A stretch of DNA of 64,000 bases, from NCBI GenBank assembly GCA_018651605.1, contig JABIDS010000009.1, forward strand, positions 19,966 through 83,965. Reading direction: 5' to 3'. How positions within the stretch are numbered: position 1 is the stretch's first letter; the number at the start of each line of letters is the position of its first letter. Under the pieces are notes generated by a model that had not been told where the DNA came from, ran no database searches, and was given only the letters and a program-made list of their open reading frames with translations. The translations under genes and the position numbers were made by a program. The stretch is from an archaeon (lineage in GTDB: Archaea; Nanobdellota; Nanobdellia; Pacearchaeales; GW2011-AR1). Below, in pieces: positions 1 through 64,000 of this stretch.

Positions 1-99
1 ATTTAAGAATTTATATGAAAATCCTTTGCCTGTTTGGGATAAAGGTCCTGTTTGGGCTTGATGTGAGTTATTTTTGTAGGGGTAATTTGTTTGTTATTA

Positions 100-142
100 T
101 ATACAATATGTTTTTATATGTGTTTTTTCTAATATTGTAAAG
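100..142 (+). promoter_or_regulatory. putative archaeal promoter (TATA-like tttttatat ~30 bp upstream of the giant ORF start)
   Basis: AT-rich TTTATA-like box at ~104-112, about 30 nt upstream of ATG at 143. No SD, consistent with leaderless/short-leader archaeal transcripts. Confidence 0.3.
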
Positions 143-3100
143 ATGGTGTTGGAAAAAAAAGATGTGATTGGACATATAGAATTGACTTATATTTTGTTTG
201 TTCTTTTGTTTGTTTTGGTAGGGTTTTTGTTTAGTTTTGATTATGTTGTTGAGGAGTTTGTTAAGGAAGGTGTTGAGAGTGAGGGGGTTGGGGTTTTGGA
301 GGGTGGAGTGGAGGTTGGTGTTGGTTCTGAGGGTAGTGGTTTAGGGAGAGATGGTTTTGATGGTGATGAAAAGAAGAGTGGTTTTTTTAAGAGGATTTTT
401 GAGGGGTTGTTTGGTAAGGAGGAGGTTTTGTTTAGTCCTCCATCTATTGACTCTGTTTCTCCATTGAATGGATTATCAAAAACTGGTGAGGAACAAATAT
501 TTACTATAGAATATTCTGATCCTGAGGGATGGGAAGATTTAATCTATGGTTATGTTATTTTTGGAGCAGATTCATCTGATAGTAGGATTTTTTTAGAGTA
601 TAGGCATACTACAAAATTCGGATTAGTTAATGATAAAGGGATTATGACTTATCATTGTGATCCAGAATCAGATAATTTTTTATCTAATTCTTATGTAAAA
701 TTAGATTGTTCTAAATCTTTTGTTTCTGGTTCTGGAGATACTATGACTTTAACTTTAGCTTTAACATTTAAAGAGCCTTTTATTGGAAATTGGAAAATAC
801 TTTTAAGGACAAAAGATATTTCAGATAAAGATAAGGGTAAATGGGTGCCAATGGGGGATTGGGATGTTGAGGAAGGGGAGGTAATTATTGTTCCTGTTAA
901 ACCTCTTCCTCAAATGCGGGCACTTTATGGAGGGATTAATGAATTAAGAATTGGAGAGGGTGGGATAGATGCATACACTGATATGTTTAGGAGTTATGGA
1001 ATTAATACATTTATAACTAAACATTCTGGATTAAGAAATAATTTTATTTATGCTGATAGGTATCCAAATTCTCCTGAAAATTTTTATGAATCAATTTTAG
1101 ACCAGGCTGAGTGGGCTGAACAAAAAGGATTTGTTTTCTTTCCAATTATTGATTTTGTTCATAGGGTTAATGATCCTGATGATTTGGATGGGGATGAGAT
1201 TACAGTTTCTTCCATTACAGATAACTATGTTGTTTTTAGTGATGGTAGTGCGGGTTCACAAGTAACTCCTTTTGATGAGACTTATTGGGATTATTTAACT
1301 GATATTGCAGTGAGATTAGCAAGACTTTCAGAAAATTATGGCAAATATCGGGTTGATGGTTTAATGTTTGATTTTGAATTGTATAAAAGTGTAGAATTTG
1401 GAGAACCAAGAAAATTTGATAGGACTTTTGGTTTTGAAGATTCTACTTTTAATAATTATTTGGTTGATAGAGGTTTAGTTGAGTTGAATAGTCCTCCTAA
1501 GGAGTCTAATCAGAGGGCTGAAAGATATGATTGGTTAATAGATAATGGGAGATGGACTGATTATTATTCTTATCTTGAAGATACAATAGAAAAACTTGCA
1601 GAAAATATGAAGAGTGAGGTAAGAAAGGTTAATCCTGATTTCGTGTTAGGATTTTATCCTACGCCAGAGCCGCTTTATTTAATAGATATCCTTGATGGTT
1701 TTGGAAGTGAGGATGATCCTGCGGTTTTATTGGATACTTTTACTTATGCAATATCTTATATGGGATATTCTTATGGGGGAGAAGTAGTTCCAACAGGGAT
1801 TAGTCGTAATAGATTGCCTTCTGGTTATTTTGATGTAACTAAAAGATATCATCCTGAAAGAAATAAACCTGCGTATGCTTATTATCTTGGAGGAACAATA
1901 GCTGCTGCTTATGATCCTTTGGATTATGAAAATAAATTATATAATATTGGAAATGATGGAAATGGTTATTGGATTTATCAGGCTACTTTTTTTCTAAATG
2001 GTTTTAGGCCGGATTTACCGGGATGGGGATTACCTTGTAATAATGGGATTCGTTCTTTTAATTGTCCGAATGCTGATGCACATCAAGGTGCTGTTGACCA
2101 TTATTTGAATGAGATAAAAAATGCTAATTTAAGGTTGGGATGGGAGCCGTGTGTTCTTTCAAATGGAGGTGATGAAATATGTGATAATAAAGATAATGAT
2201 TGTAATGGAAAGGTTGATGATGGTGATTTGTGTGATAATGGAAATTATTGTGATGGTGTTGAAACTTGTTCTTCAGGAAGTTGTGTTGATGGTAGTGCTG
2301 TTGTATGTAATGATGGAATTGATTGTACTGATGATTTTTGTGATGAAGTAAATGATAAATGTGATGTAGATGAGTCTTCTTCTAGTTGTGGATGCCCTAA
2401 TGGTTTGGATTCAGAGTGTAGTAATGATGATGTTTGTGATGGTATTGAGAGTTGTAATACTGAAACTTTGGTTTGTATTGATGATGTGGATTTGGATTGT
2501 GATGGGAGTGATGTTTGTATTGATTATTCTTGTGACGCTGTTTTAGGTTGTCAAGAGAGTTTTAATAGTGCTGATTGTAATGATGGGGTTGATTGTACTT
2601 TGGGAGATAAATGTAATTTGGGTGATTGTTCTGGAACTCCTTATGATAGTGAGTGTGAATTTTTTTGGCAGTCTTGTAATCCTGTTTCTGGTTGTGAGCA
2701 GGCGAGTTGTAAGGATTGTAAGGATTGTGATACCTGGCTTGGTAGTTGTAGTTATAATGAATGTCATAATGAATGTGATTGGGGAGATGGTTGTTATTTT
2801 GAGAAGGATCCTTTGGGTGATGATTGTGTTCCATTAAGTGAAGGTTGTTCTTCTGTTGGTAGTTGTGGAGATTATTCTGTTGAGGAGTGTGTTAGTGATT
2901 TATGTGATAAGGCTCCTGTTGGTGGGAATGGTTGTGAGTTAGGTGAAAATAGGTTTGTAATTATGTCTTTTAGTCAGTATTTAGATGATTTTGCTGATGA
3001 ATGGCATCAATTAGTTCAACAGACATATATTCAAAATGAAAAAGTTATTAATAAGATATATATTGACGGTGTGTTAAGAAATACTGAAAAGTTTGAGGAT

Positions 3101-6100
3101 GCAGGAGGGTTGGTTAATAATTATGCTAATCTTAAGTTAGCTGTTGATTTGAATGGAGAAGTTGATGATGTTAAAATTTGGAATAGGGCTTTGAGTTCTA
3201 GTGAAGTTTTAGATGATAATAATGGTGTTTTGGTTTCTGATTCATTGATTGCACATTATAATTTTAATGAGGGTAGTGGGGTTGGAGTTGTGGATTCTGT
3301 AGGAGATAATGATGGTGTTCTTAATGGGGATGCAGTGAGAATTGATGGAGGAATTATTGATATTGGAACTTCAGGTTATATTGAAATTAAAGAAACTTCG
3401 GTGATGGATATTTCATTAACAGATGAGTATACTATTTCTGGTAGGTTTAAGTTATCTTCAGAAGAAACTGCAGGCAGTAGATATTTTTGGTCTGATTATT
3501 CTTGGATGAACTCAGGATTTATTGCTATAATTTTTCCTCGTGATCAGAAATTTTATTATTATAATACACATAAAGATTTGAGTGTTTGTGTTGATGCTAG
3601 TTATTGTGGGGATGGTGTTTGTGGTTTTGAGTCTGGAGAGAATTGTGGTGGTTGTGAGGAGGATTGTGGTTGTTCTGGTGAGACTCCTCATTGTTCTAGT
3701 GGGAATTGTGTTGAATGTGAGAGGCCTAGTGATTGTGATGATGGATTATATTGTAATGGTGTTGAAAGTTGTGTTGATGGAAGTTGTGTTGATGGAAGTG
3801 TTATTAATTTTGATGATAGAGTTGGTTGTACTATGGATAGTTGTGATGAAGTTAATGATGTGATTGTTAATGTTGTTGATGATGGTTTATGTCAGAATGG
3901 AGATTGGTGTGATGGTGTTGAGAGTTGTGACGCTGTTTTGGATTGTCAAGATGAGGTTGATCCTGATTGTAGTGATGTTTATAGTTGTAGTGTTGATAGT
4001 TGTAGTGAGGGGTCGGTAGTTGGGGATAATTTAGGTGTTTGTGATTATGATACTTCTGGTTGTGGATGTTTAGTTGATGGTGATTGTGATGATTCAAATG
4101 ATTGTACTGATGATTTTTGTAATGCTCAACGTGAATGTGATAAGACGAATAAGATTAATGGTTTTGTCTGTGATGATGGGAATTTATGTACTGAGGATGA
4201 TAAATGTTCTGTTGGGGTTTGTAGTGGTTCTGCTAGGGATTGTTCTTCTTTAAGTGATCAGTGTAATGATGGTGTTTGTGATTTAGATGATGGTTTGTGT
4301 AAGGCAGAGGTTAAGATTAATGGTTTGAGTTGTGATGATGGTTTGTTTTGTAGTGTTAGTGATGTTTGTGGGAATGGTGTTTGTGGTGGTTCTTCTAGAG
4401 ATTGTTCATCCTTTAATGATCAGTGTAATGATGGTGTTTGTGATGATGTTTTGAATTTGTGTAAGGCTGATGCTAAGGTTAATGGTTTGGATTGTGATGA
4501 TGAGGTTGATTGTACTGTTGAAGATAAATGTAGTTTTGGGGATTGTAAGGGTCGTGTTGATGATAATGAATGTGAAGATTGGGAATCTTGTAATCCTGTT
4601 TCTGATTGTGGGCAAGTAACTTGTTCAAGTTGTAAGGAATGTGATAGTTGGCTTAGTGGTTGTGATTATAATGAATGTCATAATGAATGTGATTGGGGGG
4701 ATGGATGTTATTTTGATTCTAAGTTTGGTGAGAATTGTGTTTCATTAGTTGATGGTTGTTCTTCTGTGGATAGTTGTGAGGATTATTCTAGTGAGGAATG
4801 TGTTAGTGATTTGTGTGGTAAGGCACCTTCTTCAAATGGGTGTGAACTTGATGGAGATGATTGTGTTGCTGTTAGTTATTGTGGGGATGGTGTTTGTGAT
4901 GTTGGTTCTGAAGATTGTAGTAGTTGTGTTGAAGATTGTAGTTGTTCTGGGAATGTTGATTTGAAGCAGTGTTCTAGTGGAAGTTGTGTTGAATGTTTGG
5001 AGGTTGATGATTGTGATGATGATAAGAGTTGTACTAATGATTTGTGTACAAATAATGTTTGTGTTTTTCCTGAGATTGATTCAGATGGAGATGGTTATGG
5101 TGCTTGTTTAGGTATAGGGTTTGATTGTGATGATGGGGACCGGGATGTTAATCCTGGGGTTGAAGAGAGTTGTAATAATGTTGATGATGATTGTGATGGT
5201 TTGACTGATGAGAGTTTGAGTCAGGCTACTAGTTGTGGTGTTGGTTTGTGTTTAGGTAATGTTGGTGTTGAAACTTGTTCTTTAGGTAGTTGGATTGGTG
5301 ATACATGTGATGAAGATGATGGTGCTGTTGATGAAGTTTGTAATAATGCCGACGATGATTGTGATGGTTCTACTGATGAGGGTTGTGCTTGTTCATTAGG
5401 TGATACTCAACCTTGTGGTAGTGATGTTGGAGAATGTGTTGCTGGTTCTCAAGTTTGTGATATTAATGGTATTTGGGGGGATTGTGTTGGTGGGCAAGGA
5501 CCTGTTGTTGAAATTTGTGATAATAAGGATAATGATTGTTCTAATGGGATTGATGATGGCTTGAGTAGGGGAACAAGTTGTGGGGTTGGGGCGTGTTCTG
5601 GGAATAGTGGGGTTGAAACTTGTTCTGCGGGTGTTTGGGGAAGTGATACATGTGATGATAAAGCTGGTGCTGTGAGTGATGCGAATTGTAATGGTGTTGA
5701 TGATGATTGTGATGGTTCTAAGGATGAAGATTATGTTTCGGTTGATACAAGTTGTGGGGTTGGGGAGTGTTTGGGGAATAGTGGTAGTTGGAGTTGTGTG
5801 AGTGGGAATGAGGTTGATAGTTGTGATGAATATGCTGGGAAGGTTGAAGAGAGTTGTGATGATGAAACTGGTTTTGATGGTTTGGATAATAATTGTGACG
5901 GTAATGTTGATTTAGATTGCGAATCTATTTGTGATAAAGATGGAGATGGTTATACAAATAATTTAATTTGTTTACCTGCTTGTTTAATTTATGGTTGGAA
6001 TTGTTTGAGTTTGGATTGTGATGATTCTAATGTAAATATAAATCCTAGAGAGGATGAATTATGTAATGGTATTGATGATGATTGTGATGGTGGAACAAGT

Positions 6101-7975
6101 GATGGAGTTGATGAGGATTGGTTTGGAGATGAGACAGGGTGTGGGGTTGGGGAGTGTGCTGCGGTTGGGGAACAATTATGTATAAATTCTCAAAAAACAA
6201 ATACATGTCAAGAAGGTGTTGCAGAGTTAGATGATAAGAGTTGTGATGGGAAGGATAATGATTGTAGTGGTGATGCTGATGAAGATTATATTTCTTTAGT
6301 TACTGATTGTGGTATTAATGAATGTTTGAGAATCGGGATAACATCATGTTCTAATGGAGAGGTTTTGGATTCTTGTGTTGTTGGAACTTCTGAACTAGAG
6401 ATTTGTGATGGTAAGGATAATGATTGTGATGGGAAATTTGATGAGGGTTGTGATTGTTTATTAGGTGATAGTCAACCTTGTGGGAGTGATGTTGGTGAAT
6501 GTGTTGTAGGTTTGCAGACTTGTAATATTAATGGTAATTGGGGAGATTGTGTTGGTGGTCAGGGTCCTGTAGAGGAGATTTGTGATGGTTTGGATAATAA
6601 TTGTGTTGGAGGGGTTGATGAAGGTGGAAATAGTTTATGTGATGATTCTATTGATTGTACTGATGATGTATGTAATGGTGTGAGTGAATGTTCTTATACT
6701 GAGAATCATGGTCTTTGTGAGAATAATTTATTTTGTGATGGAGAGGAAAGATGTAGTATTGATGAAGAGAAATGTATTTCTATAAAGACTCCTAATTGTG
6801 AGGATGTTTTTTCATGTACTGATGATTCTTGTGATGAGGGTTTGGATAAGTGTGTTAGTGATGAAAATTCTGGGAATTGTTTGACTGGGCAGATTTGCGA
6901 TGTTCTTAATTTTGTTGCTCCAACTGGTTGCGGTTATGTTGAGAATTGTGTTGATAAAGATGGTGATGGGTTGTATGATTATGATGAGAATTTTTGTTCG
7001 GAGGGTGTTGATGAGTGTTCTGGAACAAATAAGGGTTATTTTGTTAGGAATCCTTTTAAGTTGAATGATTATTTGCCTAAGGTTGGAAAGTTTAATATTC
7101 CTTCGGTGAATGCAGGAAATATTTTGAATTTTGAGAATTTTAGTGTTGAGTATAATGGGACTAAAATTAATTTTGTTGATAATGTTAGTTTGGTTAAAGT
7201 GAATGCTAGCGGTTGTTTTGAGGTTATTAATTTAAGTGAGATTGTTTTGTTTGAGGATGGTAAGTTGAGTGTGAATACGAGTTTGATGGATGGATTTGAT
7301 AAGCCTGCACTGTTGAAGTTTAGTGGAATTAATTTTGAGAACCCTCAGATTTATAGGGATGATGTTAAGTGTGTTGATTGCGAGATTATTAATTATTCTA
7401 AGGGAGAATTTTTAGAGGTCATGATTACTGGTTTTGTTTCTTATGATGTTAAGGAAGGGGCTTATTGTGGGGATGGTGTTTGTAATGGTGGTGATAGTTG
7501 TTCTAATTGCGTTGTTGATTGTGGGGTTTGTTCTGCAGGTGAGGGAGGTATTCTTGGAGGAGGTTCTGGGAGTTCTGGTGGTGGTGGTGGTGGGAGTCCT
7601 AGTGGTCCTAGTGGTCCAAGTGGAGGAAATCCTAGTGGTTTAAATATAAATCAAAGTAGTGTTGTAAATGTTTCTTATCCTAGTAGTTGTGTTGAAACTT
7701 GGTCTTGTAAGGATTGGAGTGAATGTAATGAGAGTGTTCAGAGAAGGGAGTGTTCGGATGTTAATGATTGTGGGAGTGAGGAGTATAAGCCTATTTTGGA
7801 GAAGGAATGTGTTGAGAAGAATAATGTTATAAAACTTGCTGTTGCATTTTTTATATCTTTTTTTGTTTCAGGAATAGTTGCTGTTTTGATTGTTGTTTAT
7901 TTTAAGATTAGGGATAGAAGGAAGAGTGTTATTAGAGATTTGCATAAGAATGGTTATCATGGGTTTAAGTGGTGA
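143..7975 (+). CDS. giant cysteine-rich cell-surface protein (2610 aa) with MopE-like CDxxDNDCDG metal-binding-type repeats, LamG/ConA-like blocks and C-terminal TM anchor
   Basis: Uninterrupted 7.8 kb ORF. N-terminal hydrophobic segment LTYILFVLLFVLVGFLFSF. Hundreds of Cys in repeated CxxxC and CDNKDNDCDG..DE units. Two blocks with a LamG-like signature (IYIDGVL...VDDVKIWNRALSSSEV). Gly/Ser/Pro linker GGGSGSSGGGGGGSPSGPSGPSGG. C-terminal TM LAVAFFISFFVSGIVAVLIVVYF followed by basic KIRDRRK. Confidence 0.85.
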   Translation: MVLEKKDVIGHIELTYILFVLLFVLVGFLFSFDYVVEEFVKEGVESEGVGVLEGGVEVGVGSEGSGLGRDGFDGDEKKSGFFKRIFEGLFGKEEVLFSPPSIDSVSPLNGLSKTGEEQIFTIEYSDPEGWEDLIYGYVIFGADSSDSRIFLEYRHTTKFGLVNDKGIMTYHCDPESDNFLSNSYVKLDCSKSFVSGSGDTMTLTLALTFKEPFIGNWKILLRTKDISDKDKGKWVPMGDWDVEEGEVIIVPVKPLPQMRALYGGINELRIGEGGIDAYTDMFRSYGINTFITKHSGLRNNFIYADRYPNSPENFYESILDQAEWAEQKGFVFFPIIDFVHRVNDPDDLDGDEITVSSITDNYVVFSDGSAGSQVTPFDETYWDYLTDIAVRLARLSENYGKYRVDGLMFDFELYKSVEFGEPRKFDRTFGFEDSTFNNYLVDRGLVELNSPPKESNQRAERYDWLIDNGRWTDYYSYLEDTIEKLAENMKSEVRKVNPDFVLGFYPTPEPLYLIDILDGFGSEDDPAVLLDTFTYAISYMGYSYGGEVVPTGISRNRLPSGYFDVTKRYHPERNKPAYAYYLGGTIAAAYDPLDYENKLYNIGNDGNGYWIYQATFFLNGFRPDLPGWGLPCNNGIRSFNCPNADAHQGAVDHYLNEIKNANLRLGWEPCVLSNGGDEICDNKDNDCNGKVDDGDLCDNGNYCDGVETCSSGSCVDGSAVVCNDGIDCTDDFCDEVNDKCDVDESSSSCGCPNGLDSECSNDDVCDGIESCNTETLVCIDDVDLDCDGSDVCIDYSCDAVLGCQESFNSADCNDGVDCTLGDKCNLGDCSGTPYDSECEFFWQSCNPVSGCEQASCKDCKDCDTWLGSCSYNECHNECDWGDGCYFEKDPLGDDCVPLSEGCSSVGSCGDYSVEECVSDLCDKAPVGGNGCELGENRFVIMSFSQYLDDFADEWHQLVQQTYIQNEKVINKIYIDGVLRNTEKFEDAGGLVNNYANLKLAVDLNGEVDDVKIWNRALSSSEVLDDNNGVLVSDSLIAHYNFNEGSGVGVVDSVGDNDGVLNGDAVRIDGGIIDIGTSGYIEIKETSVMDISLTDEYTISGRFKLSSEETAGSRYFWSDYSWMNSGFIAIIFPRDQKFYYYNTHKDLSVCVDASYCGDGVCGFESGENCGGCEEDCGCSGETPHCSSGNCVECERPSDCDDGLYCNGVESCVDGSCVDGSVINFDDRVGCTMDSCDEVNDVIVNVVDDGLCQNGDWCDGVESCDAVLDCQDEVDPDCSDVYSCSVDSCSEGSVVGDNLGVCDYDTSGCGCLVDGDCDDSNDCTDDFCNAQRECDKTNKINGFVCDDGNLCTEDDKCSVGVCSGSARDCSSLSDQCNDGVCDLDDGLCKAEVKINGLSCDDGLFCSVSDVCGNGVCGGSSRDCSSFNDQCNDGVCDDVLNLCKADAKVNGLDCDDEVDCTVEDKCSFGDCKGRVDDNECEDWESCNPVSDCGQVTCSSCKECDSWLSGCDYNECHNECDWGDGCYFDSKFGENCVSLVDGCSSVDSCEDYSSEECVSDLCGKAPSSNGCELDGDDCVAVSYCGDGVCDVGSEDCSSCVEDCSCSGNVDLKQCSSGSCVECLEVDDCDDDKSCTNDLCTNNVCVFPEIDSDGDGYGACLGIGFDCDDGDRDVNPGVEESCNNVDDDCDGLTDESLSQATSCGVGLCLGNVGVETCSLGSWIGDTCDEDDGAVDEVCNNADDDCDGSTDEGCACSLGDTQPCGSDVGECVAGSQVCDINGIWGDCVGGQGPVVEICDNKDNDCSNGIDDGLSRGTSCGVGACSGNSGVETCSAGVWGSDTCDDKAGAVSDANCNGVDDDCDGSKDEDYVSVDTSCGVGECLGNSGSWSCVSGNEVDSCDEYAGKVEESCDDETGFDGLDNNCDGNVDLDCESICDKDGDGYTNNLICLPACLIYGWNCLSLDCDDSNVNINPREDELCNGIDDDCDGGTSDGVDEDWFGDETGCGVGECAAVGEQLCINSQKTNTCQEGVAELDDKSCDGKDNDCSGDADEDYISLVTDCGINECLRIGITSCSNGEVLDSCVVGTSELEICDGKDNDCDGKFDEGCDCLLGDSQPCGSDVGECVVGLQTCNINGNWGDCVGGQGPVEEICDGLDNNCVGGVDEGGNSLCDDSIDCTDDVCNGVSECSYTENHGLCENNLFCDGEERCSIDEEKCISIKTPNCEDVFSCTDDSCDEGLDKCVSDENSGNCLTGQICDVLNFVAPTGCGYVENCVDKDGDGLYDYDENFCSEGVDECSGTNKGYFVRNPFKLNDYLPKVGKFNIPSVNAGNILNFENFSVEYNGTKINFVDNVSLVKVNASGCFEVINLSEIVLFEDGKLSVNTSLMDGFDKPALLKFSGINFENPQIYRDDVKCVDCEIINYSKGEFLEVMITGFVSYDVKEGAYCGDGVCNGGDSCSNCVVDCGVCSAGEGGILGGGSGSSGGGGGGSPSGPSGPSGGNPSGLNINQSSVVNVSYPSSCVETWSCKDWSECNESVQRRECSDVNDCGSEEYKPILEKECVEKNNVIKLAVAFFISFFVSGIVAVLIVVYFKIRDRRKSVIRDLHKNGYHGFKW

Positions 7976-7989
7976 TTTGGTTGGGTTGG

Positions 7990-8370
7990 ATTTTCCACCA
8001 CCCACGGAAAGCCGGTTTCACCTTTCCCTTTCCGTGCCGTTGCAGTCTTAAAAAGTTGTTAGAGGGTTTATTTATTCAGAGGAGTTTTCTTTGGTTGTTG
8101 TTAAGAGATTGGTTTGGTTATAGATGGGAAAGGTGTTTTGTAGAGAGTTTAAGATTTAGGAGATTCAGAGAATTAAAAATTCTCTGACTTAGAAAAATAA
8201 GCTATAAGCCCTATTATTTTTCTAATTTCAGTATTTAGCGGAGCGCCCTGACTAAGTCGGGTGCGAGAGCGATATAAAATAAGTTATGAGCTGAAGGAGA
8301 ATGAATCATGGATGGAATAAATGAACCGAAAGAGAATGAATCTATGCGAGCGATAGTGAATGAATCTAAT
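7990..8370 (+). repeat. interspersed repeat family A, copy 1 (structured intergenic element, ~380 bp, contains 9-bp-arm palindrome and an inverted GAC-loop hairpin)
   Basis: Shares blocks (cGGAAAgccg; caCTTTCCCTTTCC; ttgttagaGGGTTTATTTATTCAGAGgag; ATAAGCCC; aaaTAAGTTATGAGC; GAATGAATCTAtGCGAGCG) with copies at 11735-11885 and 56345-56630. Palindrome cagagaatt/aattctctg at 8166-8188. Segment gcggagcgccctgactaagtcgggtgcgagagcg resembles the reverse complement of the hairpins at 45560 and 46799. Confidence 0.7.
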
Positions 8371-8377
8371 CTTTTAA

Positions 8378-10426
8378 TCACTCAATCCTACTAATCCCGT
8401 TATCTTTTTGTATTCTTATTATGTTATCTACAAAACCTTCAATTTTTTGTTCATGAGATACTAGGATGAGTTGTTCTGTGTTTAGTTGATGAAGGACATC
8501 TCGCATTTTATCTAATTGTTGGTCTGAGAATCCATCTGTTGGTTCGTCTAGGATGACTAGGTTTGATGTTTTAATGTTGCTTAATAGGGAATTGATGACT
8601 TGGTTTAAAGAGAGACGGTATGCAAGGGCTATTGCTGTTCTTTCTCCTCCGCTTAAGAATGAATAATCTAATTCGTAATCTTGTTGAGTGATTACTGGTG
8701 AAAAGTCGTCATCTAGCGAGGCTGTTAAGGAATCCGAGACAAGTGTTGAGAACCAATCTGAGAATAATGTTGAGAATTCTTGTTTTAAACTTAACATTAC
8801 TTGTTTTTCTGTGAAAAGGATGAGGTCTAGGAATTTGTTTGAAATCCAAGATTCAATGTGTTTGATTTTTTCTGCCTTGGTTTTTATTTCTTGTTTCTTT
8901 TGTATTTTTTCCTTGACTTCATTAATCTGTATTCCTAATAGTTGAATTTCTTTATTTGTTTCTGCTTTTTTTATTGCTAATTTTTCTTGATTTGTTTTTG
9001 TTTGATTTAGTTCTTCTTTTTTTGTTTTGTAAATTGTTTCATATTTGTCGTATTCTTTTATTGATTTTTCTATTGTTTCTATGTGTTTTTTTAATGTCTC
9101 TGTATCTTCATTTGTTGCTTGCATTTGTTTTTCTAAGTCTTGTATTCTTTGTTGTTTTTCTTTGATTGTTTCTAATTTTACTTTTCTAATTTCTAAGTCT
9201 GATTTTCTTTTTTTGTATTCTTCTATTGAATTTTTTATTGATTCTAATTGTTTTTCTAAATATGTTCTTTGTTTTGTTAATTGATTTATTGATTCTTGTA
9301 ATTGTTTTATTTCTTGGCTTGTTTTTTGAGATATATTTTGTTTGTAATTTTCTGAAACTTCTTGAAGGCAGGTTGGACAATTTTCTAAGTGAGATATTTT
9401 GTTTTGTAGGCTTTCTGTTTCTTGTTTTTTTGAATCTTGTGAATTTATTTTACTAACTATTTGTATGAATTCTTTTTCTAATTCTTGATGTTTGGATTCT
9501 TGGAATTTTACTCTTTGGTCTAATGCTGTGTATTCTCCTTCGTCGAATTTTAATTCTTGAGTTTCTTTTAATTGATATTGAATATTGCTAATGTTATTTT
9601 TTGTTGAAGTTATTTGTTGAGATTTTTCTCTTATTAAAAGTTCTGATTTTGATTTTTCGTTTTCTAATGTTTGTTTTTGGTTTATTTTTTCTTGAACTTC
9701 TTCAAGTGCTTTTTCTTTTTCTTTTGATTTTTCTAATGCTTGTTCGTGTTGCTGTGTTAATTGTGTTTTTAATTTTTTTAAGTCTTCTAAGTTTTGTTTT
9801 TTGTTTTCTAGGTTTTGTTTTTCTTCATCAATGTCTTGAGTAATTAATTCAAAAAGTCTTGCTTTTTCTCTTAATTTTGAAGTTAATATTGATAAATTTT
9901 CTTCTATTCTCTTATATTTGTCGATTCCAAAAACATGTCTTAATGTGTTTAGTCTTATGTCTCCTGGTTCTAGGATTATTTGTTTCATTTCTTCCTGGGG
10001 AGTGTAGACTGTGAATTTGTATAGAAGGTTTGTTTTTTTTGCGAATTCTGGAGGGTAGTTTAGTAATTTTAGAATTTTTGATTTTATTTCTGTTACAGAG
10101 CCTTCGAATTTTTCTTGGTTTATTGTTATTGATGAATAATCTTGTGTTACTGATTTTTTTGTTTTTTTAAGGGACCTTTCTATTATTATCTCTTTATTGT
10201 CTATTTCTAAATGTAGTTCTACTTTTGCTTGTTCTTGATTGGTTTTGAGAAGTGATGTTCCTTTTTGTGAGGGCTGTAGGCCGAAGAGTGCGAATTCTAT
10301 TGCAAGGAGTATTGTTGTTTTTCCTGCTCCTATGTCTCCTGATAAAAGTGTTGAACCTTGTGGGAATGTTATTGTTTGGTCTTCGTAGCTTCTTATGTTT
10401 TGGATTTGGAGGGATTTTAGTTGCAT
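8378..10426 (-). CDS. rad50: DNA double-strand break repair ATPase Rad50 (compact, 682 aa)
   Basis: Walker A GDIGAGKTTILLAIEFALFG. Long coiled coil with zinc hook CPTC. ABC signature SGGERTAIALAYRLSL. Walker B LVILDEPTDGFSD. Start overlaps the mre11 stop. Confidence 0.9.
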   Translation of the reverse strand: MQLKSLQIQNIRSYEDQTITFPQGSTLLSGDIGAGKTTILLAIEFALFGLQPSQKGTSLLKTNQEQAKVELHLEIDNKEIIIERSLKKTKKSVTQDYSSITINQEKFEGSVTEIKSKILKLLNYPPEFAKKTNLLYKFTVYTPQEEMKQIILEPGDIRLNTLRHVFGIDKYKRIEENLSILTSKLREKARLFELITQDIDEEKQNLENKKQNLEDLKKLKTQLTQQHEQALEKSKEKEKALEEVQEKINQKQTLENEKSKSELLIREKSQQITSTKNNISNIQYQLKETQELKFDEGEYTALDQRVKFQESKHQELEKEFIQIVSKINSQDSKKQETESLQNKISHLENCPTCLQEVSENYKQNISQKTSQEIKQLQESINQLTKQRTYLEKQLESIKNSIEEYKKRKSDLEIRKVKLETIKEKQQRIQDLEKQMQATNEDTETLKKHIETIEKSIKEYDKYETIYKTKKEELNQTKTNQEKLAIKKAETNKEIQLLGIQINEVKEKIQKKQEIKTKAEKIKHIESWISNKFLDLILFTEKQVMLSLKQEFSTLFSDWFSTLVSDSLTASLDDDFSPVITQQDYELDYSFLSGGERTAIALAYRLSLNQVINSLLSNIKTSNLVILDEPTDGFSDQQLDKMRDVLHQLNTEQLILVSHEQKIEGFVDNIIRIQKDNGISRIE

Positions 10427-11631
10427 TATATTTCCTCACTAAAATTTATATCCAATACCTTACCTAATCCTAAAAGCAATCTTGATTCAAAAGTTGCTGA
10501 TTTTTCGTCTTCTTGTTTTTCTAGGGTGAGGGCTTCCATGAGGGGGGAGATAAGTTTGTTGTTGTTTGAGGGGTTTTCTTTTTCATAGGTTTTAATTAAG
10601 GTTTCTTCTATTTTTTCTTTGTTGTGGTTTGGGTCGCTGAATTCTATTTGTAGGTCTTGTCTTTCTACTTCAAGTTTTGAGGTGTTTTTTAGAAATGAAT
10701 ATGCATTTTGTTTTTCTATGAAGTCTTGTATTTCTTGAAATTTTATGTCTGTGTATTTTCCTTGTTTTAATATTCCGAAAAGTTTTAAGAGGATTATTTT
10801 ATCTTTGAGTTCTCTTTTTTCTAGTTCTTTGATTATTTTTTCTGTTGCTTTAATTGCATTGTCAATTTCTATTTTGATTAGTTCTACTGGTTTTATTTTT
10901 ATTTCTTTTTTTGTTACTTTTGTGTAACCTGCGACTTCTATTATGTAAAATGCTCCTTGTTTTAGTTCTTCTAGTTCTTTGAAGTTGTTTGGGAATGTTG
11001 GTCCTCCGTAAACTGCAGGTTTGTTGTTTACTTCTTGGTTGAAGTCTATGTGGATGTGTCCTAAAGCGTAGTAGTCTGCTTGAGGGAGTTGGTCTAAGGG
11101 AATTGAGTCAATTGGTAGATTTTGTGCAGCTTCTTTGACTGTTGTGTGGAGCATCAGTATTCTGAAGTTTTCTGAATATGGCTGATTTATTTTTATTTTT
11201 CTTAATGATTCTACTTCGAGTCCTGATTTTTTTCCAGGGTATCCATAGATGTAACATTCCTTGTCTCTTATTGGTTCTAGTGTTATTTCTTGAGTTTCTT
11301 GGTTTTCTTGATATTTGCAGATTTGACAGAATCCTGCTTTTTCTAGGACGTCTAGGAATGTTTTTCCTGAGACAGAATAATCATGTGAGCCTGCGATGAT
11401 GTAGGATTTTATGTTTGCGTCTTTTAGTTTTTTGAATTCGCTGAAAGCGAATTTTAGGGTTTCTATTGATGGGAATGCTGAATCAAATAAGTCTCCTGCG
11501 AATAATATGAAATCTACTTGTTCTTCTATTGATGTATTAATTGCATAGGTGAATGATTGTCTGTTTAGTTCTTGTAGTTCTGGTTGGCGCCATCCTCCTA
11601 AGTGTGAGTCTGCTATGTGTGAGAATTTCAT
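10426..11631 (-). CDS. mre11: DNA repair nuclease Mre11 (calcineurin-like phosphoesterase)
   Basis: Motifs MKFSHIADSHLG, GDLFD and AGSHDY are typical of Mre11/SbcD. Operonic with rad50. Confidence 0.9.
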   Translation of the reverse strand: MKFSHIADSHLGGWRQPELQELNRQSFTYAINTSIEEQVDFILFAGDLFDSAFPSIETLKFAFSEFKKLKDANIKSYIIAGSHDYSVSGKTFLDVLEKAGFCQICKYQENQETQEITLEPIRDKECYIYGYPGKKSGLEVESLRKIKINQPYSENFRILMLHTTVKEAAQNLPIDSIPLDQLPQADYYALGHIHIDFNQEVNNKPAVYGGPTFPNNFKELEELKQGAFYIIEVAGYTKVTKKEIKIKPVELIKIEIDNAIKATEKIIKELEKRELKDKIILLKLFGILKQGKYTDIKFQEIQDFIEKQNAYSFLKNTSKLEVERQDLQIEFSDPNHNKEKIEETLIKTYEKENPSNNNKLISPLMEALTLEKQEDEKSATFESRLLLGLGKVLDINFSEEI

Positions 11632-11734
11632 TTTAAGGTATTTAATCGCTTTGCGATTAAGGTGTTATTTACTTTAATCATTTGGATTAAAGTTATTTTA
11701 AATTTTTAAGGATTGTTGTTGTGTGGTTTGTTTT

Positions 11735-11885
11735 GGGATCAATTCCCCTGGCGGAAAGCCGTGCTTCGCACTTTCCCTTTCCTCCCTTTTGTCTTGGTAA
11801 ATTGTTAAAGGGTTATTTTATTCAGAGAATCTATAGATTCTCTGACTCGTAAAAACGAGCCATAAGCCCCATCGTTTTTCCGATG
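11735..11885 (+). repeat. interspersed repeat family A, copy 2 (short version, with perfect 10-bp-arm palindrome)
   Basis: Blocks gcGGAAAGCCG, CACTTTCCCTTTCC, ttggtaaattgttaaaGGGTTATTTTATTCAGAG, palindrome cagagaatct/agattctctg (11823-11844), then gactcgtaaaaacgagccATAAGCCCC. Same order as in copy 1. Confidence 0.7.
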
Positions 11886-12069
11886 AAGATGAGTTTTCCT
11901 TGGTTTTTAAGGATTAATAGGTATTAGAAGGTTTATTTCATATCGATTTACCCTTTGAAAGGTGATTTAGTATATAAGTGTTGCGTTACTATTTTATAAT
12001 TAGTATATATTTGTGTTTGTGGAAGATTTGATATGTTTGGATAATCTTTTTATAATAGGTTTTCTTTAG

Positions 12070-12399
12070 ATGTTAATGGAAAAAGAAGTGAAACATTTCT
12101 TAATGATAATTGTGATTGTAATTTTGTTAGGAGTTTTTGTTTTTAATTATTTTAGTATTGGTTTTTTTAAAAGTGCTGAATATTTTTTGAATGAATGTGC
12201 TGTGGATTCGGATTGTGTGATTAGTGAGACTCGTTGTTGTCCTTGTAGTTCTAGTGGGAAGGATGTTTGTGTTTCTTTGGAAGAAGGTGAGATGTATGCT
12301 GAGGAATTGAAGGATTGTTCTAAGAATTTGCTTTGTGCTGAGGTTTTTTCCTGTGTTGTTGAAAGTTGCGGTTGTGTAAATGGGAGGTGTGTGGGATGA
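12070..12399 (+). CDS. small secreted/membrane-anchored cysteine-rich protein (109 aa), translationally coupled to downstream subtilase
   Basis: N-terminal hydrophobic stretch MIIVIVILLGVFVFNYF. 13 Cys in the C-terminal 70 aa. Its stop TGA overlaps an ATG of the subtilase ORF (ATGA at 12396-12399). Confidence 0.5.
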   Translation: MLMEKEVKHFLMIIVIVILLGVFVFNYFSIGFFKSAEYFLNECAVDSDCVISETRCCPCSSSGKDVCVSLEEGEMYAEELKDCSKNLLCAEVFSCVVESCGCVNGRCVG

Positions 12400-15140
12400 G
12401 ATTTGGTGAGAAATGTTTTGTTGTTGTTTTTATTTTTGTTAGTTTGATTTTTATTATACCTTTTTTGGTTTCAGAATCTGTGGATGAAAAAATAAGTATT
12501 GAGGTTTTGAAAGAATTTTCTGAGTTGGGTGAGAAGAATTATGGTAATGTGGGTGAGGATGATGAAAAGGTTAAAGTTGTTATCAAATTGAAAGATGTTT
12601 CTGAAGATGAATTGGAGGAGATTCTTGAGGAAGAGGTTTTAGAAGATGTTGAGGAAGATGAAGTGTATAAGAATTATATTTCTACTGAAGTTTCTTTTGA
12701 AGAGTTGGAGGTTTTGGAGGAGAATAAAGATGTGGAAATGGTTTCTGAGAATCATGTTCTGAGTGCTTTTTTGCAGGATGTTGGAGGTATTGTTAATTTT
12801 ACCATTGTTAATCCTTTGAAAGTTTCTGGTTTGAATCTAACAGGGGTTTCTAAAACTGTTTGTGTTATTGATAGTGGTGTTGATTTTACTCATCCTGATT
12901 TGGCTGGTAAGAATGATAGTTGTGTTATAGATTGTTTTAATAATAAGGCATGTGTTGAGAATTGTTCTGCGGGTGATGAGAATGGGCATGGGACGCATGT
13001 TGCAGGGATTGTTGGGGCTTCTGGGGGGATTTTTGGTGTTGCGAGCAATGTTAGTTTAATTGGTGTGAAAATATTGGATGAAAATGGTGATGGTAGTGGT
13101 TGGGATGTTGATTTAACTAGGGCTATTGATTATTGTGTTGCTCAAAATGTTGAGGTGATTACAATGAGTTTGGGAACTGCTACGTTGTATGATTCTGATT
13201 GTGCTGGTTCTATGGGTGGTTGGACAGATTCTGTTGATGCTGCTTTTGCAAATAATATTTCAATTATTGCTTCTAGTGGTAATGCTGGAAACTGGACACA
13301 TATTGCAAGTCCTGCTTGTATTGGGAATGTGACTCCTGTTGGAGGGACTAATAAAAATGATGCTATTTTTTATAATAGGAACAGCTTAGTGGATTTGGTT
13401 GCTCCAGGAGTAAGTATAAATTCTACTTATAATAATGGGGCTTATCTTGTTCAGGGTGGAACTTCTATGGCTACGCCTGTTGTTGCAGGAGCGTATGCAA
13501 TTATTTATCAGTTGTTGGATTTAACTGGAAGAATTATGAATAATTTTGAAATTGAAGAAGTGTTGAATAATACTGGGAAGACGATTAATGATGCTTCTTC
13601 TGGTTTGAGTTTTACTAGGATTGATATTTATGAGGCTGTTTTGTCGTTGGATAATATTTCTCCAAATGTTACATTAAATAGTCCTGTTGATGGGAATGTT
13701 AGTTTAATTGGTGATTTTAATTTTAGTTGTAATTATAGTGACTGGCAGTTATCTAATGTTAGTTTTTATTTATGGAATTCTAGTGGGTTGTTTTATAATG
13801 AGAGTAAGGATGTTTCTGGAATTAGTAATTCTTCTGTTTTTAATTATAGTTTTTCTGTTGAGGATGATTATTCTTGGAATTGTTTTGTGTATGATGATAA
13901 ATCTAATTTGGGTTTTGCTGATTCTAATTTTTCTTTTAGTATTGCTAATGTTGTGACGATTCTTGATTCTCCTGAGAATAATAGTTATGTTAATCAGGCT
14001 GTAAATTTTTCTTGTAATTTGACTTCTGCAGGAAGTTATATTTTGTCCAATGCTAGTTTTTATTTATGGAATTCTAGTGGGTTGTATTATAATGAGAGTA
14101 AGGATGTTTCTGGAATTAGTAATTCTTCTGTTTTTAATTATAGTTTTTCTGTGGAGGATGATTACTCTTGGAATTGTTTAGGTTTTAATAATAATTCTGA
14201 ATCTGATTGGGGAAATAATAATTTTAGTGTTGGTTATGATGTTAGTGATGTTAATGTTAGTTTGAATGGTCCTAGCGATGGTGTTTCTTATAGTTCAAAT
14301 AGTCAGAGTGTTGTTTTTTATTATAATGTTTCTGATAATAATGAAGTTGCTAATTGTAGTTTGGTTGTTGGAGGAGTTGTTAGTTCTAGTAATTTGACTA
14401 TTGATAAAAGTTCTAGTAATTTGACGTTTGTTCAGAGCTTTGTTCCTGGAACTTATAATTGGAATATTAATTGCTCTGATGATGCAGGGAATGTTGGGAA
14501 TTCTAGTTCTAGAAGTTTTACAGTTATTGCGGTTGCTTCTCCAAGTGTTTCTTCAAGTGGTGGTGGAGGGGGAGGAGGAGGAAGTTCTACTAAAACCTAT
14601 GTTCTTACTTCTGTTGAATCTTCTGAAGTTAATATTAAAAAATTAAATAAAAATGATAAGATAAAGTTTGCATTTTTTGATGAGGTTGCTGGAGAACATA
14701 TTTTAACTGTTACTAAAATTAATTCTGATTCTGTTGAGTTGGTAGTTCGTAGTGATGTGATAAATTTGAAATTAGGAATTGGACAGAGTATAAAATTAAA
14801 TTTAACTTCTCCTGATTATTATGATTTGTATTTGAAACTGAATTCTATTGTTGATGGAAAAGTGGAGTTAGTTATTCAGACAATTAATGAGAAGATTCTT
14901 AGTCATGATATTAGTATTGGTGGTAAAAGTGTGGATGATAGTGTATTAGAGGAGGATGTTAGTGATGGTGCTGATTCATTAGTTTATGAAATAGGTAAGT
15001 TAAGGTATGTTATTTTTATTTTGATTGTTATTATTGTTGTCTTTATTGTTTCTTTATTGTTTCCTAAAAAAGAAGTTACTAAACATAAATTTGGATCTAA
15101 TAAACGAGAAAGTTTTTTGAAACACTTATTAGAAATTTAA
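12396..15140 (+). CDS. subtilisin-like serine protease (peptidase S8) with repeated glycosylation-rich domains, poly-Gly linker and C-terminal TM anchor
   Basis: Catalytic triad contexts VIDSGVDFTHPD (Asp), GHGTHVAGIV (His), GGTSMATPVVAG (Ser). Signal peptide MRFGEKCFVVVFIFVSLIFIIPFL from the ATG at 12396 (the ORF track starts 30 nt earlier). Duplicated ~95-aa module (…FYLWNSSGL(F/Y)YNESKDVSGISNSSVFNYSFSVEDDYSWNC…) rich in N-x-S/T sequons. Poly-Gly tract SSGGGGGGGGSS. C-terminal TM YVIFILIVIIVVFIVSLLF. Confidence 0.85.
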   Translation: MRFGEKCFVVVFIFVSLIFIIPFLVSESVDEKISIEVLKEFSELGEKNYGNVGEDDEKVKVVIKLKDVSEDELEEILEEEVLEDVEEDEVYKNYISTEVSFEELEVLEENKDVEMVSENHVLSAFLQDVGGIVNFTIVNPLKVSGLNLTGVSKTVCVIDSGVDFTHPDLAGKNDSCVIDCFNNKACVENCSAGDENGHGTHVAGIVGASGGIFGVASNVSLIGVKILDENGDGSGWDVDLTRAIDYCVAQNVEVITMSLGTATLYDSDCAGSMGGWTDSVDAAFANNISIIASSGNAGNWTHIASPACIGNVTPVGGTNKNDAIFYNRNSLVDLVAPGVSINSTYNNGAYLVQGGTSMATPVVAGAYAIIYQLLDLTGRIMNNFEIEEVLNNTGKTINDASSGLSFTRIDIYEAVLSLDNISPNVTLNSPVDGNVSLIGDFNFSCNYSDWQLSNVSFYLWNSSGLFYNESKDVSGISNSSVFNYSFSVEDDYSWNCFVYDDKSNLGFADSNFSFSIANVVTILDSPENNSYVNQAVNFSCNLTSAGSYILSNASFYLWNSSGLYYNESKDVSGISNSSVFNYSFSVEDDYSWNCLGFNNNSESDWGNNNFSVGYDVSDVNVSLNGPSDGVSYSSNSQSVVFYYNVSDNNEVANCSLVVGGVVSSSNLTIDKSSSNLTFVQSFVPGTYNWNINCSDDAGNVGNSSSRSFTVIAVASPSVSSSGGGGGGGGSSTKTYVLTSVESSEVNIKKLNKNDKIKFAFFDEVAGEHILTVTKINSDSVELVVRSDVINLKLGIGQSIKLNLTSPDYYDLYLKLNSIVDGKVELVIQTINEKILSHDISIGGKSVDDSVLEEDVSDGADSLVYEIGKLRYVIFILIVIIVVFIVSLLFPKKEVTKHKFGSNKRESFLKHLLEI

Positions 15141-15206
15141 TTATTCAATATCTTCGGATTCGGCTTCTTCGGCCTCATTAATTTGTTGAAGTTCTGTTTC
15201 TTCCAT
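15141..15206 (-). CDS. possible micro-ORF (21 aa, acidic: MEETELQQINEAEEAESEDIE) with strong SD
   Basis: ATG at 15206 (minus) preceded by GGAGGTGAT with ~5-nt spacing. Highly acidic product, no homology inferable. Convergent with the subtilase 3' end. Confidence 0.2.
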   Translation of the reverse strand: MEETELQQINEAEEAESEDIE

Positions 15207-15356
15207 TTTATATCACCTCCTAATTTGTGAATATGATAAACTATCTTATACTTTAGGTTTTTAAAGGATTACTAAAACTTTATAAAAGAAATGTTTGAGT
15301 TTTGTTTTATAAAGGTTGCGAATGGTTTAAATAGAAGTTTTTATTGTGTGTAGGAA

Positions 15357-15902
15357 TTAATTTTTTGTTTTAATCTGATATACAAAAAGTTTTTCAAAAA
15401 ATAAAGATTGTTCTGCGAGTTTTGTTAAGGAGTAATTTAGTTCTTTGGCTTTTTGTTTTATTATCTTTGGTTGGCTTAATGAGGAGAATAGGAGGAGGAT
15501 GGTTGCATCTTTGTTAAGATAGGGTTTTGATTGTTTGAGGAATTTTAAGATTATTTCATAGCCTTGTTTTCCAGCAGTAGTGTTTAGTTGAGAGTCTTTT
15601 GGTTCTCTTTTATCTAATGGAAGATAAGGAGGGTTGAAGATTATTAGGTCAAATTTTTGTTTTGGTATTTTTGAGAAAAGGTTTGATTGGATTGTTTTGA
15701 TTTTTTTTAAATTTTTTATTGCATCCGGGTTTATGTCTGCTGCTGTTGTGTTTTTGAATCCTTGTTTGATGCAAGTTTTGGCTTGGATGCCCGAACCAGT
15801 TCCCATATCTAATATTTTTATTGTTTTAGGTTTGTTTTTTAGAAAGGTGATTAATTCTTTTTGAAGAAGGTAAGAATCTTCTGCAGGTTGGTAGATTGAC
15901 AT
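15357..15902 (-). CDS. SAM-dependent methyltransferase, HemK/Mtq2-like (NPPY-motif N5-glutamine/N6-adenine MTase family)
   Basis: Motif I ILDMGTGSGIQA. Motif IV DLIIFNPPY. Size (181 aa) and motifs fit archaeal Mtq2/HemK-like release-factor glutamine methyltransferases. Confidence 0.7.
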   Translation of the reverse strand: MSIYQPAEDSYLLQKELITFLKNKPKTIKILDMGTGSGIQAKTCIKQGFKNTTAADINPDAIKNLKKIKTIQSNLFSKIPKQKFDLIIFNPPYLPLDKREPKDSQLNTTAGKQGYEIILKFLKQSKPYLNKDATILLLFSSLSQPKIIKQKAKELNYSLTKLAEQSLFFEKLFVYQIKTKN

Positions 15903-15915
15903 GTTATGAATTGTT

Positions 15916-16152
15916 TTAATAATTATTGGAATTTTTTGAGGCCATATGTGTGTATCCTATAGCTGTAAGTGCAGATATTCCAAAGATTGCTGTTCCTGCA
16001 GGACCTCCATTTTCTTGTGCAATCATTCCCCCTCCTAGAACTCCTGCTGAAATTATTAAAATTGGTAAGGACTTATCTATTATTGATTTTAATTTAGATG
16101 TTTCTTGGGTTCTTGAATTCATAGAAGTTTCTAAATTGTTATATGATTTCAT
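15916..16152 (-). CDS. hypothetical small membrane protein (78 aa)
   Basis: ORF with a Gly/Ala-rich hydrophobic segment (LPILIISAGVLGGGMIAQ…). Weak support. Confidence 0.25.
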   Translation of the reverse strand: MKSYNNLETSMNSRTQETSKLKSIIDKSLPILIISAGVLGGGMIAQENGGPAGTAIFGISALTAIGYTHMASKNSNNY

Positions 16153-16204
16153 TGTTTTAAGAAGGATATAAAGTATTTAAATTTTGTTGAAATTTTTTAG
16201 AAGC

Positions 16205-16681
16205 TTAACCAAATATGCCTATTAGTTTATCCTTAAATAAAATACTTGCACCTAGAACTCCTAAGAGAGTTACTAAAATTATCATGAGGAGAATTTCTTT
16301 TATCCAATAACTTTTTTTTGTTTTCTTTTTTGGATGAATTATCGGAGGTAGTTGACGAATTTCTGGTTTCTGTATGGGTTCTGGTTTTTGTGCTATTTCG
16401 TTTTTAATACTTTGTATTTCTTGTTTAGTTTGTGCTATTGAATTTGTTTGAGGTGTTGTTGGTGGGGCTTGGGTATTGAATATTCTTTTTTTCTCAGGCA
16501 TGAGTAAGTGTTCTCCTGGTTTTGTTTCTAATGATGAGATAACTCCTGAGCTTACGTATCTTGATGCATCTTTGACTTCCCTAGGATTATAACCTGAATT
16601 TATTAATACTTGGATAGAAGTTTCTAAATGCTCTCCTCTATTTATTCCATTTCTTAACGCAGTTATTATGTCTTCGTTCAT
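16205..16681 (-). CDS. hypothetical protein with C-terminal TM anchor and Pro/Gln-rich linker
   Basis: 158-aa ORF. C-terminal hydrophobic helix ILLMIILVTLLGVLGASILF. No recognisable catalytic motif. Confidence 0.45.
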   Translation of the reverse strand: MNEDIITALRNGINRGEHLETSIQVLINSGYNPREVKDASRYVSSGVISSLETKPGEHLLMPEKKRIFNTQAPPTTPQTNSIAQTKQEIQSIKNEIAQKPEPIQKPEIRQLPPIIHPKKKTKKSYWIKEILLMIILVTLLGVLGASILFKDKLIGIFG

Positions 16682-16689
16682 GTTTGTGT

Positions 16690-18021
16690 TTAAAAATTTA
16701 ATTTTTGTTGATTGTCTATTAGGTGTATATTTTTTGGCTTGTATCCTAATTCTTTTGCTAAATCTACCATTGGGCCTATTTTATCGTGGCTGCCGTGAGA
16801 TGGAATTATATTTTCTGGGTTTAGTAAATTTAGGAAGTCTCTTAAGTCTTCTCTACCTGCATGTCCTGAAACATGGATGTTATTGAATAATCTTGTTCCT
16901 CTTTTTCTTAATCTCATGTCGAGTTTTTCACGATTTTCAATGTTTGATGGTGCTGGAATAACTGATGAGGAAAAGATAATATGATCTGCTTTATTAAATT
17001 GAAAAGGTAATTTATTTCTTGAGAGTCTGTCTAAAATACTTCCTGGTTCGCCTTGATGTCCTGTGCAAACAACTAAGTATTCTTCTCTTTTTTTATTTAT
17101 TTGTTTTAGTTTGCTTTCTAATTGTTTTCTGTATGTTGCTATTTCTATATCTTTCCTGAATGGACACATATCTACCCTTGTTGCAGCTCCTACATATTTA
17201 TTTAAACTTCTTCCTAAGAAGACTATTTTTCTGTTTAGTTTTTTACCGAATTCAACAATTGATTTTAATCTTGCAATATGTGAGGAGAAAGTTGTGATTA
17301 TTAGTCCTGCATTTTCATTGTTGGTTGTTAATAAGACTTCTTCAAGTAATGTTTTTGCTATTTTTTCGCTTGCTGTTTTTCTTTGATCTCCTGAATAAAG
17401 TGAATCTACAATTAAAACTTTTACTCCTTCTTTTCCTATTTCTTTTAATTTTTCATAGTTTGGTTTTTTTCCCATTGTTGGATTATTGTCTAGTTTGAAA
17501 TCGTTTGCATAAAGAATTATTCCTTCAGGTGTATGTAATGCAATTAATGAGCAATGTATTGTTGAGTGGGTTATGTTTATGAAATCAACTTTGTATCTTT
17601 TATTTTTTCCTTGAACATAGCAGAATGAGTTTGGTTGGACTACTCTTAGTTTATTTTTTAGGTGGATGTTTTCGTCTTTTAGTAGGGTTTTAAGAACTTC
17701 AATTGTGAATGGTGTTCCAATTACTTCTGCGTTGTATCTGTGTCCTAAAAATGGTATTGCTCCGATGTGGTCTAGATGTGCATGACTTGGAATTATTGCC
17801 CTTACTTTTTCTCTTAGGTTTAATTTATCTAGTAGCATATCTGAAGGTACTGCACCTATTGCTCTTAATTTCTTTTCAGTATAAGCTCTTTCAGAATTTT
17901 CTAATTCTACAATTGGTGGTAGGAAGAAACCACAGTCGAACAGGATTACGTCTTCTCCTAGATCAATTGCAGTCATGTTCTTACCAACTTCGTTATAACC
18001 GCCTATTGAATATATTTTCAT
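16690..18021 (-). CDS. rnj: RNase J-like beta-CASP/metallo-beta-lactamase ribonuclease
   Basis: N-terminal MKIYSIGGYNEVGKNMTAIDLGEDVILFDCG plus HAHLDHIGAIP (HxHxDH) motif. ~443 aa, typical of archaeal RNase J. Confidence 0.8.
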   Translation of the reverse strand: MKIYSIGGYNEVGKNMTAIDLGEDVILFDCGFFLPPIVELENSERAYTEKKLRAIGAVPSDMLLDKLNLREKVRAIIPSHAHLDHIGAIPFLGHRYNAEVIGTPFTIEVLKTLLKDENIHLKNKLRVVQPNSFCYVQGKNKRYKVDFINITHSTIHCSLIALHTPEGIILYANDFKLDNNPTMGKKPNYEKLKEIGKEGVKVLIVDSLYSGDQRKTASEKIAKTLLEEVLLTTNNENAGLIITTFSSHIARLKSIVEFGKKLNRKIVFLGRSLNKYVGAATRVDMCPFRKDIEIATYRKQLESKLKQINKKREEYLVVCTGHQGEPGSILDRLSRNKLPFQFNKADHIIFSSSVIPAPSNIENREKLDMRLRKRGTRLFNNIHVSGHAGREDLRDFLNLLNPENIIPSHGSHDKIGPMVDLAKELGYKPKNIHLIDNQQKLNF

Positions 18022-18234
18022 TTTTAGTTTCTCTTTTTTATTATTAGTAAGAATGGGTTTATATAAGTTTGGTGTGGGTTGGATTTGTGAGGATTGTTTC
18101 TTCTGGTTTTTTTGGTTTTTTGTGTTTTTTGTAACTTTTTTGTAGAAAAGGTTTTAATTAGGGGATTGCAGGGAGTTTTTACAAAAAATTAAAACACATT
18201 TCTTTAATAGTATTTTTACCTTGTTAAATTAGTT

Positions 18235-18783
18235 TTGGAATGTACTGTTGTTATTCTAGAATTAAAAAAGAAGTTGGTGAAGATTCATTTAGGCGAATTA
18301 AATTTAAAAAAGAAAATGATAGTTAAATATGGAGATGAAAGTGAAATGATAGAAAAAGCTAAACCTAGTGCAGTTTATCTGAATAATGATTTTGATAGTG
18401 AAGACTATGGAAAAGTTGCAATTGATTTGCGTGATCCTAGTGCATTGTTTTTTTCTTCTAAATATGCTAATGGAATTAATATTCTTTTTTATGTTCCTGA
18501 GGGCGATTTGAACCCTGAAAATCCTCTTGTAAGGTTGGCTGGTGAACTTTCACGTTACTCGGATATTAATGTTGGTATTTCAGAATCTGAAGATTATGAT
18601 CATGCTCATGAGGCGAATGTAATTGTAAATTATAATCCTGATTTTAATGGCCTTAGGAAAGAACTTGGAGAGTATGATGAAGGAAAGAGGGTTATTTTAG
18701 ATGGAAATCAATTTGGTGGTAAAAGATTAGATAATATTGTTAAGAGTTTGTATTCTCAACTTGTTGAAAAGAATGCTGCTTAA
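18235..18783 (+). CDS. hypothetical acidic protein
   Basis: 182-aa ORF with coding-strand composition typical of native genes. True start probably an internal Met (MIVKYGDE…). Confidence 0.45.
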   Translation: MECTVVILELKKKLVKIHLGELNLKKKMIVKYGDESEMIEKAKPSAVYLNNDFDSEDYGKVAIDLRDPSALFFSSKYANGINILFYVPEGDLNPENPLVRLAGELSRYSDINVGISESEDYDHAHEANVIVNYNPDFNGLRKELGEYDEGKRVILDGNQFGGKRLDNIVKSLYSQLVEKNAA

Positions 18784-18821
18784 TTCGAAATGTATTTATA
18801 ATTCTTTAATTTTAGTTTTCT

Positions 18822-19025
18822 ATGAATAAAGTTATGGAAACTGCAACGAGTATGATTGCGTTTAGTACTTTTTTAGTTGGATTAATTGCTACTATTTATT
18901 ATGCTAATCAAATGAAGAAATTGGAGATTATGGAAATTTTATTGGTTTCAGTAATATATATAAATGCTAATCTGTTGTTTTTGTATATTATAAAGAGGAG
19001 GGTAAATGAAAATTTTAAAAGATAA
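18822..19025 (+). CDS. hypothetical small membrane protein (67 aa)
   Basis: Two hydrophobic segments. No other support. Confidence 0.3.
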   Translation: MNKVMETATSMIAFSTFLVGLIATIYYANQMKKLEIMEILLVSVIYINANLLFLYIIKRRVNENFKR

Positions 19026-19082
19026 TTGGGCGATTGTATTATTGGTTATATTGATATTTTTATTTATTTATTTATTAATAAG

Positions 19083-19361
19083 ATGAAAGCTTTGAAGCCG
19101 TCGCATAGAGAAAGGAAGAGATATTTGTTGATTAAAGGTAATGATGCTAGTTGGTCTAAGATTGAGAAGGTGATTTTGGAGTTTGTTGGTGTTTTGGGTT
19201 TTGCTGAGGCAAGTCCTAGTGTTGTTAAGTCTTTGAAGGGGAGAGTTGTTTTGGCTATTAATCGTGGGGCGTTAGATAAAGTTCGTGCTGCGTTTTTAAT
19301 GAGTGGGAAGAATTTGGAGATTGTTAAGGTTAGTGGTAGTTTGAAGGGGTTGGGGAAGTGA
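19083..19361 (+). CDS. rnp2: RNase P protein subunit Pop5 (Rnp2)
   Basis: MKALKPSHRERKRYLLIKG… matches the archaeal Pop5 N-terminal LPP(S/T)LR(E/D)KKRY(I/L) signature and C-terminal …LxIVKVSGSLKGL. Start taken at the ATG at 19083 inside the longer track ORF. Confidence 0.7.
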   Translation: MKALKPSHRERKRYLLIKGNDASWSKIEKVILEFVGVLGFAEASPSVVKSLKGRVVLAINRGALDKVRAAFLMSGKNLEIVKVSGSLKGLGK

Positions 19362-19470
19362 GGGGTGTTGGGAAGGTTAAGTAACTTGGTTCGCTTTTGC
19401 TCACAACTTATTTTATGGTTCAACTGCCGGCTTTCGCCTGGCAGTTTCTCTAATTTTTCTTAATATTGTG
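19362..19470 (+). ncRNA. candidate structured ncRNA / repeat (family B, copy 1): GGGGTGTT…TTGGTTCGC…hairpin aactgcc[GGCTTTCGCC]tggcagtt + T-tract
   Basis: ~85% similar to 27330-27470. Hairpin 19422-19446 has fully compensatory stem changes relative to the second copy, with a conserved loop GGCTTyCGCC. Followed by taattttt. Confidence 0.5.
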
Positions 19471-19563
19471 TAAATTTTAGAAATTAGGAGGATGAGTTTT
19501 ATCCTTAAGTTAAGATTCTATTTTAGCAATCAGATTTAAAAACCTCTTTATCTAATTAATAGT

Positions 19564-20301
19564 ATGGATATTAATGATATAGAGAATTTTGAAAAAGAAA
19601 AATCAAAATACTCTAAGAAGGACTTTAATGAAATAAAGTCCTCCATTAAAAAAGCATGGAAATGGATTTGGAATTCTGATTCTATTTTGAGTTGGATTGT
19701 GGCTCTTGGTTTTATATTTGTTGTTGTAAAGTTTGTTTTCTTTCCTGGGCTTTCTTTAATTATGGGGACATCGTTGCCTTTGGCTGGTGTGGAGTCGTCT
19801 TCAATGGATCATCAAATTGTTAAGGATGATTTGGGGCGTTTGAATTTATGTGGGAATAGTTATTCTAGTTCTGAAAAAGAGTGGATTAATTTTAATGAGT
19901 ATTGGGATGCTTGTGGTGATTGGTATGATGATGTTGATATTAGTAAGAATGAGTTTTCAGATTTTTCATTGAAGAATGGATTTAGAAAAGGAGATATTAT
20001 AATTGTCTGGGGACGTTTTAGTCCGAAGGTTGGAGATGTTGTTATTTTTCAACCTAATTCTGGTTCTTTGGCTCCTCGTCCTATAATTCATAGGATTGTT
20101 TCTATTGATGGTGATGGAGTTATTGCTACGAAAGGTGATCATAATGCTGGGCAGTTAAATGGAAATAATAATTATTATAAAACTGATGAGACAAATATTG
20201 GGGAGTCGCAGTTGATTGGTAAGGCTGTTTTGAAGGTTCCTTATTTGGGGTGGGTTAAGATTTGGTTTGTAGATTTGGTGAAGATGGTTATGGGAAGATA
20301 G
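19564..20301 (+). CDS. signal peptidase I (S26/Sec11-type)
   Basis: N-terminal TM. Catalytic-Ser box GVESSSMDH. GDIIIV and IHRIV boxes typical of archaeal type I signal peptidase. Confidence 0.75.
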   Translation: MDINDIENFEKEKSKYSKKDFNEIKSSIKKAWKWIWNSDSILSWIVALGFIFVVVKFVFFPGLSLIMGTSLPLAGVESSSMDHQIVKDDLGRLNLCGNSYSSSEKEWINFNEYWDACGDWYDDVDISKNEFSDFSLKNGFRKGDIIIVWGRFSPKVGDVVIFQPNSGSLAPRPIIHRIVSIDGDGVIATKGDHNAGQLNGNNNYYKTDETNIGESQLIGKAVLKVPYLGWVKIWFVDLVKMVMGR

Positions 20302-20434
20302 TTGGGTTCCTTGAGAATAGAGTTAGGGGGTGGTTTGTTATGACTGTGGAATTGTAAAGTTTTATAGAAACCTTTTTAAAGAATTTTTATTAAGATAAGG
20401 AGTTATAAAAAGTTAAATTAACATTAAAAATAAA

Positions 20435-20746
20435 ATGGAATTTTGTCCGAAATGTGGTTGTGTATTGGTTGAGAAAAAGAATAAGACTTTTGGTTGTCCT
20501 AGGTGTAGTTATAAGTCTAAGGATAAGGTGAAGTTGGAGACTTCTGAGAATATTGAAACAAAGAAAGAGATAACTGTTATAACTGATAATAGTGTTGATG
20601 TTTTTCCTGTGATAAATGCGACGTGTCCTAAGTGTGATAATAAAGAGGCTTATTTTTGGACGAGTCAGACTCGGGCTGGAGATGAAGCTGAGACGCGGTT
20701 TTTTAGGTGTACTAAGTGTCGGCATACATGGCGAGAGTATCACTAA
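20435..20746 (+). CDS. tfs: transcription factor S / RNA polymerase subunit M (TFS, zinc ribbon)
   Basis: N-terminal CPKC…CPRC and C-terminal CPKCDNKEAYFWTSQTRAGDEAETRFFRCTKCRHTW (TFIIS-type Zn ribbon with acidic hairpin). Confidence 0.85.
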   Translation: MEFCPKCGCVLVEKKNKTFGCPRCSYKSKDKVKLETSENIETKKEITVITDNSVDVFPVINATCPKCDNKEAYFWTSQTRAGDEAETRFFRCTKCRHTWREYH

Positions 20747-20784
20747 GGTGATAGTTTTATAAAATATGTTGAATAATAATTCTT

Positions 20785-21471
20785 ATGAATAAGTTTAAAA
20801 CCAAAAATTATGAAATAATAAGTAAAGGAAAAATTACTGAAAAAATTATAAAAATATGTAAGGATTATTATAAAACAAATAAATTATTTTTTAATAAAGA
20901 TGGACCTTATTTAAAAATTATAATAACAAATACTGAGGAGGAATTTAAGAGATTGACTAAAAAATTTTACTCTCCTTGGGTAAAAGGAGTAAGTTTGAAA
21001 GGAAATAGGGTAATTTTAAGGGGTCCTGAATTGTATAAAAAAACTTATAAAAAATTTAAGGGTACTCAAAATCCTCAATTGTTGTTGACCCATGAAATTA
21101 ATCATATCTTTGCTTATCAAATTAATTTATATCGTGGACCTTATTGGTTTACTGAAGGATTAGCAACATATGTTGCAAAACAAATTCCTGGAAAGAGTTA
21201 TAAGAAAAGTTCAAAAATAACTAAGGAAGAAGCAAAAAGATTGATGTTTTATAGATTTATGCATAAAAATTTGAAACAAGATATGTATGTGGTTCATTAT
21301 AAGGCAATTGATTATCTTATAAAAAAATTTGGTAAAAAGAAATTATTAAAGTTAGTTAATTCTTATTCTAGAAATCTAAATAAAAAAAAGTATTTGAATT
21401 TGTTTAATAAGATATATGGAATTTCCTATGGGGATTTTATTAATGAATTTATAAAAGATACTAATTTTTAG
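20785..21471 (+). CDS. hypothetical Lys-rich protein with HExxH (HEINH) motif, possible metallopeptidase
   Basis: 228 aa, A-rich coding strand unlike native genes. LLLTHEINHIFAY. Confidence 0.45.
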   Translation: MNKFKTKNYEIISKGKITEKIIKICKDYYKTNKLFFNKDGPYLKIIITNTEEEFKRLTKKFYSPWVKGVSLKGNRVILRGPELYKKTYKKFKGTQNPQLLLTHEINHIFAYQINLYRGPYWFTEGLATYVAKQIPGKSYKKSSKITKEEAKRLMFYRFMHKNLKQDMYVVHYKAIDYLIKKFGKKKLLKLVNSYSRNLNKKKYLNLFNKIYGISYGDFINEFIKDTNF

Positions 21472-21656
21472 TTGTAGTATTTGGTGGGGGTATCACTTCG
21501 CCAATAACTTTAACAACTCTTTATCTTGAAGCATTACTATGGCTATTGCTAGTTTTCTTTGTTCATCTTTTTGTTTTTCGATTTTTGAATCGTTTCTTGC
21601 TCTGGTTTTTAATACTTTTTGGTATTTTATTTTTTTCATTTTATTTTTTGTTGTTT

Positions 21657-22205
21657 TTATTTATTTAATATTATATCAATAATGTAATCTTTAAGATTTT
21701 TTGAGTTTTTATTAATATATTTTTTTATCCATGTTTTTGCGCTTTTGAATGATATTTTGCTATTGTGGGATACTAGTTCTCTGATAAATATATCTGTAGG
21801 GTTTATCTTGGGGATTTCTAATTTATATCCTTTTGTTAGTAAGTGCGCCTTTGCTGTAATAAATGCGGCTCTTTTATTTCCATCTATAAAAAAATGTCCT
21901 TTTTTTGCAATTTCGTTAATGATAATTATTGTTATCCCTGATATGTCATTTGGAAAGTTTGATTCATAACTAATTATGTTATATGAGGCATTGTAGATTC
22001 CTCCTTCATCTCTTATTCCTTTATCTTCTTTTATCTCCATTGCGCCCTCATGACTTTGTTTTATTAATCTAATCATACTTTCTATTTCCTGTTTTGAAGG
22101 CTTTTTTCTTTCTTTATTCCAATAAGGGCTATTACAATTAGGACAAAATCTAGGACTTTCTTTTCTTGTTTTCCATTCATGATTGCATCTTAGACATTTA
22201 CTCAT
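21657..22205 (-). CDS. Fic/Doc-family protein (Doc-type toxin) fused to N-terminal zinc ribbon
   Basis: N-terminal CLRCNHEW…CPNCNSPYW. Doc-type motif GHFFIDGNKRAAF (HxFxDGNKR). No Phd-like partner ORF upstream. Confidence 0.65.
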   Translation of the reverse strand: MSKCLRCNHEWKTRKESPRFCPNCNSPYWNKERKKPSKQEIESMIRLIKQSHEGAMEIKEDKGIRDEGGIYNASYNIISYESNFPNDISGITIIIINEIAKKGHFFIDGNKRAAFITAKAHLLTKGYKLEIPKINPTDIFIRELVSHNSKISFKSAKTWIKKYINKNSKNLKDYIIDIILNK

Positions 22206-22359
22206 TTTATTCTATATAGTTTAATTAAGCTATATAGGTATATCTAACTATATAAATGTATTGATTGTTGATCTAGGGGTTATTAGTTTTATATTAACTA
22301 CTCTATTACAATAAAAATTTTCCTACTAAATTTAAATAATATTAATTCTTGTATATTGT

Positions 22360-22800
22360 ATGGGAATTTTGGGTAGGATTCGGGAATTGGAAAAAGGTTT
22401 GGGTGCAATTGTTGTTGTTCAGGAAGTGGAGTATCATAAGGAAAAAGTAGGTGTGTTGAATTTTGAAGATGAATGGTGTTCGGATTTTAGGAGAGTTGTT
22501 GATAAGCCAAGGATTACTCTGCCGGATGTTTTGAGAAGAAAAGTGGCAAAAGATGAATTAAGGAAAATCTATAATGATTCTAAATGTTATCAACTTATTA
22601 GAAAGTATTTGTGTGAAAAGGTTGTGTGGCGAGTTGGGTTAAGGGATGTGGAAAGGAGGAGAGAAGAGTTAGATATGAAGAAGCAGGCAGATGAATATTC
22701 TGGGTTGTTGGAAGAGGAAAGAAGGTTGAAGAAGATTCCTAAAAAGATAGTTGTTAATCTTGAGGGTAGGTCTTATGAATTTAATGATTTTGATTTTTAG
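22360..22800 (+). CDS. hypothetical protein
   Basis: 146-aa charged ORF with native-like composition. Confidence 0.4.
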   Translation: MGILGRIRELEKGLGAIVVVQEVEYHKEKVGVLNFEDEWCSDFRRVVDKPRITLPDVLRRKVAKDELRKIYNDSKCYQLIRKYLCEKVVWRVGLRDVERRREELDMKKQADEYSGLLEEERRLKKIPKKIVVNLEGRSYEFNDFDF

Positions 22801-22847
22801 AGTTGTTACTAGTTGAATATATTGTATAAATTAAAAATTAATTAATA

Positions 22848-23027
22848 TTATCTTTTCTTAGAAGTTTTCTTAGCTTTCTTTTTCTTGACAGGTTTTTTCT
22901 TTGATTCAGTTATAGCTGATTCAAGTTTTTCCTGTTGTTCTGCTAATCTTAGAATTTGATCTTTTATCTCTAAAATATCTTTTCTAACTTCGCTGAATGA
23001 TTTTTTTAGGTTTGTTTCGATACTCAT
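22848..23027 (-). CDS. possible small basic coiled-coil protein (~59 aa; below ORF-track cutoff)
   Basis: Manual translation MSIETNLKKSFSEVRKDILEIKDQILRLAEQQEKLESAITESKKKPVKKKKAKKTSKKR. Coordinates approximate. Confidence 0.2.
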   Translation of the reverse strand: MSIETNLKKSFSEVRKDILEIKDQILRLAEQQEKLESAITESKKKPVKKKKAKKTSKKR

Positions 23028-23146
23028 TTTATTATGTTGTTTTTAGTTATTGGTAGTATATAAAGGTTTTGATTAGTGTCATTTTAAAGTGGTATGTTTG
23101 AATGAAATATAGAAACCTTTAAAAATAACTATTATGGAGTTAAATT

Positions 23147-23773
23147 ATGAATAATGATACAAACTATTGGATAGAAATGAGTAATTTCCCTGAATCATAT
23201 TCTCTTTTGTTCAGAGAAGAAGAAAGATTATTAGATAAATATATCGGAGATCATGCAAATGTATTAGATCTGGGGTGCGGAGATGGTAGATCCTTAAAAC
23301 AATTATCACAAAAAACAAAAAATTTAGTTGGAGTTGATCATGATAAAAAAATAGTAAAAAAAGCTAATAGGGATTTACCTAATATAAAGATAATTTATAG
23401 CGAAGGGACAAGCCTTCCATTTGATGATGGATATTTTGATAATGTTTTATGTTTAGGAACTTTTACTAATTTGGGTGATGAAAGGATTAAAGTTTTGAGT
23501 GAAATGAAAAGAGTTTTAGATAGAAATGGTTCAATAATTATAACTGCTTATTCTGAGGATGCATTAGAAGACAGGTTAAAATTGTATGGAAGTAGCAATG
23601 TTGAAATAGAAGAAATAAAACCAAATGGAACTGTTTTGTTTAGAGATTCTGTAGATTCAATTTCAGAACAGTTTTCAAGAAGTGAATTAGAAACTATAAT
23701 TAGTAAGGCAGGTCTTAAGATAATGGAACTTAATAAAGCTGGAATTGTATATTCTGGTGTTCTTGGAAAATAA
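23147..23773 (+). CDS. class I SAM-dependent methyltransferase
   Basis: Motif I VLDLGCGDGRS, post-I acidic residue, motif II/III region. A-rich, foreign-like composition. Confidence 0.7.
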   Translation: MNNDTNYWIEMSNFPESYSLLFREEERLLDKYIGDHANVLDLGCGDGRSLKQLSQKTKNLVGVDHDKKIVKKANRDLPNIKIIYSEGTSLPFDDGYFDNVLCLGTFTNLGDERIKVLSEMKRVLDRNGSIIITAYSEDALEDRLKLYGSSNVEIEEIKPNGTVLFRDSVDSISEQFSRSELETIISKAGLKIMELNKAGIVYSGVLGK

Positions 23774-23829
23774 AGATTAATTTATTTGAAACCAAAGATT
23801 AAAAAAGGCTTTTTTTCTTATTAATTTAT

Positions 23830-23904
23830 GGCTTGTTAGCTCAGTCTGGTTAGAGCACTAGACTCTTAATCTAGGTGTCGGGAGTTCAAATCTCCCACAG
23901 GCCA
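23830..23904 (+). tRNA. tRNA-Lys (anticodon CTT), 75 nt, no encoded CCA
   Basis: Manual cloverleaf: acceptor GGCTTGT/ACAGGCC; D arm GCTC-AGTCTGGTTA-GAGC; anticodon arm CTAGA-CTCTTAA-TCTAG; T arm GGGAG-TTCAAAT-CTCCC; discriminator A. Confidence 0.85.
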
Positions 23905-23975
23905 TTTATATCTTAACACTAAATCTAAGATGTAGAAAATTATGAAGGATTAAATACATTTAGATATTTTGTAGC

Positions 23976-24719
23976 CTACTTGATCTTCTCACCTGACTCC
24001 CAAAGCATATAAAAATATTTTTTTAAACTATCAGCTAAAGAATCATTTTTAATCCATAGTGATAAATATTTATCTCCTTCAACAATCCTTATAGTAACAT
24101 CACTATCATCAATAATAGTAAATTTTGTAGTAATAAGAGGAATTTTTCTAATTTCAGCATTAATTTTCTTCCAGACTTTTAATTTATCGCTAGTTGCCTC
24201 CTCATCACTTGTTAAAATCTTAATCTTGACATTATCTTTAGCATTTTTTTCATAAGAATCGATATGAGGTTTATATGTTGAAAGTTCAGAAATTGTCAAC
24301 CATTCCCTTCTAACATTCTTATGAAGACTCACAGAAAGATTAAGATAATTCTTATAACCTTCAACAATTTTTATTTTATCAATCACTTCATCCTTGTTAA
24401 TCATAGCAAGTTCCCCTAATTCATTCATAATCCTGTCAGAATTATTAATAAAATTATCTAGTTCTTTTTCTTTTTTTTCTTTTAAGTAATTAAAGATTAT
24501 CTTAGGTGCAACTGAAACGAACTTTTTCGGACTACCGTCATACTTTTTTACAAATCCTTTGGCAGTTAAAGACTCTAATACTGAATATATCTTACTATTT
24601 GGAATTAAAGATTCCTTTGATATCTTATATGCAGTTGATATCCCATTTTTTATTAAATATATGTATGCCTTTGATTCATTAGTTGTCAAACCAAATTGCT
24701 TTAATTTCTCCATAATCAT
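23976..24719 (-). CDS. TrmB-family transcriptional regulator
   Basis: N-terminal wHTH LKQFGLTTNESKAYIYLIKNGISTAYKISKESLIPNSKIYSVLESLTAKGFV matches the TrmB signature. 247 aa. Confidence 0.7.
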   Translation of the reverse strand: MIMEKLKQFGLTTNESKAYIYLIKNGISTAYKISKESLIPNSKIYSVLESLTAKGFVKKYDGSPKKFVSVAPKIIFNYLKEKKEKELDNFINNSDRIMNELGELAMINKDEVIDKIKIVEGYKNYLNLSVSLHKNVRREWLTISELSTYKPHIDSYEKNAKDNVKIKILTSDEEATSDKLKVWKKINAEIRKIPLITTKFTIIDDSDVTIRIVEGDKYLSLWIKNDSLADSLKKYFYMLWESGEKIK

Positions 24720-24772
24720 AACTACCCAAGGGGGTTACTATTATATAAATATTTCTATTTATTATTTTTTTC

Positions 24773-25462
24773 ATGTCAAAAAAACTTATAAACCAACATG
24801 AAGAATTAAAAGAACAAAATATACGTAAACCACTTTATCCTTGGGCTCCAGAAATATATAATAATATGATGAACCCAATTTCACTTGAACCAATTAAAGA
24901 AAGAGCATGGAATCACTTTCTTTGGAACCTTGGTTTAACAATTACCTGGCCTATTACTGCACCCGGTTCATTTATTTGGGCCATGCAAAGAAATCTAAGA
25001 GGTAAGGGGCATTTTTCTGATGGATATATTGTTCTAGGATGTTTAACAGCACCCTACATCTTAGCTACAGAATCTAAAAGTTTCTTAACCAAAAGAACTG
25101 TAGCATTAAAATTTTCAAATATTGATGAATTATTAGAAGAAGAAACTATTTTAACAAAACCTGATGGAATAAATCCGGGGATTCGTTTTAGTACAAGAGA
25201 TAGAGGTAAAGACAGCCCTTATAGATTTGGAGACTCTTCTTCGAATACTGATAGATATGGATTTCTAGATTTAATTTTCCCAGATAACTTAGCTTTAGAT
25301 GATTTTTCAGCAATGTATTATGCAACTGCTAATAGAGAAAATCCTGGAAATCTGTATTTAGATTGTGAATATTTTCTAAAAGTAAATCCAGATGATACAA
25401 GAAGACTTTATGAAGAATTTGAAAAAGTGAGAAAACCTGGAGCAAATGATTTAAGAAAATAA
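24773..25462 (+). CDS. hypothetical protein
   Basis: 229-aa ORF between the two tRNA-Lys copies. No recognisable motif. Confidence 0.45.
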   Translation: MSKKLINQHEELKEQNIRKPLYPWAPEIYNNMMNPISLEPIKERAWNHFLWNLGLTITWPITAPGSFIWAMQRNLRGKGHFSDGYIVLGCLTAPYILATESKSFLTKRTVALKFSNIDELLEEETILTKPDGINPGIRFSTRDRGKDSPYRFGDSSSNTDRYGFLDLIFPDNLALDDFSAMYYATANRENPGNLYLDCEYFLKVNPDDTRRLYEEFEKVRKPGANDLRK

Positions 25463-25603
25463 GTAAAGTTAGTACTATCAACTGTTTAAGATAATTTTTT
25501 CTAAAATAGACACTGTGTCATATATAATCCAAAACTCTTAATCCAACACATATATCAATAAGAAAATTAAAAAACCATAAATACCTCATAAATTCATACT
25601 CAT

Positions 25604-25678
25604 GGCTTGTTAGCTCAGTCTGGTTAGAGCACTAGACTCTTAATCTAGGTGTCGGGAGTTCAAATCTCCCACAGGCCA
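25604..25678 (+). tRNA. tRNA-Lys (anticodon CTT), second identical copy
   Basis: 75/75 identical to 23830-23904. Confidence 0.85.
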
Positions 25679-25782
25679 TTTATGGCAGAGATTTTCACTC
25701 CAAGGAGTTTCCATAAAGGATGACTCAAAGGTTATTTGAGCCGCAAATCTCATCAGGCCATTTAAATTAATGTTAATAATTA

Positions 25783-26229
25783 TTAATCTCTTGAAATTAT
25801 TGAATTGAAGTCTAAATCATATGTTTTTCTTTGAATAACCTCAGAAGTAGTATCCGGATGTTTCTCCCTTGCATCTGAATAAATTACAGATAATTGATTC
25901 ACAAATTCATCATAATTTAATACTATTTCAGAACCTATTATATTTGGTACTCCAGATACAAAAGATAAGAATTGAAAATGATTTCTATAATTATCATTTC
26001 CTCTCATAGCTTCTTCAAACTCATTAGGAGAATTTCCGATAGTATCAACTGATTGAAGGACTTTATGAGCAAATTGTCCCACTACGGTTTCAATAGATTC
26101 ATTAATCCTTCTAATCTCTGATTCTTGTTTTTGAGTTACCATACGGATAATCTTCAGATATTTACTATATAAATCCTTCGATTTTAACAAATATACTAAA
26201 AAATAATCACTGTGCCATATATAATCCAA
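25783..26229 (-). CDS. hypothetical protein
   Basis: 148-aa ORF immediately followed by a tRNA-Lys 3' fragment. Confidence 0.4.
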   Translation of the reverse strand: MDYIWHSDYFLVYLLKSKDLYSKYLKIIRMVTQKQESEIRRINESIETVVGQFAHKVLQSVDTIGNSPNEFEEAMRGNDNYRNHFQFLSFVSGVPNIIGSEIVLNYDEFVNQLSVIYSDAREKHPDTTSEVIQRKTYDLDFNSIISRD

Positions 26230-26231
26230 TA

Positions 26232-26273
26232 CTCTTAATCTAAGTGTCGGGAGTTCAAATCTCCCACGGGCTA
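26232..26273 (+). other. tRNA-Lys 3'-half fragment (anticodon loop to acceptor 3' strand; att-like remnant)
   Basis: ctcttaatctaagtgtcgggagttcaaatctcccacgggcta vs tRNA ctcttaatctaggtgtcgggagttcaaatctcccacaggcca. Preceded by a ~40-bp direct repeat (cactgtgYcatatataatccaaWactcttaatc) also present at 25507-25548. Confidence 0.75.
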
Positions 26274-26294
26274 TTTTTATTTTTAGAAATATTA

Positions 26295-26483
26295 TTAACC
26301 TAAATCTTCTAAGGACTTCATAGCTTCATCAAATCTTTTTTCTGCCCTTACTGCAAAGAAATTTAAATCATGAATCCATTCTTGAGTTCTTGAATTATAA
26401 ATTGGAACTGCTAATCTTACTTCTTCACCAGCTCTTAATCTTCTTAATACCGGTTCTATGTAACAACAATCATAATCTGTCAT
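26295..26483 (-). CDS. hypothetical small protein (62 aa)
   Basis: ORF in a compositionally distinct (more C on plus strand) stretch after the tRNA fragment. Confidence 0.3.
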   Translation of the reverse strand: MTDYDCCYIEPVLRRLRAGEEVRLAVPIYNSRTQEWIHDLNFFAVRAEKRFDEAMKSLEDLG

Positions 26484-26522
26484 GAAATATTAGGGGGTTT
26501 GTAATTTATTAATATTTGGATA

Positions 26523-26819
26523 CTAAGATAGTCTATCTCCTTTTGCCCAATAATAAACTCTTCGAACATATTCATGCCAAGGAGTTCTTAATGAGTATTT
26601 ATTACATTCTTTATGGGAAGGACCTATAGACATTTGAGAACATGTCGTGGGTCTTCCGTAAGCTATTTCTCTATTCCTACGTAGTTCACATTCAGGAGTA
26701 GCTAATAATTCTTCGCCACTTTCTGGCAAGTTCTTAGGTGTATGTGCAGGAGCATCCCTTATAATAGTTTTTCTAATCCTCTTGGCAGATATATCTTCAA
26801 GACTTTCCTCTTTTGTCAT
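26523..26819 (-). CDS. hypothetical protein (98 aa)
   Basis: ORF with composition distinct from native genes. Confidence 0.35.
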   Translation of the reverse strand: MTKEESLEDISAKRIRKTIIRDAPAHTPKNLPESGEELLATPECELRRNREIAYGRPTTCSQMSIGPSHKECNKYSLRTPWHEYVRRVYYWAKGDRLS

Positions 26820-26928
26820 ATTGAATAATAGAAATAATATTATTTAAACATTTGTTATATAAAATAAGTAGTGAAAGCTAGAAATATTAATGAGATTAAA
26901 CTAAAAGAACAAAAAATAAAAATAAAAA

Positions 26929-27234
26929 TTAATGTACTGTTCTTTTTATAGCGTCGATATGTTCTGCGATTTCTTCGCCTTTTTTTGTCAACTCTATTAA
27001 TTTTATTCTACCTTTTTTTTCAAATTTCACTAGTCCTAATTCTTCTAGTGTTTGTAGTATCTTTACTGCATGTGAATACGTACAGTCTACTTCTTTCGCT
27101 AATACAGAACCGTATCTTGCCTTAGATAGTTTTCTTAAAGCTACCAACATTAGTGCTGGTTTCCTTCTGAAAAAAATGTCAAAATTATCTTTCATTTTAT
27201 TGTGTTTCAATGAGTGCTTTTTTATGGTACTCAT
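26929..27234 (-). CDS. small winged-helix DNA-binding protein (putative transcriptional regulator)
   Basis: LAKEVDCTYSHAVKILQTLEELGLVKFEKKGRIKLIELTKKGEE resembles the wHTH recognition helix plus wing of MarR/ArsR-like small regulators. Confidence 0.5.
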   Translation of the reverse strand: MSTIKKHSLKHNKMKDNFDIFFRRKPALMLVALRKLSKARYGSVLAKEVDCTYSHAVKILQTLEELGLVKFEKKGRIKLIELTKKGEEIAEHIDAIKRTVH

Positions 27235-27329
27235 TTGAATCTATATATTTAAGTCATATATTAGCTTATAAAGCTTTCGTAGTAAAAATTTAACCAAGCA
27301 GTAACAAATTATTTTTACTTAATTTTTGA

Positions 27330-27470
27330 GTAGCGGGGTGTTACTACTTGTTTTTTGTTGGATTTTGGGAGATTGGTTCGCCTTCGGCTCACGGCTTATT
27401 TTATGTCAGATTGGATGGCTTCGCCAACCCAATCTTCTAATTTTTTTGATAGTGTGAATATTTTATCTAG
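27330..27470 (+). ncRNA. candidate structured ncRNA / repeat (family B, copy 2): hairpin agattgg[ATGGCTTCGCCAAC]ccaatct + T-tract
   Basis: Collinear with 19362-19470: GGGGTGTT; TTGGTTCGCCTTCGGCTCAC; CTTATTTTATG; hairpin 27408-27435 with covarying stem; ctaattttttt. Confidence 0.5.
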
Positions 27471-27559
27471 ATATGAAAGGATGAGTAGATTGATTGTTAT
27501 AAGAATTTAGTTTTTTGTTGTTATGAGTGTTTGGTTTTTGAAATTTTATTAATAATAGT

Positions 27560-28174
27560 TTATTCATCAACACTTATTTCTTCGCCTGTGATTTCTTTAT
27601 ACATTGCTAGATAACCTTTGCTTGCGAGTTCGACTTTGTTTGCTACCATCTCAATTTCGGTGTTGTGGTTTGTTACAGATGTTTTCATGAATGTTTCAAT
27701 GTCTGGAGAAAGCAGGGCTTCGATAGCTTCTTGTTTTGAGATTGAGATTGTGAGGTCTTTATCTGTTGATGCTGCTTTTGTTGTTTGTAGATTGTTGTTT
27801 GTTATTTCAGAAGACCAGATTTCATTTTCTATTGCGAATTCAACGACAGGGTTTCCATAACCTATTAGAGATTTGTGTAAGTTGTTTACTCCTAATGCTA
27901 TTAAAAGATAATTTATGTATTCTTGATTGAATTCTATTGTTGCTTGTTCTATTACTTTTTGTTTGTCTACGAGTCCTTCTGCATTTGTGTTTGCAAAGAC
28001 AATATCTTTTAGAGGGTTTTCTATTGTTATTTGGTTTGTTGATTTTTTTGAGAAGAAACCGATTAGAAAGATTGCTATAATTATTATAGTTATTATTGTT
28101 AGTGTTAGTAGGACTTTTGAGATTTTTTTATGTTTTCTGAATTTATCTCTTATTAGAACTTTTTGATTCACCAT
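27560..28174 (-). CDS. hypothetical membrane-anchored protein
   Basis: N-terminal TM LLTLTIITIIIIAIFLIGFF after a basic stretch. 204 aa. Confidence 0.5.
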   Translation of the reverse strand: MVNQKVLIRDKFRKHKKISKVLLTLTIITIIIIAIFLIGFFSKKSTNQITIENPLKDIVFANTNAEGLVDKQKVIEQATIEFNQEYINYLLIALGVNNLHKSLIGYGNPVVEFAIENEIWSSEITNNNLQTTKAASTDKDLTISISKQEAIEALLSPDIETFMKTSVTNHNTEIEMVANKVELASKGYLAMYKEITGEEISVDE

Positions 28175-28239
28175 TTTATGGGTTAAAAAAAGAGAGGGGA
28201 ATATTTAAATGTTATCACAATAATGTTTAAAAGTATTGA

Positions 28240-29208
28240 TTGATTGATTTTTTTATGCAAACTGCTGAAGAAACAAGGGTTGTGAAATTATCAAATCATG
28301 CTCGTAATGGTGAGATTGGATTGATTGCAGAATTAAATAATTCACAGTTTGGTAGGCTTGAAAGAACTCGAATAGATAATGGTTTTGGTGGAAATTTTGA
28401 TAGTCGTGATTCTTACGACCCGTTTTTATCTGGTTATATTGACCCCAATAATGTAAGAGGTTATTATTTAGATGGTGAAAAAACTATTTTAGGAAGCCCT
28501 GAATTAAAAGTTTGGATTGGAATAAAAGAAAGGTGGGATGATGGGGTTTATCAAAGAAAGGCAGGATATTATGAGTTTAGTGTTGATGAGGGAGACTCTG
28601 AAAAAATTATTTTATATGGAGATGTTGGAAAAAAAGATGTTTTAGAGAAAAGAATTAGTGTTGAATATGTTGTGGAGGATTATTCTGGAATTATTCTCCC
28701 AATTACTAGAGACAAGGTTGTTGATAATTTTAATGATGCTAGAGCTAGATATGATGATGGGAGTAATGTTGATTTTAAACAGCTTGAAGGTTTAGTAAGA
28801 GCTAGTGGATTTGATTTTGATAGTGAGCTTGCAAATTTAAAAGTATATGGTGAACAAAAAGCAATAGAAAGATATTCTTGTGTTGAAAATCTTGAAAAAG
28901 TTTTATATAGGTTAGAAGAGAGGGGATTTTATTTTGAAGATGGGCAGATTGATGATGAGACTTATGGGAAATTTATTGATATGGTTGGAAAAATAAATTT
29001 TCCTAATGATTGTTTGAAGGATCGGGCGATTAAACTATTAAATAAATTTTCTGAGTGTTATGCTTTGCATGCCTATGTTAAGGAGAAAGATCTTGAAGAG
29101 GATATTGAAAACCGTAGGAAGGAAATTGATAAAATGAGTAATGAAGCTACTCTGCTTAGTTGGAGAAGAAGAAAGTTGCAAGGAGAAGATATTCCTTTTG
29201 ATTTGTGA
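28240..29208 (+). CDS. hypothetical protein
   Basis: 322-aa ORF with native composition. Likely start at the internal MQTAEE. Confidence 0.5.
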   Translation: MIDFFMQTAEETRVVKLSNHARNGEIGLIAELNNSQFGRLERTRIDNGFGGNFDSRDSYDPFLSGYIDPNNVRGYYLDGEKTILGSPELKVWIGIKERWDDGVYQRKAGYYEFSVDEGDSEKIILYGDVGKKDVLEKRISVEYVVEDYSGIILPITRDKVVDNFNDARARYDDGSNVDFKQLEGLVRASGFDFDSELANLKVYGEQKAIERYSCVENLEKVLYRLEERGFYFEDGQIDDETYGKFIDMVGKINFPNDCLKDRAIKLLNKFSECYALHAYVKEKDLEEDIENRRKEIDKMSNEATLLSWRRRKLQGEDIPFDL

Positions 29209-29257
29209 TAAAATAAATTTACAAAACCCTTAAATAATCTTAATTTCTAAGTTAGTT

Positions 29258-30544
29258 ATGATAGATATAAAATTAATTAGAGAAAATCCTGAAGTTGTTA
29301 AAGAGAATATTAAGAAGAAGTCTCAGGATGATAAGTTGGGGTTTGTTGATGATGTTGTTAAGTTGGATGCTGATTGGCGGAAGTTGAAGTATCGGGTTGA
29401 TGGTTTGAGGAGTGAGAGAAATAAGATTTCTATTGAGGTTGGTAAGGCTAAAAAGGTTAAGGATGAGAAGTTGGCTAAGGAGTTGATTAAGCAAGCGGGG
29501 AAAATTCCTGAGGAGATTAAAAAGATTGAGATTAAGGCAGATAAGTTGGCTGTTAAGGTTAAAGAGATTATGATGCAGATTCCGAATATTATTCATTCTT
29601 CTGTTCCTATTGGAAAGAATGATAAGGAAAATGTTGAGGTTAAGAAGTATGGGCGGATTCCGAAATTTAGTTTTGATGTTAAGAGCCATGTTGAGATTGG
29701 AGAGAGTTTGGGTTTGTTGGATTTTGATACGTCTGCAGATGTTTCTGGTAATGGTTTTTATTTTATGAAAGGTAAGTTGGCTTTGTTGAATATGGCTTTG
29801 ATTAATTTTGCGCGGGATTTTATGATTAAGAAAAAGTTTGAATATGTTGAGCCACCTTTGATGATTAAGAAAGAAGTTTTGGATGGAGTTTATTCTAGTG
29901 CTGAGATTGATGCGATGGCGTATAAGGTTGATGGTGAGGATTTGTATTTGATTGCGACTTCTGAGCATCCTTTGATTGGGCAATTTATTAGTAAGACTTT
30001 GCAGAAAAAGGATTTGCCTGTTTTGCAGACTGGTTATTCAATGTGTTTTAGAAAGGAAATTGGAAGTCATGGGATTGATGAGAAGGGAATTTATCGGACG
30101 CATCAATTTAATAAACAGGAGATGATTGTGATTTGTGAACCTGAGGATTCTTATAAATGGTATGATGAGATGTTAGGTTTTAGTGTTGATTTGTTTAAAG
30201 AGTTGGAGATTCCTTTTCGAATTTTGGAATGTTGTTCTGGTGATTTAGCTGATTTGAAAGCTAAAAGTTGTGATTTGGAAGCTTGGTCTCCGAGAAGGGG
30301 AGAGTATTTTGAAATTACATCTCTGACGAATATGGAAGCTGCTCAGGCTAGAAGGTTGGGAATTCGTGTGAGTGATGGTAAGAAGAATTATTTTGCTCAT
30401 ACCTTGAATAATACTGTTATTGCAACTTCTAGGGTTTTGGTTGCTATTTTGGAAAATAATCAGCAGAAAGATGGGTCGGTTAAGGTGCCGAAGGTTTTGT
30501 GGAAGTATTGTGGGTTTAAGGTTATTGGTGGGGAGAAGGGTTAA
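29258..30544 (+). CDS. serS: seryl-tRNA synthetase
   Basis: N-terminal coiled-coil arm (MIDIKLIRENPEVVKENIKKK…). Class II core with GNGFYFMKG and TSEHPL motifs. 428 aa. Confidence 0.9.
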   Translation: MIDIKLIRENPEVVKENIKKKSQDDKLGFVDDVVKLDADWRKLKYRVDGLRSERNKISIEVGKAKKVKDEKLAKELIKQAGKIPEEIKKIEIKADKLAVKVKEIMMQIPNIIHSSVPIGKNDKENVEVKKYGRIPKFSFDVKSHVEIGESLGLLDFDTSADVSGNGFYFMKGKLALLNMALINFARDFMIKKKFEYVEPPLMIKKEVLDGVYSSAEIDAMAYKVDGEDLYLIATSEHPLIGQFISKTLQKKDLPVLQTGYSMCFRKEIGSHGIDEKGIYRTHQFNKQEMIVICEPEDSYKWYDEMLGFSVDLFKELEIPFRILECCSGDLADLKAKSCDLEAWSPRRGEYFEITSLTNMEAAQARRLGIRVSDGKKNYFAHTLNNTVIATSRVLVAILENNQQKDGSVKVPKVLWKYCGFKVIGGEKG

Positions 30545-30591
30545 TGTTTGGGTTTTTATTGAATAGAAAGTTTTTTAAATGGAGTTTTTAA

Positions 30592-30966
30592 TTGATTATG
30601 ATGGAATTATCAGTATATACACCTGAAATTGATTTGGAAGATACTATTTGTGAATTTGATGCTGCGACATCTGAATTAAATTCAGATAGGAGTATTGAAA
30701 ATGTTCATAATGTTGTTGTCCTTAATCGTAGATGGTTGGAAGCTCTTGAAGATAAATATAGGCAACATGATTGGATTGATAGAAATTTGATTAGTAGAGA
30801 TTTGATTAATAGATATCAAGAGGATTCTGGTCGGTGTATTAAAATTTTGAATGAGATGCATAAAAATGATAATGGGGTAGACTATTCTATGTGGTTAAGT
30901 ATTATGGAGTTAAGTGTTGATAAAAGTCGTGATTTGATTCAGAAAATGGATGGCTATGATGCGTAG
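30592..30966 (+). CDS. hypothetical protein
   Basis: 124-aa ORF. Confidence 0.4.
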   Translation: MIMMELSVYTPEIDLEDTICEFDAATSELNSDRSIENVHNVVVLNRRWLEALEDKYRQHDWIDRNLISRDLINRYQEDSGRCIKILNEMHKNDNGVDYSMWLSIMELSVDKSRDLIQKMDGYDA

Positions 30967-31012
30967 TTGTCATTCTTTAGTAGTTATAAAAACAAAGGTT
31001 TAAATAGTAGTT

Positions 31013-31309
31013 ATGCCTCTGTATAATATGAAAAAAGAACAACTTGAGGCGAGATTAAAAGAGAAAGTTTTGATTGCTAATGGCGAACAAATAAGATTAG
31101 ATGATTCTTTAGTTTATGCTAAACCTTCTCCAGTTTTAAATAGGGTGGATGAAATTGAGATAGAATTAGGATATCAAAGAAATGATGATGATTTTATAGA
31201 GGGTGAAGCATTGAAAATACATGAATTTTTAGAACATGTAGGATTATATGATGATGTTCAAGCTAACCCTCATCAAAAGGAGGAATATTCAGCTATTACT
31301 TTAGTTTGA
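31013..31309 (+). CDS. hypothetical protein
   Basis: 98-aa ORF. Confidence 0.4.
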   Translation: MPLYNMKKEQLEARLKEKVLIANGEQIRLDDSLVYAKPSPVLNRVDEIEIELGYQRNDDDFIEGEALKIHEFLEHVGLYDDVQANPHQKEEYSAITLV

Positions 31310-31322
31310 AATTATAATTAAA

Positions 31323-31664
31323 ATGGGACGAGCTTATGCGTTTTTTGATTGTGGAGCTTCGAAAGAAGAAATAAATGAAGAATTGCCTTTTATTCGAAAA
31401 GCTGTTAAAACTCCTGAGAAGTTAGAGCTTTCTTTGAGTGAAGGTATTGATGAATTGGGTTTGGATGGTAAATTGAAAGATATTGCAGAAAATGAAGATA
31501 GACAATATACTTTGTGTGCAAATTATCTTTCAACAAATGAAAAAACTGCAGATGAATTAGCAGGTATTTTGAATCAAGTGTATCAATCTCCTTTAAATGA
31601 GGATGGACAATTTAAAGGAGCAATTGTTCAGGGAGATTGGGGAATGTATCATTCTAGATTTTAA
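31323..31664 (+). CDS. hypothetical protein
   Basis: 113-aa ORF. Confidence 0.4.
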   Translation: MGRAYAFFDCGASKEEINEELPFIRKAVKTPEKLELSLSEGIDELGLDGKLKDIAENEDRQYTLCANYLSTNEKTADELAGILNQVYQSPLNEDGQFKGAIVQGDWGMYHSRF

Positions 31665-31711
31665 ATTTTTTAATACTTAAACCTTAAAAAGGATTTTCTT
31701 TTTATTTTGTT

Positions 31712-32398
31712 ATGTTAGAAAAAAGTATGGTTCCTCGACATGTTGCTATAATTTTGGATGGTAATAGGAGGTTTGCTAAGAAGTTGGTTTTAGAGCCTTG
31801 GAAGGGGCATAGTTATGGTAAGAAAAGGGTTGAGGAATTGTTGGATTATGCTAAGGAATTTGGAGTGAGGGAGATAACATTTTATTGTTTGTCTTCTGAG
31901 AATTTGAATAGGCCTGTTAAGGAGTTGGATTATCTGTATGATTTATTTAGAGAGACTTTTAGAGGTATGGATAGAAGTCGTTTGAATGAAGAAGGAGTTT
32001 GTTTGAAGTTTATTGGAGATTTGGATTTGTTGCCTAGTGATTTGAAAGATATTTGTGTTGAATTAGAGAACTGCAGTTCTGAAGGTAATAGGTTTATTGT
32101 TAATTTTTGTATTGCTTATGGTGGTCGTGCTGAGATTGTTAGGGCTGTTCGTAGAATTGTTGAGTCTGGTGTTAGGGATGTTGATTCTGAAGTTGTTGAG
32201 AAGAATTTGTTGTTGAGTAGTGAACCTGATTTGATTATTAGGACTGGAGGGCAGAAAAGGATTTCTAATTTTTTGCTTTGGCAAGGGGCTTATTCTGAAT
32301 GGATTTTTTTAGATAAAATGTGGCCAGAGGTTTGTAGGGATGATTTTGTTGAATGTGTTGAGGAGTTTGGAAAGAGGAAGAGGAATTTTGGGAAGTGA
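31712..32398 (+). CDS. uppS: cis-prenyltransferase (undecaprenyl/dehydrodolichyl diphosphate synthase)
   Basis: PRHVAIILDGNRRFAKK and RTGGQKRISNFLLWQ are hallmark UppS motifs. Confidence 0.85.
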   Translation: MLEKSMVPRHVAIILDGNRRFAKKLVLEPWKGHSYGKKRVEELLDYAKEFGVREITFYCLSSENLNRPVKELDYLYDLFRETFRGMDRSRLNEEGVCLKFIGDLDLLPSDLKDICVELENCSSEGNRFIVNFCIAYGGRAEIVRAVRRIVESGVRDVDSEVVEKNLLLSSEPDLIIRTGGQKRISNFLLWQGAYSEWIFLDKMWPEVCRDDFVECVEEFGKRKRNFGK

Positions 32399-32430
32399 AA
32401 GTTTAAATATCCTTTTTAATTCTTGAGATT

Positions 32431-33036
32431 ATGGGTAAAAAGAAATTTAAAATTCTAGCTGCATCTGATTTTCATGGTGATAGTGCTGTTACTCGGAGGT
32501 TGGCTAAGAAGGCTGAGAAAGAGGGAGTTGATTTGGTTGTTTTGGCCGGGGATTTGACAGGAGTTGTTGAGAGTGATGATATTATTAAACCGTTTGTTGA
32601 TAGGGGAAAGAAGGTTGTCTTTGTTCCTGGGAATTGGGAGTCTTCTGAAACTGCAGCTTTTTTGTCGAAGTTGTATGGTGTGAAGAATGTTGGAGAGCAT
32701 TATGTTAAGTATGGTGATGTAGGGGTTTTTGGAATTGGTAGTCCTAATTGGACTTTTGATATTGATGATAAAAAGACTTTTAAGAAATTGAAAAAGGATT
32801 TTGAAATGATAAAGGATTTGGAGAAGAAAATTATGGTTAGTCATATTAATGCTGCTGGGACAAAGTCTGAGTTTTCAGGTGTTGCTGGGAGTGAGGAAGT
32901 TCGTAAGGCGATTGATGAGTTTCAGCCGGATTTGTTTATTTCTGGGCATATTCACGAGGCTGAGGGGTTGCAGGAGAAGATTGGAAAGACAAAGGTGGTG
33001 AGTGTGGGTAAGAAGGGGAAGATTATAGAGTTGTAA
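32431..33036 (+). CDS. calcineurin-like metallophosphoesterase
   Basis: Metal-binding motifs ASDFHGD, LAGDLTG, GNWE, SGHIHE. Confidence 0.7.
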   Translation: MGKKKFKILAASDFHGDSAVTRRLAKKAEKEGVDLVVLAGDLTGVVESDDIIKPFVDRGKKVVFVPGNWESSETAAFLSKLYGVKNVGEHYVKYGDVGVFGIGSPNWTFDIDDKKTFKKLKKDFEMIKDLEKKIMVSHINAAGTKSEFSGVAGSEEVRKAIDEFQPDLFISGHIHEAEGLQEKIGKTKVVSVGKKGKIIEL

Positions 33037-33049
33037 TGTTTTTAAGAAA

Positions 33050-33382
33050 TTAAATGGTTCTTCTATGTATAAAATAGTAATCTTGACTAGGCAATTCTGT
33101 TGTTCCCATTAGGTCTGTGCCTTTAATTTCTCCTATTGGTCCCTGATATTGCATTGTTTCTTTATTTGCCTTTTCTGCAATATTAACTGGTGAATATCCT
33201 GCATCTAAAATATCTGTTAAAACTAATGCTTTTCTAAATTCTGCTATTCTGCAAGATGTTCCTCTTTGCAGGGTTTTATTAAGAGGATTTTTTCTGAGCA
33301 TTTCTTCTGTCATTGGTTTCATTGTAACTTGCATTTTTTTAAGAGCTAATCTTAAATTATCATTGTGTAATCCTAAATTCAT
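33050..33382 (-). CDS. hypothetical protein
   Basis: 110-aa ORF downstream of and co-directional with the radical SAM gene. Confidence 0.4.
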   Translation of the reverse strand: MNLGLHNDNLRLALKKMQVTMKPMTEEMLRKNPLNKTLQRGTSCRIAEFRKALVLTDILDAGYSPVNIAEKANKETMQYQGPIGEIKGTDLMGTTELPSQDYYFIHRRTI

Positions 33383-33482
33383 GTTGAGAAATATCTAATT
33401 GTGTTTAAAAGTATTTATGTGATTTGTTGATTAATTGCACCAAGAACTAGAGAGAGTTCCTTCTGGGAATAATACTAATTTT

Positions 33483-34349
33483 TTACTTCATACATAATGC
33501 TCCTTCTCTTATCCATGAATAAGCTACTGTGTTGTCTTGGAAGACAACTAGTTGTCTTACGAAATCTTTTTTTGGATTGTGTTTTGTGACATAGTCTGTG
33601 ATTCTTAGAATGTTTCCCTTGTAATCATAGACTCCTCCTCCCCAAGAATGTCCATGACAAAATTTTGCGTTTTTTTGTAACCATCTTTTAATTTTTAGAA
33701 TGCCTAATCTTGATGGGGTGAATTCATTTCTTGTGCTGTCTGGATTTCCTACTGGCCAACTTGTTAAATTATCATAACCTTTTTCTATAAGTGTATGGAC
33801 TGCTTGTTGGTAGGTTTTTGCATTATCTACTCCTCCTTTTCTTAATAATAATGTCCCTCTAACTCCTACTCCTTGTTCTTCGATGTTGTTGGCTATTTGT
33901 TCTAGGTTTGGGTAAGTCTTTAGGTTGTAGGTTTTTGCTTGTTCTTTTTCGTCTGGATGGTGAATTGATATTGCTATATTTGTTAATCCTAATTCTTTCC
34001 ATTGTGGAAGATGGGTCTTAGTGAATTCTTTATCTCCAAATAAAATTCCATTTGTAAATAAGTTTACATTTGGAAAATATGCTCCTTGGTTTGCACATTT
34101 TTGGTAAATTTCTAGTGCTCTTGTTAAGGAATCTGGGTCGCAAGTTGGTTCTCCGCTACTTGTTAATGATAATGACCAACCTCCGTAACGGGCTGAGAGT
34201 TTTATTGCTGATTCTAAGTTTTTTTCATAAAGCAAGTTTGGTTTTGCTTCAGGTCTTAAATATTTTCCTGCACAGAATTCGCAGTTTGCATTGCAGTTTC
34301 CATCTCCTATTAATGCTGATACGCTGTAGATTTTTTCAATGCATGTCAT
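33483..34349 (-). CDS. radical SAM domain protein
   Basis: CNANCEFC (CxxxCxxC) cluster near the N-terminus. SSGEPT glycine-rich SAM motif. 288 aa. No C-terminal SPASM Cys cluster evident. Confidence 0.7.
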   Translation of the reverse strand: MTCIEKIYSVSALIGDGNCNANCEFCAGKYLRPEAKPNLLYEKNLESAIKLSARYGGWSLSLTSSGEPTCDPDSLTRALEIYQKCANQGAYFPNVNLFTNGILFGDKEFTKTHLPQWKELGLTNIAISIHHPDEKEQAKTYNLKTYPNLEQIANNIEEQGVGVRGTLLLRKGGVDNAKTYQQAVHTLIEKGYDNLTSWPVGNPDSTRNEFTPSRLGILKIKRWLQKNAKFCHGHSWGGGVYDYKGNILRITDYVTKHNPKKDFVRQLVVFQDNTVAYSWIREGALCMK

Positions 34350-34612
34350 CTTTTTCTCCTTCTTGTTTCATTAAGTTCAATTACTCCTATTTGTATTAAG
34401 TTTTCAAGAAAAACTTTGAAAATTTTATTGCAGCCTTCCATTTGAGAGTCATCAATCCCACACCTTGAACCATCGTAAATATTTGCTAATTGGTGGTAAT
34501 AATGTTTGACTCTTGGGTTAGCAGATAAAATTCCTTTTAAATCGCTTTCTTCAGTGATTTTTCCTTTTTTTAGGTGAAAATAATTTTCTTTGATTCTGTA
34601 TTTTGTTTCCAT
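34346..34612 (-). CDS. hypothetical small protein, translationally coupled to radical SAM gene
   Basis: 88-aa ORF whose stop overlaps the radical SAM start by 4 nt. Confidence 0.4.
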   Translation of the reverse strand: METKYRIKENYFHLKKGKITEESDLKGILSANPRVKHYYHQLANIYDGSRCGIDDSQMEGCNKIFKVFLENLIQIGVIELNETRRRKR

Positions 34613-34715
34613 ACTATAACATAGAGTTGTAAAATAGATAGTGTTTACTTACAATTTTTTTGTAGTAGTGTTGTAGTGAGATAATTTTTAAATAATCTTT
34701 ATTGTTTGTCTTAGT

Positions 34716-35558
34716 ATGAATAGTAAAGAGATTGTTCGGAAAATTGAGGATTTTGTTTGTTTGAAGCCTCGTTCGATTCAGGAAATTTCAGAGCATATTG
34801 GGAAAAATTGGAGGACTGCAGATAGATATGTTAATGAGATTAGTGAGAATTATGGGACGATTTCTATGAGGGTTTTTAGGGGAGGGACGCGGGGTGCTTT
34901 GAAGATTGTTTATTGGTGTGGAATTGATAGGGCGAAGGGAGGAGTTTTTCAAGAGCAGTTGGAAAGAGAGATTATGAATGGTAGAACTAAATATGATTTT
35001 TCTGTGTTTGATATTTTTCAGCATGTTGATTCTTCTTCTAAGGAGGCGTGGATTAAGGAAGGTGCTGATGAAAGTGATGCGGGGCGTTTGGTAGAATTTA
35101 AGGATTTGTTGCTTCAGGCAGAGAAACAGGTTTTATTTTTTTCTGGTAATTTGTCGTTTATTAATTTAGATGATGATGTTACAAATGTTTTTTCTGTTTT
35201 AGAGGATTTGGTTCGGGAAGGTGTGAGTATTAAGGTTGTTTGTAGAGTTGATATTGCAGGTAAGAGAAATGTTGAAAAGTTGTTAAGTTTGAATCATAAA
35301 TATGGTAAAGAATTGATTGAGATTCATCATCGGGAGCAACCTTTGAGAGTTATGATTGTTGATGATAAGTTTTTTAATATGAAAGAGATTAAAGAACCTA
35401 CTTTGCGTTTAGGAGAGTTGGATATTAAGACGTTTATTTTTTATACTATTTGTGAAAGAGATTGGGTTGAATGGATTAGTCGGATTTTTTGGAAAATGTT
35501 TAATGGGAGTGTTGATGTGGGGGTGAGGGTGAGGGAGATGGAGAGGATACGGGTTTGA
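34716..35558 (+). CDS. hypothetical protein with possible N-terminal HTH
   Basis: 280-aa ORF. N-terminal segment (RSIQEISEHIGKNWRTADRYVNEI) resembles an HTH. Confidence 0.45.
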   Translation: MNSKEIVRKIEDFVCLKPRSIQEISEHIGKNWRTADRYVNEISENYGTISMRVFRGGTRGALKIVYWCGIDRAKGGVFQEQLEREIMNGRTKYDFSVFDIFQHVDSSSKEAWIKEGADESDAGRLVEFKDLLLQAEKQVLFFSGNLSFINLDDDVTNVFSVLEDLVREGVSIKVVCRVDIAGKRNVEKLLSLNHKYGKELIEIHHREQPLRVMIVDDKFFNMKEIKEPTLRLGELDIKTFIFYTICERDWVEWISRIFWKMFNGSVDVGVRVREMERIRV

Positions 35559-35601
35559 ATCTTCCTAAAACTTTTTATACCTTTAATTCCCAGAGATTAT
35601 T

Positions 35602-38112
35602 ATGCCTCCTAAGAAAAAAGTAAACCCTGAAGCTGTTGAGCAGAAAGAATTTCGGGTTTTTGATCCTGCGAATGTGAAGAAGAGTGTTGAAGTTGCTGCT
35701 AAGCCTAAGCCATCTGTTGAGGATTTGCAAACTGTTGAAAAAGTTGGAGATGCTGAAAAGATAGAGAAGGAATTGAAGAAACGATCATCTACTGGAAAGA
35801 AGAAGGTTAGTAAAAGAAAGAAAAAACCTGCTACGAAGAAGGCTGTGAAGAAACCTGCGGTGTTTAAGGAAAAGGCTTTGAAGAAAGATGGTTATGTTTT
35901 TGTTGTGACTGAAAAGCCTCAGGCGGCTGATAAGATTGCTGCGGCGCTTTCTGAAGGTAAGGCGCGGAAGGTTGCGAATCGGGCAAAGGTTTCATATTAT
36001 GAATTTGAGAGGGGGGGTAAGAGGGTTGTTGTTGGATGTGCTGTTGGACATTTGTTTACTATTTCACAGAATGTTAAGGGGGCAGATTATCCTATTTTTG
36101 ATATTGGGTGGTATCCTAATTCTGCTGTTAAGAGGGGTGTTGATTTTACTCGGAAGTATTTTGATGTTATTAAGAAATTAGTTACTGGGGCGAGTGAGAT
36201 TGTTATTGCTACGGATTTTGATGTTGAGGGAGAGGTTATTGGTTATACTGTTATGAAATATATTGCGAATCAGAAGGATGCTTCGCGGATGAAGTTTAGT
36301 TCTTTGACTGCTGGTGAGTTGCAGGATTCTTTTGATAATCGGGCGAATCATATTGAATGGGGGCAGGCGATTGCTGGGGAGACTCGGCATTTTTTGGATT
36401 GGTTGTATGGTATTAATTTGAGTCGGGCTTTGATGAATTCTATTAAGACTACTGGTAAATTTGCTGTGATGAGTATTGGGCGTGTTCAAGGTCCTGCGTT
36501 GCATATGATTGTTGAGAAGGAGAAACAGATTCAAGCGTTTAAGCCAACTCCTTATTGGCAAATTTTTTTAGAAGTGAATGATGGTAAGAATAAATTAGAA
36601 GTTAAACATAATCGAGATATTACTAAGAAGGAAGAGTTGGGGAAGTTTGAGAAATTGAAGGGTGGGAAAGGTGTTGCGAAGACTACGAAGAAGAGTCAAG
36701 TGATTACTCCGCCTGCTCCGTTTGATTTGACTTCGTTGCAGACTGAGGCGTATAAGTTTCATGGGATTACTCCTGTTAATGCTTTGTCTGTTGCGCAAAA
36801 ATTGTATTTAGCTGGTTTGATTTCTTATCCTAGAACTTCTTCACAGAAAATTGGAGATTTGAAAAGTGCTGAAAAAGTTTTGAAGCTTCTTGAGAAAAAT
36901 CATAGTTCTCTTGTGAAGGAAGTTAGCCGTAAAGTTCCTGTTGAGGGAAATAAGTCTGACCCTGCGCATCCTGCGATTATTCCGACTGGGACTCATAGTA
37001 ATAGGTTGAGTGATTATGATGAGAAGATTTATAATTTGATTGTTAAGAGATTTATTTCTTGTTATTGTGCAGATGCTGAGTTGGAGAATAAGAGAGTTAA
37101 TGTTGATGTTTCAAGTGGTTTGAAGTTTGCTGCTCGTGGAATGGAGGTTAAGAAAAGTGGTTGGATGAAGGTTTATCCTACTAAGATGGAGGCAAAGGAG
37201 TTGAAGGATATGGATGGAGAGGTTAATATTGATGAAGTTAAGATTGAGGAGAAGGAGACTAAGCCTCCGAATCGGTTTTCTCCTGCGTCTATTGTGACTG
37301 CTCTTGAGAAAAAGAATTTAGGGACAAAGGCTACTCGTGCGAATATTATTGAGACACTTTATGATAGGAATTATGTTAAGGGGAAATCTATTACTGCTAC
37401 TGAGTTGGGGATTCGATTGATTGATTCTTTGAAAAAATATTCTCCTGTGATTATTGAAGAGGAATTGACTCGTGAGATTGAAAAAGATATGGATAATATT
37501 CGGAGTTCTAAGCATGATTTGGATGTTAAAAAGGGGAAGGTTATTGGTAAGGCTGAAGATGCTTTGACTAAAATTTCTAAGGATTTTAAAAAGAATGAGG
37601 TTGTGATTGGGAAGGAGTTGCGAGGGGCGAATGAGGCGGCGTGGGCGCAGGAAAAAGAAGATAATAAATTATTGAAGTGTACTGGTTGTGGTAAAGGTTT
37701 TTTGTCTCTTAGATATACGCCAAGATTTAAGAGTTATTTTGTTGGATGTGAAACTTATCCTGATTGTACTCAGACTTATCCTTTGCCTTCTGGATGTGTT
37801 GTTAAAAAAGTTGAAGGTAAGATGTGTGAGGAATGTGGTTGGCCAATGTTAATTAGGTATAAGCCAAGTAAGAGGCCATGGGTTTTTTGTTTTAATCCTA
37901 AATGTCCAACGAGGTTGGAGTTGGATTTGAGTGGGAAGGCGAAGAAGAAGGGGGCGAGGTATGTTGGTGGGAAAACGAAAACTGCGGAGAGTAAGGGTGT
38001 GGCTGATATAGGTGTTAAAGAAAAAGGGGAGGATGTTGGGGTTGAGAAGGGTGATGGTGTTGGGGTTGGGAGGGGTGGAGATGTTGAGGTTAAAAAGGTT
38101 AAGGAGAAGTGA
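35602..38112 (+). CDS. topA: DNA topoisomerase IA with Lys-rich N-terminal extension and C-terminal zinc ribbons
   Basis: Toprim block VIATDFDVEGEVIGY. Type IA core. C-terminal CTGCGKG…CETYPDC…CEECGW…CFNPKCP zinc ribbons. Gly/Val-rich tail. Confidence 0.85.
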   Translation: MPPKKKVNPEAVEQKEFRVFDPANVKKSVEVAAKPKPSVEDLQTVEKVGDAEKIEKELKKRSSTGKKKVSKRKKKPATKKAVKKPAVFKEKALKKDGYVFVVTEKPQAADKIAAALSEGKARKVANRAKVSYYEFERGGKRVVVGCAVGHLFTISQNVKGADYPIFDIGWYPNSAVKRGVDFTRKYFDVIKKLVTGASEIVIATDFDVEGEVIGYTVMKYIANQKDASRMKFSSLTAGELQDSFDNRANHIEWGQAIAGETRHFLDWLYGINLSRALMNSIKTTGKFAVMSIGRVQGPALHMIVEKEKQIQAFKPTPYWQIFLEVNDGKNKLEVKHNRDITKKEELGKFEKLKGGKGVAKTTKKSQVITPPAPFDLTSLQTEAYKFHGITPVNALSVAQKLYLAGLISYPRTSSQKIGDLKSAEKVLKLLEKNHSSLVKEVSRKVPVEGNKSDPAHPAIIPTGTHSNRLSDYDEKIYNLIVKRFISCYCADAELENKRVNVDVSSGLKFAARGMEVKKSGWMKVYPTKMEAKELKDMDGEVNIDEVKIEEKETKPPNRFSPASIVTALEKKNLGTKATRANIIETLYDRNYVKGKSITATELGIRLIDSLKKYSPVIIEEELTREIEKDMDNIRSSKHDLDVKKGKVIGKAEDALTKISKDFKKNEVVIGKELRGANEAAWAQEKEDNKLLKCTGCGKGFLSLRYTPRFKSYFVGCETYPDCTQTYPLPSGCVVKKVEGKMCEECGWPMLIRYKPSKRPWVFCFNPKCPTRLELDLSGKAKKKGARYVGGKTKTAESKGVADIGVKEKGEDVGVEKGDGVGVGRGGDVEVKKVKEK

Positions 38113-38120
38113 ACGGTTGT

Positions 38121-38228
38121 TGCGGTGAAGATTTAATTGGTTGCGGTCTCCCAAGCCTGACTTTGTCAAGGCTCTCCGACTTGCAGTTTTGATAATGTTG
38201 AATATTTTATCATGAGGTTATGAGTGGT
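38121..38228 (+). repeat. hairpin repeat family C, copy (stem agcc-TGAC-UUU-GUCA-aggct) followed by conserved aatattttatcatgaggttatgagtggtt box
   Basis: ~80% similar over ~90 bp to 41040-41140, with compensatory stem substitutions. The TTTTATC box could be a TATA element. Confidence 0.65.
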
Positions 38229-38272
38229 TTAGTAAATAAATATTTATATATGTAATTAGGATGATTATTTAA

Positions 38273-38773
38273 ATGGAATCTAATCTTGCAACCATTTATG
38301 TATGGGAAAAAAGAAATTTGGATGTAGATAATTTATTATTTGTTCTTGGAGGTAAAAAGGCTCCAACATATACTGAACTTAAATCACAATTTGATCGTAA
38401 TCATAGAAAACCTATTTCACTTAGGCATTATTCAAATGAATTTGAAATTTATCAAAGTATAGCAGGAACCGAACCTCTTGTTAAAGATCCTCATTATACT
38501 GGAGATGTCTCTCCTTTTTTAACTTTTGATTTAGAAAAAAGATTGAAAAAATTAGAGTTGTCATTACCTGAACATGAACTTCAATTTAATCCTCGTGAAA
38601 GCAATGATTATAAAAGTGTAGATTTAGCTAGGGTTGGAGGATTAGCATTATATTTGGTTGAAAGTTTGAGTGCTAAGGATGTTTTAGCAGTTAATGGGAC
38701 AGATATTGAAAATGGGGTAATCTATGCTTCTCCTGGAATTGAAAGAAAAGTTTCTGATTCTATTCTTATTTGA
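38273..38773 (+). CDS. hypothetical protein (166 aa)
   Basis: A-rich coding strand (foreign-like). Flanked on both sides by copies of the attttatcRtgagRttatgagtggtt box. Confidence 0.45.
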   Translation: MESNLATIYVWEKRNLDVDNLLFVLGGKKAPTYTELKSQFDRNHRKPISLRHYSNEFEIYQSIAGTEPLVKDPHYTGDVSPFLTFDLEKRLKKLELSLPEHELQFNPRESNDYKSVDLARVGGLALYLVESLSAKDVLAVNGTDIENGVIYASPGIERKVSDSILI

Positions 38774-38803
38774 TTGAAATTTTATCGTGAGATTATGAGT
38801 GGT
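38766..38803 (+). repeat. partial copy of family C promoter-like box (gaaattttatcgtgagattatgagtggtt)
   Basis: 27/30 identical to 38198-38227 and 41118-41145. Confidence 0.6.
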
Positions 38804-38849
38804 TCTTTAATATAATTAAATTTATAAGCCTAGAAAATGCACATAGGTT

Positions 38850-39350
38850 ATGTATAATAATGAAGAACTAGGGATTATTGGAAGAGCTAGAGTGCATGGA
38901 TTTGCATCTTATCTATGTAATGAATATGGTTCTAAGGGTATGTTGGATAGGTCTTTTAATTCTGAACAATTGCCTGACAAAGATTTTTTTGAGAAAAGGT
39001 ATAATCATATGAAGAATAAAAAAAGTGATTTTGATATTACTTATTTAATAGAACTTCCTGAAGAATCTGTAAATCCTCTTAAGGATGAACAAGAGAAGTG
39101 GAAAAATTTGTCTCCTAGGGTTGGTTGTTTTTTAGATACATTAGATTATTTGATTGAAGAATATGATTCTGTAAAAGAGGATTGTGAAGGTGATAGGAAA
39201 ATGGTTAGTAGGGTTATGAATGAATGGTGGGAATTGTTGCAAGAATGGAATGCTCTTTCAAATTCTTATAAGGTTAAAGTAGAGATGGTTTATGATGCTT
39301 TAAATGAGCGAGGGATTCATAATCTTAATTTTGAAGTGTTTGATAAATAA
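38850..39350 (+). CDS. hypothetical protein (166 aa)
   Basis: ORF with A-rich composition. Confidence 0.45.
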   Translation: MYNNEELGIIGRARVHGFASYLCNEYGSKGMLDRSFNSEQLPDKDFFEKRYNHMKNKKSDFDITYLIELPEESVNPLKDEQEKWKNLSPRVGCFLDTLDYLIEEYDSVKEDCEGDRKMVSRVMNEWWELLQEWNALSNSYKVKVEMVYDALNERGIHNLNFEVFDK

Positions 39351-39395
39351 CCCAAACTTTATAATCTTCTTTTCCTTGTTATTTTTAGGTGATTC

Positions 39396-40217
39396 ATGAC
39401 ATATGTAATAAAATCTACAGGTGAGAAAGAGAGGTTTGATAGGAATAAAGTTCGGAAGAGTATTCTTCATGCTGGGGCATCTCCGGAGTTGGTTGATAAG
39501 GTTTTGGGTGTGATTGATAAGAAGAGATATGATGAGATTCCGACTGAAAAGATTTTGGATATTGTTTTGAAGTCTTTGGCACGGAATAAGGGGATTGCAG
39601 ATAGATATGATTTGAAGAGGGCGATTATGCAGTTGGGGCCTTCAGGTTTTCCGTTTGAGAGATTTTTTGCAATGGTTTTAAAGAATTATGGATATGATGT
39701 GAAGGTTGGGAGTGTGTTGAAGGGGAAAAATATAACTCATGAGATTGATGTTTTTGCTAAAGGTAAGAATGGTTCTTTTATGGTTGAATGTAAATATCAT
39801 AATAAATGGGGGATTCATACTAAGGTTAAGATTCCGCTTTATGTTTATGCTCGGTTTCTTGATTTGAAGAAATATTTTGATGAGCCTTGGATTGTTACTA
39901 ATACTAAATGTACCCCTGATGCTTTGAATTATGCTAGAGGTGTTAAGATGAAAGTTACTTCTTGGAATTATCCTAAGGGAAGTAGTTTGAGGGATTTAAT
40001 TGAAGGTAAGAAACTTTATCCTATTAGTGTTCTTCGTGGGGTTAGTGTTAGGACTAAAGAAAAGTTATTTGAGTCTGATATTTTTTTAGTTAAGACTTTG
40101 GTTGATTTAGATATTTATGAGTTGAAGAAGAAGACTAAATTTAGTAAGAGATATTTGAGAAGGATTATTGGGGAGGCTAAGGATGTGTTGGGTGTTGGGG
40201 TTGTGAAGGTTGGTTAG
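39396..40217 (+). CDS. ATP-cone domain protein fused to Mrr-like (PD-(D/E)xK) restriction-endonuclease domain
   Basis: N-terminal ATP-cone (MTYVIKSTGEKERFDRNKVRKSI…). Central FERFFAMVLKNYGYDV…EIDVFAKGKNGSFMVECKY resembles the Mrr catalytic core (FE…Y.V…D.GIDV…QCK). Confidence 0.55.
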   Translation: MTYVIKSTGEKERFDRNKVRKSILHAGASPELVDKVLGVIDKKRYDEIPTEKILDIVLKSLARNKGIADRYDLKRAIMQLGPSGFPFERFFAMVLKNYGYDVKVGSVLKGKNITHEIDVFAKGKNGSFMVECKYHNKWGIHTKVKIPLYVYARFLDLKKYFDEPWIVTNTKCTPDALNYARGVKMKVTSWNYPKGSSLRDLIEGKKLYPISVLRGVSVRTKEKLFESDIFLVKTLVDLDIYELKKKTKFSKRYLRRIIGEAKDVLGVGVVKVG

Positions 40218-40273
40218 TAGTGTAGTTATATCATTACAATAATCCTTAAAACCTATTATAACTTTTTTAAAGT

Positions 40274-41032
40274 ATGGATAATATAGAATCTCAAACTAAG
40301 GCTGTTACAAATAAAATTACAACTGGAAGTCAGGATTTAAACATTTTTCTTCAAGGAGGTTATGAGAAAGGAATAATAACTTTACTTTATGGTCCTGCGG
40401 CCTCTGGAAAATCAAACATTGTAACATTGGCTGCATGTAATCAAGCTAAAAAAGATAAAAAGATAATCTTCATAGACACAGAAGGAAGTTTTTCAGTTGA
40501 TAGAGTTAATCAGATGTCAAATAATTTGCCAGAACAAATTTTAAAAAATATTATAATTCTTAAGCCAACTAATTTTAAGGAGCAACAAAATTCTTTTATA
40601 ACTTTAGCAAATGAATTAAAAAAATCAGAAAATATTGGGTTGATAATTGTGGATAGTATAACTATGCTTTATAGATTGGAATTTGCAGAAGCAAGAAAAA
40701 AGGGTTTGGAAGAAATACAAAATATAAATAGTGATTTGGCTAGGCAGATGAAGGCACTTTATGAAGTTGCGAGAAAACGAGATATTGCAGTTTTAGTAAC
40801 CTCTCAGATATATTCAGGATATCTTAGTGAAGAAGATTGGCCTGCAGGAAAGCAGGCTAAAACAAATGTTGTTGGCGGGGATATATTGAAGTATTGGAGT
40901 AAATGTATAATTGAATTGGAAAATAAAAATGGGCGGAAAAAAGCGATTATTCAGAAACATCGTTCATTGCCTGAGAAAACTTTGAACTTTGAGATTGTTA
41001 ATGAGGGTGTGCAGAAAAGGGGTTGGTTGTGA
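40274..41032 (+). CDS. RadB/KaiC-like RecA-superfamily ATPase
   Basis: Walker A LLYGPAASGKSNIVTLAA. Walker B LIIVDSITMLY. ~250 aa with RadB-like organisation. A-rich (foreign-like) composition. Confidence 0.65.
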   Translation: MDNIESQTKAVTNKITTGSQDLNIFLQGGYEKGIITLLYGPAASGKSNIVTLAACNQAKKDKKIIFIDTEGSFSVDRVNQMSNNLPEQILKNIIILKPTNFKEQQNSFITLANELKKSENIGLIIVDSITMLYRLEFAEARKKGLEEIQNINSDLARQMKALYEVARKRDIAVLVTSQIYSGYLSEEDWPAGKQAKTNVVGGDILKYWSKCIIELENKNGRKKAIIQKHRSLPEKTLNFEIVNEGVQKRGWL

Positions 41033-41039
41033 ATTGTTA

Positions 41040-41140
41040 CATGGGCTGGAGGGTTATTGCTGGCTCCCGAGTCCGACTTCGTCAGGACTCTCCACCTTGC
41101 ATATTGAAATTGTGAATATTTTATCGTGAGGTTATGATAG
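41040..41140 (+). repeat. hairpin repeat family C, copy (stem gagtcc-GAC-UUC-GUCA-ggactc) + gaatattttatcgtgaggttatga box
   Basis: Pairs with 38121-38228 to bracket the four-gene cassette. Hairpin 41069-41090. Confidence 0.65.
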
Positions 41141-41351
41141 ATTGATTTTTTAGAAAGAACTTTTAGGAAATGATTTATTTAGACTATTCACTATTTTTTC
41201 TGCACTTTGCTGTGAAAGATTTGTTTTTAGAATTTTAATATGATTCATAAGATCTCTAGAACCATCATAAAAACTCTTCTTAGCATATCCATATTCTCCT
41301 TTTTCATCGGCATAGATTAAGTAATCATTAGTTGTAATTTTATTTTTAGAA

Positions 41352-41753
41352 TTATTTTTTATCTAATGTATTTTCTAAAACATCATTTAATGGAGCTGTT
41401 TGAATTTCAGTTATTTTTTCTAAATAAGAATCAAATTTTAGTTGTGCTTTTTCTAAAATTTCTTTGCAAACTGGATTTGAAGAATCTGCACTGTATCTTG
41501 TTGTATTTTCTTCAACAGTTATTTCTATATACTCTAACGTTAAATCTTTTCCAGAACGATAGGAAATTATATTTCCATCTTCTTTAGTAGTTTTTAAGAA
41601 AGTATATCCAGAATCGGTACTAGAACAATTAATCTCTTCTCCTTCAATTTCTCCCTTAAAATGATATTCTAGATGATTTGAACTACATCCTGTTATACCT
41701 AAAACTAATGCTCCTGTTAATGCGAGTTTTCTTAAATTTCTTTTAAATTTCAT
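41352..41753 (-). CDS. putative secreted lipoprotein (lipobox-like LGITGCSS)
   Basis: N-terminal MKFKRNLRKLALTGALVLGITGC signal with a lipobox-like Cys. 133 aa. Confidence 0.5.
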   Translation of the reverse strand: MKFKRNLRKLALTGALVLGITGCSSNHLEYHFKGEIEGEEINCSSTDSGYTFLKTTKEDGNIISYRSGKDLTLEYIEITVEENTTRYSADSSNPVCKEILEKAQLKFDSYLEKITEIQTAPLNDVLENTLDKK

Positions 41754-41816
41754 ATAATTAGTTATTGAGATTGGCTTTATAAGTTTTTATATAATTATTT
41801 ATCTATTAGAATTTTA

Positions 41817-42080
41817 TTATTTAGCTTTCTTAAATTCGTCTGAATATTTCTTTAAGTCTTTTTGTGCCTTAGCAATCGCGTCTTGTAGGGCTTTTTTTGC
41901 AGATTTTCCATCTGTTGTTATCTTTAGTGTTAGTGGTTTACTATAGTGTTCTTTTTTCCAGACACCTAATTTTACTGCGCTGTCTTGATTTAAGTAAACT
42001 CTAACTATCTCTGCGATTGTTTGATTATCTATCAAAACTTCTAATTCATTTTTTGTGTCTTTTGTTATTGTTACTTCCAT
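41817..42080 (-). CDS. rpo11: DNA-directed RNA polymerase subunit Rpo11 (RpoL)
   Basis: 87 aa. …ELEVLIDNQTIAEIVRVYLNQDSAVKLGVWKKEHYSKPLTLKITTDG…ALQDAI matches the RpoL/Rpb11 fold signature (…EDHTLGN…AGY..PHPL…I.I.T…P..AL.DA). Confidence 0.65.
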   Translation of the reverse strand: MEVTITKDTKNELEVLIDNQTIAEIVRVYLNQDSAVKLGVWKKEHYSKPLTLKITTDGKSAKKALQDAIAKAQKDLKKYSDEFKKAK

Positions 42081-42142
42081 TTGTTGTTCCTAGAATTTAG
42101 AGAAAATGAGGGTTTAAAAGAGTTTGGGTTTGAGAAATAGGA

Positions 42143-43408
42143 TTATATCAACTCTCTATCAAACTCATCGATTGATTCTGAATCTTCTATTCTTTTATTG
42201 TTATTTTTGCCTAGAAGTTCGCTTCCGCCTAAAAATTGATCTATGTCTTGAGATTCTTTCTTTTTTCTTGATTCAAGTTCTTGTTTTCTTTGTTGGGCTA
42301 ATTGTTGGTTTTGTTGTTCTTGTCTTTGTTTTTCTTGAAGTTCTTGTTGTTGCTGTTGTTCTTGTTTTATTCTGTCTTGTTCTCTTAATGCTTCCATGAT
42401 TCTTTGTCGCTCTTCTATCTTTTGTTGTTCTTCTATTCTTTCTTGTCTTGTGACTTCGACTTTTTTTCTGTGCATGTCTTTTAATTGGTTTATTGTTACC
42501 TTGTCTCTGTTAATTTTTCGTAAGTCTAGGTCTTGTGTTTGTTGTTGTGGTTGTGGGGTTTGTTGTTGATTTTGGATATCTGTTTGAGGTTCAACTTTAC
42601 ATTCTACAACTGCTTGATTATCTATTAGCGGTGTTTCTGAATTTTCTTTGAGTTCTACTTTGCAATGAACTTCGGGTTTTTTAACAATTGGATAATATTT
42701 TTGTTGGAATGGATCATTTGTTTCATCATGGTGTTCAGGGTAATTTTGTTTTATTCTTTCTAGTTCTTTGCTTTCTGAGAATGAATTTATTTGGTTGGTT
42801 GGTTGTGACTCTTCATTTTCTTCTGGTTCTATGAAAACTTGTTCTGGTTCTGGTATTGTTTCTATTGGTTGTCCATTTTCGTTTAGAAGTAGGGGTTGTT
42901 TTTGTTTTTCTTGCATGTATTTTTCCATTTCAGTTATCTTTCTTAATTTCATTTGGAAAAATTGTTCTAATTTTTTTATTAATCTTTCGGTGTTCTCTGG
43001 GGGTTTATTTTTTTCAATCATTTGGATTGCGATTTCTGATTCTCCTAATGCTTTTGCTAGTTGTTGTTGAGTTAATCCTTTTCTTCTTCTGTTTTTCATT
43101 ATCATCCAATGGTAATGTTCGATTAGATTTAATTGTTCTTCTTCTGGTTGTTCTCTTTCGGGATTTTGTTCTAATTCTTCTAACTCGTTATTTATGAAGA
43201 AGGTGTTTTCTTGATCTGTTGGAGTGGTTTTTCTTATTGTAGGGTTGTTTTCTGATTCTTTTAGTTGACTTGTGTTGGGTTTTTTGATTATTGGGATATT
43301 TTCTATAATTGCGCAACGCTCACATAATGAATCCATTCTTCCTTCATAAATAGCGTCGAAAAGTCTTATCTCGTTTTCATTTACATCACATCTTACACAT
43401 CTTTCCAT
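42143..43408 (-). CDS. archaeal MBF1-like protein (N-terminal Zn ribbon + Cro/C1 HTH) with long Gln/Glu-rich C-terminal extension
   Basis: CVRCDVNE…CERC zinc ribbon. HTH NRRRKGLTQQQLAKALGESEIAIQMIEK. Then ~250 aa of QQQ/EEQ low complexity. Confidence 0.6.
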   Translation of the reverse strand: MERCVRCDVNENEIRLFDAIYEGRMDSLCERCAIIENIPIIKKPNTSQLKESENNPTIRKTTPTDQENTFFINNELEELEQNPEREQPEEEQLNLIEHYHWMIMKNRRRKGLTQQQLAKALGESEIAIQMIEKNKPPENTERLIKKLEQFFQMKLRKITEMEKYMQEKQKQPLLLNENGQPIETIPEPEQVFIEPEENEESQPTNQINSFSESKELERIKQNYPEHHDETNDPFQQKYYPIVKKPEVHCKVELKENSETPLIDNQAVVECKVEPQTDIQNQQQTPQPQQQTQDLDLRKINRDKVTINQLKDMHRKKVEVTRQERIEEQQKIEERQRIMEALREQDRIKQEQQQQQELQEKQRQEQQNQQLAQQRKQELESRKKKESQDIDQFLGGSELLGKNNNKRIEDSESIDEFDRELI

Positions 43409-43475
43409 TGTTATGGGTGGTAGGGGTGGTTTTTATTGTTAGTGGTTGTTGGATGTATATAAAAAAATTGATGGA

Positions 43476-44186
43476 TTACAACCTAATAACATTATCATCA
43501 TAATCTTTGTTAGATTCCTTGTTTTCTAAATATTTTTCAATTTGGTTGATGTTTTCTGGGTTTTCTAGTTTATCTTTATTATTTATGATTATTGTTGGTG
43601 AGGTTTTTATGTTGTATTTATCTGTTAGTTGTTGGATTATGTTTGTATCTAAGTTTATATCAAATGAATATATGATAAGGTTTTTGTTTCTTTGGCTTAG
43701 GGTTCCTAATAATCTTCCCGTATCTTCGCTTTTTCCTAAATCTGTTTTTTTGTTTGAATAAAAGAAAAGGATTGTTTGTATGTTGTTGTTTTGGTTATTG
43801 TTGCATTCTTTGTTTATCTGATTGATGAATTCAAAATGTTCTAATTCTACAAGATTATAGAAGTCTTTTCTGAATAGGACATCTTTGTTGTCTTTGCCGA
43901 ATTTTCTTTCTAAGTCATCGATGATTCTTCCTTGAAATCCTAGATCTTCTGAGATTTCTCTGAATGTGCTTTGTGCGCAGATGTCTTTATTGAAGAGGGT
44001 GTGTTCAAGTTTGTCATAGAAAATGCTGTAACTTGTTATATCTTGGAAGTTTGAGATTCTCTGGAATTCTATGTAGGAGATAGAATAGGTTATGCTGAAT
44101 CCGAGGATGAATATTAATGTGCCTATTATGAATGCGAAGAGGTATCTTTTTTTGCTTTGAATCGGTCTTTTAGTTTCTTTTTTCAT
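43476..44186 (-). CDS. hypothetical membrane-anchored protein
   Basis: N-terminal TM YLFAFIIGTLIFILGFSITYSISYI. 236 aa. Confidence 0.45.
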   Translation of the reverse strand: MKKETKRPIQSKKRYLFAFIIGTLIFILGFSITYSISYIEFQRISNFQDITSYSIFYDKLEHTLFNKDICAQSTFREISEDLGFQGRIIDDLERKFGKDNKDVLFRKDFYNLVELEHFEFINQINKECNNNQNNNIQTILFFYSNKKTDLGKSEDTGRLLGTLSQRNKNLIIYSFDINLDTNIIQQLTDKYNIKTSPTIIINNKDKLENPENINQIEKYLENKESNKDYDDNVIRL

Positions 44187-44241
44187 TTGTTATCTTTGTT
44201 GTTTTTCTTTATATAAATTATTGTGCTGTGGTTGAGTTGGG

Positions 44242-45501
44242 TTATTTCCAGCTAACTTTTCCTCCATTGAAAATCATATAAAATAGTGAGACTATCCACC
44301 AGAATCCGAATAATACTGCGAAGAATATAAAGAATAATGGAAGGTTGATTGCTAATCCTGAGACTTTTCCTAATTTTTTTGATGCATAGAAAAGATAGGC
44401 TAGAATTATTAAAATGAAGATTATGATGAATATGAAAATTGTGTTTGTGAATAGTAGGAATGCGAGTCTTTCCCAGAAGTAGTAATTTATGTTCAGAAGG
44501 TTTCCTAAGTCGAAGTTAATGCTCTTTAGGAAGTTTATTTCTTTTCCAATGTCTAGGATTGTTTTTATGAAGAAAAATAATGTGATGAATACTGCGAAGA
44601 ATATGCTTATCCATGCGATTGGTAGAACGAAGATTCCCATGTCTCCGTAATCTTTGCTGAATAGTTTTTTGTATTTCCGCATGTTTTTCATTAGTCCGAT
44701 GTACCATCTTCTCCTTTGTTTTAGTAGGTGGGAGAATTTGTTGGGGGCTATTGTGTAGGCAGGGGATTCTGGAGAGTTTTCAATTTTGTATTGATAATAT
44801 TGGATTCTCATTGCTAATTCTAAATCTTCTGTTATGTTTTCTGTTTCATATCCTCCATGTTCTTTAAAGAAACTTGCTCGATATGCTGAAAATGCTCCAG
44901 GAGTTATGTGAATTGCGTTTAGGATTGCAAAAGTTTTTCTTAAGAACAAACCTATTACATATTCAATGTATTGAACTCTTTGAAGGATGTTTTTTGGTTT
45001 GTGTATAACAATTGCTGGAGAGACGCTCATTATTTGAGGGTCTTTGAAATATTTTACCATGTTTTTTAAACTGTATGGTTCAACAAAAGTATCTGCATCC
45101 ATGCTTACTATTATTTCACCTTTGGCTTGAGAGATTCCTAGATTTAGTGCGTATCCTTTTCCTTGTTGTTTTTCTGTGAAAATTTTTATTTTATTTTTTC
45201 CTTTAAAATCTTTTTTGAATTCTTTTGCTAACTTTAATGTTTGGTCTGTGCTTGAATTATCTATTACAATTATTTCTAGTTTTTCTTCTGGGTAATCTGA
45301 TTCTAGAATTGATTGCATGGTTGCCTTTATGCTTTTTTCTTCGTTGTATGCAGGGATTAGTATGGTTACTGTTGGGGATTGTTTGTTTGTGTATGGTTTT
45401 TGTTTTAGATTTATTGCTGAAATGTAAGTGAGGACATAGAATGAGGTTGCTATGAGTCCTAGGTAAATCGAGGTGTATATTATTAGGGTTATGAATGTCA
45501 T
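44242..45501 (-). CDS. family 2 glycosyltransferase, membrane-integrated processive type (cellulose/chitin-synthase-like)
   Basis: N-terminal TM. DxD-type VIDNSSTD and MDADT. Q(R/Q)xRW motif LKQRRRWYIG. C-terminal multi-TM region. Confidence 0.8.
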   Translation of the reverse strand: MTFITLIIYTSIYLGLIATSFYVLTYISAINLKQKPYTNKQSPTVTILIPAYNEEKSIKATMQSILESDYPEEKLEIIVIDNSSTDQTLKLAKEFKKDFKGKNKIKIFTEKQQGKGYALNLGISQAKGEIIVSMDADTFVEPYSLKNMVKYFKDPQIMSVSPAIVIHKPKNILQRVQYIEYVIGLFLRKTFAILNAIHITPGAFSAYRASFFKEHGGYETENITEDLELAMRIQYYQYKIENSPESPAYTIAPNKFSHLLKQRRRWYIGLMKNMRKYKKLFSKDYGDMGIFVLPIAWISIFFAVFITLFFFIKTILDIGKEINFLKSINFDLGNLLNINYYFWERLAFLLFTNTIFIFIIIFILIILAYLFYASKKLGKVSGLAINLPLFFIFFAVLFGFWWIVSLFYMIFNGGKVSWK

Positions 45502-45534
45502 TATTTAATCTAGGTGGTTGTGTTTTAAAGGATT

Positions 45535-45640
45535 GTGGGGGTGGGGTTGTGTCGCTCTCGCGCCTGGACAAGTCCAAGGCGCTCCGCTATTGTATACTGA
45601 AATCTTGTTAAAGTGTATCTTTATGGAGATGAGTTTTCTT
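45535..45640 (+). repeat. hairpin repeat family C-related element (gtggggttgtGTCGCTCTCGCgcctggacaagtccaaggcgCTCCGCTattg)
   Basis: Prefix and suffix shared with 46780-46830. Imperfect GC-rich hairpin 45560-45582. Sits in the intergenic region downstream of the GT2 gene. Confidence 0.55.
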
Positions 45641-45705
45641 TTGTTGATTATATGTTTGTTATACAAATATTTTTAAAGTGATTGTATTAGGGAATTACAT
45701 ATACT

Positions 45706-46098
45706 ATGGAAAATTTATCTCCTGAACAAATTCAATATATTAGAAGTAAGGGTTTTATGATGAAAAAATGTTCTTCTGTTAAAAATCGTTTGTCCTATTT
45801 AGCTTTGGGTGGGAAATTGGAGGAAGTTGGTGAAATGGGAATTGTTTATCAGCCTTTTGGAAGTTTTGTATGTTATGGTACAATGTATATTCATGGGGAG
45901 AAACCAATGACTTCTATAGATGAACTTGTAAACTTAATTGAAACTACTGTAACTAATCCTGTTGCTGTTCAGAGTGAATTCCTTCGTGCAGTTCAGTTTG
46001 AATCAGTGAAAAAAGCTATGGAGAGTCCTATTAAAATAAATGTAAATCATGGGTCTTGGAGAGAAGTTGCAGAAGCACTTATGGATAAATATAGTTAA
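45706..46098 (+). CDS. hypothetical protein
   Basis: 130-aa ORF. Confidence 0.45.
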   Translation: MENLSPEQIQYIRSKGFMMKKCSSVKNRLSYLALGGKLEEVGEMGIVYQPFGSFVCYGTMYIHGEKPMTSIDELVNLIETTVTNPVAVQSEFLRAVQFESVKKAMESPIKINVNHGSWREVAEALMDKYS

Positions 46099-46114
46099 TT
46101 ATTGGTTTTGGTTT

Positions 46115-46933
46115 TTATTCATCTTCGTTTTCATCATCATCCTCAGGAACTATTTCGCTTGTTCCATCTGCTTTTTTTTGTAAGTGGAAATAGTCGAAGA
46201 AGTTGTCGCTTAATTTTAGTTCTTTGGTGTGTCCGATTCTTTTTGCTATTACTAATCCTGTTTCTATGAAATGTTTGATGTGTTCGTATGCTTTGTTTCC
46301 TCTGATGTTTATTATTACTGATTGTTTTACTGGTTGTTTGTATGCAAGGACTGCGAGTGTTTCTTGTTCGGCTTTTGTGAATTCTACGTTTCCTGTTGCG
46401 AGTTTGTTGATTAGTCCGATATATTCTTCTTTGACATCCATTTTGTATTTGTTTTTTTTGTTTACAATTTGGATTGAAGAGGTGTTTTGTGAGTATTGGT
46501 TTGTGAGTTTTTCTAGAAGTTCTCTTAGCATTAATGGATTAATGTCTGTTAGCATGATTAGTTCTTGTATTGTAAGGTAACGAGCTGAGAGAAAAAGTGC
46601 GGCTTCTATTTTCTTTAGGTTTTCTGTTTGGTCGAGTTGGTCGAGTTCTTGAGCTGTGGTGGAGGTGAGATGTTCTGAAGTTGTTGGTGAAGGGGTTATG
46701 GGGGTTGATGGTAAAGGGGTTATGTGGGTTTTTGAGGTTGATGGTGAAGGGGTTATGGGGGTTGATGGTAAAGGGGTTATGTGGGTTGCGTCGCTCTCGC
46801 CGATGACTTCGTCAATCGGCTCCGCTGTTGCAGTCTTAGTATCTGTTAGATTTTTATCGTTTTGTTGGTGGGTTTCTTTTGTTTGTTGATTTAGGGGATT
46901 TTCTTTTGGGGGGTTATTCTCTTCTTTTTCCAT
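46115..46933 (-). CDS. scpB: ScpB-like segregation/condensation protein (tandem wHTH); N-terminal ~100 codons overlap a GC-rich repeat element and may not be coding
   Basis: IEAALFLSARYLTIQELIMLT…EQETLAVLAYKQPVKQSVIINIRG fits the ScpB double wHTH. The N-terminal region is Thr/Pro/Ser low complexity, encoded by a 2x57-bp tandem repeat plus the hairpin at 46799-46820. Confidence 0.6.
   Translation of the reverse strand: MEKEENNPPKENPLNQQTKETHQQNDKNLTDTKTATAEPIDEVIGESDATHITPLPSTPITPSPSTSKTHITPLPSTPITPSPTTSEHLTSTTAQELDQLDQTENLKKIEAALFLSARYLTIQELIMLTDINPLMLRELLEKLTNQYSQNTSSIQIVNKKNKYKMDVKEEYIGLINKLATGNVEFTKAEQETLAVLAYKQPVKQSVIINIRGNKAYEHIKHFIETGLVIAKRIGHTKELKLSDNFFDYFHLQKKADGTSEIVPEDDDENEDE
46650..46850. 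repeat. GC-rich tandem repeat (2 x ~57 bp: ggtgaaggggttatgggggttgatggtaaaggggttatgtgggtt) followed by family C hairpin gccgat-GAC-UUC-GUCA-atcggc
   Basis: Direct visual repeat. GC content well above local background. Hairpin prefix gtgggttgcGTCGCTCTCGC shared with 45540-45560. Confidence 0.65.
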
Positions 46934-47012
46934 GATAGAATTAGTGAGATGGAAGTTTTAAAGGTTTTGTAATTCAGAGAAAAAGTAAACTTCTGCTTTC
47001 TAATCAAAGGAC

Positions 47013-47198
47013 TCATTTTGCTCGCCGTTTTTCTGATATTGCTCTGTCTGTCAATACTTGATAGTGTGGACATTTTTGGCCATTTTTATGACAGATATTT
47101 TCTAAATATGCTGGGGTTAATGCTTGTTGTTGTTTGTATCTTTCTAAATTGTAGTATAGTCCGCATGTTTTATCTCTAATGTAAGGGCATTTAGTCAT
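47013..47198 (-). CDS. hypothetical small Cys-containing protein (61 aa)
   Basis: 4 Cys, 2 His. Overlaps an alternative 60-aa ORF (46891..47073). Weak. Confidence 0.25.
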   Translation of the reverse strand: MTKCPYIRDKTCGLYYNLERYKQQQALTPAYLENICHKNGQKCPHYQVLTDRAISEKRRAK

Positions 47199-47381
47199 TG
47201 ATTTGTTTTGAGAATTAGTTATTTAAAGATTTGTGTGATTATTTTATTTTAGAGTCTAAAGTTATCTATCAAATTACTTCCTAAATTGGATAGCAAAATG
47301 TGTCATATAGTTTATATCAAATTTTGATACAACATTAATAATTAATTAATATAGATAATAGATAACAATAATATTTTTAAA

Positions 47382-47990
47382 TTGTATATATTAAAAAAAA
47401 TGATGGGCCTTCAAGATATATTTGATACAGGAAGGGATGCAAAATTACAAGCTTATTCTAGAGTTCCAATTGAAATTGACAATAGTTGGTATTTGGGAGA
47501 TCATGTAATAATTAATGGGGATGATAGAGGATTTAGAATTGCACTATATCCTAAAGGAGAATTAAGGACTGATGAAAGACCTCTTTTTTTAGGAAGAGAA
47601 CATAATGTAAGCAATCCAGAATTTTTTCTTCTAACAACATTTTCGACTGCTGATCCTGATGATGGATATACTCACAAGGAATATAATGTTTATACTGGAA
47701 GTGCCCCAATTTTAAAAAGAGGTAGTCATGTTAATTCAGGATTTGTTGAAGAAGAAATTCCTGAATTGAAAAATTTAAATACTATGGGCAAGGTAATTCC
47801 AGGTTATCAAACAGGAGTGGCAAAGATGTTTAAAATTAGTTTTTTCCCTTTTGAAAATGATGTGAGAAATTACGAAAAACAATCGGATATTTATATTCTG
47901 GGGTCAGAAGAAGAGCCATCTAGAGTTCTTGATGGAGATCCTAGTAGGTTCACAAAAATTCTAGATAATTTATTTTTTGAATTGGATTAA
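47382..47990 (+). CDS. hypothetical protein
   Basis: 202-aa ORF with A-rich composition. Confidence 0.45.
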   Translation: MYILKKMMGLQDIFDTGRDAKLQAYSRVPIEIDNSWYLGDHVIINGDDRGFRIALYPKGELRTDERPLFLGREHNVSNPEFFLLTTFSTADPDDGYTHKEYNVYTGSAPILKRGSHVNSGFVEEEIPELKNLNTMGKVIPGYQTGVAKMFKISFFPFENDVRNYEKQSDIYILGSEEEPSRVLDGDPSRFTKILDNLFFELD

Positions 47991-48035
47991 TGCCAGCATT
48001 TTATTAACTATTAAGTATAATTATATCTAGAATGA

Positions 48036-49133
48036 TTATCCAACCTTAAATCTTAATATTGCGCCTATCCCACTTAAATTCCAGAATTGTTCACCTTCTT
48101 CGGTTTCTATGGAAACCATTTCAATCTCTACTCCTGTTTCACTTGCTTTTTTTTCAAATGCTTTTATTTCTGATTTTTTTAGTTTTTTACTTAAGAAGAG
48201 TTTGTCAACTGCCCCTAAGGTTAGGGCTTTTTCTACTGGTTCTTTGCCGTAGGCTGTTTTATCTTTTTCTTTTCCTAGCATGTTGAAGAATTTTTCCATT
48301 AGTTTTTTTTCTCTTATTATTTCTTGTTCTGCTAATAGGTCTCCTGATGTTTCTACTAGGAGTTCTAGTCCGTGTTCGTCTGCATATCCTATATCTTTTA
48401 CCCCTAAGACTAAATCTTGTAGGGCAGTTATCATGTTTCCTTGTTTTAGGAAATCTTCTTTTGTTGGACCTGGGCCTCCGACTAATATTCCTTTTAGGTT
48501 TTTTAAACCATAGAATTCTAATTTTACAGCTTCTGCGACTTTTCTGAAGAATTCTTTTGCTAGTCCTTCCCTTATTCTTCCATAACGTGCTGAGGACTGT
48601 CCACCTTTTGTTGTTTTTCCTGGAACGAATGAGTCGAAGTGTTGTAGCATTTTTATTTTTTTACCTATTAATAATCCAAATGCTGCTTCTTTTCTGTCAA
48701 TTACAATTAATCCGTAGATTTCTTTTACTTCTAGCATTTCTTCTAATGGTTCAATTACAAAAGTTTGATCACATCGGTATAAACGTGCATTTAATTCTTC
48801 TGGGGGTTCGAATACTTCTACTATGAATTCATCTTCTCCTTTTTCTTGTGGGACTTTTCCTGCAAATAATCCTAGTCCGTTTGGTGGTGCTTGTCTCATT
48901 TGTTTACAGATTCTTACTAATGATTCTAATGCGTCTTGAACGTTTTTTCTTGTTGCTGTTGATTTAATGTTTGATGCTGTTGAACGTTCTGCTTCTAATT
49001 GTTTTGTTATGAGATTTATATCAAATCCTGCTGGAACTAAGACTGTGATTAGTTCTGTATGTCTTGCTTTTAGAGGTTTCATTTTTTCAATGAATTCTTC
49101 TAAATTGTCTCGTTGTTTTGCGTCCATTGCCAT
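48036..49133 (-). CDS. prf1: peptide chain release factor aRF1
   Basis: NIKS motif (TASNIKS) and GGQ motif (KGGQSSARYGR). 365 aa. Confidence 0.85.
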   Translation of the reverse strand: MAMDAKQRDNLEEFIEKMKPLKARHTELITVLVPAGFDINLITKQLEAERSTASNIKSTATRKNVQDALESLVRICKQMRQAPPNGLGLFAGKVPQEKGEDEFIVEVFEPPEELNARLYRCDQTFVIEPLEEMLEVKEIYGLIVIDRKEAAFGLLIGKKIKMLQHFDSFVPGKTTKGGQSSARYGRIREGLAKEFFRKVAEAVKLEFYGLKNLKGILVGGPGPTKEDFLKQGNMITALQDLVLGVKDIGYADEHGLELLVETSGDLLAEQEIIREKKLMEKFFNMLGKEKDKTAYGKEPVEKALTLGAVDKLFLSKKLKKSEIKAFEKKASETGVEIEMVSIETEEGEQFWNLSGIGAILRFKVG

Positions 49134-49208
49134 GTTAAGAAGTAGGTTGGTGTGTTTTTAATTGTTTTGATTAATTGAATCCTTTTTGTCTATTAATCAT
49201 AATATATC

Positions 49209-49526
49209 TTACATAAGATTTTCTGCTAATTCTGTGATTTGATCTTGAGTCAGGGTTGCAGTTATATTTCCTATTGTTGAGTTAGGGGAATAATCTTTAC
49301 CTTTTTCTAAGCTATAGAAATCTAAATCTTTAGAAATTTCGAAAAGTAAGTTTTCCATTTCTTGAGAAGTGTTGTTTTGTCTTTTATCAGATATTTTGTC
49401 GTATCTGTTTTGTGTTTTTAATGTTATTAATTTTGGAGGATCTTGGGGCCATATAGATATCCTAAATGGGCCTGGTTCTTTTTGATGAAATTTATCTGTA
49501 AGCTCTCGAGATATTTTCTTAACCAT
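49209..49526 (-). CDS. hypothetical protein
   Basis: 105-aa ORF. Confidence 0.4.
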   Translation of the reverse strand: MVKKISRELTDKFHQKEPGPFRISIWPQDPPKLITLKTQNRYDKISDKRQNNTSQEMENLLFEISKDLDFYSLEKGKDYSPNSTIGNITATLTQDQITELAENLM

Positions 49527-49574
49527 AATTATTATGAGAATAAGGTATTATAAGGTTTATTGAGGTGAGATATA

Positions 49575-49650
49575 TTGTTTGTTGAAGAGGTTTTGTAGCT
49601 GACTTCATCAGGCTACTTCATAAAATTCTGATAATACTAATTTTCTGATA
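49575..49650 (+). repeat. hairpin repeat family C variant (gtagc-TGAC-UUCA-UCAggctac)
   Basis: Same GAC-UUC-(G/A)UC core as the hairpins at 38144, 41069 and 46799. Intergenic between convergent/tandem minus-strand genes. Confidence 0.45.
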
Positions 49651-49675
49651 TTCTAGAAATAGTTAAAAATTAATT

Positions 49676-49996
49676 TCATTGTATTGCATCTAATTTAAAA
49701 TCCTCTATAACCTCATAAGATTTTTCTCTTAATTCTTCTGCTTGTTGGAGAGTTAAGGTAGCAGTAATCATTCCTAGATTTTTTAAAACACTATATTGTT
49801 GTTTGCTTACTCCTAATTCTTCTAAATCTTTAATAACAGGTTCTAAGGATTTTCCTATTCTATCCGATATCGAAACTCTTTCTTCAGGACTTTTTCTAAA
49901 ATAACCTTTGGGAGAATCAGTATTACCTTGGAGAGGTTCATGTTTCATCCAAATGGCATAATTCCTCTTTACATTTTGATCTAATGATTCTGGCAT
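49676..49996 (-). CDS. hypothetical protein
   Basis: 106-aa ORF. Confidence 0.4.
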   Translation of the reverse strand: MPESLDQNVKRNYAIWMKHEPLQGNTDSPKGYFRKSPEERVSISDRIGKSLEPVIKDLEELGVSKQQYSVLKNLGMITATLTLQQAEELREKSYEVIEDFKLDAIQ

Positions 49997-50027
49997 CTAA
50001 ATATTAGTTTTGAATATTATATAAAGA

Positions 50028-52385
50028 TTATTCTTCTACAAATTCTACTTTGAAATTTCCTTTTTTAATTTCTTTTGCGTTTGTAACGTCTTGTATGTCT
50101 TGTAAGAGGTCTTTGATTTTTTCGTATTGTTTTTCAGGCATTGTTAGAATAATTTCTGATTTCATTGATTTTTGTTTTTTTGTTTTAGCTTGTCTAACTT
50201 TACTTAAAACATCTATGAATGCATCTAGTGTTGTGTCATATTTTTCATTTTCTAAGTTTTCTGATTCTGGCCATTCGCTAATGTGGATTGAATCTTGTTT
50301 TTCTGTTTTTTTGAAATAAGTTTGATAGATTTCTTCTGTTATGAAAGGCATGATTGGTGCGATTAATTTTAAGATTGTTAAAAGTGATTTGTATAAGGTG
50401 TATTGGGCTGAGATTTTTTTAGGGCCTGTTTGGTTGTAAATTCTTTTTTTTACAATTTCCATGTAATTATCTGCAAACATGTTCCAAAAGAATTTTTCTG
50501 TTTCTGCTTTTGCTTTTGAGTATTCGTAGGTTTCAAATCTATAGGTTGCGCTTTTTACTAAGATATCTAATTTTTGTAAAAAGAGTTTATCTATTTTTTC
50601 TAGTTGTTTTGGTTTTTGGTTTTTGTAATCTTCTAAATTCATGAATACGAATTTTGAAGCGTTTGATAGTTTGTTTAGGAATTTTTTTCCTGTGATTAAA
50701 TCTTTTTCTTGATAGTCTAAGTCGTTACCTAGTTTTGAACCTGCTGCCCAAAATCTTAAGGCGTCTGCTCCGTAATCTTCTAAGAGTTTTTTTGGTTGGA
50801 TTCCTGTTCCTTTACTTTTGCTCATTTTTTCTCCACTTAGTGTAACATATCCTGAAATCATTATATCTTCCCAAGGAATTTCTTTTTCATGCATAAATGA
50901 TTTAGCAATTGTGTAAAACGCCCATGTCCGGATTATGTCGTGTGCTTGGGGCCTTAATGAAAATGGAATTTTTATTTTGAGATTTTTGTCTTTTGATAAA
51001 CTTATTGCTGATGCTATTTGAGGAGTCATTGATGAAGTTGCCCAAGTGTCTAAGACTTTTTCTTCCCCTTTAGCTTCTTTATTACATTTTGGACATTGTT
51101 TTTTTGTTTGTAATGGATCTACTGGAAGTTCCTCATTGTTTGGTAAAATTATTTCATTGCATTCTTTGCATTCCCATACAGGTATTGGAACTCCGAAATG
51201 TCTTTCTCTTGAAATTGACCAATCCCATTCTAAGCCATTGACCCAATTTTCATATCTCTTAAACATGTATTTTGGATACCAGTTTACTTTCTTACCTTGT
51301 TTGATTAGTTTAGATTTTTTGTCTAAAAGTTTGATGAACCATTGTTCTGTTGTTATGAATTCTATGGGGGTTCCACATTTGTCGTGGGTATTTATTGCAT
51401 GAGTTATTTGTTTTTGTTCTTCTATTAGATTGTTTTCTTTTAAATCTTCTAGGATTTTTTTTCTTGCTTGTTTGACTCTTAGTCCCTTATATTCTGTTTG
51501 TTTTAATGTTCCATCTGGATTTAAAATTAATTTTGGTTCTAGTTTATGTCTATTTATAGATTTCACATCGTATTTATCTCCATAAGAGCAAATCATTAAG
51601 ACTCCTGTTCCTTTATCTATCTCTGCTGATTCATCTTCTAAAATTGGAACTTCAAAATTGAAAAGAGGGACTGTTGCTTTTTTGTTAATTAAATTTTTGT
51701 ATCTTTTGTCTTTGGGATTTACGAAAACTGCAACGCATGCTGGAAGTAATTCTGGCCTTGTTGTTGCAATTAATAAATCTTTATTATCTGCTTTGAATCT
51801 TAATGTGGTGAATAAACTTTCTTCTTCTTTGTCTTCTAGTTCTGCCTGTGCTATTGTTGTTTGACATTCTGGGCACCAAAGTGTTGGGAATTCTTTTTTG
51901 TATATTTCCTTTTTTTTGTATAAATCTATAAAAGATTGTTGTGAAACTCTTTGTGAATTTTTGTCTATTGTTGAATAGTAGATATTGTAATCGCAACTTA
52001 TTCCTAAATCTTTGTAATCTTGGATAAAGTCAGGAGTCATTTTTTTGAGAGTTTTTAGGCAGAGGTTTATGAAATCTGCTCTTGACATGCTCTTGCTTCT
52101 TATCTTGTTTTCTTTTTCGACATATCTTTCTGTTGGGAGTCCGTTATCATCTGTTCCAAAAGGATAGAAAACATTATTTTTCATTCTTTGGAATCTTGCA
52201 ATGAAATCTTGTTGTGAATAAGAGAATGCGTGTCCTATATGCATTTTTCCAGAAAGGTATGGTGGAGGTGTGTCTATGCTGAATGTTTGTTTTTTAGATT
52301 TTGAGTTGAATTTATAGGTTTTGTTTTTTTCCCAGAACTTTCTGATTTTGTCTTCTGTTTCTTGTGCATTGTATTGTTTTCCCAT
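50028..52385 (-). CDS. valS: class I aminoacyl-tRNA synthetase, most likely valyl-tRNA synthetase (compact, 785 aa)
   Basis: TPPPYLSGKMHIGHAFSYSQQDFIARFQRM…FGTDDNGLPTE resembles the archaeal ValRS HIGH region (G.D.NGLP rather than LeuRS TG.PI). KMSKS present (EKMSKSKGTG). Confidence 0.65.
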   Translation of the reverse strand: MGKQYNAQETEDKIRKFWEKNKTYKFNSKSKKQTFSIDTPPPYLSGKMHIGHAFSYSQQDFIARFQRMKNNVFYPFGTDDNGLPTERYVEKENKIRSKSMSRADFINLCLKTLKKMTPDFIQDYKDLGISCDYNIYYSTIDKNSQRVSQQSFIDLYKKKEIYKKEFPTLWCPECQTTIAQAELEDKEEESLFTTLRFKADNKDLLIATTRPELLPACVAVFVNPKDKRYKNLINKKATVPLFNFEVPILEDESAEIDKGTGVLMICSYGDKYDVKSINRHKLEPKLILNPDGTLKQTEYKGLRVKQARKKILEDLKENNLIEEQKQITHAINTHDKCGTPIEFITTEQWFIKLLDKKSKLIKQGKKVNWYPKYMFKRYENWVNGLEWDWSISRERHFGVPIPVWECKECNEIILPNNEELPVDPLQTKKQCPKCNKEAKGEEKVLDTWATSSMTPQIASAISLSKDKNLKIKIPFSLRPQAHDIIRTWAFYTIAKSFMHEKEIPWEDIMISGYVTLSGEKMSKSKGTGIQPKKLLEDYGADALRFWAAGSKLGNDLDYQEKDLITGKKFLNKLSNASKFVFMNLEDYKNQKPKQLEKIDKLFLQKLDILVKSATYRFETYEYSKAKAETEKFFWNMFADNYMEIVKKRIYNQTGPKKISAQYTLYKSLLTILKLIAPIMPFITEEIYQTYFKKTEKQDSIHISEWPESENLENEKYDTTLDAFIDVLSKVRQAKTKKQKSMKSEIILTMPEKQYEKIKDLLQDIQDVTNAKEIKKGNFKVEFVEE

Positions 52386-52521
52386 ATCTTTTTGAGGTTA
52401 TTTGAGGTTTTAAAAGTTATGTTTAAGGGAAAGTCTTAAAAAGTGATTATTTCTATTTATATTAAGATGGCACATCAAGAATTAAAAATTCTTGTGGTAC
52501 CATTTTTACAAACGAATAAAA

Positions 52522-52686
52522 ATGGCAGAACAAGGAATGCAGATGCCTGGCGCTTTTGGCGGGTTGATGCGATACAATGAAGAATATAAAAGTAAATTTA
52601 TGCTTAAACCTTCGCATATAGTTGGGTTTATAATTTTTATTTTGGTTTTTGTTGCAGTGCTGAAAATATTTTTTCCGATAGCTTAA
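52522..52686 (+). CDS. secG: preprotein translocase subunit Sec61beta (SecG)
   Basis: MAEQGMQMPGAFGGLMRYNEEY… then a single C-terminal TM: archaeal Sec-beta pattern (…GL.RY.EE…TM). Start taken at the internal ATG. Confidence 0.55.
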   Translation: MAEQGMQMPGAFGGLMRYNEEYKSKFMLKPSHIVGFIIFILVFVAVLKIFFPIA

Positions 52687-52687
52687 A

Positions 52688-53092
52688 ATGATACCTGGAA
52701 TAAATCCTAAAAAAATGCAAGCAATGATGAAGCAGATGGGAATGTCGCAGGATGAAATTGATGCTGTTCGTGTTGTTATTGAGTGTGAGGATAGGAAGAT
52801 AATTATTGATGAGCCGAGTGTTGTTAAGATTAATATGCAGGGGCAGGAGAATTTTCAGATTTCAGGAGATGTTAGTGAAGTTTCTAATGGAGAGGGAGAT
52901 ATTTCTGGGGCTGTTGCACCTGAAGGCGTACCCTCTGAGGGCAGGGCTGTTGAAGAAGAGGAAGAAGAAGATAAAAGTGAGGAAGATGTTGCAGTTATTG
53001 TTGAGAGAACTGGAGTGAGTGAGGAAGAGGCTAAGAAGGCTCTTGAAGAGGCTGAGGGTGATTTAACTGAGGCTTTAATGGCTTTGGGTTAA
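52688..53092 (+). CDS. nac: nascent polypeptide-associated complex alpha subunit (NAC domain + UBA)
   Basis: MIPGINPKKMQAMMKQMGM… NAC domain. C-terminal VSEEEAKKALEEAEGDLTEALMAL UBA-like tail. Confidence 0.8.
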   Translation: MIPGINPKKMQAMMKQMGMSQDEIDAVRVVIECEDRKIIIDEPSVVKINMQGQENFQISGDVSEVSNGEGDISGAVAPEGVPSEGRAVEEEEEEDKSEEDVAVIVERTGVSEEEAKKALEEAEGDLTEALMALG

Positions 53093-53131
53093 AACCTAAA
53101 TTTTTATTAAATCTGATTACTTAGTTATTTT

Positions 53132-53569
53132 ATGGTTGAATCTAGGGAATATCTGGACCTTGCTATCAGAAGTTTGCAGATTGCAGACCATCTGACTTAT
53201 GTGACATATCCGTTGATTAAGGATAATAAATTGTTGTTAAAGGTTCTTCTTGAGATGAATAAATGTATTGTTAATTATATTAGTTTTGTTATTGAAGGAG
53301 GGGATTGGAATGAGAAGTTTAGGGGTTTTTTGAAGAATAATGATGTGGATGGTTTTTTGAATAATGAAGAGATTAAGAAAGTGAAGGAGATTTTGGATTT
53401 GGGTAAGGGGTATGGAAGGAGTGCTATTGAGTTTTCTAGGGGTGATAAGGTTGTTATGATGTCTGATGATTTGAATGTGCAGGTTTTGGATGTTGAGAGG
53501 ATTAAGGATTATTTGAGAGTTGTTAAGAAGTTGATTCAGGAAAAAATGGAACTTTCTTATAAAAAGTAG
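53132..53569 (+). CDS. hypothetical protein (paralog of downstream ORF)
   Basis: 145 aa. Shares the ADHLxYV…LI N-terminal pattern and overall layout with 53703-54167. Confidence 0.45.
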   Translation: MVESREYLDLAIRSLQIADHLTYVTYPLIKDNKLLLKVLLEMNKCIVNYISFVIEGGDWNEKFRGFLKNNDVDGFLNNEEIKKVKEILDLGKGYGRSAIEFSRGDKVVMMSDDLNVQVLDVERIKDYLRVVKKLIQEKMELSYKK

Positions 53570-53702
53570 GAAGAAGTAAGAGGATTTGGAATTCTTATTA
53601 TTTGTTAATTTTCAACAAAACCTTTATATAGAAGTGACACCTCTATAATTTTACCTCTTTTGTAATCTTTTAGGATTTAAAATAGAGAGGGAACTATCAA
53701 AT

Positions 53703-54167
53703 ATGTCGGAAGCTTTGGAAAAAATAATTAAGGAAAAGATTAGTGCGGACCACTTACTCTATGTTAGTATGAAATATACTAAAACATGTGATGTTATGAT
53801 TAATTTGATTCAGAGATGGAAGATTATGATGGATTATTCTTTTGATGGATTGCTTGAGAAAGCTAAGAAAAATAAGACTATTAAGAAGATTCCGACTGCT
53901 CCTAAGTTAAAGGTTGATTTGATAAAGGAGATTTTTGCTGATGAGCCTGATGTTATGGATGCTGTTGATGAGTATTTGATGTTTAAGTTGATAAAAATTC
54001 TTAAAAACACTAAGGAAGGAGAGTTTAGGAAGGGTGTTTGTTTGAGAGTTACATTTAAAGGAAAAGAAGTGGCTGTAAACTTGGATAAGTTGAAGGAATA
54101 TTCTGAAATTCTAGAAAGGTTTATAAATTACACGAAGCTTTTTCTTTCAACACCTAAGAAAAAATAA
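53703..54167 (+). CDS. hypothetical protein (paralog of upstream ORF)
   Basis: 154 aa. See the ORF at 53132-53569. Confidence 0.45.
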   Translation: MSEALEKIIKEKISADHLLYVSMKYTKTCDVMINLIQRWKIMMDYSFDGLLEKAKKNKTIKKIPTAPKLKVDLIKEIFADEPDVMDAVDEYLMFKLIKILKNTKEGEFRKGVCLRVTFKGKEVAVNLDKLKEYSEILERFINYTKLFLSTPKKK

Positions 54168-54174
54168 TTTTAGG

Positions 54175-54310
54175 TTTTTTAACATGGCAAAAAATTTAAG
54201 AAAAAACAAATTTTTTGAAATCTTAAAATTTCAAAAAGAAAAATTTTAACATGGAAAAAATTAAAATTTTTAGTATATTAAAATTCCAAGAGGAAGAATT
54301 TTAACATGGC
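54175..54310 (+). repeat. tandem triplication (~60-bp period) of the minD start region ttttaacATGGCAAAAA, creating two micro-ORFs (MAKNLRKNKFFEILKFQKEKF; MEKIKIFSILKFQEEEF)
   Basis: aattttaacatggcaaaaa at 54178, aattttaacatggaaaaaa at ~54243 and aattttaacatggcaaaaa at ~54297. Each micro-ORF stop TAA overlaps the next ATG context (ttTAAcATGg). Confidence 0.6.
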
Positions 54311-55082
54311 AAAAACATATGCAATTATATCTGGAAAAGGAGGAGTCGGAAAGACGACGACAACTGTGAACTTAGGTCATGCTTTGAATGAGCTTGGTGA
54401 AGATGTTGTTATTGTGGATGCTAATTTGACTACTCCTAATGTTGGGATTCATCTTGGGGCGCCGATTGTTCCTATAAATTTGAATCATGTTTTGGATGGA
54501 CAGGCAAAATTAGAGGATGCGATTTATGAGCATGAGTCTGGGACTAAAATAATTCCTGCGTCGCTTTCTTTGAATGAAACTGAAAAAATTGATTATCAAA
54601 GATTAATAGATATTTCTAAGGGATTAAAGAAGATTACTAATCATGTTTTGATTGATTCTGCTGCAGGTCTTGGTGAGGAAGCTAAGGCTTCTATTTATGC
54701 TTGTGATGAAATTATTCTTGTTACTAATCCTGAGATGTCTGCTGTTACTGATGCTTTGAAGACGATTAAATTAGCAGAGGAGATTGATAAGCCTGTTCTG
54801 GGAGTTATAATCACGAGGTATAGAGGTAATAGAGTTGATATGTCTATTCCTAATATTAAAGAGATGTTAGAGGTTCCTATTTTGGGGATTATTCCTGAAA
54901 CTGATGATGTTAAGGAGTCTCATGTTATGAAGAATGCTGTGATTCATACGCATCCTAGAAGTGAAGCTGCTCGAACTTATGTTAATAGTGCTAGAAAGAT
55001 TTTGGGTGAGGATATTAGGGTTGAGACTCCTTTGAAGTTGGGTGTTTTTGGAAAGATGATGAGAGGAATGGGGTTGAGATGA
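54306..55082 (+). CDS. minD: MinD/ParA-family P-loop ATPase
   Basis: Deviant Walker A IISGKGGVGKTTTTVNLG. 258 aa. Confidence 0.85.
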   Translation: MAKTYAIISGKGGVGKTTTTVNLGHALNELGEDVVIVDANLTTPNVGIHLGAPIVPINLNHVLDGQAKLEDAIYEHESGTKIIPASLSLNETEKIDYQRLIDISKGLKKITNHVLIDSAAGLGEEAKASIYACDEIILVTNPEMSAVTDALKTIKLAEEIDKPVLGVIITRYRGNRVDMSIPNIKEMLEVPILGIIPETDDVKESHVMKNAVIHTHPRSEAARTYVNSARKILGEDIRVETPLKLGVFGKMMRGMGLR

Positions 55083-55108
55083 GGGGATGGGGGTTGGGTT
55101 GAGATAAA

Positions 55109-55363
55109 ATGTTGAGAAAGTATAGGGCACAAATAGATAAGATTGATTCTAAAATTGTTAAATTATTGAGTCAGCGTGTGAAAGTTAGTTTAGAGGTTGG
55201 TAAATTGAAGAAGGATAAAGGTGTTAAGGTTGTTGATATGGCTCGTGAGAGAGAGGTTTTTGATAAAGTTGTTAAAGAAGGGATTAAGATGGGGTTGGGG
55301 GAAAATTATATAAAGAAAGTTTTTAAGATGATAATAAGAGATTCTCGGAGGAATCAGAAATAA
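55109..55363 (+). CDS. chorismate mutase (AroQ-type), 84 aa
   Basis: LRKYRAQIDKIDSKIVKLLSQRVKVSLEVGKLKKDKG…DMAREREVF matches the AroQ pattern (LR..ID.ID..I..LL..R…..IG..K…….D..RE..V). Confidence 0.55.
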   Translation: MLRKYRAQIDKIDSKIVKLLSQRVKVSLEVGKLKKDKGVKVVDMAREREVFDKVVKEGIKMGLGENYIKKVFKMIIRDSRRNQK

Positions 55364-55695
55364 TGGATAATGTAAAATTTGAAGATTGGATGAAGCTTGA
55401 TTTGAGGGTAGCGGAGATTTTGGAGGCTGATGAAGTTGAGGGTGCTGATAAGTTGGTTAAATTAAAAGTTGATATGGGGACTGAAAGTCGTGTTTTGATG
55501 GCTGGTTTGAAGAAACATTATAGTAAAGATGATTTGATTGGAAAGAGAGTTATTGTTTTTGCTAATTTGGAGCCGAGGGTGATTAGAGGTGTTGAGTCGA
55601 AAGGAATGGTTTTGGCTGCTGTTAATGATGATGGTAGTGAGGTTAAGTTGTTGAGTCCTAGTGGGGCGGTGGATTTGGGAAGTAGAGTTAGTTAG
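55363..55695 (+). CDS. standalone tRNA-binding protein (Trbp111/CsaA/EMAPII-like OB fold)
   Basis: DLRVAEILEADEVEGADKLVKLKVDMGTESRVLMAGL…GKRVIVFANLEPRVIRGVESKGMVLAA matches the MetRS C-terminal / Trbp111 domain. Confidence 0.75.
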   Translation: MDNVKFEDWMKLDLRVAEILEADEVEGADKLVKLKVDMGTESRVLMAGLKKHYSKDDLIGKRVIVFANLEPRVIRGVESKGMVLAAVNDDGSEVKLLSPSGAVDLGSRVS

Positions 55696-55714
55696 AAAGA
55701 TTTAATAATGCTTT

Positions 55715-56332
55715 TTGTTTGTATTTGTTAAGATGAATATTAAAAAAGGTGAGTGGTTATTGATTTTATTTAATTTTATTTATGTAATTAGTTTTTTGAT
55801 TTATTATATTAAGATTGAGAATTATGAGTTTCTCTCCTATATTTTTATTATGTTGGTTTTGTTTTCTGTTATTGCTTTGACATTAAAAAAGACTGGTTTT
55901 AATTATTTTGTTTTGTGGGGTCTGTCTATTTGGGGTTTGTTGCATATGGCAGGAGGAAGTTTAAAAGTAGGTAATGAGGTTTTGTATGCATTTAGAATTA
56001 TTCCTATTTGGGTTACTGAGAATTTTTATGTTTTAAGATTTGATCAGTTTGTGCATTTTTATTTGTATTTTGTGATGGTTTTTGTAATTTGGGGATTGTT
56101 GAAGAAAGAGTTGAAAGTTGAAGGGTGGAATAAGTTTGTTGTTTATGCTTTGATTTGTTTAGGTAGTATTGGTATTGGTGGTTTGAATGAAGTTATAGAA
56201 TTTATTATGGTTTTGGTTTTGGCTGAGACAGGTGTTGGAGGATATTATAATACTGCGTGGGATATTGTGTTTAATACTTTGGGGGCTTTATTGGGTGTTT
56301 TGGTTTTGATGTTTGTGAATAGGAAGCGATGA
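55715..56332 (+). CDS. hypothetical polytopic membrane protein
   Basis: 205 aa with ≥5 hydrophobic helices. Confidence 0.5.
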   Translation: MFVFVKMNIKKGEWLLILFNFIYVISFLIYYIKIENYEFLSYIFIMLVLFSVIALTLKKTGFNYFVLWGLSIWGLLHMAGGSLKVGNEVLYAFRIIPIWVTENFYVLRFDQFVHFYLYFVMVFVIWGLLKKELKVEGWNKFVVYALICLGSIGIGGLNEVIEFIMVLVLAETGVGGYYNTAWDIVFNTLGALLGVLVLMFVNRKR

Positions 56333-56344
56333 TTTTCTGTATTT

Positions 56345-56630
56345 CCCTCCCCACGAAAATCCGTTCCTTGCGTCACTTTCCCATTTTCTTCCTTTTGTTT
56401 TGGTAAGTTGTTAGAAGGTTTATTTTTTCAGAGGAGTTTTTCTTTTTGGTTTCGTTTGAGTGCTAAGTTGGTTTTGTGTAGATTTTAAAAGTTGGGAGAT
56501 TTTAAGAAAATTGGGTTAACGAAGTTTCCTAATTTGACATAAAATAAGTTATGAGCGGAGCGAATGAAACTATGGGAGAAGGATAAGTGAGTGAAGCGAA
56601 TGAATCTAAGCGAGCGGAGCGAGCGTTGAA
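56345..56630 (+). repeat. interspersed repeat family A, copy 3
   Basis: Shares cacGAAAAtccg; CACTTTCCCaTTttcttCC; ttggtaagTTGTTAGAAGGTTTATTTTTTCAGAGGAGTTTTTC; gttttgtgtagatttt…gggagatt; ATAAAATAAGTTATGAGCGGAGCG; GAATGAATCTAAGCGAGCG with copy 1, in the same order. Confidence 0.7.
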
Positions 56631-56644
56631 CTATTAATTTTTAT

Positions 56645-56690
56645 TGATTCCCCCTCATCCCCCCAATCTAAATCGGGGTTTGTTAATATT
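56645..56690 (+). repeat. diverged duplicate of the dGTPase gene 3' end (direct repeat with 57346-57395)
   Basis: ttgattccccctcatccccccaatctaaatcggggtttgt vs ttgattccctttcatcagcccaatctaaatcaggatttgt. On the minus strand it encodes …NPDLDWGDEGES vs genuine …NPDLDWADERES. Confidence 0.65.
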
Positions 56691-56749
56691 ATCATTACTA
56701 AGTAGTAACTTATAGATAAATTTATAAAGCCTATAATTGTCATAATTTT

Positions 56750-57298
56750 ATGACAAAGAATTATTTTGATAGGTCTCAAGAAGTAAGAAGAGAGATAGAA
56801 TCTTCTCCAAGGATAATGGAAATTTTGAAAAATCATCTTACAGGTATAAAAAAATCTAAATTTATTAGTGGGGGTATGCATCATAGGATTTATCGTATAG
56901 GATGTTTAGAGAGTGGTTTAGGAATAGCAATGAGACATAATCTTTCTGCAGGAAGTAGAGGGATAATTACTAAAGGTATTTTAAGTGGATATGAATCTTA
57001 TGCGATAGATGCAGAAAATTATGAGTTTGAAGGTAAAAGAGTCTCACAATTTTGTGTTGGTGTTGCAAATATTAAAAATGAAATAAGAAATCCTAGTGGA
57101 TTTCAGGGATATATTGGAAATGCAGGCTTATTAGTAGAAGATTTTACAAATGGTGGAACAAGAGAATTAGAAATTAGTACTGCTGATGAATTATGGGCAA
57201 GTAATCCTAGGGAATTAATTCATGTAGACTTAGGTAGTGATTTTGCAGACTTGGATGATTTTCAATATATGGCAGATTCTAATATGATTTTATTATAA
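56750..57298 (+). CDS. hypothetical protein (182 aa) on a putative small insertion flanked by dGTPase 3'-end direct repeats
   Basis: ORF with composition unlike native genes. Bracketed by the ~45-bp direct repeats at 56645 and 57346. Confidence 0.45.
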   Translation: MTKNYFDRSQEVRREIESSPRIMEILKNHLTGIKKSKFISGGMHHRIYRIGCLESGLGIAMRHNLSAGSRGIITKGILSGYESYAIDAENYEFEGKRVSQFCVGVANIKNEIRNPSGFQGYIGNAGLLVEDFTNGGTRELEISTADELWASNPRELIHVDLGSDFADLDDFQYMADSNMILL

Positions 57299-57332
57299 TT
57301 GTGAATGAAAGATATTTAATAATTCATTTAAC

Positions 57333-58373
57333 TTATTTTATCTCTTTTGATTCCCTTTCATCAGCCCAATCTAAATCAGGATTTGTGATATCTATATTTT
57401 TGTTTTTTAGAATGGCTATTGAATCTGAGAAACCAAATCCTTTTATGTCCTGCATTGTGCATTTTCCTTTTTCGTTTATTGCTCTTCCTAATATGTCGAC
57501 TTGTTTGTCGGTTAGCATGAGGAATGCGGCTTCAGGTGTGGCGTGTTTGAATTTTGGTTCTGTTGAAAGGAATTCGTAAGCTTTTTCTAGGATTACTTTT
57601 TTTATGCTGTGGTCAATTGCTTTGTAGACTTTTTTGTAGAGGAATGTTCTTGTTTTTTTGAAATTTTGATATATTGGACTATCTTTGAATTCTACTCTTT
57701 GTTTTAATTTGCTTTCTTGGATTAAGGCTTGTAGAACTTTGTAGGTTCTTTGGTCTTGGTTTTGTCCTAGTGATGTTATGAAGTCTGGGAGGTCTTGAGG
57801 GTTAAGAAATTTGTATCTCATTGCATCGTTGAGGTCTGAAAATGTGTATGCTATTTTGTCTGCAAACATTACTGCAGAGTATTCGTTTGGTAAGTTTGGG
57901 TCTGTATGTAAGTCTATTGAGTTTGTTCTTGAATGGTGGAGAATTCCTTGAAGTGTTTCAAAAGTTAAGTTTAATCCTTTTCCATGGTCTTTTTCTAAAT
58001 GTTGTGCAACTACTACGCTTCCTATTGGGTGATTGAAAGGTTTGTTTAGGATTTTTGTTAGCATTTCTTCTCCTAAGTGTCCGTAAGGTGTGTGTCCTAT
58101 GTCATGGGCTGCTGATATTGCTTGGCATAGAGAGGTGTTGAGGTTTAAGTGTTCTGAGATAGTTGTTGCAATTGCCAGTACTTCTCCTGTGTGGGTTAAT
58201 CTTGTTCTTGTGTAGACGTTTCTTGGGAGGCTGATGACTTGTGTTTTATCTGCTAAACGTCGGTATGATTTACAATGTAAGATTCTTGTGAAGTCTTCTA
58301 AGAAGGGGTCTTTGATTTTTATTGGGTAGGATTCGGGGTGGCGTCGGCCTTTTGTGTGAGTGAGTTTTTTCAT
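57333..58373 (-). CDS. HD-domain dGTP triphosphohydrolase-like protein
   Basis: HD motif AAHDIGHTPYGHLGEE typical of the dGTPase (Dgt) family. 346 aa. Confidence 0.75.
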   Translation of the reverse strand: MKKLTHTKGRRHPESYPIKIKDPFLEDFTRILHCKSYRRLADKTQVISLPRNVYTRTRLTHTGEVLAIATTISEHLNLNTSLCQAISAAHDIGHTPYGHLGEEMLTKILNKPFNHPIGSVVVAQHLEKDHGKGLNLTFETLQGILHHSRTNSIDLHTDPNLPNEYSAVMFADKIAYTFSDLNDAMRYKFLNPQDLPDFITSLGQNQDQRTYKVLQALIQESKLKQRVEFKDSPIYQNFKKTRTFLYKKVYKAIDHSIKKVILEKAYEFLSTEPKFKHATPEAAFLMLTDKQVDILGRAINEKGKCTMQDIKGFGFSDSIAILKNKNIDITNPDLDWADERESKEIK

Positions 58374-58439
58374 GAAGGTTAGAAGTTGGATTATTTTTTA
58401 AAGAAATGTGTGATGAGGTTATAACTTATGTTTAAGATT

Positions 58440-59852
58440 TTATATTTTCTTAAACAAAATCTCGGATTTCTTAATTGATTTTATTTTAATTGGTTTTTCT
58501 ATTTGGTCTAAGCTTAGTTTAAAGTTTAGTTGTTTTGCTATTTTTTCTGACGTTTCTGGAATGAATGGGTAAAGTATGATTGTTATTGCTTTTATTGAGT
58601 CTATTAGTTCATAGAGAATTTTTTGGTCTTTTGTTTCCCATGGTTTCTTTTTTTGGATGTATTCATTGCAGATGTCTATGAAAGTGAAGATTTCATTTAG
58701 GGCTTTGTCTAATTCGTAGTTATCTATTAGTTTTATTATATTTTTTAGTTTTAGTTTTTTTAGGAGTGTGTTTTCAGTTTGTGTTGGTTTGTATTTTTCT
58801 GCTAATGCTGTTGTTCTGCTTATTAGGTTTCCTAATTTGTTTGCAAGTTCGTTGTTATGTCTGTCTATTAAGATCTCTTCTGAATAGTCTGAGTCTTCGA
58901 ATATTGAACATCTTAATAATGAGTATCGAACTGTGTCTGAGGAGTATTTCTCTGCGAGTTCTATTGGGTCAATTATATTTCCTAATGATTTAGACATTTT
59001 TTTTCCTTTGATGTTTAAGTATCCGTGGACTAAGAGTTTTTTTGGTAGAGGGTAGTTTAGGGAGAGTAGCATTCCAGGCCAGATTACTGAATGGAACCAG
59101 TTTATTCCTTTCCCGATTACATGAATGTCTGCAGGCCAGTTGCTTTCTGCTCCAGAGATATAATTAATTAGTGCGTCGAACCAAACATATATTTTGAATT
59201 CTTTGTCTATTGGATTGTCTATTCCCCAAGTGAGGTTTGTTCGTGAGACACATAAGTCTCTTAATTCTTCGTTTTCTAATCTTGATAGGATTTCGTTTTT
59301 TCTTTTTTCTGGGACTATGTATGTTTTTATGAATTTTATTATCTGTTTTTGGTATTTGCTTAGTTTGAAGAAATATGCGTCTTCTGAAATGTGTTCTGGA
59401 GCTTTATTGTGTTCTGGGCATTTTCCATCTACTAGTTCTTTTTCTGTTATGAAAGATTCGCAACCTAAGCAGTAGTTTCCTTCGTATTTTCCTTTATAGA
59501 TTTCTCCTTTGTCGTAAACTGCTTTAAAGATTTCTTGCGATTTGTTTTTGTGTTCTTTTTCTGTTGTTCTTATGAATCTTGAGTAATTTATGTTTAGTTT
59601 TTTGCAAAGTTCTATGAAAACTTTTGAGTTTTTGTCTACGAATTTTTGTGTTTCTATGTTTGCTTCTTTTGCAGCTTCTGCGTTTTTTTGTGCGTTTTCG
59701 TCTGTTCCTGTTAAGAAAAATGATGGGTTTGAGTTTAGTTGTTGGTATCTGTTTAGGGCGTCTGCTATAACTTTTTCAAAGGCGTGTCCGATATGTGGTT
59801 TGCCGTTGACATAATCTATTGCAGTTGTAATGTAAAATTTTTTGGGTTTCAT
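58440..59852 (-). CDS. metG: methionyl-tRNA synthetase (core only, no C-terminal tRNA-binding domain)
   Basis: FYITTAIDYVNGKPHIGHA. Zinc knuckle CLGCE…CPEHN. KMSKS as GKKMSKSLGN. 470 aa. Confidence 0.9.
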   Translation of the reverse strand: MKPKKFYITTAIDYVNGKPHIGHAFEKVIADALNRYQQLNSNPSFFLTGTDENAQKNAEAAKEANIETQKFVDKNSKVFIELCKKLNINYSRFIRTTEKEHKNKSQEIFKAVYDKGEIYKGKYEGNYCLGCESFITEKELVDGKCPEHNKAPEHISEDAYFFKLSKYQKQIIKFIKTYIVPEKRKNEILSRLENEELRDLCVSRTNLTWGIDNPIDKEFKIYVWFDALINYISGAESNWPADIHVIGKGINWFHSVIWPGMLLSLNYPLPKKLLVHGYLNIKGKKMSKSLGNIIDPIELAEKYSSDTVRYSLLRCSIFEDSDYSEEILIDRHNNELANKLGNLISRTTALAEKYKPTQTENTLLKKLKLKNIIKLIDNYELDKALNEIFTFIDICNEYIQKKKPWETKDQKILYELIDSIKAITIILYPFIPETSEKIAKQLNFKLSLDQIEKPIKIKSIKKSEILFKKI

Positions 59853-59899
59853 GTATGGGGGAGAAGTTAGAAGTATAAAAATTTAATTGTTTGTGGAAG

Positions 59900-60271
59900 T
59901 TATTTATTTTCTTCATACATTCTTGCAACGTAATCTTCAATATATCCTCTTTCTCTTTCATAAAGTTTTTTATCTCTAATAATTAGTTTTCCTAATTTTT
60001 CTAATTCTAACATGCTTGGTTTTATTTGAGTTTCATATGTTTCAAATAAATATCTAAATTTTGTTCCTTGGACTGTTCCTTTTTGGGTTCTAGTCTGAGT
60101 TAATGGTCCAAATTCTCCTAAGGGTTCTAAAATCCTGTCTATGATTCCTCTTCTGCATCTATCATCAACTGCAATAATATGATACTTTAACTTGGGGTTA
60201 TCACTCATATCTTCTGTTTCTGGAGATTTTTCCCAATTCCAACGAACATGTCTTTGGTCTCTATAACCCAT
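59900..60271 (-). CDS. hypothetical protein
   Basis: 123-aa ORF with native composition. Confidence 0.45.
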   Translation of the reverse strand: MGYRDQRHVRWNWEKSPETEDMSDNPKLKYHIIAVDDRCRRGIIDRILEPLGEFGPLTQTRTQKGTVQGTKFRYLFETYETQIKPSMLELEKLGKLIIRDKKLYERERGYIEDYVARMYEENK

Positions 60272-60317
60272 AGGGATTTTAGAATTATTGGGTATATAAG
60301 GTTAACTCTTTTAGGTT

Positions 60318-60905
60318 TTATTTCTTATTTATCGCTTTAATCCCAAATAGAAAATAAATAAAGGAGCCGATCATACCTAAAGTTAAATCTATCATTGTGT
60401 CGTCAATTGGTGAGAGTAAAACCTGTCCTCCGAGTTTTCCTCCGGTTCCTCTTACATAATTTCCTTGAAGTCCCCATTTGAATATTAGATCTCCAAAATA
60501 TTCTATTATTTCAAATATTGCGAATGATGCTAAGACTATAAAGAATGTTAGGTACAGGGCATGTAGTTTTTTTATTTTTAATTTTGATACTATAAAGAAA
60601 ACTATAGAAGATAGAAGAATTGGGTGGAAGAAGTGAAGGATTTTGTCGTAGTGCATTGCCGCACTTATTATTGGAACTACTATTGTTGGGCCTGTTAATA
60701 CAATTGTTATCATAATTATGTATTGTTTTTTCTTGAATTTTATATTGAAGAGATTGTCGAAGACGTAGAAACCGTAGAGGAGGATTACAGAGTAATAGAG
60801 GCTTAGGGCGAATGGAGATGGGTTGATTATTTTTGAAAGAAGTCCTGCTAGAATTAAAATTGTTATTAGTGTTAGGTGGAGGTATTTGTTGAATTGTTGT
60901 TTCAT
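60318..60905 (-). CDS. hypothetical polytopic membrane protein
   Basis: 195 aa, ≥5 hydrophobic helices. Confidence 0.5.
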   Translation of the reverse strand: MKQQFNKYLHLTLITILILAGLLSKIINPSPFALSLYYSVILLYGFYVFDNLFNIKFKKKQYIIMITIVLTGPTIVVPIISAAMHYDKILHFFHPILLSSIVFFIVSKLKIKKLHALYLTFFIVLASFAIFEIIEYFGDLIFKWGLQGNYVRGTGGKLGGQVLLSPIDDTMIDLTLGMIGSFIYFLFGIKAINKK

Positions 60906-60963
60906 GGTTGTTATAAGTTGAGTGAGTTAATAAATTTAACTTTTAAGAAATATTTATATAATA

Positions 60964-61425
60964 TTGTTTGTTGATTATTTTATGGTGAATAAAAAGATTA
61001 TTGGAGGGATTTTTATTTTTGTAGGGTTGTTGGTGATTATTTTGCAACCACTGGTTGGAATAACTGGAGCAGTTGTTGGTTCGGCTGTTAGTATTGAGAT
61101 AAATTTTATGATTGGTTTGGTTGTATTGGTTTTAGGAATTGTTTTGTATGCTACGGGATTGCAAGAGTTAATTAAATCGGATTCTGATATTAAGGATTTT
61201 GGAGTGACAAGAGAATTTAAGAGGGCTACAAAGGGAATGGATAAGAAAATTATTAGAAGAGCTGTTAAAAAAATAGGGACTGGGTTGGGACATGAAAAAC
61301 ATCGAATGTATGGAGATGAAAATTTTTCTGTAAGGGTGGATAAGGGTGGAAGAATTTTTTATCAAATTATGCCAAATGGTTCTATTCTTTTAAATGAGTA
61401 TGTTCCTCCTTCAAGGCATCACTAA
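60964..61425 (+). CDS. hypothetical membrane protein (2 N-terminal TM helices)
   Basis: 153-aa ORF. Confidence 0.45.
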   Translation: MFVDYFMVNKKIIGGIFIFVGLLVIILQPLVGITGAVVGSAVSIEINFMIGLVVLVLGIVLYATGLQELIKSDSDIKDFGVTREFKRATKGMDKKIIRRAVKKIGTGLGHEKHRMYGDENFSVRVDKGGRIFYQIMPNGSILLNEYVPPSRHH

Positions 61426-61465
61426 TAGATTAAAAATAAAAAAATAAAAAAATAAAAATTGGGGA

Positions 61466-61606
61466 TTACATTAACCAAAAGTAAAGTCCTGCTAATACTG
61501 CGATAACTACTATTGCAATAATTATCCATTTCATTTTAGAACTTTTTTGTGGAACTTCTTTACCTTTTCCAACTGCTGGTTTATTCATTTCTGCTTGTTG
61601 TGCCAT
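61466..61606 (-). CDS. possible small single-TM protein (46 aa; MAQQAEMNKPAVGKGKEVPQKSSKMKWIIIAIVVIAVLAGLYFWLM)
   Basis: ATG preceded by GGAGGT with a 5-nt spacer. C-terminal TM helix. Below the ORF-track cutoff. Confidence 0.35.
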   Translation of the reverse strand: MAQQAEMNKPAVGKGKEVPQKSSKMKWIIIAIVVIAVLAGLYFWLM

Positions 61607-61636
61607 TTTAACCTCCTTTTTTTGTTTATTGTTAAT

Positions 61637-62296
61637 TTAATTTATTGCAAGTTCTTTTTTAACTTTCTTAGCATATTTAGATGCGAGGTGGATTGGTTCT
61701 GGGCGTTTGTGAGGTAACTTAATAGTTTCCTTGGATAATTTATATGCATTTGATATGCTGATTAAATTTCCTGGGCTGACAAACATTGGATTGCTTTCTT
61801 TTTTACTTTTTAAAATTTTTCCTACTTTTTTATTTTCTTTAATTATATCTTTTCCTTTTATTTCTGTGTCAAATATAGAATTACTTACCCCTATTGTTGG
61901 GATTCCAGTAGATAAACCAAAGTGGCTTGCTAATCCTAATCTTGGATGTGCGATTCCGTGTCCTTGTATGAAAACAACATCTGGTTTTTCATTTAATTTG
62001 TTAAATGCAGTTATCATAGGTTCTAATTCTCTGTAATTTCTGAAACCTGCGAGGTAGGGGAATCTTATTTTTTCTAAAACATAGGCTCTATCAATTATTT
62101 CAAATTCTTTGTCACAAACAATTGCACAAGAAAGTATTTTTTTCCCTATGAAAATGTTGTCTATTGCTCCGTAAGACTCAACTAATGAGAAATCTATTTT
62201 ATTTTTTAGTTCTATACCTTTTGCTAGTTTTAGTTGTTCGGATTTTAGGACTTCTAAATCTATGCCGTACCGATTTAATAATTCTTCTTGCTCCAT
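61637..62296 (-). CDS. nfi: endonuclease V (deoxyinosine 3'-endonuclease)
   Basis: FPYLAGFRNYRE…PDVVFIQGHGIAHPRLGLASHFGLSTGIPTIGVSNS matches the EndoV catalytic core. Confidence 0.8.
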   Translation of the reverse strand: MEQEELLNRYGIDLEVLKSEQLKLAKGIELKNKIDFSLVESYGAIDNIFIGKKILSCAIVCDKEFEIIDRAYVLEKIRFPYLAGFRNYRELEPMITAFNKLNEKPDVVFIQGHGIAHPRLGLASHFGLSTGIPTIGVSNSIFDTEIKGKDIIKENKKVGKILKSKKESNPMFVSPGNLISISNAYKLSKETIKLPHKRPEPIHLASKYAKKVKKELAIN

Positions 62297-62371
62297 TCTC
62301 TTTTTATTTAATAAGAATTTGTTTATTAAAAAGGTTTTGTTTTAAATACAAACATTTAAATCCCTAAAAAA

Positions 62372-63031
62372 TTGTTTATAATTATGTTTGATAAGAAATG
62401 TTCTAAATGTGATAGTAAGATTAAGGGCGATTATGATTTTTGTCCTTTTTGTGGTTGTAATTTGAAATCTGAGTTTCATAAGGATGATTATGGGTTGTTG
62501 GGGCGGAGTGATGTTGTTGAGCCAAAACCGGAGGATTTGTTGAGTGGTTTGGGTAATTTGTCTATTGGGAAGATTTTGAAGGGTGCGATGAAAGAGTTGC
62601 CTTCTATGATGAAAATGCTTGAAAAGCAGATGGGTGATATGAATAATAATTCTAAGGGTAAGGGGAATGGTTTGAATGTTCAGTTTTTTGTTGATGGTAA
62701 GAAAGTTAATCCTATGAAGAATCAGAAACTTAAGAGTGTGAAGAGATTGCCTCAGGAGTTGTCGAAGGAAAAATTGAAGATGTTGTCTGAATTTCCAAAG
62801 GTTGAGCCAAAGTCTGAGGTTCGGAGATTGTCTGGGAGAATTATTTATAATATTTCTGTTCCAGGAGTTAGGGATATTAATGATATTTTTATAAACCAAT
62901 TGGAGAATTCTGTTGAGGTGAAAGCTCTTGGAGAGGATAAGGTTTATTCGAAGATTTTGAAATTGAATTTGCCTGTTAAGGGATATGATTTGATTAATGG
63001 GAATTTGGTTTTGGAATTTGGAGAGAGGTAA
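62372..63031 (+). CDS. zinc-ribbon protein with possible C-terminal Hsp20/alpha-crystallin-like domain
   Basis: N-terminal CSKCDSK…CPFCGC. C-terminal region (…IIYNISVPGVRDINDIFINQLENSVEVKAL…KLNLPVKGYDLINGNLVLEF) resembles an ACD beta-sandwich. Weak. Confidence 0.45.
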   Translation: MFIIMFDKKCSKCDSKIKGDYDFCPFCGCNLKSEFHKDDYGLLGRSDVVEPKPEDLLSGLGNLSIGKILKGAMKELPSMMKMLEKQMGDMNNNSKGKGNGLNVQFFVDGKKVNPMKNQKLKSVKRLPQELSKEKLKMLSEFPKVEPKSEVRRLSGRIIYNISVPGVRDINDIFINQLENSVEVKALGEDKVYSKILKLNLPVKGYDLINGNLVLEFGER

Positions 63032-63071
63032 AATACAAAGACTTATAAATTGAATTAGATAATAATTTTTA

Positions 63072-63146
63072 TGAGCCTGTAGCTCAGCCAGGTTAGAGCA
63101 CTACTCTGATAAGGTAGGGGTCCCAAGTTCAAATCTTGGCAGGCTC
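63072..63146 (+). tRNA. tRNA-Ile (anticodon GAT), 75 nt
   Basis: Acceptor GAGCCTG/CAGGCTC; D arm GCTC-AGCCAGGTTA-GAGC; anticodon arm CTACT-CTGATAA-GGTAG; T arm CCAAG-TTCAAAT-CTTGG; discriminator A. Confidence 0.85.
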
Positions 63147-63305
63147 ATAAACTAAACCAAGATTTGAAAATCCAGAAAATTTTTAATTTTCTGGTCCATT
63201 CAAAAACCTATGGGTTTTTTGAAGGTCTTGACAGGATCATAAACTAAACCAAGATTTGAAAATCCAGAAAATTTTTTGAAGGTCTTGACAGGATCATAAA
63301 ATGCT
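63135..63305 (+). repeat. direct repeats of the tRNA-Ile 3' end plus downstream ~40 bp (cttgRcaggMtcataaactaaaccaagatttgaaaatccagaaaatttt x2, third truncated copy)
   Basis: aatcttggcaggctcataaactaaaccaagatttgaaaatccagaaaatttt (63132-63183) vs ggtcttgacaggatcataaactaaaccaagatttgaaaatccagaaaatttt (63225-63276), and again ggtcttgacaggatcataaa (63283-63302). Confidence 0.7.
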
Positions 63306-63338
63306 AAGGTTTTTAAACGAACTTTAGCACAATAAAAT

Positions 63339-63911
63339 ATGGTAAAAGGATTATATCACGCAATTCGGAAGGCTTGGAAAAAGCCAGACGTTGATACTCT
63401 TAGAGCTCGAATGGTTGAATGGAGAAAGGAGAATGTTGTTACTAAAATTGAGAGGCCGACTCGTTTAGATAGGGCTCGTGCTTTGGGTTATAAGGCGAAG
63501 AAAGGTGTTGTTGTTGCTAGGGTGCGTGTTCTTCGTGGTGGAAGAAAAAGGGCAAGGACAAATAAAGGTAGGAAGAGTAAAAGGCATACTATTAAGAAAA
63601 CTGTTAAGATGAATTATAAATGGATTGCTGAGCAGAGAGCTGGAAAGAAGTTTCCTAATTTGGAAGTTTTGAATAGTTATAATTTAGGAAAAGATGGTAA
63701 ACATTATTTTTATGAAGTTATTTTAGTTGATGCTTCGAAGCCTGAGATTAAGAATGATAGAGTTTTGGGTTGGGTTGCCGATAAGAGTCATAGAAAAAGA
63801 GTTAGTCGTGGATTGACAAGTGCTGGTTTGAAGTCTAGAGGGATGCGTTCTAAGAGTCCGATGAATAAGAATAGGCCGAGTGTTAGGGCTGGTTTGAGGC
63901 GTGGGAAATAA
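63339..63911 (+). CDS. rpl15e: 50S ribosomal protein L15e
   Basis: MVKGLYHAIRKAWKKP…WRKE…RPTRLDRARALGYKAKKGVVVARVRVLRGGRKR… is the canonical L15e sequence pattern. Confidence 0.9.
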   Translation: MVKGLYHAIRKAWKKPDVDTLRARMVEWRKENVVTKIERPTRLDRARALGYKAKKGVVVARVRVLRGGRKRARTNKGRKSKRHTIKKTVKMNYKWIAEQRAGKKFPNLEVLNSYNLGKDGKHYFYEVILVDASKPEIKNDRVLGWVADKSHRKRVSRGLTSAGLKSRGMRSKSPMNKNRPSVRAGLRRGK

Positions 63912-64000
63912 GGGCTGGGTTGAGAAGAGGGAAGTAGTTGGTTCTGAATTAGCTGAGTTTTATAGAAAAAATTATTATTATATTCTACCAATAGCTTCTG

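Follow-up and report, generated by a model that had tools for sequence, protein, structure and literature searches.

The scpB gene occupies positions 46115..46933 on the minus strand of the 64-kb window (the whole 64,000-nucleotide stretch of archaeal DNA analysed here) and encodes a protein of 272 residues, in which Pfam SMC_ScpB (PF04079) was recognized at residues 108-254 with E = 6.2e-32 and 110.8 bits against a cutoff of 27.4. Its homologs, 2130 in number, are named ScpB in Pacearchaeota/Nanoarchaeota MAGs. Relative to an insert-free ortholog (L140), the gene carries a whole in-frame insert at 46670..46921 (-), corresponding to codons 5-88 (84 aa) and predicted to be disordered. Within this insert lies the core of a hairpin, c2, at 46784..46830 (-) (codons ~36-50, TAEPIDEVIGESDAT; 58.8-63.9 bits), adjoining a 57-bp tandem repeat at 46676..46787 (-) (codons 49-86), for which Tandem Repeats Finder reported period 57, 2.0 copies and 96% matches and which encodes (K)THITPLPSTPITPSPSTS twice. 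GC content is 0.51 across codons 34-88, 0.33-0.36 in the rest of scpB and 0.326 in the window.

A preliminary description of this DNA had placed a hairpin element beside two ~57-bp tandem units in the N-terminal part of ScpB and had remarked on the GC richness of the region, all of which held up. It had also called the N-terminus purely Thr/Pro/Ser, whereas the first 33 residues are N/Q/K/E-rich and AT-rich instead. The peptides NLTDTK and TATAEPIDEVIGESDATHITPLPSTPITPSPSTSK fall within residues 1-88, and a protein search with the insert peptide gave no match. AlphaFold models residues 1-89 with pLDDT <50, consistent with disorder, followed by a first helix at 91-116. The tandem repeat is polymorphic between strains: a 99.9%-identical strain carries one 57-nt unit (19 codons) rather than the two present here, an indel of exactly one unit and a multiple of three.

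A family of covarying hairpins

The hairpin element had been described as a pair sharing GTCGCTCTCGC-[hairpin]-CTCCGCT. That pattern indeed matches twice, versus 0.00 expected from 100 dinucleotide shuffles, with c1 reading GTCGCTCTCGC-GCCTGGACAAGTCCAAGGC-GCTCCGCT at 45551-45588 and c2 reading GTCGCTCTCGC-CGATGACTTCGTCAATCG-GCTCCGCT at 46790-46826; the two are spaced 1239 bp apart, and their 5′ flanks, GGGTTG(T/C)GTCGCTCTCGC, are identical at 17 of 18 positions. The family is nonetheless larger than a pair, as a covariance model recovered exactly five copies in the window (c1-c5, 45-64 bits; next-best match <11 bits), and a sixth occupies the same position in the ScpB of a related species, whose ortholog is 79% identical. 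The repeat has a core of ~47 nt with a shared length of up to ~85 nt in some copies; c4 and c5, for example, remain similar over 83 nt at 81% identity (38141-38223 and 41057-41137). One might instead see no element at all, only a local segmental duplication that produced c1 and c2, with the other matches owed to chance; the two do lie 1.2 kb apart in direct orientation, and no other copies are as alike in their flanks. The copy census has already refuted this account: three more copies lie 5-38 kb away and one in another species, with E-values of 1e-10 to 1e-19 for c3, c4, c5 and the other-species copy, and stems that differ between conserved flanks are the reverse of neutral decay after duplication.

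Four of the five window copies occupy intergenic spacers, and the copies as a whole are found at gene ends and synteny breaks, scattered among housekeeping genes (topoisomerase I, RadB, Rad50, ScpB). Copy c1 (45545..45592, -), detected by sequence, pattern search and covariance model, lies in the spacer between a glycosyltransferase gene and a 130-aa ORF and stops 15 nt short of the glycosyltransferase TATA box (45523-45529), on its upstream side. Copies c3, c4 and c5 each follow a stop codon at a distance of 24-99 nt. The first of these (8233..8279, +), with a G.U pair in its stem on the plus strand, sits where two genes converge, 99 nt beyond the stop of a Rad50-like gene and 258 nt beyond that of a 2610-aa ORF. 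Copy c4 (41056..41100, -), likewise between convergent genes, lies 24 nt past the stop of a RadB/Rad51-like gene and 252 nt past that of a 133-aa ORF, and c5 (38140..38184, -) is located 28 nt past the topoisomerase I stop; both were found with the covariance model. Four co-oriented genes are enclosed between c5 and c4.

On the scpB sense strand c2 reads AGCGGA-GCCGAU-U-GAC-GAA-GUC-AUCGGC-GAGAGCGA, and all copies share its fold, in which an outer 2-bp helix and an internal loop of 3 x 4 purines (GGA/GRGA) lead to a 6-bp stem, a bulged U and, at the tip, GAC-NAA-GUC. The 6-bp stem is different in every copy yet retains its pairing. Across the six copies, stems diverge at 1-4 of 6 positions and all are structurally intact, and the covariance-model census found no decayed copies. 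Overall, 97% of cells are paired, 6 of 11 pairs are altered on both sides, and 0 of 500 shuffles attained the observed score, while slid controls were 21-35% paired. In register, all three non-Watson-Crick cells are G.U on the scpB-sense strand. What stays fixed is the flanks AGCGGA / GAGAGCGA, the bulged U and the GAC-NAA-GUC tip, whereas the stem sequence is free, a combination that points to a protein recognizing the hairpin as a folded single strand of RNA or ssDNA.

Several known structured elements were compared with this fold and rejected. A kink-turn (L7Ae-binding) RNA does not suit the 3 x 4 (GGA / GRGA) internal loop, the asymmetry of which is 1 rather than 3; tandem G.A beside the stem is possible, although the kink-turn geometry is unfit. 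The archaeal bulge-helix-bulge intron was set aside because the unpaired stretches lie opposite one another and the sole bulge is 1 nt; the insert also maintains the reading frame, something not required of an intron. C/D-box sRNAs and the archaeal ORB origin box were dismissed on geometry or motif grounds. With Rfam 15, no family overlapped the copies in 45450-46950 even at E<=10, and the gathering-score matches in the window were three tRNAs only. Elsewhere in the spacers of this genome, other GC-rich hairpins are capped by C-GAA(A)-G and share the c3 flank GAYATAAAATAAG.

Start codon and translation of scpB

A TATA-like TTTAAAA at 46956..46962 (-) lies 22 nt upstream of the scpB ATG at 46933, and an identical box is found at an identical distance in the insert-free ortholog L140, which reads TTTAAAA-22 nt-ATG GAA AAA GAA|CAC CTA (MEKE|HLTS). 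The insert separates a conserved start (MEKE) from a conserved EHLTS.TAQELD segment, and 118 of 120 ScpB orthologs are without the element and carry EH[IL][TS]S.TA.ELD. Directly 3′ of the insert, EHLTSTTAQELD...ENLKK is conserved in orthologs and opens helix 91-116. The collinearity of the ATG, MEKE and the TATA box with the insert-free ortholog marks 46933 as a real, leaderless-type start. The insert holds no stop codons in the ScpB frame versus 6 and 4 in the other frames, and the insert of L003, from the second species, none versus 4 and 16. We conclude that the c2 copy is almost certainly translated in frame as a disordered N-terminal extension of ScpB.

The preliminary description had proposed that the true start might lie downstream, near LKKIEAALF, with the element intergenic. 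On such a view the annotated start would be wrong, and the element and its repeats would belong to intergenic DNA or to a 5′ leader. In its favour are the atypical composition (GC 0.51 versus 0.33) and low complexity of the region and a Pfam domain that begins only at residue 108. However, no in-frame ATG, GTG or TTG lies between codon 1 and codon 127, the latter inside the conserved ScpB domain. The peptide after the insert is conserved in 118 of 120 orthologs and starts the first ScpB helix. Added to the collinear start and promoter, the single open frame in two species and the strain indel of a multiple of three, this largely refutes a downstream start in silico and leaves it scarcely credible.

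The complementary suggestion, that a repeat element serves as a disordered extension, is supported. The sequence is multi-copy, in frame and predicted to be disordered, with only the ScpB frame open, and the ortholog alignment revealed no Thr/Pro repeats shared by other ScpB proteins. "Exapted" is nevertheless too strong, because nothing shows a function acquired by the extension. With a structured repeat read through by the ribosome, the scpB case illustrates repeat-driven growth of an archaeal protein terminus. GC-rich islands in AT-rich DPANN genes are not necessarily annotation errors, and a conserved promoter and start codon provide a check on low-complexity extensions at the N-terminus.

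Lineage distribution and persistence of the repeat

The repeat is confined to a narrow lineage and absent from the sampled DNA of relatives: five relatives with 78-87% protein identity, sampled over ~60 kb of non-redundant sequence in all, contained no copy, for which the Poisson P at the window density is ~0.009, and the topoisomerase I 3′ end of the 87% relative is without one. Among 185,579 species genomes, a strict pattern that fits c2, c3 and the L003 copy gave only nine matches, which were GC-rich bacterial chance sites, and none in an archaeon. An overly degenerate pattern used on metagenomes returned 120 loci, all of them GC-rich (0.49-0.73) chance matches, and two viral contig scans yielded six chance matches in one and none in the other. 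The searchable literature provided no description of REP- or RPE-like elements in DPANN archaea. The genomes of these archaea are very small, and knowledge of the repeats and mobile DNA that they carry is scant.

We favour, with a probability of about one half, the interpretation that this is a lineage-restricted REP/RPE-like structured repeat of a Pacearchaeota-like (DPANN) archaeon, tolerated in the hypervariable tail of ScpB. The AT-rich, small-genome host harbours a family of short GC-rich structured repeats, one copy of which has inserted into the N-terminal tail of ScpB, a hypervariable and disordered segment. That copy stays in frame and is almost certainly translated from the ancestral ATG, and the adjoining 57-bp (19-codon) unit would grow and shrink by slippage. 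The repeat, non-autonomous and presumably mobilized by an enzyme acting on folded RNA or ssDNA, would have spread within the lineage and persisted where harmless, in the manner of REP and RPE elements. A Pfam scan of ~25 ORFs in the 64-kb window revealed no transposase or other candidate mobilizing enzyme, including RAYT or IS200-type genes. The terminal inverted repeats and target-site duplication that define a MITE are likewise lacking, with no inverted repeats beyond the hairpin itself and just an ambiguous AGAA, rather than a clear target duplication, at the scpB junctions. Among the intergenic copies no clean pair of filled and empty sites emerged, and the 56-kb paralog of the c3 region is ambiguous between an empty site and a degenerate hairpin. 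An element-borne promoter was rejected, as the A/T-rich box 17-27 nt upstream of the hairpin mismatches the clear genomic promoter pattern (A)AACCTTTAAAA, which is found about 22 nt before ATGs.

It is possible, if somewhat unlikely, that the hairpin is instead a host-functional structured signal rather than selfish DNA, such as a protein-binding RNA or ssDNA hairpin at gene ends for transcript 3′-end formation or stabilization, or an insulator between adjacent transcription units, with the scpB copy accidental or secondary. The strongly conserved unpaired nucleotides, stems that covary fully in every copy, confinement of G.U pairs to one strand and placement of c3, c4 and c5 shortly past stop codons, two of them between convergent genes, would all suit such a signal, as would the further C-GAA(A)-G-capped spacer hairpins that share the c3 flank. 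Intact copies with differing stems, none of them decayed, are better accounted for by purifying selection on each copy, as for a host function, than by neutral selfish DNA. The scpB copies of the window and P0003 may also be orthologous rather than independent insertions and, if so, argue for locus-level constraint. However, orientation is inconsistent with respect to adjacent genes: at c5 the G.U-bearing strand is antisense to topoisomerase I, c1 precedes a promoter and c2 falls within a coding region; the hairpin is missing at the topoisomerase I 3′ end of the 87% relative and in all sampled relatives; no Rfam family matches; and archaeal termination requires no hairpin.

Relation to known repeat and recombination systems

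The favoured interpretation as a REP/RPE-like repeat draws on two bacterial precedents. The Rickettsia palindromic element (RPE), reported by Ogata et al. (2000) and summarised in PMC10969869, is a bacterial element of ~100-150 bp that encodes a conserved peptide. It resembles the present family in being a short palindromic repeat, lineage-restricted in a small, reduced, AT-rich genome, and inserted both in spacers and in frame in conserved protein genes, adding a peptide while leaving the protein intact. In-frame insertion of this kind is seen in scpB of the window and of a second species. The analogy is functional only, no relationship in sequence is expected, and it does not extend to membership of the RPE family, with its Rickettsia host and ~100-150 bp length: here the host is archaeal, the core is ~47 nt, the stem and so most of the peptide vary, and one of five window copies is intragenic.

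REP/REPIN sequences are imperfect palindromes of 20-40 nt, rich in GC and marked by a conserved mismatch or bulge (PMC3733652, PMC3337134), found mostly downstream of genes or between convergent genes and occasionally within genes, notably those of replication and repair (PMC3733652). They are mobilized by RAYT transposases, which are of the IS200/IS605-type Y1 kind, and are proposed to be recognized as a folded single strand (PMC3733652, PMC3337134). The present family is likewise a short GC-rich imperfect palindrome in multiple copies, mainly extragenic (4 of 5) and downstream. It differs in comprising single copies instead of inverted pairs and stems without a single consensus, and the GTAG/CGTC tag of REP/REPIN is lacking: the stems are flanked by AGCGGA and GAGAGCGA (by TCGCTCTC and TCCGCT when the opposite strand is read), GTAG is absent beside the stems and CGTC occurs in c2 only, 5 nt from the stem. 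To our knowledge, REP/RAYT systems have been described in bacteria only.

A further likeness is to IS200/IS605-family ends and their non-autonomous derivatives, the PATEs (e.g. of Haloquadratum; cited in PMC10969869): the features in common are a subterminal imperfect hairpin with an extrahelical T, which acts as ssDNA there and may do so here, strand specificity and the lack of a target duplication. In contrast to them, neither distinct left and right ends nor a nearby TnpA/TnpB nor a defined target tetranucleotide could be identified for the repeat.

Integron attC sites are also defined by structure over sequence, and they too contain an unpaired internal loop and an extrahelical base that is conserved. 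The copies could accordingly be attC-like or other tyrosine-recombinase sites that mark gene cassettes and fold as single strands; their outer helix, unpaired central loop, inner helix with one conserved extrahelical base and variable stem resemble the attC architecture, and the bracketing of four co-oriented genes by c5 and c4 points the same way. Moreover, attC sites have been reported in archaeal (Nanoarchaeota) MAGs (PMC9668308). Complementary R″/R′ boxes (RYYYAAC / GTTRRRY) are absent, however, and the GCAAC motifs of the flanks are direct, not inverted. Sites of the attC type are longer than the ~47-nt core. The copies flank topoisomerase I, RadB, Rad50 and ScpB without forming an array, and there is no integrase among the ~25 scanned ORFs of the window, so we regard an attC identity as very improbable.

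More broadly, the family could represent a previously undescribed, structure- and strand-specific repeat system of this DPANN lineage, REP/RAYT- or attC-like but of independent origin, with a dedicated archaeal enzyme or binding protein; we consider this unlikely. If true, such a system would influence gene ends, occupy rearrangement breakpoints and add new peptide segments to essential chromosome-maintenance proteins. A cognate enzyme, should one exist, would amount to a new means of recognizing DNA or RNA by its structure.

The G-rich tandem repeats were also considered as part of the element and rejected: the topoisomerase I tail shows them to be expansions of the native terminal sequence on the G-rich strand, and an ortholog with a different expansion has no hairpin.

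The hairpin family

The two sister copies of a GC-rich flank-hairpin-flank element reported in the preliminary description are present, by direct reading of the sequence, as GTCGCTCTCGC-GCCTGGACAAGTCCAAGGC-GCTCCGCT at 45551-45588 (copy c1) and GTCGCTCTCGC-CGATGACTTCGTCAATCG-GCTCCGCT at 46790-46826 (copy c2). A gapped pattern describing the pair has two matches in the window against 0.00 expected from 100 dinucleotide-preserving shuffles, and their common 5' flank, GGGTTGYGTCGCTCTCGC, is identical at 17 of 18 positions with a spacing of 1239 bp. The copy census proposed at that stage was run on the 64-kb window. A relaxed search revealed a third copy on the opposite strand at 8238-8272 (c3), and a covariance model for which four copies served as input recovered two more at 41063-41095 (c4) and 38148-38178 (c5). 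With six copies as input, a further model found exactly these five at 45-60 bits, with no other window match at E < 1. The sixth copy resides in the ScpB N-terminal tail of another species (ortholog P0003, loci L003 and L004), whose ScpB is 79% identical. Copies c4 and c5 resemble each other over 83 nt at 81% identity, and part of this extension also occurs in c2; the similarity between certain copies thus reaches beyond the core.

Read from the outside in on the scpB-sense strand, the consensus comprises an outer helix (G-C, C-G), an internal loop of 5'-GGA-3' against 5'-GRGA-3', a 6-bp stem, a bulged U, and then GAC, an NAA triloop and GUC. The stems of the six copies are all distinct and all paired (GCGCCU, GCCGAU, GCGCCC, GAGUCC, GAGCCU and GAGUUC). 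In the six-copy alignment (A7), standard pairs fill 97% of cells and both sides change at 6 of 11 pairs; none of 500 shuffles matched the observed pairing or covariation score, and sliding the partners by 1-3 columns lowered pairing to 21-35%. Covariation extends to the outer helix, where c5 has U-A. Three cells are in register but not Watson-Crick; read on the scpB-sense strand all are G.U, and on the opposite strand they would be A.C. This is a weak hint that folding involves the scpB-sense strand (two-sided chance ~0.25 for three cases). An additional outer 3-bp helix, read off the sequence and predicted folds, may tentatively be drawn in four of the six copies (UGC/GCA in c2, c4 and c5; UAU/AUA in c3).

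Flanks and unpaired bases are conserved far above the stem. Copies c1 and c2 have almost the same flanks, yet they differ in the tip and in four of the six stem pairs, a pattern that opposes a recent plain duplication and, at the level of sequence, is the signature expected of a folded nucleic acid recognised via its unpaired parts.

A strict pattern matching c2, c3 and the L003 copy retrieved only nine GC-rich bacterial chance sites from 185,579 species-representative genomes. Across ~60 kb of non-redundant DNA belonging to five relatives (L140, L141, L144, L146 and L149; 78-87% protein identity) the search found no copy, an outcome with a Poisson chance of ~0.009 at window density. The host is an AT-rich DPANN archaeon: homologs of ScpB and topoisomerase I are named Pacearchaeota, Nanoarchaeota or 'archaeon', and an archaeal aRF1 gene adjoins the scpB region. 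Overall, the hairpin forms a lineage-restricted, multi-copy family in which single-stranded features are conserved and stems covary.

The scpB copy and low-complexity tails

Copy c2 lies, as initially described, within the 272-aa ORF at 46115-46933 (-), of which residues 108-254 match Pfam SMC_ScpB. The two ~57-bp tandem units and the raised GC content also stand: Tandem Repeats Finder detected period 57, 2.0 copies and 96% matches at 46676-46787, and GC is 0.51 over codons 34-88 versus 0.33-0.36 for the other codons and 0.326 for the window. Both the hairpin and the tandem repeats contribute to this GC-richness.

The preliminary description had offered either an exapted, disordered N-terminal extension or a true start downstream. 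In-frame ATG, GTG or TTG codons occur only at codons 1, 127, 135 and 165, with codon 127 deep within the conserved domain. Alignment located the conserved start: 118 of 120 orthologs have a short tail (ME.E...) without the insert, leading directly into EH[IL][TS]S.TA.E[LI]DE...ENLKKIEAALF, and in the window protein this peptide directly follows the insert. The nearest insert-free ortholog (P0002, 87% identity; L140) reads TTTAAAA, 22 nt, ATG GAA AAA GAA CAC CTA (MEKEHLTS), and window scpB reads TTTAAAA, 22 nt, ATG GAA AAA GAA, the 84-codon insert, CAT CTC. Because promoters in this genome generally show a TTTAAAA box ~22 nt before ATG, 46933 is, on sequence criteria, the ancestral, leaderless-type start. 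The start codons available and the promoter and MEKE shared with L140 thus argue against a downstream start, which is rejected.

Read in the ScpB frame the insert is free of stops, whereas the other two frames contain 6 and 4; for the second species the counts are 0 against 4 and 16. One of the three core frames always has a TGA, which arises from the bulged U together with GA, and the open frame in use (AE..D.V..ES) is the same for the two scpB copies. AlphaFold2, using a 40-sequence alignment, predicts residues 1-89 with pLDDT < 50 and no secondary structure, followed by a helix that begins at residue 91 and continues into the ScpB fold. The extension reading is thereby upheld, its 'exapted' function aside: c2 is almost certainly within real coding sequence and translated, in a hypervariable, predicted-disordered tail adjoined by a polymorphic 19-codon repeat. 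Two other samples yielded contigs that match the window at 99.9% identity over 7.3 kb but have a single 57-nt unit where the window has two. This one-unit variant (P0001) encodes a 253-aa protein; by this comparison the repeat is an in-frame length polymorphism.

Topoisomerase I, on the plus strand, ends in the Gly/Val/Glu-rich GEDVGVEKGDGVGVGRGGDVEV, encoded by a 24-bp tandem of 3.2 units (38024-38098). Orthologs at 78-80% identity lack this tandem, and an 87% ortholog carries a different, longer tail expansion with no hairpin downstream. The window tail is an expansion of a native C-terminus, so the tandem repeats reflect a general slippage habit of the lineage and do not belong to the hairpin element as a constant component. 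Irrespective of gene orientation, the plus strand is much richer in G than C across the window and AT skew is negative. GC skew is mostly +0.2 to +0.68; nearly all 4-kb blocks are positive, and just three stretches come close to zero or fall slightly below it. Low-complexity tails differ as a result, being Pro/Thr/Ser/Gln-rich in minus-strand genes such as scpB and Gly/Val/Glu-rich in plus-strand genes.

Genomic positions and possible origin

Apart from c2 inside scpB, the copies occupy spacers. Copy c3 (8233-8279, +) lies between convergent genes, 99 nt past a Rad50-like stop and 258 nt past the stop of a 2610-aa ORF; c4 (41056-41100, -) is likewise between convergent genes, 24 nt past a RadB/Rad51-like stop and 252 nt past that of a 133-aa ORF. 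Copy c5 (38140-38184, -) is 28 nt past the topoisomerase I stop, and c1 (45545-45592, -) sits between a glycosyltransferase gene and a 130-aa ORF, ending 15 nt before the TATA box of the glycosyltransferase gene. Gene order near the copies differs in relatives: scpB is directly beside the glycosyltransferase gene in L141, and the RadB-like gene is opposite in orientation to topoisomerase I in three relatives, which places the copies, judged from synteny, at its breaks.

We put at about one in two the probability that the hairpin is a non-autonomous repeat, recognised as a folded single strand, that would have spread within the lineage and persisted where insertion is harmless, in spacers, gene ends and a disordered protein tail. 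The main alternative, which seems less likely, is that the hairpin serves the host as a signal where genes end, acting as an RNA 3'-end element or as a site for protein binding. This would fit the intactness of all copies, with no decayed ones found in the window search, and the other GC-rich spacer hairpins capped C-GAA-G, some with the flank of c3; however, the copies have no consistent orientation with respect to genes, and close relatives lack the element at orthologous sites. Spreading and signalling are not exclusive; bacterial REPs do both. A large family with a cognate enzyme in the full genome, if true, would make the finding more interesting.

Passages in the literature describe REP sequences and Rickettsia palindromic elements (RPEs) as repeats thought to be non-autonomous and to survive at harmless sites (PMC3733652, PMC3337134, PMC10969869). 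REPs are short GC-rich imperfect palindromes past gene ends, occasionally within replication or repair genes (PMC3733652). The window hairpin shares this form and placement with REPs and, like an RPE, is a palindromic in-frame insert in a conserved gene. In contrast to REPs, its copies lack a GTAG or CGTC tag abutting the stem, their stems have no single consensus, and no RAYT gene was seen among the scanned window ORFs; unlike both groups, its host is an archaeon. The hairpin is a member of neither.

Other candidates were rejected: MITEs, as the copies lack terminal inverted repeats and a clear target duplication; attC sites, as there are no R boxes, no array and no integrase among scanned ORFs; a kink-turn, as the loop is 3 x 4 and not a 3-nt bulge; and a bulge-helix-bulge intron, for which the geometry is unsuitable. 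No Rfam family matched the window copies.

Neighbouring ORFs and other repeats

The 130-aa ORF (45706-46098, +), flanked by scpB and the glycosyltransferase gene and on the strand opposite to both, has no Pfam match. Relatives have these two genes adjacent or separated by other, unrelated ORFs, making the spacer a hot spot of gene turnover. The 2610-aa ORF (143-7975, +) is Cys/Asp/Gly-rich, with a C-terminal membrane anchor and many internal repeats (for example, 2562-2917 with 4479-4828, and a 162-bp tandem at 4150-4547), and presumably encodes a giant surface protein.

Two perfectly identical 82-nt segments (23828-23909 and 25602-25683, 1774 bp apart) each contain tRNA-Lys(CTT), and at 26231-26283 the 3' half of this tRNA recurs as a third, incomplete copy (~91% identical). 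Unannotated ORFs and the gene of a TrmB-like regulator are enclosed by the copies, which resemble att-type repeats that remained after one or two elements had integrated into tRNA-Lys. Sequence from the 3' end of tRNA-Ile(GAT) and immediately beyond it recurs downstream (63134-63184 with 63226-63276, and 63215-63243 with 63272-63300; 96-100% identity), possibly another integration scar.

A second, larger intergenic family (8005-8222, 11752-11880 and 56405-56616; pieces 76-93% identical), one member of which contains c3, has its own covarying hairpin (CAGAGAATC-TATA-GATTCTCTG versus CAGAGAATT-TTT-AATTCTCTG) and a GGAAAGGGAAAG...GGCTTTCCG hairpin. Further GC-rich spacer hairpins at 19405-19448 (-), 27391-27434 (-) and ~56510-56560 (+) carry a C-GAA(A)-G cap followed by (U)GA(C)CAUAAAAUAAG, the same 3' flank as on c3, and possibly represent a wider class in this genome. 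Short imperfect AGATTCATTC-type repeats occur at 8290-8375 (-), immediately beyond the stop codon of the Rad50-like gene, and at 56550-56640 (-) within the paralogous 56-kb region.

Follow-up and report, generated by a model that had tools for sequence, protein, structure and literature searches.

The 3′ end of the dGTPase-like gene dgt is present twice in the analyzed window, a 64,000-nucleotide stretch of DNA from a low-GC DPANN archaeon, and the two copies bracket a single gene, ORF182. In our view the locus is probably the scar left when DNA inserted once into the dgt 3′ end, by recombination with a look-alike of this gene end on the incoming DNA. The source organism is Woesearchaeota-like and its proteins are labeled 'archaeon' or Woesearchaeota in public records.

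Organization of the dgt locus

The features of the locus are listed in Table 1. The intergenic gap between the DUF2238 gene and ORF182 comprises 417 nt, and dgt is convergent with ORF182, with its last codon at 57336-57338 and its stop codon at 57333-57335. From left to right, the insert consists of 27 nt, the ORF182 promoter, ORF182 itself, a 34-nt spacer and the dgt stop together with the last codon, so that the description of a single bracketed ORF in the initial annotation holds. The dgt product belongs to the HD superfamily (Pfam HD, 38 bits at a cut-off of 22) and matches the NCBIfam dGTPase models with an E-value of 6e-68, yet it stays under their equivalog cut-offs and 'dGTPase-like' is therefore the safe name.

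Table 1. Features of the dgt locus (positions in the window).
Feature	Position	Strand	Remark
MinD	54306-55082	+	
Chorismate mutase	55109-55363	+	
tRNA_bind	55363-55695	+	
DUF2238 membrane-protein gene	55715-56332	+	Left boundary of the variable slot; conserved
Family A intergenic repeat, copy 3	56340-56630	+	Abuts R1
R1	56636-56692	-	Displaced, non-functional copy of the last 19 dgt codons; reads IILTNPDLDWGDEGESIKI
Longest R1/R2 identical run, 13 nt	56662-56674 = 57365-57377		CCCAATCTAAATC; from alignment
Bracketed insert	56693-57338		646 nt
ORF182 promoter-like block	56720-56749	+	Conserved with L007 and L008
ORF182	56750-57298	+	Cargo, 182 aa
dgt	57333-58373	-	dGTPase-like HD-domain gene, 346 aa, intact, insertion target
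R2	57339-57395	-	Working dgt 3′ end, residues 327-345, IDITNPDLDWADERESKEI
MetRS	58440-59852	-	

The dgt-end repeat

A repeat search paired 56634-56683 with 57337-57386 (50 nt ungapped, 80% identity, spacing 703). The top-scoring ungapped core, 56644-56683 against 57347-57386, has 34/40 DNA matches and the full 19-codon region 42/57 identical nucleotides, and the identity between R1 and R2 ranges from 74 to 85% depending on the span. With gaps allowed, the similarity extends over 56626-56696 and 57327-57398. Outside this span the flanks are dissimilar (p=0.46 and p=0.84), and the repeat is limited to the last 19-20 codons of dgt plus at most 6-8 nt. The initial annotation had reported a 45-bp duplication with 38/45 matches; the duplication itself was recovered, and the count for the segments it had named is 35/46. 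The 13-nt identical run might be the crossover core, if a site-specific recombinase acted.

R1 is in frame with the dgt C-terminus on the minus strand, as had been proposed, and 13/19 residues of the two readings in Table 1 are identical. A tblastn search of the whole window in six frames retrieved this copy with an E-value of 8e-4 and gave no match for any other portion of dgt, which means that only residues 327-345 are duplicated. To judge the significance of the similarity, we searched the 1.5 kb downstream of dgt for a match to its final 63 nt and randomized this target region with a first-order Markov model that preserves the dinucleotide statistics (n=2000). The match of the dgt end scores 25, while the randomized sequences reach 9.5 on average and 16.5 at maximum; 0/2000 attain the observed score and the Gumbel estimate is p ~1e-8. 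Chance similarity, named in the initial annotation as a refuting outcome, is thereby excluded. Furthermore, dgt is the only one of the window's 59 genes with such a downstream copy of its own 3′ end, the next best score being 15.5. At least four independent assemblies of other samples (L002, L003, L004, L018) contain both repeat junctions at 99.8-100% identity, which rules out a misassembly.

R1 and R2 match no Rfam family and show no significant RNA or DNA structure. The only flanking inverted repeat, of 16 nt (I5, 56536-56551 / 57329-57344), is at chance level and was discarded.

Nature and divergence of the two gene ends

In the dgt clade a strongly conserved C-terminal motif, ID-x-T-[ND]-PDL-x-W-(G), precedes a variable tail, and the duplication begins exactly at the start of this motif. 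R1 holds the whole clade motif in frame (TNPDLDWG) and ends it with the consensus WG, where the working copy R2 has WA; R1 is thus a genuine dgt end. Its reading frame stays open into the family A repeat, where it ends with a stop at 56606. Within the 13-codon core, R1 and R2 differ at three synonymous and two non-synonymous codons. R2 matches the dgt end of the relative with 75% dgt identity at 27/33 positions and R1 at the same number, 27/33.

The base composition of R1 points in a similar direction. Only three C-runs of at least five nucleotides occur on the + strand of the window and two of them lie in R1, which carries the only C6 run plus a C5 run. Over 57 nt the C count is 14 in R1 and 13 in R2, compared with a C content of 10.7% for the strand and 11% for intergenic DNA. 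A reading of R1 as generally richer in C than R2 was dropped, since it is true of the 40-nt core only. As R2 is equally near to the 75% relative, and as the C residues of R1 have not been lost on a C-depleted strand, the two ends may already have been diverged when they were joined, with the incoming DNA bringing its own version of the gene end. As the native terminus, R1 is only mildly favored: family A copy 3 lies directly against R1, just as copy 1 does against the rad50 stop codon.

ORF182 and its family

The closest homologs of ORF182 (L007 and L008) have 63 and 62% protein identity, respectively. DNA similarity to both loci runs from ~30 nt upstream of the ATG to the stop codon, and the mobile unit therefore consists of ORF182 and its promoter. 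A TATA-like element, TTTATAAA at 56721-56728, is located 22-29 nt upstream of the ATG, a spacing that suggests a leaderless ORF182 mRNA.

ORF182 has no match in Pfam, NCBIfam, PHROGs or PADLOC. Its family comprises 74 cluster representatives at E-values up to 1e-3, and the annotated collection contains 13 members from Woese-, Pace- and Undinarchaeales. The distribution is patchy, and these are rare, uncharacterized DPANN proteins. In four other genomes the homologs reside in four unrelated neighborhoods that contain no mobility genes, and searches of JGI metagenome contigs, IMG/VR, GenBank phages and PLSDB plasmids retrieved no relatives of ORF182. The broad family alignment is too diverse for scans of the loci.

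The family alignment displays a GxGxxN loop, a strand ending in an invariant Arg, a conserved Glu, the segment LLVEDLTxGG and two invariant Asp (D131 and D160). A profile search of PDB sequences with the family returned only N-lobes of PAK kinases, with weak E-values of 0.1-0.4. An AlphaFold model based on 13 sequences reached a pLDDT of 91 and a pTM of 0.89, and it is confident only at this depth, as 3 sequences gave a pLDDT of 32. The top Foldseek matches of this model, in PDB as well as in BFVD, belong without exception to the protein kinases, APH, RIO or PRPK, although the similarity is weak (E 0.02-0.2, TM 0.24-0.40). With moderate confidence, we predict a mini protein-kinase-like fold for ORF182. 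In common with the PKL superfamily (Bud32/PRPK, RIO, APH), the family has the Gly-rich loop GxGxxN, an invariant basic residue at the end of the strand, a conserved Glu in the helix after this strand and the hinge-like LLVEDLTxGG. It departs from the superfamily in its length of only ~170-180 aa with a truncated C-lobe, in Arg62 in place of the canonical Lys, and in having no recognizable HRD or DFG loop.

The composition of ORF182 had been called atypical, which is correct, yet the deviation is only moderate: third-position A is 0.40 compared with a window mean of 0.25 (z=1.7). In detail, ORF182 has third-position values of 0.40 for A, 0.11 for G and 0.02 for C, the homologs have A 0.46 and C 0.05-0.07, and the resident genes on the + strand have A 0.18, G 0.22 and C 0.013. 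ORF182 is therefore intermediate between its homologs and the residents, which indicates partial amelioration. Two further possibilities were rejected. The three 182-aa ORFs of the window (at 18235, 21657 and 56750) are not paralogs, being only 21-22% identical. The insert holds no residual dgt similarity, which speaks against a second, decayed dgt beneath ORF182.

Comparison with related genomes

Four relatives with dgt identities of 75, 68, 61 and 58% all lack ORF182 and a second dgt end. This comparison had been suggested in the initial annotation and agrees with its expectation of an uninterrupted dgt 3′ region; the empty site is seen at 58-75% dgt identity, that is, at a distance beyond strain-level relatives. 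In the closest relative (L010/L011, 75%) the order is dgt, an unrelated 141-aa ORF, DUF2238, tRNA_bind and MinD. L009 (68%) has dgt, a 111-aa membrane ORF and tRNA_bind, and in L017 (58%) dgt is separated from tRNA_bind by 98 nt. L014 (61%) has other downstream genes, and the dgt-tRNA_bind synteny is not kept. In the three relatives with flanking synteny the slot is thus filled by an unrelated ORF of 141 aa or 111 aa, or by nothing. The chorismate mutase gene has moved in this lineage, and the interval between dgt and tRNA_bind is a hot spot of gene turnover.

A significant direct repeat (39 nt, 79% identity) also brackets the closest ORF182 homolog, L007. No common core was found between R1/R2 of the window and the repeats of L007, and the sequences are unrelated. 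The upstream region of L007 was also considered as a family A member and rejected; it is unrelated despite the common motif GAGCG(A/G)AGCGAA.

Search for mobility genes and donor elements

The initial annotation had explained the repeats by integration into the gene end followed by loss of the integrase. The repeat derived from the gene end and the lineage-specific cargo agree with the former part. As regards the integrase, Pfam scans of the insert and of 23 ORFs detected no gene for an integrase, a transposase or any other mobility function, and a phmmer search with a tyrosine integrase against all ORFs of the window gave nothing credible. Likewise, we found no virus, plasmid or provirus with ORF182 or with a mimic of the dgt end, the latter being searched in IMG/VR. 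No excision or circular junction was detected. The sole apparent alternative to the left junction (contig L001), located exactly at the inner edge of R1, had to be rejected: the 32 nt at its tip come from a bacterial PEPCK gene (L024-L026), whose 3′ end shares a 16-mer with window positions 56691-56706, which identifies the junction as a chimeric contig tip.

The insert does not have the properties of a transposon or IS element, as transposase and terminal inverted repeats are lacking and the duplication is ~57 nt long. Known target duplications of transposition are far shorter. With an att-flanked island the locus shares border repeats that stem from the end of the target gene and a dgt that is reconstituted at full length (346 aa), and it differs in having no integrase or recombinase gene within or beside the insert.

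Family A repeats and tRNA-Lys islets

The initial annotation had placed a copy of repeat family A next to the insertion, and copy 3 is indeed real; it resembles 7976-8377 and 11632-12069, which flank the rad50-mre11 operon. A partial copy in inverted orientation lies at 27377-27438, and L009 contains a related segment. The suggested check whether family A commonly neighbors such insertions had a negative outcome, with no systematic association between family A and gene-end duplications.

Two identical full copies of a tRNA-Lys gene and a 48-nt copy of its 3′ half are encoded in the same window. These duplications surround islets of 1-2 genes with unadapted composition, likewise without an integrase, which supports the assumption that gene-end-targeted integration operates in this genome.

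A model for the insertion

Most simply, the incoming DNA would have been a small circular molecule that bore ORF182 under its own promoter together with a sequence resembling the final ~19 dgt codons. This look-alike would have recombined with the chromosomal dgt end, either site-specifically (att-type) or by a single homologous (Campbell-type) crossover within the ~57-70 nt of similarity. The expected product has the order family A - R1 - ORF182 - R2 - dgt body, in which R2 would keep dgt at full length including the conserved C-terminal ID-x-TNPDLDW motif, and R1 would remain beyond the cargo as a dead stub. We prefer this route because a single reciprocal recombination between the dgt end and a circular look-alike directly yields the observed succession of gene end, cargo, gene end and intact gene. 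If the recombination took place in this way, participation of an integrase is quite possible, at somewhat below an even chance; its gene, which is now absent from the insert, may have been deleted, or the cassette may have been mobilized in trans.

Homology-facilitated illegitimate recombination, which has been described in naturally transformable bacteria, or a repair-mediated capture would leave an identical footprint with no site-specific recombinase involved. A linear fragment from a related archaeon, with part of dgt and ORF182 downstream, would have recombined homologously within dgt at one end, and its other end would have been attached by an illegitimate join immediately upstream of the final 19 codons of the recipient, with the outcome that R2 derives from the donor and R1 from the recipient. 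As in known products of this kind, one short stretch of homology would anchor the foreign DNA, and the end of the recipient may be duplicated or retained. We regard this as the less probable course, to be taken seriously nonetheless: a recombinase gene is not needed, the pre-existing divergence of R1 and R2 suits a donor/recipient origin, the contact of R1 with family A, as at the rad50 end, suggests that R1 is the native terminus, and the neighborhood is prone to rearrangements in this lineage, as exemplified by the moved chorismate mutase gene. However, no donor with the dgt-ORF182 arrangement was found; an ORF182 homolog lies beside dgt in no known genome, and all five contexts differ. In addition, the native strand bias in composition is seen in R2 as well as in the remainder of dgt, with no sign of a mosaic gene, and the illegitimate join would have to coincide precisely with the beginning of the conserved C-terminal motif.

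An origin in situ is unlikely. It could be a tandem duplication of ~703 nt comprising ORF182 and the dgt end with subsequent deletion of one ORF182, or an initially perfect target duplication of ~57 nt that decayed. The R-X-R architecture with its period of 703 and an R1 devoid of detectable function or RNA structure would be compatible with such an origin, but two steps are required and the relatives have no ORF182 at this site. Moreover, a neutrally decaying R1 should turn C-poor and yet has retained C6 and C5 runs, and a 26% divergence takes a long time, at odds with an ORF182 that is not compositionally equilibrated. For a target duplication, 57 nt are too long, and terminal inverted repeats are absent, with I5 being at chance level. 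That the similarity is fortuitous or an artefact of assembly, as one might suspect for a short repeat in an AT-rich genome, is hardly conceivable in view of the randomizations (0/2000, p ~1e-8), the match in frame with a conserved protein motif, the uniqueness of dgt among 59 genes and the presence of both junctions in four independent assemblies.

Relation to known systems

Integrative elements and islands that target tRNA, tmRNA or protein genes insert at the 3′ end of the gene and restore it, leaving the attL/attR sites of tyrosine recombinases at their borders. Integrases that target protein genes exist, for example the dusA-specific ones (PMC4482086). The dgt locus resembles such elements in that direct repeats from the end of the target gene flank the insert and the target is intact, and in that the length of R1/R2 (~45-57 nt) is near to the tRNA-Lys 3′-half repeat of the same window (~48 nt). 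The 13-nt identical run would be compatible with a core. On the other hand, there is no integrase and the cargo is a single gene of 549 nt, the repeats are only 74-85% identical, and neither excision nor a cognate element was found.

A further comparison is offered by the CIMEs of the streptococcal ICE literature, which are att-flanked remnants of integrative elements without recombination genes, defined relative to a parental ICE or IME and its integrase. Here, too, att-like repeats bracket a short cargo free of an integrase and mobilization in trans is possible in principle; in contrast to CIMEs, no parental ICE/IME or integrase partner was found for the insert. All in all, the dgt locus is a fairly ordinary integration scar with gene-end duplication and without an integrase, of a kind that is already known.

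The locus nevertheless provides a concrete and datable footprint of a reduced DPANN genome gaining a single orphan gene. The insertion hit the tail of a conserved gene, and the duplication of this tail let the host gene survive. ORF182 in turn draws attention to a small family, not described before, whose fold is predicted to be kinase-like. For the most part, we see the locus as an illustrative case and a starting point for searching DPANN metagenome-assembled genomes for the recombinase that may be responsible.

It is tempting to go further and to regard ORF182-type genes and the tRNA-Lys islets as non-autonomous single-gene cassettes of DPANN archaea, with their own promoter and a mimic of a host 3′ end, that are inserted in trans by an unlinked recombinase, but we hold this to be a long shot. 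If true, it would represent a minimal gene-shuttling system for genomes that are otherwise nearly without mobile elements, and the 39-nt repeats of L007 would be a second instance.

As a separate observation, the whole window exhibits an extreme bias in strand composition, which is more unusual than an insertion flanked by repeats. This bias and the cargo family are the more unusual items of this stretch of DNA.

Strand-Specific Base Composition

Intra-strand base parity is extremely violated across the entire window (1-64000), and the composition of the + strand is 27.7% A, 10.7% C, 21.9% G and 39.7% T. Read on this strand, the third codon positions of all window genes in either orientation have T fractions of 0.5-0.65 and C fractions of 0.00-0.08; in the genes encoded on the + strand G3 reaches 22% versus 1.3% for C3. 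The base skew is also present in the contigs of the relatives (L009, L010, L011 and L014), where the dGTPase-like gene dgt sits on the opposite, G/T-rich strand, unlike the dgt gene of the window. The skew looks like the single-strand deamination bias of the mitochondrial type, here in a cellular genome, and our literature search did not turn up a description of such a strand bias.

About one fifth of the window genes have A-rich and G-poor third positions (A3 of at least 0.35), as is the case for ORF182, the inserted gene beside dgt. These genes may form a class of recent acquisitions that have still to adapt to the strand bias. The lowest strand adaptation of composition in the window is found in two small islets enclosed by copies of tRNA-Lys(CTT), and neither islet contains an integrase. 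The two full tRNA copies are identical including 5 nt of the 3' flank, and the flanks farther out are unrelated.

Positions of genes, repeats and islets
Feature	Sequence	Position	Remarks
Giant ORF	window	143-7975	2610 aa; many diverged Cys-rich repeat modules
Genes with ORF182-like third positions	window	20785-21471, 23147-26229, 31323-31664, 38273-38773, 40274-41032, 41352-41753, 47382-47990, 49676-49996, 62342-62899	A3 >= 0.35
tRNA-Lys(CTT), two full copies	window	23829-23905, 25603-25679
tRNA-Lys(CTT), third copy	window	26231-26278	partial (~48 nt), 3' half alone, from the anticodon loop through the 3' end; 3 mismatches
Islet 1, TrmB-like regulator	window	23976-24719
Islet 1, ORF229	window	24773-25462
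Islet 2, ORF148	window	25783-26229
Family A copies	window	7976-8377, 11632-12069, 56340-56630, 27377-27438 (-)
Family A segment	L009	1656-1700
CM_2 gene	window	55109-55363
CM_2 gene	L010 / L013	5467-5736 / 617-886	75% relative
Direct repeats	L007	2502-2580, 3504-3562	~39 nt, 79%

Repeats and Local Rearrangements

The intergenic repeat family A is about 250-350 nt long, has several conserved blocks, AAGTTGTTAGAGGGTTTATTTATTCAGAGGAG and TTTGACATAAAATAAGTTATGAGC among them, and gave no match to Rfam. Two of its copies, in direct orientation, enclose the rad50-mre11 operon. Several repeat families of 40-220 nt are contained within the giant ORF.

In the window, MinD and tRNA_bind flank the chorismate mutase (CM_2) gene; in the relative with 75% dgt identity, this gene is located between MetRS and dgt and is encoded on the strand opposite to MinD. 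The relocation of this gene is a second local rearrangement near dgt.

The closest homologue of ORF182, from a Woesearchaeota MAG (GCA_016180165.1, L007), is enclosed together with a GC-rich 350-nt segment upstream by direct repeats, which are composed of a ~20-nt unit (ACGATTCTCC..TCTTGAAA) and score 19 compared with a shuffle maximum of 12.5.

The tip (1-32) of contig L001 (ENA ERZ4200974 NODE_15553) is a chimera: these 32 nt come from the 3' terminus of a bacterial gene for GTP-dependent PEPCK and are joined to the archaeal sequence. The source gene is present in the JGI contigs L024-L026, and the fusion point adjoins a 16-mer common to both sequences, TATCATTACTAAGTAG.
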